Shown here one piece after another: positions 1-64,000 of a stretch of DNA of 64,000 bases. The notes under the pieces were generated by a model. The model was not told the DNA's origin and did not search any database. It saw only the letters and a program-made list of their open reading frames with translations. Source of the stretch: Intoshia linei (lineage: Eukaryota; Animalia; Orthonectida); assembly GCA_001642005.1 (NCBI GenBank), contig LWCA01000055.1:1890-65889 (forward strand). Direction: 5' to 3'. A program made the position numbers and the translations under genes. Position 1 is the first letter of the stretch, and each line of letters opens with the position of its first letter.

Positions 1-601
1 CAGGATATATGAGTATGATTAAATATAATCATATGGTTATGTTATAGCTACATATGTTAGTTGGTGGTTATATAAAATGGTTTAAAAATTTATTATGAAA
101 AACATGAAAAACATGAATAATTTTGGGCGAATAACGGAATCGAACGAATTATAGAATTTTACTAGACTAGTACTATATAAACATAAATTAACCGGGCGAA
201 TAACGGAATGACCTAATGACATAGTTTTTACTGTATATCAGCTGGAATGAGCTGTATCAAAATAATTGTTTTATAATTGTGGGACCGTTAATTATTTCAA
301 ATTTTTTTTTTAATAAAATCGTTTCGAAATAAAAAAATGAAGTGCTATTTTGGCCACGAAGGAGTCTTTTTTTAGATTGAAATTTTTTGAGTGTATAAAC
401 TGTATTTTTTTTAATTCTAGTAAAAAACATTATTTCGTATATTTTAAAATTTAAATTATGATTAAATTTTAGGTTAACTATATTTATAGCTATTAATAAG
501 TTTCTCATGATAAATATATGATAGCTCATGAATCCTTACTTATATATATTTGAAGTACATAAACTCATTTTTTATTTTACTTTTTATATATAGGTCTACA
601 T

Positions 602-3053
602 AAAAGTCTACATACACCCAACTTTTTGATGATGCAATTTTAATACAGATTAAATTAAAAATTTTTTATAAATCACAGAAAAAATGATATTAGGAACAAT
701 AATATTGTTGCAAAAGTCTACTTAAACGTTCTAATATTTAATATGACACCCTTTAGCTTTAAATAAATCGCTAATTCTGTATTTATATCCATTTATAAGA
801 GCATACATGATATTTTTGGACATTTACCCTATCATTCCTGGCAGTAAATGTCTAATTATTCATATTTTCAGGTTTCCTCGCATCACCGTTTTTATTAGTA
901 AAACAGTTATTAAAAATATGTCTTACTAGGTTGACTGTAATGTACTACGTACAAACAGCACCTAGCTCTGCCGAGGGCACATTTTTATTATACCAAAAAA
1001 ATAAATTAATGTTGAAAATCTAACTTAAAAATCCTATTATTCACTATTATCAATCCTTTAAAGGATTGAAAATCTAACTTAAAAATCCTACTATTCACTA
1101 TTATCAATTCTTTAAAGGAAAAAATAAATTCACGTTGAAAATCTAATTTAAAAATCCTACTATTCACTATTATCAATCCTTTAAAGGAGTGGTTCCCAAA
1201 TTTATTTCAGGTGGAACCATCATATCACATTATTTTTTACTATAAAGTAAATTATTCCATCTTAATTTATTTTGTTAACATTTACGTAAAGAATTTTAAA
1301 AACAATTGTTATCCTATTTTTTTAATTTATTAGACAGAATGTGTGTATAATATTAAAAATAAAGTAAAACAGTCCAATCCTAAAAATTATCATAAATAAC
1401 ATAAATTCCAGAAAAAATAAAATTATAAAAACTTATTTTGTCATTTACAATGTGATGAATCATTGAGACGTTTCATCTTTACCTTTATGGTCTGTTTGCT
1501 TCTGAATGTCCGTTTTCTTTTTGCCATTTTATGTTAAATTTGAAACAATTATCAATAAAAAAATAACACGTTTAATAAAATATTTTGGAAAAAAAATATA
1601 TAAATACTAAAATGCTTGTTTGACCGTGAACTTGTCACTTATTCGGATTGAAATTTTTTGTGTGTATTAACAGGATACAACGGTACCATCTGTAAATTCA
1701 GTAAATTATAGGGCTGTTTTTATTAAAAAAAGAAGGGTAATTTTGGGTTTTGGCTCTGAAGATATAATTTTTTTAAATTTATGATAATGTTTATAATTAT
1801 AAAATGTGTATTAGCGTATATATTTTTTTAAATTTTCCAACTCGTTTGATTTTTAAAAAGAGGGACAATTGGAGTTTTTGACTGGTAAGATGTGAGTTTG
1901 GGAGGTTGACATTTATCTTATTATACGTCTTGGAACAAACTGTAATTGATATGTGGACTTTAAAAAATTCTAACACTGGTAGTTATTTCAATAAAGTGGA
2001 ACACACACACACAAACAAAAATCGCGTAGCATATTTTATAAGTTAGGATTTTATTTATTTTTTTTATTTTTTAATTTATTTTTTTTAGTAGACATTTTCG
2101 ATTTGATTTAGATCAAGTGATTGGGAGTTCCATTCTAATACCTTGATTTTTTTGGAGCAAAGCAACATTTATGTTTTGTTCAATGTAATGTTTGCAATTG
2201 TCTTGTTGTAGTACAAAATTTTTCTCTAATTGAAGACTTTTTAATATACATTATACTATTTGACAAGTGATCCAACTCCCTTTATACCGAAACATCTCCA
2301 ATAAACCAGACTTCTACGGTATAGTTAACGGTGGGGTTCATATTTTTTTGTTCCAACCCCTCATTTGACCTACTCCACTGTTGAGTCTACACAAATCGTT
2401 TCTTATTATGTCCAGATAATTTAATTTTTGTTTTATCTGTCAAAATAACACCAAACCATTAAGAATTGGGCATATTTATATATTTTAAGGAAAAAAGGTA
2501 TCGATTTTTTATTCTTTTCACGGAAAAATGGTTGTCATATTGCTGCGAATGCTCTCAACCATCGTGCCTTATTTTTTCAAGATTTATAAAAGAATCTTTA
2601 ATAATAGACCTCATTATCAAGGACATTAATCTATCATTTATTTTAATTGGCTTACCTGATCTTGGTTTATTTTTTAACAGAGTAAGATTTTTCCCATCTT
2701 TATATTATTAATACTACACTAGGTATCGGCATAATTAAATTTTTGGAGATATTTCCATATGATAATCTTTTAAGGTATAATTCCACAACTCTAATCTTCA
2801 AATCATCCGAGTATTGGCGATATGGTAATTTTGACAAAATATATATAGCTAAATACATAATGTTAACTATTAAATAATTGTATCGATTAAATGTCTTGAA
2901 ATATAGCGTTAATCGAAAAAACTGAAGGGGATTTAATTTTCAATTTTTTTACATTTTTAGTAAATGGTTACATATTTTTATAGTAATAAAAAAATAATTA
3001 TCATACTTGCTTCATCAAAAATTGGGGTGTATGTAGACTTTTGCAATGCACTG
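602..3053 (-). mobile_element. Decayed Tc1-family DNA transposon, interrupted by a Helitron
   Basis: Right TIR (rev. comp. CAGTGCATTGCAAAAGTCTACATACACCCC) ends 3053 and is followed by TA. The left copy AAAAGTCTACATACACCC starts at 602 with its terminus eroded; an inner repeat TTGCAAAAGTCTAC lies at ~708. Minus-strand remnants: YSDDLKIRVVE (~2810), WFGVILTDKTKIKL (~2440), VLQQDN (~2205), EWNSQSLDLNQIENV (~2110) and C-terminal KAKGCHIKY* (~745). Confidence 0.85.
926..2048 (-). mobile_element. Non-autonomous Helitron, both termini present
   Basis: Minus strand reads A|TCCTAACTTAT...(GT)n at the 5' end and ...CTGTTTGTACGTAGTACATTACAGTCAACCTAG|T at the 3' end: TC start, subterminal hairpin, CTAG end, A/T insertion site, no TSD. 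It contains a ~55-70 bp unit repeated three times at 1010-1188. Confidence 0.8.
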
Positions 3054-4461
3054 TATAATTAAAATAATTTAAATTATAATTTAAAATCAATTTTCTATTT
3101 ATTAATAATGTGACCAAGCCGTAGAGATAAAACAATAAGAGATTAGCCCGATCAGATGAAAATGATAGGTCCTTACTGATTTAAAACATTTTTTGGTTAC
3201 TCTATATCAGTGATGGCAGCCAACTAAAACTAGGTGTGTTAAATTTAATACTATTTTCAGAAATTTTTTTCTAGTGTTTTTATTAAAAAAATATTAGGTT
3301 AATCCAAAACGTCAATTAAGTCGAACAAATTAATGATGGAAAATGAGTTAAAAAATAATTTTTACATTTATTTGGATTTAAAAAATTGATTCTAACATGA
3401 ATTTTTTCAATTTAGGGAAATATTTGTAATCTTTATTTTCTTTTTTTATTTTTCTTTAATATCACGATAAAATATTGATAGTTTTCAGTCAAATGCCTTA
3501 ATAATACTAAACATTGCACATAGCACATAATGTTGAAAAAAAATTACAATTATAATAATTATTCAAAGTATGAGTCAATACAAAAATAAAAAATATTAAT
3601 AATATAATAAAATAATCAATTTAGTGCATCGCCCAAAAGTTAAACCTTTTCCCAACAAAGCTCTTTAAAACCCTTCATGTTGGTTAAATTATTAAAATAT
3701 TTTTTTATGGATATAAATTATTTTATTTACAAGGCTCTCCAAGATAATTATCAAATTAAATCATTCGGTCGCTTGCTTTTTTGTAATTTTCACTCCAAAA
3801 ACTGCGTTTTAACGTATCTGAATTTCATTATTGCAAATAAACACACAAAGTGCATTGGTATAAACTGTTAGTATCAACATTTTAATATGTACATTGTATT
3901 TGATTGACACATACATAAATTACTCTGTAATACATGTACATGTATTTAAGGTTAACACTTATGCAAGGTTAAAATTGAAAAAGGTTGTGTTTGTGTCATA
4001 TGTTATTATTTTACACATTTTATAGCTATTGACAAAAGGATTAATAATCATAATAATTATTAATAATAATTTATCAGTGACACAATAGGAATATGTAAGA
4101 AATAAAATATTAAATCACAGTAATTAAAGATAGTAAGTAAAATATTATAGAATTAGAACTATACCAAAGTAACTTATTAGAAAATCACATATAAAACCGA
4201 CAAATTGACTGTATTATTTAAATAATTTACAAACATGTTGTTTTAAAATAAATTTTATTATTTACAAGATTAATTCTTATATCTATTGTTAAACATAAAA
4301 TATTTAAGATTATCTAATATCAAAACATGTACCATTTAACAAAAAACCTACCGAACCAATTATTTTCTTAATTAAATTTTATAGATAAATTGACTCTATT
4401 GTAAATAGGTGTATATATAACGGGGAAAAGTATATAAAATTCATTATTCTTTAATTTAAAT

Positions 4462-7400
4462 ATGAAAAATTTATATTTGATTGTCTTGTTTTTCGCAATC
4501 ATCTCTGTGTCTACCACAAAAGTAATTTTATTTATAAATTTATAAAAAATTCATCACGTTTAATTTAAACTAGCATATTTACACAAATGGAGGTGCACTA
4601 AAAAGATTGGTATTTAATTGTCGTATTTATATTAGGATGACCAATATATACCAATATACATATGTATGTACGTCGTTTGAGATAAAATCTAATCATTGTT
4701 ATGTATTAATGATTAATAATAATTCCAAAATTATTTCGTAATTATATCATCGGTACACAACCAATATCAGTGGGTCATTCCAGTTATACATTACAGCATA
4801 TTGATATTCAAGTTATACATGTATATTCAGAATTAACGCACTACAGAACTGGCGAAATGTAGTGAAAATATCGTTTTCAGTGTTAAAAAAATAGAATTAT
4901 TAATTTTTGTAGTGTATATCACTATAAAGTAATTAATAGTGGCTTCACTGTATTAATATATCTCTAAAATACATAGATTACATGTATTAATGTATATTAT
5001 TTTATATAGCGTCGTAGTATTCATCTTAGTAGTAAACGTTATGTCGAAAATGGGTTGCATGAAGCAGTTGATAATACAAACAATGATGACCATGACCATC
5101 ATGATAATGAAGTAAAAATAAAATTAAGAGGTATATTCGATTCTATTGGTAAATCAGTGAAAAGTGGATTGAGTAAGGCCGGAAATGCCATAAAAAAGGG
5201 ATCAAAAAAAGTATTTAACAACGTGAAGAATGATGTCAAAAAGGCCGGAAATAAAATACAAAAAACGTTCAAAAATGTGAAGAATGGAGTGCATAAGGCC
5301 GGAAATGCCATAAAAAAGGGATCAAAAAAAGTATTTAACAACATGAAGAATGATGTCAAAAAGGCCGGAAATAAAATACAAAAAACGTTCAAAAATGTGA
5401 AAAATGGAGTTCATAAGGCCGGAAATGCCATAAAAAAGGGATCAAAAAAAGTATTTAAGAACGCTAAAAATTTCGTGAATAATGCCGGAAATACCGTGAA
5501 GAATATGATAAATAATGCTGGAAAAATTGGAAAAAAAAACAAAAATTCAAAGTTGAAATTTAAGAAATTTAAGACGATTACTAGTCCTATGAATCGCAAA
5601 ATTATTACAAGTAAATTATGTTATATTATTTATCTTATCAAACATTTGTTATTAAATGTTTTAAATTTGATCAATTTATAATTTAGGAACAGCTAAACAA
5701 TATAAAAGGGATGCACTAAATGAAAACATGTGCGATGATGAAAAAACCCATCATCCATATGAAGTATTGGAAGGTTGATTAATTAAAAAATCAAATTTAA
5801 ATTACGTTTATTTAGATATTGATCCACAAGATTATGAGGAGAAAAAAAATGAAATTGCAAACCTTTTTTCACACATTTCAGAAGTGTTTAATGTTGGTTC
5901 CTACAAAGTTGGAGAATTTTTCCAAAATGATGAAGATATATCACGTAATAAAATTTAAATGTAATGATACATGTACATTGTATGTACATTGTACAATGTA
6001 TATTAATATAATTTATGTGATTTTGTCACATTAAAAGTAATTTATATTCACACTGTGCCTTATTTTACAAATGCAAACCGCTGAAATGTGTATACACTAA
6101 TATTTTAAAATATTTTTTTAACATGTAAATACTTTTTTTTTTAATATTTAAATTAATTTAATTTAATCCAATGTAGCAACATTATAAATAATGAAAATTT
6201 GCAAAGTTTTTATTTCTAAACGTATTCTAGTCTAGACCAGCGATTCCAAAATGCCGTCCGTCTTTATGCTAGTAATTTCGTTTTAGCGGTCCGTGAGAAA
6301 TTTTATATTAAATACTAATCCGTGGAGAAAAAAGTGTGGGACCCTTAGCCTAGACCAGTGGTTTTCAACCGGGGGGTCGCGAAATTTATCAGGGGGTCGT
6401 GAGAATTTGAACACAGTATAAAATATAAATAAAACTGAATATGCTTTTTTAATATTTTCATTTATGTGAATTTATTAGATGTTTATAAGGGGGTCGCGAA
6501 CACAAAAAGGTTGAAAACCACTGGCCTAGACTATTCGTTAAAATCACAAATTTCAAATTTTTGGTGAATAGACGAGTCTCCATTATATTACTACACTATA
6601 TTTTTAATCTTATTTCTTACTTAATAGTTATGTTTATATTTCTGATAGGACCAGAAGTGGAAGAATTGGTAGAAATAATCATAGACCAATTGGATAATAT
6701 ACGAGAAAGATTTGGGCTAAGATTTGAAGAAATGTATCAACGCTTCATGAAATATTACATTTTCAGTAATTTATTCATTAATAACAATTTATTAACTTAA
6801 TTTATAGTACATTTATGTATATGTATTGTTATAAAATTACATTGTATTCTGTTGTATCTATAAAATGAAACAATTGTACAAAAAACGATTACATAATTTG
6901 TGAATTCTGTGTTCCACTAAATTATTATAAATTTTAATTCGATTTACCTCTAAACTCGCCATAAAATAAGTTTACGATTGAAATTTATTTGTAATAATAA
7001 TTAGTAAAACCAAAATTAAATCAAATTATGAACCTATGTTGAAATAAAAATTACAATAACTTTCATCTCATTAATCTTAATTAAACGATAAATACTGATT
7101 TTACTTATTATTATTTTAATTTTACATCTTATGTGTCGTGAATTTAATTTTAAACTATACATATTATATGTATTATCATATAACTTTATTAATATATTAA
7201 TCAGCAAACTTTTTAATTTAAAGACATATTTTTTAATTTATTATAGACAATGAGACTAAAATCTTAAAAACAATGCAATTATAGTTAAACCCTATAAAAT
7301 GATATTATAATGCTTATATTTTTTAAAACTATTCCAAAATCTGTTTAATAATATTCCAAGACTTGTTTTATTTAAAAAAAGGGTAATTTTAGGTTTTGAC

Positions 7401-10400
7401 TGAAGGTGTAATTTTCTGAAGCTGAAATTTACGACAATGTTCATTGTTTTAAAACGCGTCAAAGAATTTATTTTTTTTCAAATTGTATGGTTGATTATAT
7501 GTTTAAAAAAAGGTAGAATTCGGTTTTTGACCCTGAAGGACTCAACTTGGGAAATGAAACTGATATATAAACATTATGCGTGAAAAACTATATTAAAAAT
7601 TGGCTTTTGTTAAATTTTAGATAAAGGTAACACACGGACACACACAGAAATTCAATTTTATATATAAACATTTTTAGTACATATACTTTATGATAAAGTC
7701 GTTTTATCATAACTAACGTCATATTAAAAACTAAAGTCAGTTTTATTTTTGATTTTTGATCAGACGTGTCAAACTAAATTTGCTTGTCGGGCGAAATCTT
7801 TTTTGCATTATGGTTATTGCGTTATTATCAATATTTATTTATAAATCAAAAAAATTAATTATAATTAATTTTTAACATGTTTAATTAATTTATATATCAG
7901 ATTATAAGGAATGTAATCCAGTTACAAGAGAGGAAGCAATGGAAGATTACTGTGTACAAGAGGCAATGAGTGAAATTTTTGATATTTTTGATCAAATCAG
8001 TAAATTTATATTTAAATATGTACTGATACATCTATTGATCAATAGATTCCTTTATCATAACGCCATAAAAAATGACACGTAAGATGTGAGTTTGGGAGGT
8101 TGACATTTAGTTTGCGAACACGCCCGGAAAAAATAAGTTTATTTAAATAAAGTTGAACACACACACACAAAAATCGCGAAGCATATTATATAGGTAAAAG
8201 TATATTATTATGTATAATATTATACAATGTTGGAAAAGTGACAAAAATGATGGTCCATTAACTAACATTTTTAGAAAAAAATTGTCCGCGAATCAATTAT
8301 ATTGTTGTCCTATTTTTTATTTATATAAAATTGATATTGACATTAATAATAATAAACTACTAATATTAAAAAATTAGTTTCAATAAAAATGACTCACTAC
8401 AACTACAGATACAATTTATTTATGTAATAATTACAATTTATTTAGATTTTGATGATAGAGAATGTGATTTGATTGCTTCAACTGATAATTTCCATAGTAT
8501 TTATTATTATTATATATTATTATTATTGTATACATAAATTAAATAGTCAACGATTTTGGACACGCACTTGCAAGTGAATTTTCATGCTTTAGTAATAGTA
8601 TTGCTGATATCTCTGACTTCGTTGCTAAATATGATTTGCCAGGTATATTGTTCTATCAATTATAAATAGTCAAATTAATATTTAAAAATTATAATGAGGT
8701 AAATTTACGTACCATTATTTTATTACTACAAATAAAATTAATTAGACACTAGTTGACGGTTATGTACTACGTAATACTTACAAAAAACCTAGTTCTGCCG
8801 AGGGCGGACATTTTTATTCTACCAAAAAAATAAATTCAATAAGAAAATCTTACTTAAAAATGTTAAATTCACTATTAGAAAATCTTTAAATGGTGGATCC
8901 CAAACATGTATCACCAGGACCAGTCATTAAAAATTATAAGTGTTAATATTCATTTAAAGTGAAGTATCCCACTTAATTTTATTGTAACATGTGTAAAGAA
9001 TTTTAAAAACAATTTTTTCATCCCATTTTTTTAATCATTAGAGAGAATGTATCATCTATAAAATAAAATTAAAACAATAAAATCCTAAAAATTGAAAATA
9101 ACCGGTATTTCCTTATTTAGTGTATGGTATATTAGGTGTAATTATATAATTATTCAAATATTCAAATTCATACAAAAATCAATTTAAATGTAACTTTATT
9201 TAATATATATTCAGTTTTTATGTTGTTTCTATCGATAATTATGTTGGTAATTCTTTTGATGTGTTTATCGTTCTTTATGAACCATTTTGTTTGTTTAAAT
9301 TCATTTATAGCTTATTTATTTTGGTTTTTATAGATGTTTTAATTCCTCTTTAATTAACCCGAAAAACTAAACATAAAATTTATTATGTAATTAAAATGAA
9401 TGTCATAAAAACCAAAATAAATGAGGTAAATTTTTATTTTAAAAAACAAAATGGTTCATAAACATTGACAACCCATTAAAGGAATTACAACCACAACAAC
9501 ACATATATCTTTGACAGTTTTTAATAAATATAACTTTTATATTATATTTTAATAAAATCTTGTATTCTATTGTATTACAATTATAAATTAATATTTTGAA
9601 TTTGAATACAATAATAATGTATAATAATAAAGATAATAACACACTCTTAAATCGTACTAACCAAAGGAAAAAAGTAAATTAAGTTGTTAATCTTATTTAT
9701 ATATTAAAATATTAACATAAGTTATATTTATCAAAAACTATTAAATTTATATGGGTTTCTATGGTTGTAATTCCTTTGGTGGATTGTCCATGTTTTGTGT
9801 ACCATTTTTTTTAAATTTATTTCTAGGTCATTTATTTTTGTTTTTACGAAATTCATTTTAAGTATATAATGAACTTTATGTATAGTTTTTGGGGTTAATT
9901 ATGAGGAATTCAAATATCATTAAAAACCAAAATAAATGAGCTAGAAATGAATTAAAAAAAAAAAAAATTGTCCACAAAGCATGATAAACACATCAAGGGA
10001 ATTACCAACATAATTATCCATATAAAAAAAATAAAGCTCATTATACATAAAATAAAATTATATTTTAAATTTATCTCAACATTTTTGTATGAATTGCAAT
10101 AATTACATTTAAGGGGTAAATATTAACCGATTTCATTTTTTTGGGTGATAAATGCTTAAAATCAAAAAAGGCACCCACATGCAAAATGAGTTTTCTAATA
10201 AAAAAAGACACATCAAAAGTGGACACCCTAATGATATATGTTAATGTATATTGTGTATAATGTGCGCCAGCTTTCTGTTTTTTGTATTAATTTTTATATT
10301 AATTAATAATCTAAATTTTTGTATTAATAAATTAACAGACTTAGAAATTTAAAAAAGTATTTATTTCGGGTCAATTTTACCAATTTTGTTATAAATATAA

Positions 10401-11183
10401 AAATGATAATAATAAAGTTATATGGAAATGTGTAAACTTTTATTGTTATAAAAATGTTATTGCAAATTGGGAACTTTTTTTGTGTTTGCAATTTATGTTA
10501 ATGTTTATGATTTTAAACTTAATCCACAATTTATCTTGAATAAAAATACATTTTTCATTTTTAAAAAAAGGAGTAATTTGGATAATTGGTCAAAACGATA
10601 TAAGATTTTGTAAATGACATTGATGATAATGTGGATAATTTTTTAAATCTTTATCAGATTAGGTATTTTTTATAATTTTAGGATGGTTTAAATATAAATA
10701 AAAAGGATAGTTGTGGTTTTTCATCTTGAAGGACTTAATTTCTGAAAATAAAATTTGTGATAAAACATCAGCCTCGAACAACTGTAATTGAAATATGGAA
10801 TTTTTATAACTTGACTCCTCTTATTTTCTTAAATAAGCTGGAACAAACAGACCGACAAACCGAGAAATCAATAAATAAACAAATATACATTTTTACATTA
10901 ACTAAATTACTAGTTAAAAGTTTTGCAAAATTTTTGAAAACCACAATTACAAATATAAAATGAAACTATTAATATATTTTGTACATTATTGTACATTTTA
11001 GATAACAAAGAAGCCATTATCGTGTTCATGGCCAGTGTTTTGACAAAATCATATATAGTGGGAATGGAACTCCATCAATTCCAAAATCGATTGGAACAAT
11101 TGGATCAATTAATACTAAACAACGAAGATATAAATGGAGGAAATCCATTGCCGCAGCTCATTAGTTTAGATGATAATAATTAA
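4462..11183 (+). CDS. Gene A: secreted precursor (~485 aa) with signal peptide, acidic/His pro-region, cationic amphipathic tandem repeat and Cys-containing C-terminal domain; family not recognised
   Basis: Phase-compatible GT-AG exons 4462-4521, 4574-4609, 5010-5610, 5687-5773, 5816-5944, 6649-6765, 7901-7999, 8446-8496, 8547-8642, 11002-11183 sum to 1458 nt, open throughout. Signal peptide MKNLYLIVLFFAIISVSTTK. The exon structure is supported by the paralog at 14630-18626. Confidence 0.75.
5174..5460 (+). repeat. Coding tandem repeat, 120-nt (40-aa) unit, ~2.4 copies
   Basis: KAGNAIKKGSKKVFNNVKNDVK-KAGNKIQKTFKNVKNGVH repeats almost identically; the sequence lines starting 5221/5341 and 5281/5401 match. 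Confidence 0.95.
6356..6523. mobile_element. hAT (Buster/Charlie-like) MITE
   Basis: TIR CAGTGGTTTTCAACC...GGTTGAAAACCACTG with perfect 8-bp TSD GCCTAGAC. A degenerate second MITE (6238-6347) abuts it after GTCTAGAC. Confidence 0.9.
8749..10910 (-). mobile_element. Helitron-family copy in the last intron of gene A, containing a foldback insertion
   Basis: CTAG plus hairpin and AGTTCTGCCGAGGGC at 8749-8805. Family-internal blocks at 8810-9095 and 10540-10910. The far boundary is approximate. Confidence 0.6.
9135..10110. repeat. Foldback element with internally palindromic arms
   Basis: ~9140-9500 is an inverted copy of ~9755-10110 (AATTCATACAAAAAT / ATTTTTGTATGAATT; ATAATTATGTTGGTAATTC / GAATTACCAACATAATTAT). 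Each arm also has an A-A' structure. Confidence 0.75.
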
Positions 11184-11499
11184 TGCATACATGTAACTGA
11201 AATACAAATATACTAAAACATGAATTATTTAATTAGTTTTTGTTATTCGTAGCGATTTGCTAGTTAATAGAATTATATACATTATGTACTTATTAACACT
11301 AAATCACTAAAAAATGACATTATGTAACAATAAGTACAATTTGTTAATAATAATTTATTATTAATAAATAATTATTATAAGAACTGATGCAACGATTAAA
11401 CAATAACTATGAAAAGTTGGTATACTATTTAAATTTATTTTATTTAAAGTATACAATGAACTAATTCCATCTACTACATTAATATATAATGCTTTGAGT

Positions 11500-12794
11500 A
11501 ATTTTTAGTTTAAATTTTCATTTTTTTCGATTTCTGTATGATAGTTTCTTTAGACACTGTTGTACTGTTTGGAAAATTGAATCCATCATCTTTTCCACTA
11601 TCCCATTCCAGTTGGTATATAGATAGTTTAGACTGAACATATCGATACCACTTCAAAATTTGTTATATAAATATTGCATATTTATATTCATGCTCATTAG
11701 TAGAATTATTGAAAATAGTATCTTGACACAAAACTTCCATAAATCGTGTAAAATCGATACCATAATTAACATCAAAATTGTTGGGTTCTATTTTGGAAAG
11801 TCTAGGAAGGAAATATTTGTTTGGTATCACAGAGGGAATGATTTCTCCAGTATCGAAGCCATTTAAATATAGTAAATCCATTTTATTATCTGGTAAAATT
11901 ACCTTAACTACATCGGGATTAACAAACATTATGGAATCTGATGGCAAAAAATTCGCAATGTACCCAATAGGAAGTTTAGCTATTGCGGCAGCTTGAAATA
12001 TAATATAGCTGTAAACTCCGTTTTTCATAAAAATAGTTCGAATAAATTATCCACGTAATGGATTCTTTGTGTCCCAGTTTTTGAGCATGATTTTGTACGA
12101 TCACGTTACGAAACTTTGTATAAACACTTTCAGGTGGATAAACAATTTTGTTGTACTAATCAATTGTCGTGCAATGAAAATGTGGATAAAATAATTGGCT
12201 ACAGCTTTTAAATGATTAGTATACTCGTAAAACGTAAAGAAATCCAATGTATCTTTAAACAACAGTGTAAAGTAAAAGCTATTGTAAGGTGTTTCACAGT
12301 TTTTTCGGTTATGATAGACACGCTTTTGAATGGTAATATTCTCGTACAAAATTGTTGTCGTGTAATTCAATATCCAATGCAGTAGCAGTGTAAAATTTAT
12401 CAGTTGACACTGTAATGTATTTTTTTATTATTGAACCAAGATTGTTTTGATCACATTGAAACTTGTTCTTAACACTTTTAGACGACGTCAAATGACTACT
12501 ATTTAACCCAACGGTAGAGTTTGGATTGACATCTAATTTACTGTATTCTTTATCATCAATATTCTTCATTACGATGTCACAAGAATCCTTTTTCCTGGAT
12601 TTATTTTAATCGTCTAAATTTTTATTGTAATAAATATTTATTGGAATGTTACCTTTAATTTTTATATCATGAATAACAACATTGTTTTATATTTTTTCGA
12701 TAAGTCTAGTGCTAGTTTCATCATTAATGCAAATACCGGAAATATTAAGTTGGTCGATATCGATATTTATATCGTTCCATTTAGACTTGTTCAT
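11500..12794 (-). pseudogene. Decayed intronless ORF (~430 codons) of unknown origin
   Basis: ORF pieces 12309-12569, 12101-12370 and 11663-12028, plus an upstream MNKSKWNDINIDID at 12794, link through stops and frameshifts. The region looks less AT-rich than its flanks. Confidence 0.55.
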
Positions 12795-13429
12795 AGTTTG
12801 ATTTTATTCTTTCTCTAAAGGTAAAATTAAAAAAATATTTAGTTTGTATAAATTGCTCAATTCAAACCAAAATTAGTTCCAACAAAAAAACTCTAATGCT
12901 GGAAGCGGATACATGTATTATTTTTAGTAATTACCGATATATTATGCAGTATATTCAATTTTTAAAGTTTTTTAAAATGTTAAAATATTATTCAAATTTA
13001 ATGTTGCAGTCAAGTAAATTACTGTAGAATGAAAAGATAGTAACTAATATTTATCAATGCTAAATAGCACATTTTATGTTGACGCGACTGATGTAATTGG
13101 CTATTATACATCAAAATAATTAAAATAAAATGCAGTTAATAATTGAATATGTGCTTTGCTTTCACTGGTCAACGGTGTCGATATGATTTTAGTCATGTCG
13201 AATGAAATACCGATTTACAAAGGAAATGTGATAGTGTAATTTTAATATACAAATTGTATTGTGTTAATGTCACAATATTAAATGTTCTAATATTGGATAT
13301 TGAATTTAAATTACAAAATAACCAATCATTTATTTTGTCTAATTTATGACATTATAACGGTTTTTTATCCGTACTAATAAATATGTATAATATGCTATGC
13401 AATATTTTTAGTGCGTGTCAGTATATGTT

Positions 13430-14460
13430 ATTGATTATTTCAATAACTACCAGTCTTAAAATTTTATAAAGTCTCCATTTCAATTACAGTTTTTTCTGGG
13501 GTGTTAGCAAAATAATTTTTAATCACCCAAACTCACATCTTACGAGTCAAAAAGCCTAATTATCCTTTTTTTTGAAAATCAAACTTGTTAGAGAATTTAA
13601 AAAAATATATAGTCTGATACAGATTTTAAAATGATAAATATTATCATCAATTTAAATTTAAAAAAAATATATCTTCGGGCCAAAACCCCAAATGACCCTT
13701 TTTTTATGAAAACAGCCCTGTAAGATGATCAATTTTGTGTATGTTACGAATATCCATATTAAAATATTTGAACGCAAAAAAAACACACCTACTTTTGCCC
13801 TAAATGTCCTTAAAAAAGGATAATGTACTGTGAAAATTTATACTAAATTTAAAATTGAAGCTTACTAAATTCAATAATTAGTAATTAATTTGTTGCTATG
13901 ATGTAAATTAAATTTTTTTCTATCAAAAAATCGTTTAAAGTTAAAATATAATACATTTAAATCGTTACAGAAATTACTTTAAGATGCATATTACAGCAAA
14001 AATTGAATATTAAAGTGATTTTTTGATCGTGAAGGCATCACGTTTTCAGATTAAAATTTTTTATGTGTATTAACTGGATGTAACTGTATCAACTATATTA
14101 TTTTTTAATACCTAGGACTATTTTCATTTTTAAAAAAAGGGTAATCTGTGGTTTTTATCGTAAAAATCACTTCTCTAGGTTGGTGATTTATGATTATGTT
14201 TATGAGTTTAAACACTATTCCAAAATTTATGTTGTATACAATTCTAGGACTCGTTTGACTTAAAAAAAAAGATAATTGGGGTTTTTTAATTAAAGAACTT
14301 AAATTCTGAAAGTGAAATTTGCGATAAAACATGACACTCGAAAAATTTATTGAATTTTTAAAGCTTGAGTCTTCTTACTTTCTTAAATAAACTGATACAC
14401 AGATAGACAAATAAATAAAAATACATACATTTTTATCTAAATTACTTTATATACGTAAGG
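13430..14460. mobile_element. Helitron-family internal fragments in both orientations
   Basis: 13435-13720 matches 46370-46630 (+); 14020-14460 matches the 56516-56962 and 10540-10910 type (-). Confidence 0.6.
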
Positions 14461-15299
14461 TGGAGATGATGATGATGATATTGGATCAGTTTTAACATTT
14501 CCTATATAGATAGGTTTATCAATTTAATATATGAAATTGACAAACTAAAATGAAACATTTACGAATAAAATTTTAATAATTTATTAATTATATTTTACTA
14601 TATAATATTGAATTTTTTTTTTTTGATATTTATATAGTTCCCTCGATGGTCTCTGGTAAGTTTCGTTCATCCAACAACATTTTATCAATAGAATGTAAAG
14701 ATTGCGATAGTGTCCAAATTTTATTTCCAACTTGAACTATTCCAATCAAAACATCACTCATGTATTAAACAACGTCTTCAGGTCCAGCTAAAATGTACAT
14801 AGTTATATAATTAACATTTACTTGCACAAATTAGTTAATGGATATACAATTCAAACATCATCTTTTTAAAAAAAAGTAAATTATAGGTACTATCCAAACG
14901 TAGACCAAGAGGATGCATTTATAATGAAAATTAGTACAATACACCATTATTTCTTTCAGCAGACTTATATTTATCAAAATTAATATATATTAATTATTTA
15001 TAATTAATAATTATAATTATTATAATTATAATATAATATATAATATAAAAAAAGCACTTTTGAAATGATAAAACGAGTCAAAAAATAATAAAATGTTATC
15101 GTTGATTTATATTTACAATGCGTTTGAAAACAAAAATTTTATATTAAAATCATTAATCAAATGAAAAAGAAAAACGGATATTGCTTAAATAGAATTAATC
15201 AATATCAAATAAATTAGATTTAAACCACAAAAATTATCAAAATTTTCTGATTCAAATTAGTTGATCATATATTTATAACAAAAAATATGTTACAACATT

Positions 15300-15430
15300 A
15301 AAATTTTTAAATGGCCGATCTTTCCTTAAAATACGTTTTAACATTAAGAATGATCGTTCTACTGAATCGGAAGTGCATTGCAAAGTTGTAAATCACAATA
15401 TAAAGATGATTCCATATTTCCTACAGGATT
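15300..15430 (-). mobile_element. hAT-like transposase C-terminal remnant
   Basis: QCTSDSVERSFLML resembles the TSxxVERSFS dimerisation motif. Confidence 0.5.
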
Positions 15431-18019
15431 TATAATATCATTAATGTGAGAGTAAATTTCTTTGATTTATAAATAAAATATAAACCAAAGGATAGGCAAT
15501 CTTGACAGAGCTAAATTTTCCAAAGTATAATAGTGAAAGGAAAAAACAATAGTTAGGAAATGTAATGAGATGATCAGATAAGCTTGAGAAAAAGAAAACG
15601 ACTGAAAAATTTATTAGGAAAATAAAATTTAAAACTGTTTAAATATAAAATTAACCATTTAGTTAACATGAAAATGTGAAAGTTTTAAAATTTAAATGTA
15701 AAAATTAAATGTTTACTGTATAATACAAAATGTCTACTTATATAGTATTCACAAAAGAGCAAATAAATTTTGAAAAAATCGAGCACTATAAATTGAAAAA
15801 CGAGTACATTTTTACATTCCGAGTAATCATGCAACATTTGTATTAAAAAGAGCAGATGTCAATTATTTTAGTGTATATGAGTATTTCGATCACTTTACTC
15901 GTTTTTATCTACTCTAATTATAACAGTGTAAATATATATACTTAAAGCTTTATTAAACATAAAATCACCCATGGATCATGGGTCATGGTATTATATTATA
16001 TAAATGTTATTATATATTACTAGGTTCCGGTAATTCATTGATGAAATTAATAACTTCTCCAATAGCATCAGTGAAACAAGATATTTTGTCTAAACTGTTA
16101 CCAAATTCAGAAACTATAATTTGGCAAATTATAATTATTAAATTAAATTTTAATAAACAAATATAAATTAAAATGAAATGTTACTGGAAGCCATGTCATT
16201 AATATCAAAATTGGGACATATTCCATTTTCGAAATCTAAATTGAAAATATAAATTTTTTTATTTTTCAACTGTTAAATAATATGATCAATGATTATACAT
16301 AAATTACTTAAATGTACTTACCTATTTCAGATAAAATTTCAATAAGTTCATTTACTGCCTCAGATGTACATTCATCTTCCCAAATGTCAAATTTGCGTGC
16401 AGGGTCACAATTTTTGAAATCTATTTTAAATTTATTGGTAGTTTTTAAAAGTAAAATTACTAAATGCATAAAATTGCATAAATATTTCAAAAACTTTCTG
16501 GAATTTTCTTCCTTCATTTTCCTCAAGGCTATTTAATTTATCTAATATGATTTCTACTAATTCTTCTACATCAGCAACTAAATGTATTGTATAATTACAT
16601 GATATTTATTTAAATTTAATCAAGACCCTTTTTTTTCATATTGTTTCGTTATTTCGTATATTATAATGCCATTATAGTTAAAAATTCACCTTCTGGATCA
16701 GATTCAAAGAAATTTTTTATTTTTTCAATTCCGCTCTCGAATTTACCGTGTACACGTTCAATCATATCTAGCCAGTTTTTTCCATTTTCAAACATTTCCT
16801 GCTTTTCAATTTCTAAAATTTAATAAAACAAATTTTTTGTTAGATTCATTATATTTCATGTTAATTAAAATTAGTAAATTGTGTTACATTCGAATTTTTT
16901 ATTTGGATGCTCTTCATCTTTATCTTTACGGCATTTTTTTTTTCCATTCATTTCTTTTTTTATTTTGATTAAAGATTTCATTATTGGATGTGTACGTTTA
17001 TCAACTGACCCATGTGTTAAATCGGCTATAGCGTCATTAAGTTGTCTTTTAGTTTCTATGACAGTTCTTTTTACTGTGAGTTTAACGTTGTTTTTCTTTT
17101 TTGCCTCTTCTACATCATGGTGGGCTTTATCAACTATATCTTTTTTGCCTCGCATTACACTTCTTAGCTTACTTAAATCATCGTCAATTTCGTCCATGTT
17201 GTCATCATCATCATCATTTTGACCATCACGTTTCAAAAGTAATTTTATTACTCTTTTCTTTAAAATATTGTACTATATTTAATATATTGTAGTATCATTT
17301 TAAAAATTTATTATTAATTACTATTATTAATATTGATATACATGTCATGTTGCATGTTGTCATGTAGATGTTAAATTTATATAGACCAGGGGTGTCAGAC
17401 TCAATTTGCTCAACGGGCCAAATGTGAAAAAAATTATGTTAAAACTAACAGATTTAATTAATTAATATATATACACTATAGTATTTAATAATATATTGTA
17501 TTGTAAACAATTATTTATGAACCTTGATTGATAAATCCTTTCCCAAAATTAGTTCTTTGTGGTTGTTCATCTATTACGTTAATAACAATATGATTATTGT
17601 CACCGCTTAGATTATTCGGCCTGACATCTATTAGTAAAACATATATAATAAATAATCAAGCTAGTATATATATTGTATACTAGCTTGAGTGTTATGTTCT
17701 TCGTACAAACATTAACGAGCTCTGCCGAGTACGGCCTTTTTTAATTCAAAATTTCTATCAAAAAATACATTCAATAATATTAGCTTACATAAAAATGCTA
17801 CTATTCACCACAGTTAACACTCGTAAAATGTCTACTTTTTTGTGAAAGTGATCACGTTTTCCACTATAGGTACAATTATCATACTACCATAGTTATGGTA
17901 CTAATTAAACTAATTAAAAAAATAATGAGTCATTATTAAGGACTTAGACTGTATATGTATTAATATTTATTTATTATATTTATCTAAGAATCTAAATGTA
18001 TTAAATATGTAATCATTGT

Positions 18020-18250
18020 CATCAGAGCTCAGTTTCGGATTTCAAATTTTCAGCCAGGGGAACAAAATAATTATAATTATTAAGGGGCTAAACTGATGTA
18101 ATGCATTTAAATTAAAATTTTTGTAATATGTTTTTTCTTCTAGTTTTCATTCTACTAAATTTTTCAACAATGGCATCAAAATCGAGATTTTCGACTAGTT
18201 CTTTCGATGGTCAACAAAGTGAAGTGTGATAATTCAACTTAAACTGCTGT
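18020..18250 (-). mobile_element. hAT transposase C-terminal remnant
   Basis: ELVENLDFDAIVEKFSRMKTRRK is a typical hAT dimerisation-domain tail. Confidence 0.55.
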
Positions 18251-19517
18251 TATTAGCATAAAAAATAATTTATAGATTGATGATCATTGATCATTACATA
18301 AAACGTATACAATAATCACAAACATAATTCAATAAATGCAATTTCATGGGTCCCAAAAAAAGTTTGGTAATTTAATACAAAAATTAAAATATTTTAGAGG
18401 TACATTTGTTACGCCAAGGGGCTCTTAGATCCACTACTGCTTGTGCTAGTTCAGTTAGGAGCCAAAATTAATTGATCTTTTACAACTGGTTATTTAATTT
18501 TATCAAAATGAATGTAATACTGCTTCCAAGCACTAAATTTCCTTCTCTAACAATTTCTCGTACATTTACTTGTGTGTTTTCAATTAAACTATCGTTTGTT
18601 TCATTTTCTGCATTCGGTGTTATATCTTTTAATAAAAACATGTTAATATAATAATTAATCTGAATGCTTATAATCTTAAATAAATACTTTATTTAAATTT
18701 AAAGCTAAAATATAATTAAGACTACACATTAAGGTGTTAACATTTTTCTAAAACATAAAATCCAAGGTTGTACGGCATGAGAAATGAGTTAAAACTAACC
18801 TCTATGATTTTAGTATTGCAAAAACATCAGACTACTCAGCGATTTAAAATTACTCGTTTAATTTGAAATTAACTTTATTTTGATTGTTAATTATTAAATT
18901 TATTATAATTTTGAAGATGATTAACACTGTCATTTAATAATTCATCATCAATATACTTGATTCACACCTTCTCACGAAGATATTGGACTTTGTGTATTGC
19001 ACGTTCGGCCACTTCGTTTGTTAGAGCAACATTAAATGGGGGTATGGAGGTATAATTATGTTTTTTTAGAAACATAGACAATAAAAATATTTAAAATGAT
19101 CAACCTCACTCGAATCGACATTTTTCCAACACCCCATTCTAGATTATATTATTTTACATGAAAATACACTAGATGCGCACTAGTCGCTCTATTCTTGAAT
19201 ACGTGTGACACCCTAATCGACATATTAAAGAATTATTTTTAAATTTTCACAATTTCAGATAAAACTAATTTTATCAATTACATAAATTTAAATAGATATT
19301 AATTTTAAAATATTTCTGGCATTAATTTTTTTATAATTAGAAATTGCGGACAAGTTGAGTTATTTTAAATGTTTTTAAATTTTATATTTTAATTTCTTGA
19401 TATATAAGATAAAATGTGTCCCTATAAACCCGAGCTAAAACTTAAAAACGGGAAAATTAACTAATATTACAAACTTACATTTTAATGGTGTTTACATTGC
19501 ATGTCATACAATATTAT

Positions 19518-19754
19518 CAGTGGTGGCTCTTCATTGAAGTTTTATGGGCTACAGTGCAGTGTTATAATTAAATTAACTGAATAAAATTAACTAAAATTAT
19601 TTAATTAAATTCATACACTAACAGTGCACTGTTTGTAGCCTGATATTCGTAAATTTCCTCGTGTAACAGTATTACAATTCAATACATGCCAAATACATGT
19701 CTATGAATATGTTCATGCAGTTTCACTAATTATTTTGTCTACGAGCCGCCACTG
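19518..19754. mobile_element. hAT MITE (Tip100/Ac-like termini)
   Basis: CAGTGGTGGCTC...GAGCCGCCACTG with perfect 8-bp TSD AATATTAT. Confidence 0.85.
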
Positions 19755-21470
19755 AATATTATATTCAGATTAATCCTTATTATTATTATTGTTTGAATAC
19801 CATTATGTGAAAATTGTACATGGCCACCTTTTGTGTTCCTTTCATTCAATTTTTGGTCGGCCCTATGTCGAAGAATATGCATGGATGTGACATCTAATTA
19901 ATTAAATTCAAATTAAATTATTACAAAATCATTAATATACAAAACTACAATTCAAAAAAAAAATAATAAATTCTCCTAAAATTTTAAAAAGAAACCAAAA
20001 TTAAACCACCACGGTCAACTTTAAAGTTCAAAGGTCAATATAACGCGTCGATGCTAAATTATATTACATTAGTTTAAATTAATATACTAAATTAATTTAC
20101 AATTTAGTATTTTCTTTAATGTTTAACAACTTAATGTTAAGTTATATTAACCATTTTTAAAATAAATTTCATTTTAAAATTAATAAGTATGACCTTAAGA
20201 CATGATAATTCCAAATATTATTTGGAAAACTCGTTTAATTTTCATTTAATTTTTAAAACTATTTTGAAAATGGTTTAGCGATAATCTCAACAATGATAAA
20301 CATATCAACAGTTATATTTTATTACTTTATTTCACGAAATAAGAATAATTTAAAAAACTGTGCATTTCTTTTTATTTGCTTTGTACTAACAATCCTTAGT
20401 AAAGAAATAATTAATTTACAAAGTGTGCAATGCATAGTATCATTGTATTGCATATTATACTTTTTAGCTCAGAATGTAGATAAAAACATACTTGAACATT
20501 AGGGTGTCAAGTGATTTTTACCTAGTTATATTTTCCTTTACTGGTAGGGAAAATCGTATTCGTTCTCAAAATCGACAGATATGATGCAATTGAATTTCAA
20601 TACATTGTAATACATTGTAGACAGCACATTTTTTAAAAGCATAAACATTATCATAAATCACAACCTCAAAAAAATGGTAATTTGAGGTTTTAGTCGTGAA
20701 GCTATAAGATTTTGAAATTAAAATTTATCATAATTTTTTATTATTTTAAAATCTGTATTTATATAAATTAACTAGCTTTACTGTTATGTACTTCGTAAAA
20801 ACAGCAGATAGATTTGCCAACGGTCGACTTTTTAATTGATTATATACAGTGTGTACCATTTAAAACAGTGCAATTGAAAATAAGAAGTTTATCAAAAAAC
20901 ATTTTCACTAGTAACACCCAAATTTGATCAATAATAAAATTATTTGGATATTTATCTAAAGTATTTAATCCTTACAAAACTATGCTGATTTTCAAAATTG
21001 AAAGCAAAAAATTTCACTTTTGAAATGTTAAAAAACACCAAAAAAGTAAAAATTAAAATTCAGAAATTTCAAACATGATTATTTGTAAAGTGAACAACTT
21101 AAATTTAACTTTAATATTTGGCTTACTTGGCTAATTCTAAGTTATACATAGCAATAAAATATATTTAATTTATGACACGTAATTACAATCACGTCGCGTG
21201 ATTGTATTTTATTAGAATATTTTATTTTAGGCACAAAGTAAACATTGATAATAAAATAAATTTTTACGAATATTACATGTTATTGTATGATCATTATTAT
21301 AATATATTATAAGCTCATTGAGCAGTAATTTGTTCATAATTTATATTAATACCGCCTTATTTTGGTTTGTATACAAACCAATATAAATTTTTGAGTGTAG
21401 TTTTTGGCATCTATACATGCAATTGTTTGGTAAGGGTTAAGAAATAGAAACATAAAATTATTTAATTTAA

Positions 21471-21684
21471 CCCTTTCACTGTCTGATGCAATTTTATATA
21501 CTATTACCACACGTCTGAAATTTATGTTTTAATTTAAATTTGTATTATTTTTAAATTACCTATGTGAAAATGTGAAAATAAAAGAATAAAGTTTTTCAAA
21601 ATTATGCTGTGTATATCACAGAATACATAAACGTGTGAAGTGAAATTGCTGTGCATAGTATAAAATACACAGACAGTGAATGGG
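21471..21684. mobile_element. piggyBac-type MITE
   Basis: TTAA|CCCTTTCACTGTCTG...CAGACAGTGAATGGG|TTAA. Confidence 0.88.
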
Positions 21685-21691
21685 TTAATAA

Positions 21692-21815
21692 CAGGGGTGT
21701 AAGACACAATTTGCTTGGCGAAACAAATATGTGTACAAAATTGTTATAAAAAATAAAAATTTATATTATAACGCAAGCCGGAAATGGCCCGAGGGTCGCA
21801 TAATTGACACCCCTG
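21692..21815. mobile_element. hAT MITE
   Basis: CAGGGGTGTAA...TTGACACCCCTG with perfect TSD GTTAATAA. Confidence 0.85.
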
Positions 21816-23118
21816 GTTAATAATAAATGTTCAAAATGACTACCATCAGATTGGATACATAAATCAATGCGTTTAAGGAAATTATTCTAAACATTAGATA
21901 ATTCTTGAGTGCTAATTGAGTTAATACTGTTAATGTTATTGGTTTTTAAGAATTCTATATTTAAAGGGGAATTTTTATAAATTTTAGATTTTATTGATCC
22001 CCACAAATAAAAATCATATGGCGTTAGATCAGGAGACCTTGGTGACCATATACTTTTTGATATTATTTTTTCGTCAAATTTTTGATTTAACCAATTCATG
22101 AATATTAATGAAGTATGGCATGTTGCTCATTCTTGTTGAAACCACACTTTTTTGCGTTCAATTGGGTTTAATAAATTGTAAAATTGCTCCAAAATATTAA
22201 TATACAATTTACTGTTATTATTAGTAGTAGTAATACACATCAATTTTGTATCATTCTGTATTTACGTCAATTTACATACAATTAAATTGTAATTGGTAAA
22301 ATTTATCTGAAGTTAAATTATAGTTACACTAATTAATGTATTCGCGCAAATGGTTATATTTATAATAAAACCATGCACGGTCAACAATTTCAAATTCTTA
22401 TCCGCCGCCTATTCGTTGTCAATTTTTTTAAAATTTGAGCATTTAAAATAATTACATGTTTGAATATCGTAACTATTTTTTATTTTAAATTTAAACTCTA
22501 ACATCATATCCATGGTAAGTATAAATAAGGTATTATATAAGTATATTATAAGTATTAAGTATAAATTTCGAGAAATGTTAAAAATGTCAAATTTTTCGAA
22601 GTAAATTTAGTTAAAATCATTTATCTCTATTAAACGTTCTGTAGTGATTTTCAAAGCTATATAAGGTGATTTCAATAAGCTTTTCTATATTTATTTATCT
22701 ATATTTTATATATTATGAATATACGTGTTTTTCGACTGTGATTAAAATTATTTACAAGATAAATTATAGATATGCATTATTGTACATAAATAATCAAATT
22801 TATTTTAGAGTAAAATATATTAATTAGTCAGTAATTTTCTTAGAAACTTTGTTATACATATTTGTATTACAATATTGATTTCACGAAATTCCATAATTCG
22901 CCAAAAATTTTGAATTTCCAATTTTGGCGATTAGTGGAGGTGGAACTTTACATCAGGGATTATTTTAACAAATTATTACAACTACACATGTAGTTGTTAA
23001 CATTATTATATTATTTTAAATTATATATTGTTTTTCGGTTCCCTTGAAACGTAAATACAATTATAATAAATTATATGTTGACTTGGTACAATTACTAATA
23101 AAAATATTTGAGAAAAAA

Positions 23119-26100
23119 ATGAATTTTTTATTTACACTCGTAAAAGATAAAAGGCAGACTACAAATCTAATAAAATCAAAAAAAATCTTAAATAATCTTT
23201 ATAAATGGTAACATTAAAATTAATTTTTGAGAATACATCACATTCAAATTTATACAATTTATAGGGGAATGGATAAATCGTTAATATTTGAAACTTTTAC
23301 ATATAATGAAAAATTAAATGAAATGAATACTCAACAATTTGTTAAGGTTTATCAATTTGTTTCTCACCTATTTAGAAACCTAATATAGATACTCGTAACT
23401 CATTTCCATTTGGGGTGTACAATGTAGATTCTAGATTGTATTAATATTAGTTATAAGGAAATAATGAATACTTGCAATCCTATATTAAATTTAATTTTAA
23501 AATTGTCATATTGAATATAGTTCCTAACTGTACCTACAGTACCCGGTGTATTTATAATGTAGACCAGTGATTTTTAAGAGGTCATGTGGTCCTTAAAGTC
23601 AACTGGATAAATTACACGTATAGGCGTCCACCAGCTTTACATTGCCGTCGCATTCTCGACAATGGAGGAAATTTTGGTCTCCAGTAATATGCTAAACCGT
23701 CTGATCTATTCTATTTGCACTATTAATTTCTGAAAAAAAGGTCCAATCTGTGTTTGTTATTTTTATTAAAAATTACCTCATATTATTGTCACCTGCATTT
23801 AAATATGGGTACATTTAAATTTTTTTCGAGTCGAATTTAAAATTTGAATTTGATTTTGAAAATCAAACAAGTTCGAGAATTTATTAAACTGTATACTCTG
23901 ATACGAATTTTAAAATCATAAATATTATCATAAATTTAAATTTAAAAAAAAATCTCCAGGTCCTGTTAACACACACACACAAAAATTTCAATCTGAATAA
24001 GTGATGCCTTCACGGTCAAAAAAGCATTTTTATTTTGATATATTTTTTTTCCGAAATATTTTAATAAAACAAAAAATCTGAAATAATTAACGGTCCAAAA
24101 ATTAAAAAAAAGATTATTCTGATAAAGCTTATTCCAGTTAATATAAATACAAAATTTATACTTCAGAAAACTACGCATACCAGGTGAAAAATAACTTTTA
24201 CTATATTATCAAGGCTACGAATAATATAAAATAGCTGAAGGGGTCATAGACAGAAAAAGGTTAAGACCCACTAATGTAGACACTCTATCTGATATATTCC
24301 GAGTGTGAAAAACAAATTTTTTAGTTATTTTATTATTGCCCATTGATTTTAATTTTTTAGGATTTGATTGATAATGAATATTTTAATCATTGGACAATGA
24401 ATAAAAAAGGTATTTTTAGTCTAATAAAACTAGTTGTATAATATAGTACAAGTAATTTATCATCTATTATAATAGTTACAGAAATTTCGTGCGATAAAAT
24501 ACCTTGCAACATTACAAATATGGATTTTTTCAATCGAATTTGTAACAATGAGATTGTACGTGAAGGTGGAGAAATTTGTGGGTGTATGGATGTTATGTGT
24601 AATGATTATATAATTGATAATGAACTGAAAAAGGTAATATTATTGAATCAACTACAAAAGCATTTTCCTAACCTACTTTTGTGGGCCGGTAAAGGTATAA
24701 AATTTATAAAATGTTATTAGAGTGGTTTTCATCGGGACATAGATCGCTATTTTTGATTTATTTGAAATAATTATGGTATTTTTCTTCGACCATTTTACCT
24801 CTAGAAAATTATACGGAGCGGTGATGGAAAACGCTGAATTACATCGTTGTATAACATAGTGAAGATTAAAATAATTTATTTACAATTTTAATAATAGTTA
24901 TTTTATTGTTTTAGTTATTAATATTTCCTGAAGAAAGTGATTTCTTTGATATATATTCCTCCGATGAAAGAAAACAGTTCATTTTTCTTCTTTTAAAACA
25001 TTTAGTTATAGGTGGAAAATTTTGTCAATATGATAGTAATATTGAAACATACATTTCTACAATCAAATCAATATACAAATATTTAATAACGTAATAGTAT
25101 TAATAGTGACGCGACGGTTATTAAATTTTTAACGATTCTGATTAGAAAAAGTTTGGAAAAGCTGAATTCTATCTATCTGCAATTTAAAATATATATCATA
25201 CATTAGGGTGTCACATTTTTTGAACAATTTTAGAATTCGATGGGCAATTAGCACTAAAAGTGTGTATTTTTAAAATAGAAAAACAAATTCGCAATCAAAA
25301 ATATTTAACGCTATCTATTCGAGTTGCGTTTGTCATTTTAAATATCACTATAAGTATTATAAAAAAATTAAAACTGAACTTTATTTTAATGGAAATCGGG
25401 GTTTGAGCTTTAAAACGTGGTACCGCCTTTATAATACTGTTCTCCATGTTTAGTTATACAGTTTATTTTTTTAAATTTTTTCTAGTTTTTTTGGATTTTA
25501 TTAACGATTTAATTTCTCTAATTTCGATAAAAGAATTCTGGTTATTTACAATATAATAAATTTATTCAAATACAATACATTCACGATCTTGTTAATCATG
25601 TTTGCAAAAATAAAGTCGTGTTTGCAATGAATATGGTCAATACAGAGATTCCATAATATACCAAAATTTATTACATATTTTTTGTTAAAATAACTTTTAA
25701 GTCATTTTTAAGAAGCACAAATTAAATTAATCTATCACAATATATTCGGAAAATTTTTTTTCATGATAATTGTATCATAATAATTTTTAATTGCACATGT
25801 TTCGATAATTATATTTAAATTTTATATTATTTAATTAAATAAATTTATATTTATAATTTTAAATATATTTATATAGAGTTAATATTATTTGCATGAATTG
25901 TTGTTTCAAGAACATGATTGGATGTAATTCTACTTTTACAACCAGAACTTACACATTTCCAGTATAATGTGGTCATGTTCCTTTAATGTATTGTATACAT
26001 ATATCTAAAGTGGTATAGCTTAGCCTTTCCTCTTATTGTCGAAAATAATTTTATACTGTTCGATTATATGTTGATGTTAGTCTCTTCCATTAAGTCTTTT

Positions 26101-29100
26101 GTTTATAATTCGAGTGACTATTATTAAGAGATTAAAATTATTTTTCAATTAAAAATAATCTTGTTGCGATTTTTTATTATAAAGTATTATAATCAAAATA
26201 TTTTACCTTTTTTTTCTTGGACAGATTACAGTGCCAATATAATTTAATTGAAATATAATATTAGATTAATTAATATCTAATCATTATTTATTATTAATCT
26301 CGCCTTATAACTACTGCAGCACATACATACTTTACGCTATTGAATATTTGATTTACGTTTATTGTTTTTATATCAATATCAATTTCAATTCAATTTTATT
26401 GCAATTTTTTAAAATACTAAAAATGACCACAAGAATTGGAGATATTTTGGTTGGTCCATATGTCGGTTTCATTTTTAATGAACAGAAGCTACCTACTAGT
26501 AAAAATGTTCTTTGTAGAATATTGTCAAAAAAGAATCAAAACATAATATTGCCATTTCGTGGTATTGCAAGAGAGATTTTAGATATATATTGTAAAACTG
26601 GATTAAATTTAATAGGCATTGAACCTATTTATGTTAAATTAAAATATTTATTTCAAAATTACAAAAATGCATTAAGAAATCCTAATTTTTATGTATCAAA
26701 CAATTTTAAGCATGACTTAAATGCTTTATGTGAGGTTGCCAAATTCGAGCAAAGCAAGACACTTAGTGAAGATATAGATTTTTTCGAGAAGCAAAAAATC
26801 GGAACAGGATATATGGCCAGGGAACAAAATGATACTCCACATAAAAAAGAAATATTGGGTACCAGTAAAAGTGAAAAAAACTATTATATTAAAAAGAAAA
26901 ATTCGTATGGCCCGTCAATGTGGATCTTATGGTAGTCCATCATTTAATTATGATATGTCAACTGAAGAAAATATATTTAAAGAGAAAGACGATTTTAAAA
27001 TTAATATGTAACGCGTATGTAACTCTAAGTCAATTTTAACACGAGGGGCAGCTATATTAATGGTAAATTATTAACACTAATGTAAATTAAGGTTTGGCAA
27101 CCTTTTTCATTTTGTGGATGACTTTTATCAAACTTTACACATGATAAATTTTATAAAAATTTTATTATAATACAAACAAATAAATGTTTGGCGTAGGTAA
27201 TATCAAATCATGATTAATTTTGATAAATTTATTATTCACGTTAATTAATGTAACAATGCATTCTAATCAAAATTTTAATCCCATTTTTTATGACGGTTAT
27301 ATATTGATTGATAAAAATTTAAAAATAAATCATTTACTCAAAGGGCCACCAAAATTAATATGTGGACCACTGGTTGCCGACTTCAAATACAAATAATGTA
27401 TATATTAAATTTATGTTAATTAAATAACATGTATTATTATTAAAGTATATATTAATTTAGGGTACATCTCATAAAACCAATAGAAGGAACAGAATGTTGG
27501 TTAGAATGAAAGACATGAAAACTATTCGGAGTTTAGTTAACAAAATTGTCAAATTTGTTATATATTTTGATAGCAAAAAATTTGGAACCGACGAAAAAAT
27601 TGCAGTGGTGGCAATTGACACCGAAGCAGCCAAAGAAATTGTTTACAATTGAATTATAATTGAACATTGAAAAAATACACACGTTTAGTGCTAATTGCCC
27701 TTGATTCTTTGATGGGTGTGACACCCTAATATACATTGTACATTATGTATATTATACAATTTATATTAGGCATTTTATATATACACTTTTTGTAATACAT
27801 TGTATATTTATTTTTTTAAACGGTGATTAAAAACATACAGTGAAGCTACTATTCGCCAAAATCGGAAAGTCAACATTATTTGGTAAATAAAATAACGTAT
27901 TTTCTTGGAACCTGCTGACAATGTAGTATATATCATTATTGTTAATACTGAATCCAGTATTTATCTACACTTTCCAGTTCTCTAGTTATCCATATATTTA
28001 AGGCTTTTCTATATAACATTTTTGGTCTCATTTTGCAAAAGAGTAGGCGATTTTTTTCACGTTAGCCAATCCCTCTTAATCGTCGTGTCACTAATTATAA
28101 TTATTCATCAGTTATTTATATTTTCTTTATGTAATTTTTTTAGTGTCTACAAGGACAGTAAAACGGATGATATGATTATAAGTTCCATTGTGTACAAATT
28201 TAATTTTAAGGTATTTCCTTATTTATATAAATTAACTAGCTTTACTGTTATGTACTTCGTAAAAACAGCAGATAGATTTGCCAACGGTCGACTTTTTAAT
28301 TGATTATATACAGTGTGTACCATTTAAAACAGTGCACTTAAAAATAAGAAGTTTATTAAAAAACATTTTGACTGTAATAATTAAATTTGCTCATTTATAA
28401 AATTATTTGGATATTTATCTAAAGTATTTAGGAAAAAGTTAGAAACTTAAAATTATTTAATTTACAATAAATGTTCAAAATGACCACCATCAGATTGGAT
28501 ACATAAATCAATGCGTTTAAGGAAATTGTTGTAAACATTAGATAATTTTAGAGTGCTAATTGAGTTAATACTGTTAATGATATTGTTTTTTACGGATTCC
28601 ATATTTGAAAGGGAATTTTTATAAATTTTAGATTTTATTGTTCCCCACAAATAAAAATCACATGGCGTTAAATCAGGAGACCTTGGTGACCATATACTTT
28701 TTGATATTATTTTTTCGTTGAATTTTTGATTTAACCAATTCATGGATATAAATAAAGTATGGCATGTTTTAAACTCGATTAATAGCTAGACAAGAAATAT
28801 TCTTTTACTCGTGGTTAACATTTCAAAAAATTAATATGAACTTGTTTTTATACAGTTGATTTGTTTTTTATTTCGTTAGTGCACTCATAATATGAAATGT
28901 TTTAACAAGTGCACTGTTCTGAATAGTACACGCTGTACAACGAGTGTATAATTGTAAGAACAATCCAATTGTTACAACCCTAAAAAATCATCATAGAAAA
29001 CGTGAATTCCAGAAAAAATAAAAATTTAAATACATGTAGTACTTCTTTCTTCTATGATGAATTTCTGATAAAGCAATGTTTCCATTGAAATTTAATCCAT

Positions 29101-29318
29101 TTAATAATAATTGATTAAAGCTCAAAATTAAACTAAAAATTAGATTTTATAACACGTTTTGAGTCATTATATTTATATTTTTACGTATTATAATATAATC
29201 AAATATATTTTAGATTGCTGGTGAATGGATAATACCACCAGAAGATTTGGAACATTTTATCTATATTATTGTAGATCCTGTATATCGAAAATGTTTGTTA
29301 ATGCTCCAATTAAAATAA
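23119..29318 (+). CDS. CFAP300: Cilia- and flagella-associated protein 300 (C11orf70; dynein arm assembly factor)
   Basis: Spliced exons encode LYKWGM (~23200-23270), IPCNITNMDFFNRICNNEIVREGGEICGC...IDNELKK (24476-24633), ERKQFIFLLLKHLVIGGKFCQYD (~24970-25035), VYKDSKT...SSIVYK (~28144-28210) and FIYIIVDPVYRKC (~29214-29318), in the CFAP300 motif order. Confidence 0.9.
23565..24273. mobile_element. hAT Buster-like element in a CFAP300 intron, containing a Helitron fragment
   Basis: Perfect TSD ATGTAGAC with degenerate CAGTG...CACTA termini. 23900-24200 matches the Helitron family. Confidence 0.7.
25204..27728 (+). mobile_element. hATm-like transposon, internally deleted, in a CFAP300 intron
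   Basis: TIR TAGGGTGTCACA...GGGCAATTAGCACTAAA..TGTGTATTTT at both ends; TSD TCATACAT/ATATACAT (6/8). ORF 26423-26935 has KLPTSKNVL...KLKYLF...EDIDFFEKQK..GYM, the N-terminal pattern of hATm-type transposases. Confidence 0.8.
28311..28935 (-). mobile_element. Tc1/mariner (Tc3-like) element, internally deleted, nested in a Helitron
   Basis: TA|CAGTGTGTACCATTTAAAACAGTGCACTT...AAGTGCACTGTTCTGAATAGTACACGCTG|TA. ORF 28462-28743 encodes WSPRSPDLTPCDFYLWG...DGGHFEHLL. Confidence 0.9.
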
Positions 29319-29683
29319 AATAATTAATTAACTGTGTGCGACACCTTATACCAGCCATTCTTAATATTTACGACAGCGCGCACTAGTGTGCGCTGAGATA
29401 TTTAAAGTAAATCTTAATTTTATAGAAAAAAATGTGTGGGTCCAAATTGTCAAATGAGGCAATACTTCATAGAAGGTTATTGAAAAATTTGAAATCTGAA
29501 GATTCTCATCTTTAAAATATAGAATGAAAATTATTCTCTTACTAATTCAGATTTAACTAAGGTTGTTAAATAAAGAAAAACAACATTCAAAAATATTTGA
29601 AATAACCATAACCGTATCTATAAATGCTCAATTAGCATCATTTGAAATATCATAATTAATATCACTGTCACTATCGCTGTTAT

Positions 29684-29918
29684 CAGATCCGTCTTAATCC
29701 ACTTCGTGGCTCTGGGCTAAGAAAAGGGCCGGAGCCCCTTTAAAGTTTTGAGCGAAGCGATAAAAAAATTTTAGGGCCCCTTTTTAGAAGACAGGGCATA
29801 CTGTTGGTTAGCGACTTATTAGAGTTTTATTTCATTGAGTATTAATAAAAGCATTAAAAGATATTATGTAGGTTTTTAGTCACTTATTTCTTTTACCCCA
29901 TGCCTTAAAACGGCCTTG
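29684..29918. mobile_element. hAT MITE
   Basis: CAGATCCGTCTTAA...TTAAAACGGCCTTG with TSD GCTGTTAT/GTTGTTAT. Confidence 0.7.
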
Positions 29919-30405
29919 GTTGTTATGCCTTTTGCAATAGTCGCTATTTTGAAGTTTCTATTAATATTGAACAACTTTGGGGAACAGTCCTTTAAAGGAT
30001 CAGTTTTGGCAAATTATTAGCTTTCCTGTAGTTACAACCGTAGATCAGAACGGAACCACCTTGAAATGATTTGATAATTTTATTCTGATAGTATTATTAC
30101 GACTCGTAATCCTACGTAATTTACGACGGTAGTATAACTAAAAATACAAAATTCAAAACTATAAATATTTAATTATCGCTCACATAGCAAAATAATGAAA
30201 ACCAAATAAGTTTCTATTAATATGGTAATTTTATATACAGTATGTAATATGTGTAGTTATTATAATATATTTATGACAGCCGAATTTAATTTATTTTTAT
30301 ACAACCTTCAGAATCTTACCTCAAAATTTTTACAATTTTGAATTTAAATGTTAATACGTGGTACTAGATATGAACAGACCTAACATTATTATATGAATTA
30401 TTTAG

Positions 30406-31760
30406 AAATACAATATTAGTGATATCGAAGAATTTGAATCACTAGAAAAGCACCTGTCTCTATTACTCGACAAATCTAATGATGTCGAACGAGAATTTAA
30501 TGAATATCTTCTATCATCAAAGGTTATCAAATTTAAATTATGTTATCACTGTTATGCTATTTGATAACATGGTTTATTAAAAGTGTTGGCAGCAGTAGTG
30601 ATTCTGCCTCATATTTAATGTTAGCATAATTCAATACCCATAAATAATTTGTAATAATTATTAAACCTAGCACGATGAAAACTTGAAAAAATTATCCGGT
30701 CGTTTACTTCTGTACAATATCAATTTATTAAATCTTTGTTATCAAAGATTTTCTGGTTTGTCAATATTTGGAACAGAATACGTTCAAAATACTGTTTCTA
30801 GTCGAATTGTAAGTTTTTAAAAATTTTGTTTATTTTCATAATTTAATTTAGAATTTGGAAAAAAATATGAATCAAATTGATTTAAAATGTGAAGCAAAAA
30901 ATTCAAATAGTAAAAATTAAATTAATTTTTTATTACAATTACAATGTACTTTGTTGTCGATAGCTTTTATAATATTACTTTTTTCAAATTATAATTTCAT
31001 CATTTAGAAACATTTGAAAATGAACAAACAAATTCAAAGCCAGATATTTCGGACCTTAGCGATGAGGAGGTTTATTTAATTTACATTTTAATAATTAGTT
31101 TAATATAATTATATGAACATAGGAAACAACGGACAAGTTCAGGCCTTCCAAAATTGCTCCTGTTCATTTTGGTAATTTATTCTCTTAATTCAACTTATTT
31201 CACAATTTTTCTTTTTTCTAATAAAATTTCTCAACATTTAATCATTGTTAAATGAACTTAGTTAATTTTTCTTACAATTTGTTAATAGAATTGATTTGAA
31301 AAAAATATTTTCTTTTATAGAAAATTTTATGTATTTATTTTTTAGATGAACTTACATTTGCTGAAAAGCGAGAAAAAAACAAGAACAAGATTAAAAAAAG
31401 GAAAATGGATGAAAATCTCATAGCTCAATTGAAGGATGAATATGGAGATGAACCAGAAGAACAATCATCTGTAATAAATTTTTATTTTAAATAAATCAAT
31501 ATTTTTTGATTTTAGAATATATTTGGTGTTGAAAAGAACGATAAAGAAGATAAAGAGTAAATTCTTAATAAATTTTTAGTTTAAAAAAAAAATTTATAGA
31601 TATCGTGAAGAAAACTACAAAGCCATAAATATTCGTAAAACCAAAAAGGTTTCAGTATTATATAAATCTTTAATTTATATTTTAGGCACGCCGTCTTCAA
31701 GAAAGGAAAGGAGTGAGTTTTGACTGTAAATTAAATTTTTCAGATTCTGATGAAATGTAA
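30406..31760 (+). CDS. NGDN: Neuroguidin (Lcp5/Sas10 family, SSU processome); start and last codons uncertain
   Basis: Exons encode LLLYNINLLNL...FSGLSI...SRI/NLEK, KPDISDLSDEE, KFRPSKIAPVHFDE, LIAQLKDEYGDEPEE and YREE, matching neuroguidin motif order. Confidence 0.78.
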
Positions 31761-32430
31761 TATAATAACATTATAAAACTTGTCATGTTTGATATTAAAA
31801 TTTTATTTATTTTTTATATTACCTGTCAACTTTCTTGGCTCATAGAAACTTTTTTTGGCCAAGTAAAGAGACGAAAAACATTAAACATTGTATTTATTAA
31901 AATGTAATACAATTGTGACGATATTAGATATCAACTTTTTGAATTTAATAACATAACCTGTTTAAAATTATTTTTATTTGGCGCCATTTGTCTAGTTCTG
32001 TTTTTTCAATTTATATTATTGTGTTATGATTGTATATAAATAAATCACTTAATATTTTTACTAACGTTAGTAATTATTGAGATATACATCAATTAATTTT
32101 AGAACTATTTATTATTATCTCGTTACCTTATTAACATAATCATTTTTTTACCGCAATTTTATAAATTTAGTATTTCAGGTAATATTTTTATTGATTACAT
32201 ATATTTGCATGTTTTTCAGCATTCACCAAGTAATTTTTGTTAAACAAATCAAAACAACAATGATTAATTCCATAAATCTTTAACAAAGTATCCATCAAAG
32301 AATTTGGAACTTGCAATGGTGACTGCCACAACGGATTTTCTTTTCAAAAAAGGTATATTTTTTTGTATTTAAAAATAAACATTTTATATAATAAATTTAT
32401 TTAAAATTTTAATGTCTTGATATTAAAAAT

Positions 32431-35400
32431 TTAAATGTTAGCTTTGTTAATTGCATGAGTTAAAAAAGATAAATTAGAGATGGTCGATGATAATGAATTT
32501 CGATTATCTACTGAATCATCACTCATGGATTTAACTTCCAAATCATTATGACGAATCGTTTTTTTATTAATATCCTCAATGTTACGAATTGGTATGGTGG
32601 ATTTACGACGATTTACATTCCTAGTTGTAGTAGTCAGTGTTGATGGTGTTAAATTTTTAGTATTTTGTGTCGTATTAGGATTAAATTGAATGCTGAATTG
32701 TACATCTTTATAAACGTTTGTTTTTGTTGTATGAGTTAATGGACTTATACTCACTGGTCTTGAGTGGATTTTTGGGTTTGGGTTGTTACTGTGCCGGTTT
32801 CTGCTACGCCGAGATGTAAATGTTTGTTTGCACCCATTCACAAAGCATAAATGTTGTTCCTTTACTACACGTATAATATATTATATCTATATTAAAATAT
32901 GAATGAATACTCCACATATATTTACAACCACCAGTCATCTGTATATCCAGAGACTGATCGGAGATCATGAAAAAATAATTTAGTTAGTCTTAAGGGAACA
33001 ATGATAAAGTGTGTTCAACGTATAAATGACCCTCCCATATATTTATTTAATGTGAGGCTTCCGAAGAAGAATATCGGTCCGGTAGGTTCGGCATGCATAC
33101 AATATTCAAAAAATGTTTTGCCCGTCCGTAACCGTAGAACTATACAATATACCTTCGAAACATCTTTTAAATTTTTATTCTATTTTCCCTTTTTGTAAAA
33201 TTATGATTGCCACTGGCCCGAAATAATTACATGAAAAAATTATAAACCTAATGATTAAATTCATATTTTAAATATATTACTAAATAAAATTACAATGAAC
33301 AGCACTATGATGGATTTTCAAAGCACCTCTATCGCAAAACGTTTTATTGCATATTTCACAAAAAGCACGTTTTTTTCCAATTTTGCTAGTCTTAGTTTTA
33401 AGCTTTTGCTTCGCATTGATTTTGTGAATGTCTTGTATAGCTTTTTGAAATTTTGGATAGCGTAGATTTTTAAAGGTTTGTTTGTTACTACTCAAATTTA
33501 TAGGAGTAGAATTCATATCGCAACCTAAAAATTCATTAAATTGTTAAAATATAAATACAGGTAGAGCTAGATTACTAAGGTTAATCTACATGTTCAACTA
33601 TCCTACTTTTGAGAAAAATAAATTACAATATGATAATTATAAAGTACTAGCTTGGCTGTTTTGTACTACGTACAAACAGCTGCTTACTGAATGTAGTTAT
33701 TCTTTTTACCATTTTATGTTAAATTTGTAACAATTATCAATAAAAAAAATAACGTTTCAGTTAGTATAAATTTAATTTTATATTTTATATTACGTTGCTG
33801 TAGTGTCATAAATTAATTAAAGTTACAAAATTTTTTGAAAATGCAAAATCATTCCGAAGGAATGAATTATATAGATTTTCACTTATAGGTCTTTACTGGA
33901 AATGTGTAGACGTAGTAGACGAGTAGACGTAAAATCCACTTTTTTTTTTTGAAATTGTAGGATCAATATTTACATTTTCAATTTTTTATTTTTATCGAAA
34001 TATTTGAAAAATATTGGTTGATAATATATTAAAAATTATTTTTCACCGGGAATGCGTGGATTTCTGGGGTTGAAATTTTTGTATTTATATCAACTGGAAT
34101 GAGCTCTATGAGAATAATCCTTTTTTTAATTTTCGGACTGTTAATTATCTGACATTTATTGTTTTAATAAAATGATTCGAAAAAAAAATATATGAATACT
34201 AAAATGCTTTTTTGACCGTGAAGTCGTCACTTATCAGATTTAAATTTTTTGTTATTAACATGATACAACTGTACCACCTGTAATTTTTTTTAAATTCTAC
34301 GGCTGTTTTCATAAAAAAAAGGGTAATTTGGGGTTTTGGTCTTGAAGATATAATTTTTTTATATGTAAATTTATGATAATGTTTATGATTTGAAAATCTG
34401 TATCAGCGTATATATTTTTTAAATTCTCCAACTCATTTGATTTTCAAAAAAAAGGACAATTGTGGTTTTTGACCCTTAAGATGTGAAATTAGGAGGTTGA
34501 AATTTATGTTATTATACGCCCCGAAAAAAACTGTAATTGAAATGTGGTCTTTAAAAAATTCTAAGAGTGCTAGTTATTTTAAAAAAGTAACACACACAGA
34601 CAGACACACAAACAAAAATCGCGTCGCATTTTATATAAGTTAGGATATCCAAAATTCTACTTATATTTGAAACATTTTCACATCTTGTCCAGTGCCTTAT
34701 TGGCACATATCGAAAAAATTTTGATACAACAGGAACTGGCGAACTGTAAAGAAAATGGATTTTATTATCAGTATTAATCAATAAACAAATCTATTTATAT
34801 AGTGAGACAGAGTCGAAACTACTGTAGGAATAAACCGTAGTATTACCAACTATACATGTATAGCAAAAGTCAGTATATTCACCATTATATGTTATTATAA
34901 CTCTGATATATGAGAACATAGCTTAATAATAAGAGTACTTTTAAAAATGTAATTCAGTTCAGTGTGACGGTACCAAAATTTGATAGTTTAATCTCTTTGA
35001 AAAGCTTGATTATCAAAAAATTTACTATACTTACATGTATCTTTTAATTGAAATTTAATTACTTTTTGTAGAAATGGACGATATATTTCCTATAGAAACG
35101 GTAGAATTGCTTCTCGTAGACATGTTTGATTTGTTTTGATTTTCAGAGTTAACAGAATAGGTATTGGTGCTATGTTTTGATAAATCTTCTGGTTTCATAT
35201 CATTATTATATGAATCAAATTTAGTATTTTTATTATTTTGAGTAGCTATGCTTGAAAAGGTATCTATGATACTTTTTTTAATTTCGAGTGGATGCATGCA
35301 GTCATTGTTTGTATTAGTAATTTTGTTCATTGATTGTTGTGTATCTTCACATATATACTGAAGAGCCAACTGTTTTGTTAAATTAAATGTTATAAATTTT

Positions 35401-36030
35401 TGTATCAAAATTGACTCTTCTTCCCTCTTGATTATACTAAATTGTTTCATTTTATTTCCAGGTGTAAACTAAAAATTTTACATTAAATGTTGCCGAGTGT
35501 TGTAATATGTAAAATCAGTGTTGGTTAAGCAACGCCAATTATTTCAGGGCATGTACAATAATTCTACTAGAATTAAGCGTATTTAAAAAAAATAAGTGGT
35601 TTAAATTATAGCTATAAAATTGTTATTGGGAATCTCTACTCTTTATGATTTATAAAAATTTTGAAATAGTTAATTAATTTTAATAATTACTATGGTTTTA
35701 TATCCCCTTTCATATTCAGCAATTGTCCACCCCAAATTAAACAAAACTGTATTAATTTCCTTTGTGTCAATTTGAGATAGCAAAATATCAAACAAAATTT
35801 TAATACGGATCGGTATCGATGAGTATCCAAATAAAAACAAACTGGCAATTTGAAATATGTCAGTTAAAGTTATGTTTTGATCCGAAATGTTGCATTCGCC
35901 TAAGATTGATTGATTAGGTAGCAATGAAATTCCATGCCAAAACCAGGTGTGACCACAGTAGCATAATTTTGCATCTCCAGACTTTTCAAATTGTGCGCAT
36001 TTACATTTTGAAGCTGAACATTTTACTTTC
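32431..36030 (-). CDS. BNC2: Basonuclin/disconnected family C2H2 zinc-finger protein; first and last exons uncertain
   Basis: VKCSASKCKCAQF..CYCGHTWFWH; IFQIASLFLFGYSSIPIRIKILFDILLS...LGWTIAEYERGY; REEE; finger pair AFCEICNKTFCDRGALKIHHSAVH / HLCFVNGCKQTFTSRRSRNRHSNNPNPKIH. BNC1 versus BNC2 orthology cannot be resolved. Confidence 0.92.
33647..34645 (-). mobile_element. Non-autonomous Helitron in a basonuclin intron
   Basis: A|CTAGCTTGGCTGTTTTGTACTACGTACAAACAGC ... ACACACAAACAAAAATCGCG..ATAAGTTAGGA|T. Confidence 0.82.
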
Positions 36031-36282
36031 TAAATAGTGTATTACACCGCGTAATTTACACGTATGATACGTATATATATGTATATATAATAAATAAAAT
36101 TATTGCATTTTTACATTTCGGCAATTAAAACTTACATATTTATTTTGTGACTTAGCTCCTGAATATTATAAAGCGTCAATGAAATCTAATAGTTATTATA
36201 TTTTGATGGTTGAACATATATAATTTATACGTCGACAATATATACGATAACATATATAATATGTCGGATTATTCATCTAGAT

Positions 36283-36900
36283 CAGTGGTTCCCAAATTTT
36301 TTACTGTTGCAGTGCACTCAATAGGTAAAAATTTTTCTTAACACTTCAAATCTAATTTATCAAATCAATAAATGAAATTTAATTTAACTGAGTTTTATGA
36401 AATAGTCACCCATAACAATGTGGACTCAAATGTTTAGAAATTAATAAAATGACTACAAAACGTTTAATGATTTTTTTGTCTTATACAAACAAAATTTGAA
36501 AATTATAAATTAAGTAAATTAAATAAAATAATACACAAACTTAAATTATGGCACAAATATATATAACTTTAATGTAAAATTTGGGATTCATTCATGATAT
36601 ATGAAATGTATACATTGAAATGAATCATCCTGGATATTTTTTATTAGCTTATAAAAGTTTTATTAAATTTTTGAATTATAGTTAAAAATTTCGTAACGCA
36701 CCTAATTTTGTCTTGCGGCGCACAAGTGCGCCGCATAAAATGTATTCTTGAATTATTAATATAATTTTATATATTTATCATTTTTCATCTTTGCACATTT
36801 TCGAATATCGATGTTTTTTGGTTATCAAAATTTAAGGTTGACCCAAATTTTTATTTATATCACAGGTGCACCCTGAAGTAAAAAAGCTTAAGAAACACTG
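36283..36900. mobile_element. hAT Buster-like non-autonomous element
   Basis: CAGTGGTTC...GAAACACTG with perfect TSD ATCTAGAT. Confidence 0.85.
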
Positions 36901-37006
36901 ATCTAGATTATACTTGTAGATATTTTGCTCACGTTATAGCGAAATTGATGAATATCTCATTACAGTGCATTCCAATAATAAAATTACAAATTCCAACAAT
37001 AATAAT

Positions 37007-37276
37007 AATTTATAGTGCAATTTCAATAATATAATTACAAATTCGAACAACACATTTATAGATTCCAATCGTATAATTAATTAATTAATGTTTTCAAAAT
37101 GTATTAGCCCAAATTTCATTTTACATTTGTATCTCAAAATTTTTCATCGTGGTGTTATAATAATATGATCATACAAAAATGTAAAAAAAAATTGTTGGAA
37201 TCCATAATTATATTTTTGGAATCTATAATTGTGTTGTTCGAATTTGTAATTATATTATTGAAATTGCACTATAAAT
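37007..37276. repeat. Inverted repeat / foldback MITE
   Basis: AATTTATAGTGCAATTTCAATAATATAATTACAAATTCGAACAACAC..TATAGATTCCAA is mirrored nearly perfectly at ~37215-37276. A partial extra copy of the arm lies at 36960-37000. Confidence 0.8.
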
Positions 37277-38411
37277 TGAAATAAGAATTTAAAATCATGC
37301 AATAGAAATTTAAGAGTACTAAATGAATGACTAAAAACAATTTTAACAAACTTTAACTGAAAGCATACATTTTTGATTTTTATATTGGTTTCTGTATACG
37401 CAAACCATATCATAATTGATAAATATAAACTGTTCTTTTTTTATTTTGACTAACAATAAGATGAGAAAATAAAATGTAAAATAAGAAACATTATCAAAAA
37501 AATAATTTATTTTAATATATGCAACTGTATATTAAAGTATATAACCAGTTTTTGAATAAATAAGTGTAAATTACCTGAATATTCATATGTAATGTCCAGT
37601 AAGAATCAACTTTTATATTTCAATTTCTTCATCTATAAATTAAAGTTTTGTATATTTTTGTAAACATGATACATTTCAAGAGAATTTTATTTAGAATGAA
37701 TGCAAATGTCAACAAATGTTGAATGTCACATTGATTTTATTTCGTAATTATCAAAATGTAATGATTTATTCATCATAACAATAAATTATTACCCGCCATT
37801 TAACCAACCCTGACCGTCTGATGTTACTGATTAATTAAACTTAAAATTTTTGTAAGTAAACTAGTAAAATGACACATTATCATAATTAAAAATACCTGGA
37901 TACATTACAGTAGTTTTGATAAATTTAACAATATAAAAATTATAAATGAATATATAGATTGAAATAGGATGAGTAGGTTACATTAAAATGTTGATTTCTT
38001 GTCTGAGACTCTAACAATTTGTCATACTCCATTTTGTCAAAATGGTGATTCTAGCCAGAGGTTATCATATTACTTGGCTAAAATTTGCTAATGTTCATTA
38101 GACAAATTTTTTATTTATTAGCTTTAATGTTTTATAAAATGTATTTCATCTATATAAGATTTCAGTTTCACACTATTCAAAGAGGTAAATTACACATTTA
38201 CAAGTAATGATATTTTTAATTTTTCAAATAACCATTAAATTTCATAGTTACTATAAAAGATTCTTCATTTTCATTAAAATTTTACATTATATTCATTATT
38301 GTAGTCAACAATATTTTATAAACGACATAACAAACTAGACATGTGTTTATATTTATTAAAATTGACATTAAATAAATTAACAAAATCTGCTATCATATAT
38401 AGTAATTTCTA

Positions 38412-45131
<6,720 letters not shown>

Positions 45132-45217
45132 GTTTTATTTTGTTGAAATTGTATCCTAGATAATCTAGGATATATAGTAAAGTTATATTTATTATTTAAA
45201 TTGAATTAGAATTATAA

Positions 45218-45416
45218 ATGACGGATATTAAATTATTTGTGTCAGAAGTATTTGGAAACCAAATACAATTATATGTAATACAGGAGAACTAAACATTGAT
45301 ATAAAAGGTGGGATTAACCAATTTGAAAATTTTAGGGAAATTAATTTTGATGAGATTAAAGCCGTGTCTGTGCAAAAAATCGTAACTCCTTTAATTAGAA
45401 CATTTAATATATATGG
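45218..45416 (+). CDS. Possible first exons of an unidentified gene divergent from DPM1
   Basis: ATG 45218 (MTDIKLFVSEVFGNQ) lies ~90 bp from the DPM1 ATG, followed by an exon-like block EINFDEIKAVSVQKIVTPLIRTFNIY|GT. No homology recognised. Confidence 0.3.
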
Positions 45417-45752
45417 TATAAATAAATTGTAAACCTTTCAAAAAAAACAATTCAACATCTTTAGATGTAAAATTTTTAAGCATGATGGATTGTATAACGA
45501 TAAAACAATTTTTAGTTTTGCTTTTTTTAAATTTTTGAATTTAATTTAATTTGACTATAGCAACTGAACTTTATATTTTGTAGCAGTTTCGAAATGGTAT
45601 CTGTTTTGACATTTATTGTATTTGGTAGTAAAGCATCGCGGGCCATAATTTGGCCATCTCTGCTTTAAAATATATTTCTTTGTGATTATAATTATTTTTC
45701 TGTAACGATTGGCAGATAAGAACTCTGATAAGTTCATCTTAAATAAAAAGAT

Positions 45753-45823
45753 GTCCAAATCTCGATTCGAACTTAGTCACGCAGAATACAATTATATGAC
45801 TATAACCACTCTGCCAGTTAAAC
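45753..45823 (-). pseudogene. Degenerate tRNA-like sequence (tRNA pseudogene or SINE head)
   Basis: Minus strand has an A box (TGGCAGAGTGG) and a B box (GTTCGAATC) at tRNA spacing; the stems are imperfect. Confidence 0.45.
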
Positions 45824-46267
45824 ATCACCACTAAGTTATATCAAACGTATATATTCGAATCTCGATTAGTATGATAGCAATATATCACTACACTTTCTAA
45901 TTTAATTTAAAATTTTCATTATAAAAACATTATAAATTATTGCATTTGAGGAGACCCCTATTAAAAAAGTTTGAGAACAACATTGATAATACACATTTTC
46001 AAAGATATAAATATATATTCAATCTATATGGTGCGGCGCAATTTTTTAGTTCATTTTTTAATGCGCAGCGAACATAAAAAGCCCCCTGCACCTTACCTAG
46101 ATCTGTTACTGGGTTGAGATACGGCAGTAGCAGCCAAGAAATTTGAGATTGAATTGTCATACATTCTTACCTGAAACAAAAAAGAAACAGAAAATGTCAT
46201 TGAATATTCGACCCGAGAAAAAACCTGTATGATAAAACAGAATGAACATTTTATAAATATTACGACA

Positions 46268-47697
46268 TCTTTACTTATATAATATGCTACGCAATATTTG
46301 TTTGTGTGTGTGTTACCGTTTATTTCAATAACTACCAGTCTTAGAATTTTATAAAGTCCACATCGTTTATTTCAATAACTACCAGTCTTAGAATTTTATA
46401 AAGTCCACATTTCAATTATAACTTTTTCTGGAAGTGCTAGCAACATAAATTTCAACCTCCCAAACTTACATCTTACGGGTCAAAAACACCAATTGTGCTT
46501 TTTTATGAAAATCAAACCAGTTGGAGAATTATTAAAAAAATATATACTTTGATACGGATTTTAAAATTATAAATATTATCATAAATTTAAATTTAAAAAA
46601 CATATATCTTCAGGGCCAAAACCAAATTACCTTTTTTTTTAATGAAAACAGACCTAGAATTTAAAAAAAATAAATGTGAATAAGTGACGCCTTCATAGTC
46701 AAAAAAGCATTTTAATTTTTATGTTTTTTTTTCCGAAATTTTTTTTTTAAAACAAAAAATGTGAAATAATTAACGATGCGAAAATTAAAAAAAAAGATTA
46801 TTCTGATAGAGCTTATTCCAGTTGATATAAATACAAAATTTCAACCTAGAAATCTACGCATTCCCGGTGAAAAATAATTTTAAATATATTTATTTACTCT
46901 ATCAACCAATATTTTTTAAATATTTCGATTAAAATAAAAATATTGATCCTACAATTTCAAAAAAAATGTACATTAAACGTCTACACATTTCCAATAAAGA
47001 AATATAGATGAAAATCTATATAATTCATTCATTCGGATTTTTTTTCATTGCTACGCAATTTTTAAATTTCAAATTCTCATTTTCAAAACATTTGGTTGCA
47101 AATTATTCAACTTAAACTGCAACAACGAAATTAAAAGTAATACGACTTTGTTAGTATCATTTTTATATTTATTACAATGCTTTGCAATATTGGTAAAATT
47201 CGCCTGAAATATGATTATTAAGTGAAGATTCCATTAATTATTGATACATAATTGGTATTTTTTATTATTTGTTTAAATAGGTACTGAATATATATTGTAA
47301 CATTGAAAATGACAAAATAGGTTTTTATAATTTTATTTTTTCTGGAATTTATGACAATGTTTAGGATAGGACTGTTTTTACTTTATTTTTAATATTATAC
47401 ACACATTCCGTCTAATAAATTAAAAAAATGGGATAACAAGTGTTTCTAAAATTCTTTACGCAAATGTTAACAAAACAAAATTAAGATAGAATAATTCACT
47501 TTAAAGTAAAAAGTAATGTGATATGACGATTCCACCTGAAACAAGTTTGGGAACCACTCTTTTAAAGGATTGATAATAGTGAATAATAGGATTTTTAAGT
47601 TATATTTTTAACGTGAATTTATTGTTTTGGTAGAATAAAAATGTGCCATCGGCAGAGCTAGTTGGTGTTTGTATTTAGTAAATAACAGTCAGCCTAG
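46268..47697 (+). mobile_element. Non-autonomous Helitron, 1430-bp copy with both termini
   Basis: A|TCTTTACTTATATAATATGCTACGC..(GT)n ... GGCAGAGCTAG..TGTTTGTATTTAGTAAATAACAGTCAGCCTAG|T, with an internal 47-bp tandem duplication at ~46317-46410. Confidence 0.85.
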
Positions 47698-48456
47698 TTT
47701 TTATATATCAGTCGAATTGTATTATATATTTTAAATAAAAATATGGATAATATTTGATGAGACTAATAAAACATTCAATGTTATTTATTATTTTATTACT
47801 AGTAAAAAATTTTAATAATTCTAATAAATTATGAGTAATATTGACACAATGAAATTAATGGTGGATAATAAACTAACTTTTCATACTACAACTATAATAA
47901 CTTGATAGTGTTGTATTTTAAATCTTTGCGGCAACTGCATCTTGTGGATCATAACTTTAATACATTTCATTTAAAAATTGGACACTTAAAACCAGTCTCA
48001 ATTTCCTGTATTTTATTTGTCATTGTATCCTTATAAACTACGGTATATTTACACTATTTTATTTAAATTCAATCATCTAAAATGTTTTGAATTTTAGATG
48101 GCATAAGCTTTTTAAGATGGCGATTTATGATATTAATTATTACTTTAAAAAATAAAAATATTAACAAAAAAAAAAAATAATTAAATTTGTTCTATAAAAT
48201 TGTGGGACTTTTTTAATTTTTAAATAAAAGGGTTATTTGTGACTTTCGCCCTTAAGATACCTATTTTAAATTGATATTTATGTTATTAAATCTATTTTAT
48301 TATTAAAATTTTTAGTAATATTGCCTAGTAATTTCGCTTTAATGGTCTGCCATAAATTTCATAAAATATTACATGTTCGCATGAAAAAAGTGTGGGAACC
48401 CTTGGCTTTAACATATAACATAAAATTTATTATCTATTTTATTTATTTATTAGTAT

Positions 48457-48830
48457 TAGGATGTCGCTTAAAACCATAATAATCAGTCATGATTTTTGAC
48501 AATTTTCGTTTTATGCTAGTCACACAAATAAGTCTATGTTAAATTTAATCAAAAATAAATTTTTCATTTCTTGTGCTATGCGTAACATGGTATTCGATCT
48601 GGAGCCTTCTATAACCGCAAGGTATCTTCCAATAATGGATTTAATGTTTGGAACTCGTATTAGTTTTTCAAGGCTTTCCTCTAATCGAGGAAAATCAGAA
48701 CATCTCTTAGCCTTTATCTGTATATTACCGGAACGCTCTTTCTGGCTTTTAGTTGTAGTATTAGAAACATTACACATTAAAATATCAGTAAAATCTATAA
48801 TCACAAGGCGCAAAATATCATTATATCAAA
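48457..48830 (-). mobile_element. hATm-like remnant
   Basis: TAGGATGTCGCTT terminus-like sequence at 48457. VPNIKSIIGRY..IAQEMKNLFL resembles LPTTKKVMGRY..TAKELHALWL of the 43860 ORF. Confidence 0.5.
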
Positions 48831-50058
48831 TTAAATGAATTGTTGATGTTGAATTAATAATAATGAAACAAGAATAATCGGTGTCTGATTGATGTCTAAC
48901 TAACAGGATTTAGGTAAATAGGATTACAAAGTTTAATGTAATTAATATTAATCAGAATCAAAGTATTCATTTTCCGGTTTAATTATTAATAATCCACAAA
49001 TATTTTATTTATAATATTTTATAACCACATAATACCGTTAACAATATATAAGTTCAATTAATAATAAATTGAGATTTATGAAAACTGTTTCCGTCGAGTA
49101 GTCTGATGTTTTTTAAAATTATGATATAATTTTAAATTAAAATTTAACGGAATTTTTGTACTTGAGAAAAATTCACAGTCCGTTAATCATAAATTTTTTT
49201 CCGTTAACGAGGAATTCCGTTACCAAGGAATTATCCTGTATAATGAAAATAAACTAAATGACAACGTTACGAAAAATATATTATATATATTTTAGCAAAC
49301 TATTTTGTCGACGTGGGCCTGACTTTTTGGAAAATTATACTTTAAAAACATAACAATCATAAATATACTTACATTTCTCATCATGTATGACCCTGTATTT
49401 TTTGTTTTGTGAAAAAGTTAACACCTAGTGTTCAATGAACACTGTTCATCTAACAATACAATTGTATTTTCATTGTTATGTAATTATAATTATTTAAGTT
49501 GTGCCGTTTTTACCATAAATCTCCATTCAAAGAGGTGTCTAATTTTTGAACCATTATGATTGTATTTAGTTGGTAGATTGTTATAGTTTCACTGGAACAA
49601 TTATTTATTGTATTATTTAGAATCTAACGGTTTTAACAAAGTCTTATTGTAACTAATAGAAAAAAATCAACTAAAAAAGTTGAAAGTGCGCTTTGTGGCA
49701 ACTTTGGTTTAAAACATTAAAAATTTTTAAATGTTGACGTGATTTTTTAATCCAACACCATTTTTATCAAAATTACAAATAATCAATTGAAATGTATTTA
49801 TTTGAAAAATTAACTAAAATTACACGACAAGGAAATATTATTGAAACCTTCAAATATTTCAAGAATTGTGTTGAATTGTTCTCATTAATAGAAAAACACA
49901 AAAAATATAAATTGGATGCAATTTTTACATCACAACGACAAATTATTAAACGTAATTTTTTTAAATATATTATTGTGGCCAAATTATGATATTAAATCTT
50001 AGTCTGATAAGAAATATTTTATATTGTTAATACATATAATATTAGATTAAAATAATTA

Positions 50059-50201
50059 ATAGTCACGTTCAATTACTTCAATTTTAGTTTATTTGGAGTT
50101 TAATGTAAAGCCAAAATTACATATTTATGATTGCAAAAAATATTTTTGGCTTAAAATTGTTTCTAAATAAACTAAAATTTAAGTAATCGAACGTGACTAT
50201 A
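50059..50201. repeat. Small palindromic MITE
   Basis: ATAGTCACGTTCAATTACTTCAATTTTAGTTTATTT...AAATAAACTAAAATTTAAGTAATCGAACGTGACTAT. Confidence 0.8.
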
Positions 50202-50925
50202 TCGAGATATCACTCTACCTATATTTTTATATTTCAGAGAGCGATAGTTTATTAATAACTAGCTTCAGCCCCTCTTTGCGACTCTATGAAATTTTTGTAA
50301 AAATGGTGGCTCATTTTTCTATATTAAACTTTTTACTTTACTTTTAAATATCATACCAATTTTGTGTGTCAATTTTAAATTTCCAGACTCTGGACGCATG
50401 GAGATAGATGGTGGTTATATGGTACTGTACATCATTTGGATTTTTAGATATTTTTAGATAAAAGGTTAATATTTTTTTGACATTGTCTGATGAAAAATAT
50501 GGGCATAATGTATGAAAAATGCATTAAATATAATGCACTCAAATATGGGATATAATTGAAAATCTCAGACATAAACATTTTTAACGCAGACTATTTTAAA
50601 TAATTTTAATGAAACCAATTGTACTTTACTATATGTTTATTTTACTAATTTTTGAACACTAATTATACAATGTACAATTTATACGATGAGATTTTGTCTT
50701 TTTTTTAATTTAATTTAGCTGAAATGTAAAAATCTAAATACAATGCATTGTAATGTATTTGTAGATTCTACATATTGTACTAGATAATTTCTGTAATTTC
50801 ATGAAAGTATCCAACCAGTGTATCGGTATTATCGAAAAATTTTTCGATATAATCCTGCCTGTTTTTGTGTATCGATAATAAGTTTTTTTGATTTTTGATT
50901 TTTTAATTTACATGTACTATTTTAG

Positions 50926-53220
50926 AAAAAACAATAGAATTAATGGAACAATTGAAAAAATTAAATTTAAAATGCATCTTCAGACCCAATGAAAATATTG
51001 TATTCGATTTGTGCAAAATGTATGAATGTTTACAAATGTTGATTAAAATAGACCATAATGAAATATACTTAAACCTGATAAAATTAGTTGGATATTTATC
51101 TCAAATGCGAAAAGTAAATGTAGATGAATTATCCAAAATTATTATAACATTGATTGAAAAAGAAATTAATTTAATGGATAAATCTACTCAATTTACCCTT
51201 TCTGACAGAAAATTGGCTTGTTCCGAAATAATAGACATGTTGATAGTTTTAACAAGTGATAATATTCATAAATTTGCAAAATTATTTACCAATAACAGTC
51301 TACTGGATTACATTGAAAAATATATTTTTAACCCTGATACAGGATTATTTTTGTTTTACGATCTTGATCCCGTCATGAGATTGTTGGGCGCAGAACCGTC
51401 ATATTTGAAAAGATACGATCTTGTGATTAATCTGAATATTGTAAAAAGTTTATGCTGCGATTATTCGAGTTGGATAAAAGTGTTTAACACTTGTGAAACT
51501 ATTGAGTTTCCTGTGGAAACTATTCGAAATTATCCTTTAGGTGAAATAATACTAAGAGATTTTCACAATCAGTATCATAATCAGTATGAATCCCAAAAGA
51601 AGACTGTAGCTATAATTACAAACGTAATCTCGAATAGTTTAGTTTGGATACAAAAAGACTTGAATTATAAAAATGTGATGGCTTGTAGCAGTGAAATACT
51701 TTTACAGTACACTCACAACGATAATTGTTATGATTGTATTAATGAATTAACTATCGGGAAAATTGTGATTGTGAATCGGAATGTTTTTGCATTTTTGGGA
51801 TTTGTTGTCCATATTGTAAATCGAAATGAAATATACATAATAAACATAATGACTGGCATGCAATCTATTTTTAACAATAATCATCTTTTCAAGATTAATC
51901 GACATCAAATTAATGAGTTGATGATTAGTAGTGCAGAAATTTGTAAATTAAAAAGTTGCGTTTTTTTTTACTTTTTTTAAATTTTATTTAGATGTAAAAA
52001 TTGACCTTGAAAAATTTAATTTCCAGCGACTATTCAAAATGGTTTCACAAATGTATCCAATTTATAAAAGTTATTATTTTTTGAATTCTTACATTCATAC
52101 AGGGTATTACTTTGTTGGTATTTTCATTGGAATGATCCATTTATAGGGATTTTGTGGAATTTGAAATAATTTAATCAAAGTGACTACCTTAATTGAAAAT
52201 TTATATAAATTTTATATTTATATTCATTTTAGATGTTGTAACACCTGAAGTGTATAAAGTAATGTTAAACCCAAAAATTGTGGAACCTTTTGTATATAAT
52301 CAATCCTGTGAATTTTGGCAATTTATAATTAGTGATCTCGAATACAGAAAGGATCATAATTTATATAAATTTGACATTGAATGGAGAATAATTCGATTAT
52401 ATCTGAGTAATGCATGTGCGTTTTGTAAATTCATTTTAATTTTAATTTTAGATAAAATGTTGAAAGAAATTTTGAATAATGGATATGTAATATATGAAAA
52501 TTACAATATTTTACGCAATGTTATCAATCGGGTAGACTTGTCGGATAATTTTGTATATGCATTTTATAAAAAATACTTTTATTTCAATCACTTTGAAAAA
52601 ATTTTACCATTTTTTGGTGATGATTTTAAATTTCTATCACAGTTTAGCCAATTTATTAAACAGGATAGCTTTAATTCACATCAATATGTTCCTCTTGAAA
52701 ATAAACCCTTTAGATTGTTTAAATTTTAATCTGTCATTTATTCAATTTGTTGTATATATATGTTATTAAACGTATTAATGTTTTTTTAATAGTCAGTGTT
52801 TGTTAAATATTATCAAATTATCTTGTACTAGCTTGAATATTTAAACTATTTACCGGGTGTAACCGTATTACTATTTTTGGTATAATTAGAAATCTTTATT
52901 TTGTGAATCTGCATTATTCAGTTTTTTACATTACAAGTAGTATTTGTAATTTATATTATTTTACGAGGATATGATTGAAATGCGAGCCCGTTACGGTGAA
53001 ATTTTAGGACTGGTCAGTTTTAATGTCTTAGAAGAAAAATTTCAGATTTTTCCATTTTAATCGTTTATAATTATTTAATTAATTTTTGGTAGATTTCTCT
53101 TTACATGTATAAAGTAATTTATAGCTAAAAATTAATGAATGTGAATGTTTATTTTAGAAAGTAAGAAAATTAAAGTTATTTAAATATCAATTTCCGATGC
53201 AGTCTTTCAAAAGTAAGGTT
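50926..53220 (+). CDS. Unidentified multi-exon protein, probably with further 5' exons at ~49.6-50.6 kb
   Basis: A 345-codon ORF follows a TTTTAG acceptor (50925), with exon-like blocks at 51992, 52233, 52452 and ~52930. No family recognised; boundaries approximate. Confidence 0.55.
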
Positions 53221-53655
53221 TTATCCCAAATTTTATTTTCAGAAATTGATTTCATCAGGGTTAAATACCCAAATGACCTTTTTTTTTTGAATAAAATTAA
53301 TTTTAAGAAATTATATAATATACTGCCTTAATCATATTTTCTAATGCAGATTCTAAAACCATGAGCATTATCATAAATTTTATTTTTAAATACTTATATC
53401 TTGACGGTCAAACCACAAATTACCCAGTATTTTGAATAATGGGGAAAAAATTTTGCCCTATAATTTTGAAAAACACCGCATCTAATACAGCTTTTTCCAA
53501 TAAACATACTCTAAAAATGTCAATATCACAAATTTAAGCGTTCACCTTCAAAAAAAATAATTTAATATTTACTCGTTTTTAACTTTAAACCAGTGGTTCT
53601 CAACAAGTGGAGGGGATAATTCAGAAATTAAAAGTGTGTAATTCATACCATATAC

Positions 53656-54410
53656 TAGTGATTGTTATTTCCCGGGTCCCGGGAATTTCCTGGGAAAAAT
53701 AAAAAAATTTTATTCATACATAATATAGAAGCATTAAAAATTTTAGAGACTTTAATTAATTTTAGAAATAAAAAGAAATTTAATTAATGAAATAACACGA
53801 ATCTAGATTGTAAATTTACAAATTTAATTAGAAAAAAATTTATTTATTTTAGATTGTTGAAAAAGTGTTTCAAAACACATATAATATTGATAGATTCGTC
53901 TTTTAAACGCTTCAACGTTTTGTAACGAAATTAGATCAGTAGAGAAATTTCTTTCATTTTGTGTTGACGTAGGTTGAACGGTCATAAGTCTTTTAATTTT
54001 AATAATCTTGATAATAGCGTTCCAGTTAGTAACAACTCATAATGTTTTTCAAAATAATATTGGAAAAAGAGGATAATTCCCTTAAGCGTTAGTAACTTGT
54101 GGTTGGAATACGATTTTTTATTTGTGGTTTTATGAAGTGGATTTTTTTCATAAGATTTCGTAAAATCGGATTTTTGAAAAGAATATCGGAGTAAGTCAAT
54201 TTTTCCATGAGGGCTTGAAATGGTATTTTTGATTAAATTTTAGTAGTTGTGGGATTTTTGAAATGTTAAATTTTAAATATTATAATATGATCATATTTTT
54301 ATAGTAATAACAAACATAAATCAAATACAGGTATGTCTCAATTTTTTTCAAAAAATTTCCCGGGAAATTTAATTCTTGGAAATTATTAAATATCCCGGGA
54401 TAAAAAATAT
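53656..54410 (-). mobile_element. hAT element remnant with CCCGGGA subterminal repeats
   Basis: CCCGGGA/TCCCGGG clusters at both ends; LMTVQPTSTQNERNFS at ~53945-53990. Confidence 0.6.
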
Positions 54411-54495
54411 TAAATTTTCACTTAGAGAAAATATATGAGAACTCTATTACCAAATAGTATTTAGAAATTAGAAATTTATGGTAGAATGGGGTGTT

Positions 54496-55566
54496 CAGGG
54501 CCAACCCAAGAGGCTAGTTAATGGAGTGCGAACGAAGAAAGCAATATATTTAACTTTGCCTAAGACGAAAAAAATTTTAGGGGCGTCTCTTGTAATTTCA
54601 TTTAAAGGTTGTTATACATAGTTTCCGAATTTGTATTTTTTCGCAAAAATAAAAAAAAATGATTAGATCAAAAAAAGAGAAATTAATTTTGTTTATTAAA
54701 TAATCCTAAATCAATTAGGTCCAGTCTTTTTGGATGAAGTATTGCGAATTCATTAATAAAACTTTCAATATCAAAATTATAGTCATAGTGGCAATTCATG
54801 AGGGCCAGTCCACATAGACGATTACCAGTCATTGTTGATCTTGAAAAGGTTTTTAATATTTTCAAAATACTAATGGAGCGTTCACATTCACATGTGGTGA
54901 TTGGCAATGTTGCTAAAACAATTAAAAGTTGTTAAGTATTTGGGAACAAATTAGAATTGCAGCTTTCGATTAATTGTATGATAGTGGTCTTTGAATCAAG
55001 TTCTTTTTTTTCCATCTAGTATATTCTGCTTTGAGAACCTAATCTAATGATATGCATGGTACAAATAATTCATATTTTTCTGTAAATTCTTTCAAATCTT
55101 CAAAATGACTTGTTTTGAAATAAGTGGGATATAGGTAAAATCCTTTCAAAAAAACTGATAAATCGTAAGCTGAGTTCAGCTAAAATAGAATCGAGAAAAG
55201 GAATTGCAATGTTTATTTTAAAAAAACTCTCAATGTCAGATCCCTCTATATTTGATATGTTAGCTTGTTTCTTTGTACAGCGTGGTTTTTTTCTTCAATA
55301 TTTAAAGAGAAGGAAAACTCTTTTAAAGCTTCATACCACTCATGAAAATGATCATCAATTTTTTTCCCGTATTTTTTTTAATTTCCTTTTTTTATTGTTA
55401 GTCTCTTTGTATGCACTTGCAATATCTAAATCTTTTTCTTGAAGGAGCGTTGTCAAGCCATATAAATTTGAAACATTTTTAGTTATTTTATAAAACATTA
55501 ATTAAAAATTTTTTTGAAAAAATTTAGGGGTGCAACTGCACCTTCTGCACCCCTGAATCCGCCCTG
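54496..55566 (-). mobile_element. hAT (Tip100/ZMYM1-like) element with transposase remnant
   Basis: Termini CAGGGC...GCCCTG; LPITTCECERSISILKILKTFSRSTMTGNRLCGLALMNCH and IAIPFLDSILAEL. Confidence 0.8.
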
Positions 55567-55869
55567 GTGTAGTACGTTTAATGATTCAATTTATCCCCAG
55601 TTCTTAATCATTATTAGTAAGTATAGTTATAAATCTTACGATAAAATACATCATGTATCATAAAAATTGTAGATAAAGAAATCTGTGTCCCCGATTTTTT
55701 CCATTCATGTAATATATTGATAAGGAATATGTAATTAACCAGTTAAATTAATTTGAACGGAAACTATTGAAATAAACTGGTTTGACAATAAATTGCCTTT
55801 AATATTTTTTAAACGATATTTTTTATCATTTACAATTATTAATTATAAAATTTTAATACATTACAAAAA

Positions 55870-58800
55870 ATGCCGTCTCCGACTAAAGATGATGCAATTA
55901 ATAAAGACTATCAGGATAATAGCGACGATAAAACAGGTAAATAATGATAAATATGATTTATTAATAATTTTCAAAATAAGGATTAAAGGATAAAGTAAAT
56001 GAAATGAAACAAAAAGTAGATGAGATGAAAGAAAAGGTTAATGAAATAAAGGAACAAATTAGCAATTTTTATTTGCAAGAATCATTTCATAGTGACGATG
56101 ATTTCATACACATCAACCGAATTACTCCTGACTTTAACGTAAACAAGAATAATGAAGGTTTGACAACAAGTAATGAAAAAGTTGAAAAATCTGAAAAAGA
56201 TAAAAGTTGCATGGATAATACAAATAAAATGTTAAATTTACGAGACGTGGGTCCGATTGACAATAATTTTGTATTTATTGACCATATTCTTAACAACAAT
56301 CCGAAAGACATGCAAAACAATGTTAAAATTAGATATGATGAACAAATCAAAATGGATGAAGTTAGAAAAGATGATGGTATTCGAAAATATGAAATAAAGC
56401 TATTAAATTCAGAAAAAACTGATTCAATGGAAAATTGTACGGTTAAAAAAATTGGTGGGAAAAAATCTAAAAAGAAGAAAAGTAAGTTTTTTCTGTTTTA
56501 TACATTTCCTAGGACCTAGTTGACTGCTATGTACTTGGTACAAACAGCACCTAGATCTGAAAAGGGTGGACTTTTTTATTCTACAAAAAATAAATTAAAT
56601 AATAAAATCTTACTTAAAAATAATACATTCTCTATTATCAACCCTGAAATTTCATAAATTAACATTGACCGTAAAGATATAAGATTTTGAAATAGACATT
56701 TTGAATAATAAAATTGCACATTTTTTAGAATTCTAGGACTCATTTCAATTTTTAAAAAAATGATAATTGGGATTTTTAACCTTGAATCATTAATTTCTAT
56801 AAATCAAATTTATGATAAAATAGGACCCTCGAAAAACGATATTCGAAAATGGTAGTCTTAAAACTCCACACATATTACTTTCTGAAATAAATAGTAACAA
56901 AAAAATCACAGACATACGTTAGTGAGTATATTTTTAACTAAATTACTTTATGTAAGTTAAGATATTACGTTTTAATAATAATTTTAAATAGAAACTGCAA
57001 AACCAAATCTTCAACTAATGTATATTGACAAAAACGGACAATATGTTACACTCGATCCGAAAACAACTGGAAAAAAAATTAGAGATCAAATGACATTAGA
57101 TTTAGAAAAGTCAAAACTGGAAAATGAAAGAATTGAAAATGAAAAAATTGAAAAAATTCGAATTGAAAAGGAAAAAAAGGAAAAGGAAATTGAAAGAATT
57201 AAAACGGAAAAAATTGAAATGGAAAAATGGAGAATTGAACAAGAAAAAATTAAAATGGAAAAAATTGAAAAGAAAAGGATTAAAAATGAAAAACTTAAAA
57301 AAGAAAAAATTGAAAAGTATGAAAAATCTGAAAAATTAAAATTTGAAAATGAAACTGCAATGTTGGAAACTGAAAAAAAGATTGAAAATGACAAAGTAAA
57401 TAAAATGGAAAATAAAGAAAAAGTCGATAAAGGAAATGAACATATTTATGTGATTGAATCTAATATTGAAACTGAAAACATTGAAAGTAACCAATTAACA
57501 GAGATGCTAGTTGAAGAAGCTGTAAAAAAACTAAATTTTTTTGATTTGATGCAAATGATTAATAAAATTAGTTATTCTGATAAATTAAAATTTCTAAAGT
57601 CAATTGAGAAAAGTAACAAGATTTTGAATCAAGAAAACATCATAAATGTTGATAAAAAAAGTAAAGGTGAAACAAAAATTGTTGAAAAAGTTGTAAGATT
57701 TGAGGAAAGTATTATAGAAAAATTTGAAAAAAAGTTCCAAGATTCTATAGCTGATCCCATCAATAAATCTTTACTATATTCTGTGCATAGTGCAGTTGAA
57801 GCATCAAATAGGTTACATAAAAAAAAGAGTATTGATAACAGTAAAGATGAAGAACATAGATCAGAGTACATTTTTATTATGAAATATTTTTATATATTTT
57901 TTACTCAATTTAGTATGATTTTGATATATTAATGTCAATTTTAGGGTTTTTCACGTTTTTTCTTAATTCGGAAACAGTAGGCTTTTATGTTACAAAAATT
58001 TTTCGGATTCAAAAAAATCCCTTTGAGGAGAGCCTCAATGTATTTTACGGTAGATTCGGATCTGTGTATCGAGCACAGCCTTCCGGTTGTAAAAATATAT
58101 ATAGTCTACATCAGTGGTTTCCGATTGGGGTCTATGGAGCCCTTGGGTCAAAAACTATATGCCTAGGGATAAGTGAGATTCAAATAAAGTATAAAAAATA
58201 AATTATTAATTTTGTTTATTTTTAATATTTGTTGTAATACTGTTGTTTTATGTTGTCTTAATACAGATGTTGCGAATTTACCACAATGTTTAGACGGCAG
58301 CTATATTATTATTTAAATAATACCATTTCAAATTCTCTGGAAAAAATCGACTTTTACTGATATTTTTTTGAAAAATTCGATTTTACAACATCTCGCCAAA
58401 AAAATTCAAAAATACATGAAATCCCAAAATTAAAATTAGTCTTTTCCAAAATTTTTTTTAAAATACAATTTTACCAAATCTCATGAGAAAAACCGTTAAA
58501 TGTTTCATAAATTTTATATTTCACTAGCTTGACTGTTATGTACTACGTACAAACAGAATCTAGCTCTGATGAGGGCACATTTTTATTATACTAAAAAAAT
58601 TGGTAAATTCGGTATTGGAAATCTGTGGACTAGGATCAATATTTACATTTTTAATTTTTATTTTAATCGAAATATTTAAAAAATATTGGTTGATAATATA
58701 TTAAAAATTATTTTTCATCGGGAATGCGTAGATTCCTCGGGTTGAAATTTTGTATGTATATCAACTGGAATAAGCTCTATTAGAATAATTTTTTTTTTTA

Positions 58801-61800
58801 ATTTTCGGAGCGTTAATTATTTCACATTTTTTGTTTTAATAAAATATTTTCGAAAAAAATATACAAAAATTAAAATGTTTTTTTGACCGTGAAGGCGTCA
58901 CTTATTCAGATTGAAATTTTTTATGTGTGTTAACAGGATACAACTGTACCACCTGTAAATTTTTTTAAATTCTCCAACTCGTTTAATTTTCAAAAAGAGG
59001 GACAACAGCGGTTTTTGACCTTTAAGATGTGAAATTGGGAGATTGAAATTTATCTTATTATACGTTCCGGAAAAAACTGTAATTGAAATGTGGTCTTTAA
59101 AAAATTTTAAAAATGCTATTTATTTCAAAAAAGTAACACACACAGACAGACACACAAACAAAAATCGCGTTGCATTTTATATAAGTTAGGATGTTTTCTT
59201 TGAGGTACAAAAAAATAATTATTTGAAATGGGGATTAGTACACTATTTGAATCAGGATTCCCGAAACTACTGGTCTAGATTGATTTATTGACAAAACTCG
59301 AAATTTTTCTATTTGGATTAGATGTGATGAGGATTAGAATGATTTTTAATATTTTAACTGAATAATGAATAATTTTAGAAATGAAATGGAAAATAAGACA
59401 GTTAATAACGACGAAAAAAATAAAAATAAAATTAAGAAAAATGGCAATAATTCAAAAATGCAAAAAAACAAAAATGAGATTTTATTTGAAAATTCTTATG
59501 ACTTACACGATAACTCGTGGAAACAGAAAAATAAACATAAATCAACCAAATATACAAAAAATTCCCCCAAAAAAACATTTAAAAATCAGAATATCCCTAA
59601 ATCAACAGATTCATACCTGCAATCTTATAAAACTGTACAAAATAAAAATAAAATTGTTACAAAAGGAGTGAAAGATGCCTCCAATGAATCAAAAAATGAA
59701 AAAATTGAACATAAAATGAAGGACGATCATATTAGAGTAGATCAAAATATTGTTAAAACACAAAAACATTCTAAACACACTGAAGATCAAATAAGAACCG
59801 TTTTAAGAAAACAACCTGTAGACGTTTGTTTAAAATGTGTTGCAGCACTAACCGTCACAAATAAACTAGATTTTTCTGTAGTTTCGAGTTGTGCAAATTG
59901 TACCATAAAATTGTACGAAGATAGTGGTTATTACATTACACTACGTGATTATCGCAACATTTTGAGAAATGTTGAAAGAAATGCTACTCGTCTGTTTAAT
60001 GAAGAATGTGGCAATGAGGAACAAATTGAAGATGTAAATAAACCTATTCAAGAGCATGATTGTAACCATAAACAAAAAAGGGATGACTCAGATAATGATC
60101 AAAGTGGGGCAGGAGGTGGAAACTATCCAAACCGACAATCTCACAAGAGAGGTAAAAATTATTCCGGAGGTACAAATGGTCGAAATATTCAATCTGATAA
60201 AAAAAAACAAAATGGAGGTGGAAACACGAAAAGTAAAAAATATGGTAAAACGAGACATGGAAGCGGAGGTGCAAAATGTAAAAATCTTGAAAGTCTCAAA
60301 ATTACTAGAAATAAAAGTGAAGGTGGACATGTTGGAAATATTAAATCTGAACTAAACCAACATGGAGGTGGAGGTGTATTTAATGAAATTTTTCAACTTG
60401 TCAAGTTAATTGGAAATAAGAATGGAGGTAAAAATATTCAAAATACCAAGTCTGTCAAAGCAAACCAAAGTGGAGGTGTAAATAATGAAAATTCTCAATT
60501 TTGCAGGGTAATTAGAAATAAAGCTAGAGGTGCAAATATCCGAAATATTAAATTTAAAATAAAACAAAGTGGTGGTGAAGATCATGGTGTAAATAATATA
60601 AACCATAAATTTGAAAACGTAATTCCAATTAAGAGTGGAGGTGCTAATGTTGGAAATATTAAATTTGATAAAGGAAAAAAAATTAGAATTGAATGTGTAA
60701 ATACAAAAAGTAACAATTATTTTTATGAAAGAAAAAATGACGGTAATGTAAATCATCTTGATCAACTTGCCCAAGTTAATGGAAGTGCAAATTTTGGAAA
60801 TATTAAAGATAATAACAAAATTATAACCGGAGGTGTAAATGTAAAAGTTAAAACTGGTGAGACTGCAAAAAAAAATAAACTTTATTATGGAAATCGAAAA
60901 TATCTACATATTGATGACTATAAAGACCGAAAGAACAAAAATGGTCAAAATACTATTGGAGGAGATGAGTTGAGAAATTATCGATTATCTCAAATGAAAA
61001 AATATAAAATTGATAATTCAAATTACGGAAAAATTCCATATAAAAAAAATAAACTGGACAAACGAGTAGATCATCCATATTATATTCTCGACTCAAAATA
61101 TAATAAGATGGATGTAATTACTAATGGTCATACAAATAACGAAATTGGTAATTTTGACGTACGACTTGAAAATATGGACAGACATGTAAACGTAGAGAAT
61201 ATTGAATCTAATAAACGACTAAAAAAATGGATTGAAGTTGTGAAAAAGGTTAGTGCTAAATTGGATGAAATATGTCCAAAGGGATATATTTCATCTCGAA
61301 ATTTTAACAATGATGTAGAATTTGAAAAATCGAATGTATGTGCAAATCAAAAAGCACCTCAAACTCTAATTCCACCTCTACCAGCCAACAAGAAACATAT
61401 TAGTGATAATGACGTTGCTGAAAAGGAAAAAAATGTATCAAATTGCAGAAAATTGGTCGTGTACGAAGACGTTGAAAAAAATGCATGGTACCAACCAGAA
61501 ACCTTTAATCAACATTTCAATTATAATTATCCAAACAACAAAAAAAAAATTGAAAAATATCCATTTTCAAGTATCAATGAATCGAAACTAGCAGATACGC
61601 TGAATCGTAAACTACGTCAAGAAAATGTGGTTATAAAAAGACGTATTCGAAAAAACAACCTACTATTGCAAATCAATAATGAACAAAATATGAAGGGACC
61701 ATATAAAAAATTAATAAATGAATATAAATCGAAACATGTTGAAAAAAAAATGTTGTCAAAAAACCCTCCACTTTACACTACCAAAAGTAATATAAAAGGT

Positions 61801-62211
61801 AAAACTGAATTGCAAAATTTGAAAAAAATAGGTCAAAACATTAAAAATGCGCAATACCAAAGCCATGACAATGTTAAAAAAAGCAAAAAAAAATTTAAAA
61901 CAGATTACGTACTTTTGAAAAAATGGCAATATCAACAATCATTAAAAAAATTCTACATGATGAGTCAAAATTTAAATGAACTTGTACCACCATACGTGCA
62001 ATATCAGCCTGTTCCGTATATTCCTAATAATGATCAAGTTCCTCCACAAAGCACTATACAATCTTTTCCAAACAATTTTTACAATCATCCAATTTATCCA
62101 ATTAATCGAGTTGACGTGAATTATCCTCCATACTACCATCCATATTCACCTCGATACAATAATAAAATTGATCACTACGATGAAATATCAGATTCAAACA
62201 TTACAAAGTAA
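55870..62211 (+). CDS. Large Lys/Asn/Glu-rich low-complexity protein (~1400 aa), function unknown
   Basis: Phase-compatible exons 55870-55936, 55981-56481, 56991-57865, 59379-62211 join the 171-, 304- and 948-aa ORFs. Contains an EK coiled coil, a CxxC..CxxC motif, Gly-Gly repeats and a Pro/Tyr tail. Confidence 0.7.
56516..56962 (-). mobile_element. Short Helitron-family copy in an intron
   Basis: CTAGTTGACTGCTATGTACTTGGTACAAACAGCACCTAG ... TAAGTTAAGA|T. Confidence 0.7.
58112..59272. mobile_element. hAT Buster-like element containing a Helitron
   Basis: CAGTGGTTTC...GAAACTACTG with TSD GTCTACAT/GTCTAGAT. Confidence 0.7.
58524..59191 (-). mobile_element. Non-autonomous Helitron, internally deleted
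   Basis: A|CTAGCTTGACTGTTATGTACTACGTACAAACAG ... ATAAGTTAGGA|T; the body closely matches 33960-34645. Confidence 0.85.
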
Positions 62212-62301
62212 ACTTTTCTCGGAACCAATCATGAATAGCGACTAAAATTTTAAATTCATTTTAATCATTAAAGTTTTTTTTAAAAATTTTTATTTTCAAT
62301 T

Positions 62302-63352
62302 TCATTCGACAATGTCACTCCATTTAAAAAATATAAAATCGGCCAAGGCTAAATGATAGACTTCATTGTATAGATGCTTTTCATTGTCATTTAGAAGATC
62401 TTTTCCAGGTGTCTCGTCTAGTGTTTTTGGTAAATAGTTTTCATTATAAAAACATCCTGTTTCCGTTTTATAGTTTTCATTGGTTTTATCTGATGTCAAT
62501 CTTTGAGGTGTAATTGAATCGTCCAATCTTTGATGTTTCTAGTTGGATTATATTTAAAATTATAAAATTTTTACTAAATTTAAATAAAAAGCTATAAATT
62601 ATCTTTCATGGTTAGTAAAGTTAAATTCTCCAAAAAAAAAATTAATAAATGAAACCCTAAAATGTAGACTAAATACACGAAAATTAACTACAATCGAGCT
62701 TCAATTGTAAAATTAAAAAAGTAAACATCTTTCATGCAGGCCCAGTATACAAATCATATATTGATAACCTGTATATGTTGATACAATTTTCTAAATTTTT
62801 CCAACCCCAGTTGCTGTTCCAAAGATTCACGACACTCTTCTAAACGAGAAAAAATTGTTGTCGATTCATGTTCCTCAAAAAATGAATTACTGCTAGTGTC
62901 TAATAAATCATATTAATAATTTTTAGTAATCAACTACCGCTATCCAATTCCCCTAAAGACGAACCAAGCCCTTCCAAGCTAGATTTTGTTGTTGATAAAT
63001 CTAAAAATAAAATAAATTATTCATAATGATGTAATCATCGACTAGGTATGTCTTGATTAAACAAACTGTCGTTGTCAGAGTCATCGTTGAGTATCTCATT
63101 TATTATATCTTCATTTTCGTCATAAAGGTATATTGGTGTGTTTAGTCCAGGGTCAATCGTAGATTTCATTTCGTCAAATGCTTCGTTGTCTAATAAATTA
63201 TTAAAAATTTGAAATGCAACTAAACTAAACAACAGTAAACACGAATTATAATTATACGTGTCATGCAACGGGCACAAATTAGACAAGCCGTACACAATGT
63301 GCGACCGTGAGAGCGTGTATGTGCGGCCGTGGATAATGTGATCATAATTCAA
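62302..63352 (-). CDS. NEK1: 3' exons of a NEK1-like NimA-related kinase; kinase domain not in the window
   Basis: Exon ~62899-62769 TIFSRLEECRESLEQQLGLEKFRKLYQHIQ and last exon LLNDNEKHLYNEVYHLALAD match the NEK1 C-terminal motif as recalled ([20 protein letters not shown]...HQHLYAKILHLVMAD). Confidence 0.65.
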
Positions 63353-64000
63353 TATACATGTATCAATTTACTTCAAATTGAAAAGTTGAAATTAAATTTT
63401 ATTAAAGGGCAAATTAAAATATTTTTATCAAATAGTTACATTTTTGACTTTGGCCACTTTCTCAATGTCAAAATAAATTTTGTGCGGTCGTAGTATCAAT
63501 GAGTAAAGTAGCTTTGTGGCTGAATTGGCGGAAATTGTTAAAACAAGTTATTCAATGATTGCATTTGTATTTTATTAATACTAGCTTGATTGTTATGTAG
63601 CTCTGTCGAGGGCGGATATAAAATTTTGAGGGTAATTCAATTATAAAAAATAAGTGTGTTATCTTAAGAATAACGTAAAAACGATACAATTATATTTACA
63701 GCCCAAACAAATATTCAAATAACATGAATCCTAGAAAAAATAAAATTTTCAATAAGCACCACATATGGAGGCCACTGAAAATATAAAATAGAATCTACAA
63801 ATATTTTGTCACAAAAGAGGTCATATAGTCACTACCCAACTGAATTATTACCCAAGGCTCTTGACTTGAAATTGTAAATCTAATATACATAATATTAGTG
63901 ATATTATAGAACATAATTTTTTCAATTATTAATTTAGAAAATCTTTAAATATTAGGTCGTTTCATAAGTAATGTCGTTTTTTTAACAAAATTAAAAAGTT

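Follow-up and report, generated by a model that had tools for sequence, protein, structure and literature searches.

A family of probably secreted proteins in the orthonectid Intoshia linei joins a conserved five-cysteine domain to a variable charged exon

The orthonectid Intoshia linei carries a family of probably secreted proteins in which a conserved domain with five cysteines follows a charged exon that differs from copy to copy. Two members, genes A and B, lie tail to tail in the window, which is the whole 64,000-nucleotide stretch of DNA that was analyzed. Gene A is intact and abundantly transcribed, and gene B looks like a truncated or decaying copy. A sequence-only reading of the window, made before any database search, had described a pair of paralogs, but the genome (41.6 Mb) has at least seven loci of the family, A to G. 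Sequence searches found the family only in I. linei, from which alone it is known, and it appears to be confined to orthonectids.

Gene A (4462-11183, plus strand) has nine exons, all with GT-AG borders, that form an open frame of 473 codons. The splice model of the sequence-only reading is exact, and its product has the same sequence as OAF71384.1, a public hypothetical protein of 473 aa. Exon 1 (4462-4521) has 20 signal-peptide-like codons starting with ATG, corresponds to residues 1-20 of OAF71384.1, and ends at a GT donor in phase 0. Exon 2 (5010-5610) encodes RR and KR, a 30-aa acidic and histidine stretch leading to KLR, and a 160-aa lysine-rich amphipathic segment, and it has a phase-1 donor. 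This exon contains a tandem repeat (5157-5463) with a period of 120 nt (40 aa), present in 2.6 copies with 94% matches. The next six exons are in phase 1 at both ends. Exon 3 (5687-5773, 87 nt) encodes the first of the conserved cysteines together with a KR-D site that is likewise conserved, and exon 4 (5816-5944) has 129 nt. No exon of the family is better conserved than exon 5 (6649-6765, 117 nt). Two conserved cysteines are found in exon 6 (7901-7999, 99 nt), and one each in exon 7 (8446-8496, 51 nt) and exon 8 (8547-8642, 96 nt). The last exon (11002-11183) closes at a TAA stop. Of the eight junctions, the first is thus in phase 0 and the other seven are in phase 1. The last exon and all but one of the seven internal exons begin at codon position 2, as do the exons of genes B to G wherever they are delimited.

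Transcript data show that gene A is spliced as modeled at most of its junctions. The data are contigs of one public run (X1), which is not recorded as RNA but is RNA-like in depth. Depth in the exons of gene A is about 7,000-160,000, versus about 10-100 in the introns, a difference of 100- to 1000-fold. Six of the eight joints are present in the contigs (5610/5687, 5773/5816, 5944/6649, 6765/7901, 7999/8446, and 8642/11002), while 8496/8547 is absent among the joints listed and 4521/5010 lies outside the read coverage. An RNA check had been proposed above all for 5944/6649 and 8642/11002, and both are present as GT..AG joints, the former at a depth equal to that of the neighboring joints. Transcripts ending at the TAA at 5958 had been named as evidence that would count against the model. 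Depth falls to about 10 just past 5944, arguing against any sizeable read-through to this stop. No exon skipping was found among the well-supported joints of run X1.

The loci of the family share an exon structure but are highly divergent in sequence. Genes A and C are related with an E value of 3e-83, and loci D, E, F, and G have the same phase-1 exons, with one exon of 117 or 111 nt and another of 99 nt. Identity between copies is 20-50% even in the best exons. These relationships come from searches run one exon at a time, the full-length sequences being the three public annotated I. linei products; loci B and D to G were compared as separate exons, and the stop in B was read through as X. 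The public annotation covers B, D, E, F, and G partly or not at all, and GenBank has labeled the annotated products "hypothetical" from the deposition of the genome onward. On the minus strand, about 5.4 kb upstream of gene A, there is another signal-peptide-like exon of 20 codons with a phase-0 donor, followed by an exon that is basic and then acidic. The similarity of this exon set to the last exon of the family is not significant (p 0.05-0.6).

The family has no detectable relative among about 15 billion public proteins. A profile of exon 5 searched against 1.84 billion representative proteins matched three I. linei proteins only, and three word-indexed protein searches each returned the query alone. 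Pfam matches of the family all fall under the cut-off, neither sequence nor profile searches matched anything in the PDB copy of 2026, and the ESM Atlas yielded no usable match. Pfam also found nothing in ten neighboring open reading frames. The description of the family as unrecognized therefore stands, since nothing known in Pfam, PDB, Foldseek, or the ESM Atlas explains its architecture. The lack of a relative, together with the abundant transcription of one member, makes the family a candidate for lineage-specific secretory biology.

Gene B (17257-14633, minus strand) is a true paralog of gene A. The two are 35% identical across 142 aa (BLASTP E 9e-29), so that the proposed homology and convergent orientation are both upheld. 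The trio of equal phase-1 exons of 117, 99, and 51 nt was also correctly recognized, as B matches A in the length and phase of each. Exon 2 of B (16888-17257) encodes KR and a second KR, an acidic run, KLR, an 80-aa segment of mixed charge, and the first cysteine. The following exon of 123 nt (16690-16812) is homologous to exon 4 of A and has 51% identity with the D exon. The exons of 117 nt (16461-16577), 99 nt (16322-16420), 51 nt (16185-16235), and 93 nt (16021-16113) are the homologues of exons 5 to 8 of A, respectively. The last exon (14633-14787) has an in-frame stop at 14767-14765, seven codons in.

Several features show that gene B is not an intact gene. The stop at 14767-14765 is a sense codon in D, the closest paralog, and costs B about 44 codons. 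The 43 codons past this stop still align to D, with dN/dS of about 1. Use of the exon-2 donor homologous to that of D (after 16888) creates a stop at the junction codon, which an alternative donor after 16930 escapes. In addition, the sequence-only reading let the pair extend to 18626, and no start or signal-peptide exon of B was found there or within 17258-21000 on the minus strand. A genome search with exon 1 of A matched only itself. The public annotation has only a 158-aa fragment of B. This decay makes B a weak witness for a second type of payload.

The C-terminal domain is the most constrained part of these proteins. It has about 230-250 aa encoded on symmetric phase-1 exons, and its five cysteines are conserved across the family with spacings of 100, 13, 22, and 24 residues, spanning 160 aa. 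The five-cysteine domain was rightly seen as shared by A and B: the annotated fragment of B has four cysteines in alignment with those of A, and a fifth lies in exon 2 of B. Comparison of B with D gives a dN/dS of 0.22 for the domain, indicating purifying selection. The domain is strongly acidic, with net charges of -34 and -38. Internal duplication of cysteine units was not significant compared with shuffled sequences (p 0.08-0.95). The spacing is unlike that of saposins, which have a six-cysteine pattern and whose fold is expected of the proteins of aphid bicycle genes. The proposed structure comparison was carried out and named no known fold for the domain. A model of full-length A has a mean pLDDT of 46.8, with 55-78 in the domain, and predicts at low confidence (pLDDT about 47) that the cationic segment and the domain are both all-helical; the model of the B fragment (pLDDT 42) is unusable. 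Foldseek returned nothing at E <= 0.001. VIA-align matched nothing beyond generic helix bundles, and these fell on the repeat region, which is modeled at low confidence; their Z scores reach at most 11.7, below the value of about 13 under which the tool itself urges caution with helical bundles. The domain had been called a conserved carrier. Its conservation is borne out by the shared cysteines and the dN/dS value, while the carrier role is a guess, and the strength of constraint argues that the domain is the business end of the protein rather than a pro-piece.

The exon preceding the cysteine domain is hypervariable in both length and charge, as had been supposed. The motif series reported for the two genes is present, with RR..KR, an acidic run, and KLR in A and KR..KR, an acidic run, and KLR in B. 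A KR ahead of the acidic run and KL(K)R behind it are kept in A, B, C, and D, taking the form RKLR in C and KLKR in D. A and C also have KR-D at the start of the domain. F on the other hand is a divergent but intact member that has no RR/KR opening and no KLR, so this grammar is a property of one clade and not of the whole family. The segment after KLR does differ between A and B, with the 120-nt repeat in 2.6 copies in A and none at that place in B. The 160-aa cationic segment of A has a net charge of +42 and a hydrophobic moment of about 0.6 that is steady over 120 residues, and the cationic segment of C has a net charge of +24. Basic runs are found in A, C, and F and acidic runs in D and C, and these are low-complexity sequences marked by repeat expansion. 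The charges of the segments about cancel within a single chain. The idea of a payload fails as a family-wide feature, as D has nearly no residues between KLKR and the first cysteine.

The proteins of the family are probably secreted. The first exons of A, C, and F each have 20 codons and a phase-0 donor, and inspection by eye shows a lysine at position 2 ahead of a 12-14-residue hydrophobic core, with small residues closing the exon. Proprotein convertases could act on some of the basic sites. The consensus for these enzymes is (K/R)-Xn-(K/R), and it is fitted by the KR before the acidic run in A to D, RKLR in C, KLKR in D, and KR-D in A and C. In the KLR of A and B, none of the positions P2, P4, and P6 is basic, so that it would be a non-canonical convertase site. 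The I. linei genome has at least three loci that match P_proprotein (PF01483) above the cut-off. Dibasic-plus-spacer sites like those in multi-copy peptide precursors are absent from the interior of the 160-aa segment of A, which also greatly exceeds the usual length of linear antimicrobial peptides. Convertase processing and the logic of a carrier plus a payload are inferred from sequence.

One quite possible, though tentative, function for the A/C clade is that of a charge-balanced secreted pro-protein whose polycation may be cut free and bind anionic surfaces. A family protein would consist of the signal-peptide exon, the variable charged exon, and the acidic helical five-cysteine domain, and the charged exon, which differs wholly between copies, would enlarge by tandem duplication. 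The A/C-clade protein would enter the secretory pathway in a charge-balanced form, its polycationic amphipathic helix neutralized by two acidic parts, the spacer and the C-terminal domain. The cationic segment would be bracketed by KLR or RKLR in front and by a conserved Tyr/Phe-Lys-Arg-Asp behind, and furin or PC-type enzymes encoded in the genome could cut at these basic sites. Outside the cell the polycation, freed or unmasked, might then bind anionic surfaces, candidates being host or microbial membranes and a polyanionic matrix at the parasite surface. In copies that have no cationic segment, such as D and perhaps B, the conserved domain would act alone. A bolder and improbable extension is that orthonectids have a pro-protein system of their own, in which a constant acidic, disulfide-bonded helical scaffold of undescribed fold chaperones and delivers interchangeable low-complexity cassettes, including a 160-residue polycationic membrane-active helix array, as host-interface or antimicrobial weaponry.

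Much of the same evidence could be explained by a secreted structural protein that is not processed, such as a component of a granule matrix, surface coat, cuticle, or adhesive, and this explanation is doubtful but deserves serious weight. Function or assembly would then reside in the helical cysteine domain. The variable exon would amount to an intrinsically disordered polyampholyte linker, with its opposite charges driving condensation or attachment to matrix, and the basic motifs would be incidental to composition. The very high transcript abundance is typical of structural secretory products, and the acidic runs of D and C, the basic runs of A, C, and F, their repeat-driven evolution, and the near-cancellation of charge in one chain all fit such a protein, as do purifying selection on the domain and the absence of the motif grammar from F. 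However, KR and KL(K)R have been kept in four paralogs despite changed surroundings, and the cationic part of A, with its steady moment of about 0.6 over 120 residues, does not resemble a random coil. An effector family like the bicycle or micro-exon genes, secreted into the tissue of the nemertean host and diversifying its variable exon under host pressure to switch targets or evade recognition, is unlikely. I. linei is an endoparasite, the family is an orphan with a signal peptide and symmetric exons of the same phase, its copies are extremely divergent (20-50% identity in the best exons), and decayed copy B points to birth-and-death turnover. There are, however, about seven loci rather than hundreds, the exons are 51-129 nt rather than micro-exons, the bicycle classifier gives -29 with a probability of about 2e-13 (PMC9168663), no CYC motifs are present, and dN/dS of the domain is far under 1.

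Lipid binding and an intracellular location are less probable explanations. A lipid-binding or transport protein like the exchangeable apolipoproteins, with amphipathic repeats of 22 plus 18 residues wrapping lipid as apolipophorin-III does, is a long shot. Residues 87-200 of A have a weak Pfam match to ApoLp-III (E 6.7e-5, 23.5 bits), as does C, and the repeat region has a high hydrophobic moment and is modeled as long helical hairpins. This score is below the Pfam cut-off of 36.3, and the helix-bundle matches of VIA-align are generic. Only a thin apolar face is present (mean hydrophobicity below 0), and a net charge of +42 is unlike that of apolipophorins. Furthermore, B and D have no repeats, so lipid binding by the repeats cannot be the function of the family. 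It is very unlikely that the proteins are intracellular acidic-basic proteins, for example chromatin or nucleolar chaperones, with the hydrophobic first exon representing a mis-assigned start. C has weak matches to acidic regions of the YL1, Nop14, and CDC45 type, but they are all below the Pfam cut-off and confined to low-complexity sequence, while the hydrophobic exon of 20 codons is conserved in A, C, and F and the domain has conserved cysteine columns.

Known gene families resemble this one in part. The AT-rich DNA and uniform exon phase suggested an aphid bicycle-type gene, and this identification was rejected because the organism is I. linei, the classifier score is -29, there is no CYC motif, and there is no PDB match. 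Like the bicycle genes (PMC9168663, PMC13552887), this is a parasite's orphan family of probably secreted proteins, nearly all of its internal exons begin at codon position 2, and its paralogs are highly divergent. It differs in belonging to another lineage, in having about seven loci instead of hundreds, in its exons of 51-129 nt plus one of 601 nt, and in the absence of Cys-Tyr-Cys from the three annotated I. linei products; the classifier score of gene A is -29.07 (probability 2e-13), compared to a threshold of 0.72 (PMC9168663). Schistosome micro-exon genes are also a secretory family of a parasite with symmetric exons of one phase between signal-peptide and terminal exons. Their coding sequence is mostly in symmetric micro-exons of about 6-36 nt, whereas this family has internal exons of 51-129 nt and a longer one of 370-601 nt. 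Apolipophorin-III (PF07464) shares repeated amphipathic helices and the weak profile match over the repeat region (23.5 versus 36.3 bits), but the segment in this family is polycationic and is missing from several paralogs.

The closest likeness in the order of parts is to precursors of cationic peptides. Amphibian preprodermaseptins and the precursors of linear cytolytic peptides in spider and ant venoms have a signal peptide, an acidic pro-piece, a basic motif, and a hypervariable cationic helix. The I. linei family has the same order, with a conserved leader and a hypervariable cationic part, a likeness of description and not of sequence match. It adds a large cysteine domain, its cationic part is 66-160 aa instead of 12-50 aa, and it has KLR in place of their KR or processing-quadruplet site. 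In cathelicidins, too, one secreted precursor unites a conserved cysteine-containing pro-domain with a cationic peptide that is hypervariable. Their cathelin pro-domain is N-terminal and has a cystatin-like beta fold, whereas in this family the order is reversed, the domain is predicted to be all-helical, and there is no Pfam cathelicidin match. Ascaris cecropins and tunicate styelins and clavanins have a cationic helix, a basic site, and a charge-balancing acidic C-terminal pro-region, but this region is short and cysteine-free, unlike the constrained domain found here. Few animals are as reduced as orthonectids. If the reading of the domain as a pro-protein scaffold were true, the logic of cathelicidins would have been invented independently in a drastically reduced animal. 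The family illustrates how a domain that stays constant can be paired with a charged exon altered by repeat expansion.

Gene A is a real, expressed, multi-exon gene. Reading of the sequence and a script check place its nine exons on the plus strand at 4462-4521, 5010-5610, 5687-5773, 5816-5944, 6649-6765, 7901-7999, 8446-8496, 8547-8642, and 11002-11183. Every intron is GT-AG; phase 0 occurs at the first junction and phase 1 at all seven later ones, and the open frame has 473 codons. Translated, the model matches the public protein OAF71384.1 (P0002) exactly. Evidence of transcription came from contigs of a single public run, X1, whose type is not recorded, over 5200-11190, where word depth is approximately 7,000-160,000 in the exons versus 10-100 in the introns. 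Among the joints listed for this stretch, GT..AG joints are found in the contigs at 5610/5687, 5773/5816, 5944/6649, 6765/7901, 7999/8446, and 8642/11002; joint 8496/8547 is not among them, and 4521/5010 lies beyond the stretch. The joints thus include 5944/6649 and 8642/11002, the two that the sequence-only reading had singled out for checking. It had also named transcripts ending at the TAA at 5958 as one of the cases that would refute its reading, but depth drops to about 10 right after 5944, and therefore termination there does not hold. At 488, 704, 1135, 446, and 2359 nt, five introns exceed the usual length in I. linei, in which the median intron is 57 bp (PMC6543705). Intron 4 contains an inverted pair at 6283-6535 with arms of about 40 nt, one carrying ccagtggttttcaacc and the other its reverse complement; the pair resembles a small insertion of the MITE type.

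Gene A has relatives elsewhere in the genome of I. linei, an orthonectid that parasitizes nemerteans. The sequence-only reading had described a pair of genes and suggested counting paralogs; a genome-wide search with single exons and exon profiles as queries gave at least seven loci, A-G. Locus C (contig C2242; public protein P0003, 423 aa) has 45% identity to A across 262 aa (E 3e-83), and locus D on contig C2203 has B as its nearest relative. The divergent loci are E (contig C1508, L014:1128-2038, plus strand), F (contig C2601, L015:6772-4193, minus strand), and G (contig C1101, L016:1454-825, minus strand). E and G are incomplete on contigs of about 2 kb, G consisting of two weak matches in the right order and strand, while F is intact as far as traced. 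Identity in the two best exons is 71% for B-D, 51% for A-C, and 20-30% for E and F. All seven loci, the divergent E, F, and G among them, retain the exon lengths (117 or 111, and 99) and the phase-1 borders wherever these can be delimited.

Sequence comparison clearly makes A and B paralogs, and B is one decayed family copy. Its exons on the minus strand, at 17257-16888 (exon 2), 16812-16690, 16577-16461, 16420-16322, 16235-16185, and 16113-16021, with a last exon starting at 14787, are homologous to those of A. The homology claimed earlier was confirmed at 35% identity across 142 residues (E 9e-29), and the 117/99/51-nt exons and all phases match. An intact gene B with a signal peptide was not borne out: no signal-peptide exon turned up within 3.7 kb upstream, and the reading frame is broken. 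When exon 2 is spliced at the donor homologous with the one in D, the closest paralog, a stop codon arises across the junction; a second GT donor after 16930 would avoid it at the cost of 14 codons. In the last exon the frame meets a stop at 14767-14765, at a position where D keeps a sense codon, and about 44 codons beyond it go untranslated. With this exon read across the stop as X, dN/dS between B and D is about 1.0 there and 0.22 across five core exons, in keeping with a truncation that did not happen very recently. Public annotation gives B as a 158-aa fragment (P0001).

The family domain is Cys-bearing, conserved, selectively constrained, and predicted to be helical, and it is joined to a hypervariable charged exon. 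A, C, and F share a first exon of 20 codons that resembles a signal peptide and has a phase-0 donor. One long exon follows the signal-peptide exon and differs from copy to copy. In A it encodes a 30-aa acidic/His stretch and then 160 aa at net +42; their basis is a tandem repeat with a period of 120 nt (2.6 copies, 94% match), and their helical hydrophobic moment is about 0.6 along 120 residues. In C, 66 acidic residues (net -38) are followed by 66 basic ones (net +24). B has a short acidic run and then about 80 residues of mixed charge, D has little more than some 85 residues of Asp/Glu/Asn repeats, and F has a stretch rich in Asn/Lys. The C-terminal domain spans about 250 residues and is strongly acidic, with a net charge of -34 in A and -38 in C. 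Its five conserved Cys, as the sequence-only reading had noticed, are residues 236, 336, 349, 371, and 395 in A. An AlphaFold2 model built from an alignment of three sequences has five long helices in this domain at pLDDT 55-78; outside it, confidence is low. In the public model of gene C, an additional small exon, known by annotation only, of about 10 His/Gly-rich codons (L006:9556-9527, minus strand) separates the signal-peptide exon from the long variable one; nothing in A corresponds to it.

The family stands as unrecognized: no specific match to a known one came from Pfam, PDB, Foldseek, VIA-align, or ESM Atlas. Searches were run exon by exon, with public products as the full-length sequences. 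Pfam gave sub-threshold, composition-driven matches only, the best being ApoLp-III (23.5 bits versus a 36.3-bit cut-off). PDB had no match by sequence or profile, and Foldseek, VIA-align, and ESM Atlas gave no specific match. The exon-level profile search matched three public proteins, all Intoshia linei hypothetical proteins. The exon-5 profile gave no relatives beyond I. linei in 1.84 billion representative proteins; at 38 residues it is too short for distant relatives. An aphid genome with bicycle-type genes, considered at first, was rejected in view of the three I. linei matches, and the published bicycle-gene classifier gives gene A a score of -29.

The proposed series of processing motifs holds in four copies: in A, B, C, and D the acidic run has KR in front and KLR, RKLR, or KLKR at its end, and KR-D lies behind the cationic part in A and C. 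F has none of the KR, KLR-type, or KR-D motifs. Convertase genes are present in the I. linei genome. We tentatively propose, at somewhat less than even probability, that the protein would enter secretion and be processed by cuts at basic sites, with the charge of the polycationic amphipathic segment masked until its release, after which the segment would bind anionic surfaces. The main rival, rather unlikely in our judgment, is that these are unprocessed structural or matrix proteins whose variable exon would encode a linker that is disordered and charged. A host-directed effector role, which we consider improbable, overlaps with both the processed precursor and the matrix protein and hinges on the stage of expression.

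Other features lie in or next to the window, which has about 25% G+C and belongs to an assembly of 41.6 Mb. On the same contig (C1784), before the window start and about 5.4 kb upstream of A, L005:864-923 (minus strand) is an exon of 20 codons that resembles a signal peptide and has a phase-0 GT donor; downstream are an AG at about 775 and an exon reading basic-then-acidic. This is at most a candidate family member, as similarity to the family's last exon has p 0.05-0.6 against shuffles. The interval separating the 3' ends of A and B contains three ORFs in succession, of 86-121 aa (11663-12569, minus strand) and with no Pfam match, which could be what is left of an intronless gene or of a mobile element. 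A 93-aa ORF at 28462-28743 (minus strand) reads like what we take to be the C-terminal part of a Tc1/mariner-type transposase, with no Pfam match at E <= 0.01. An uninterrupted 948-aa ORF at 59365-62211 (plus strand), without a Pfam match, is Asn/Lys/Gly-rich with repeated GG-containing units, and the adjoining ORFs at 56004-57932 are Glu/Lys-rich.
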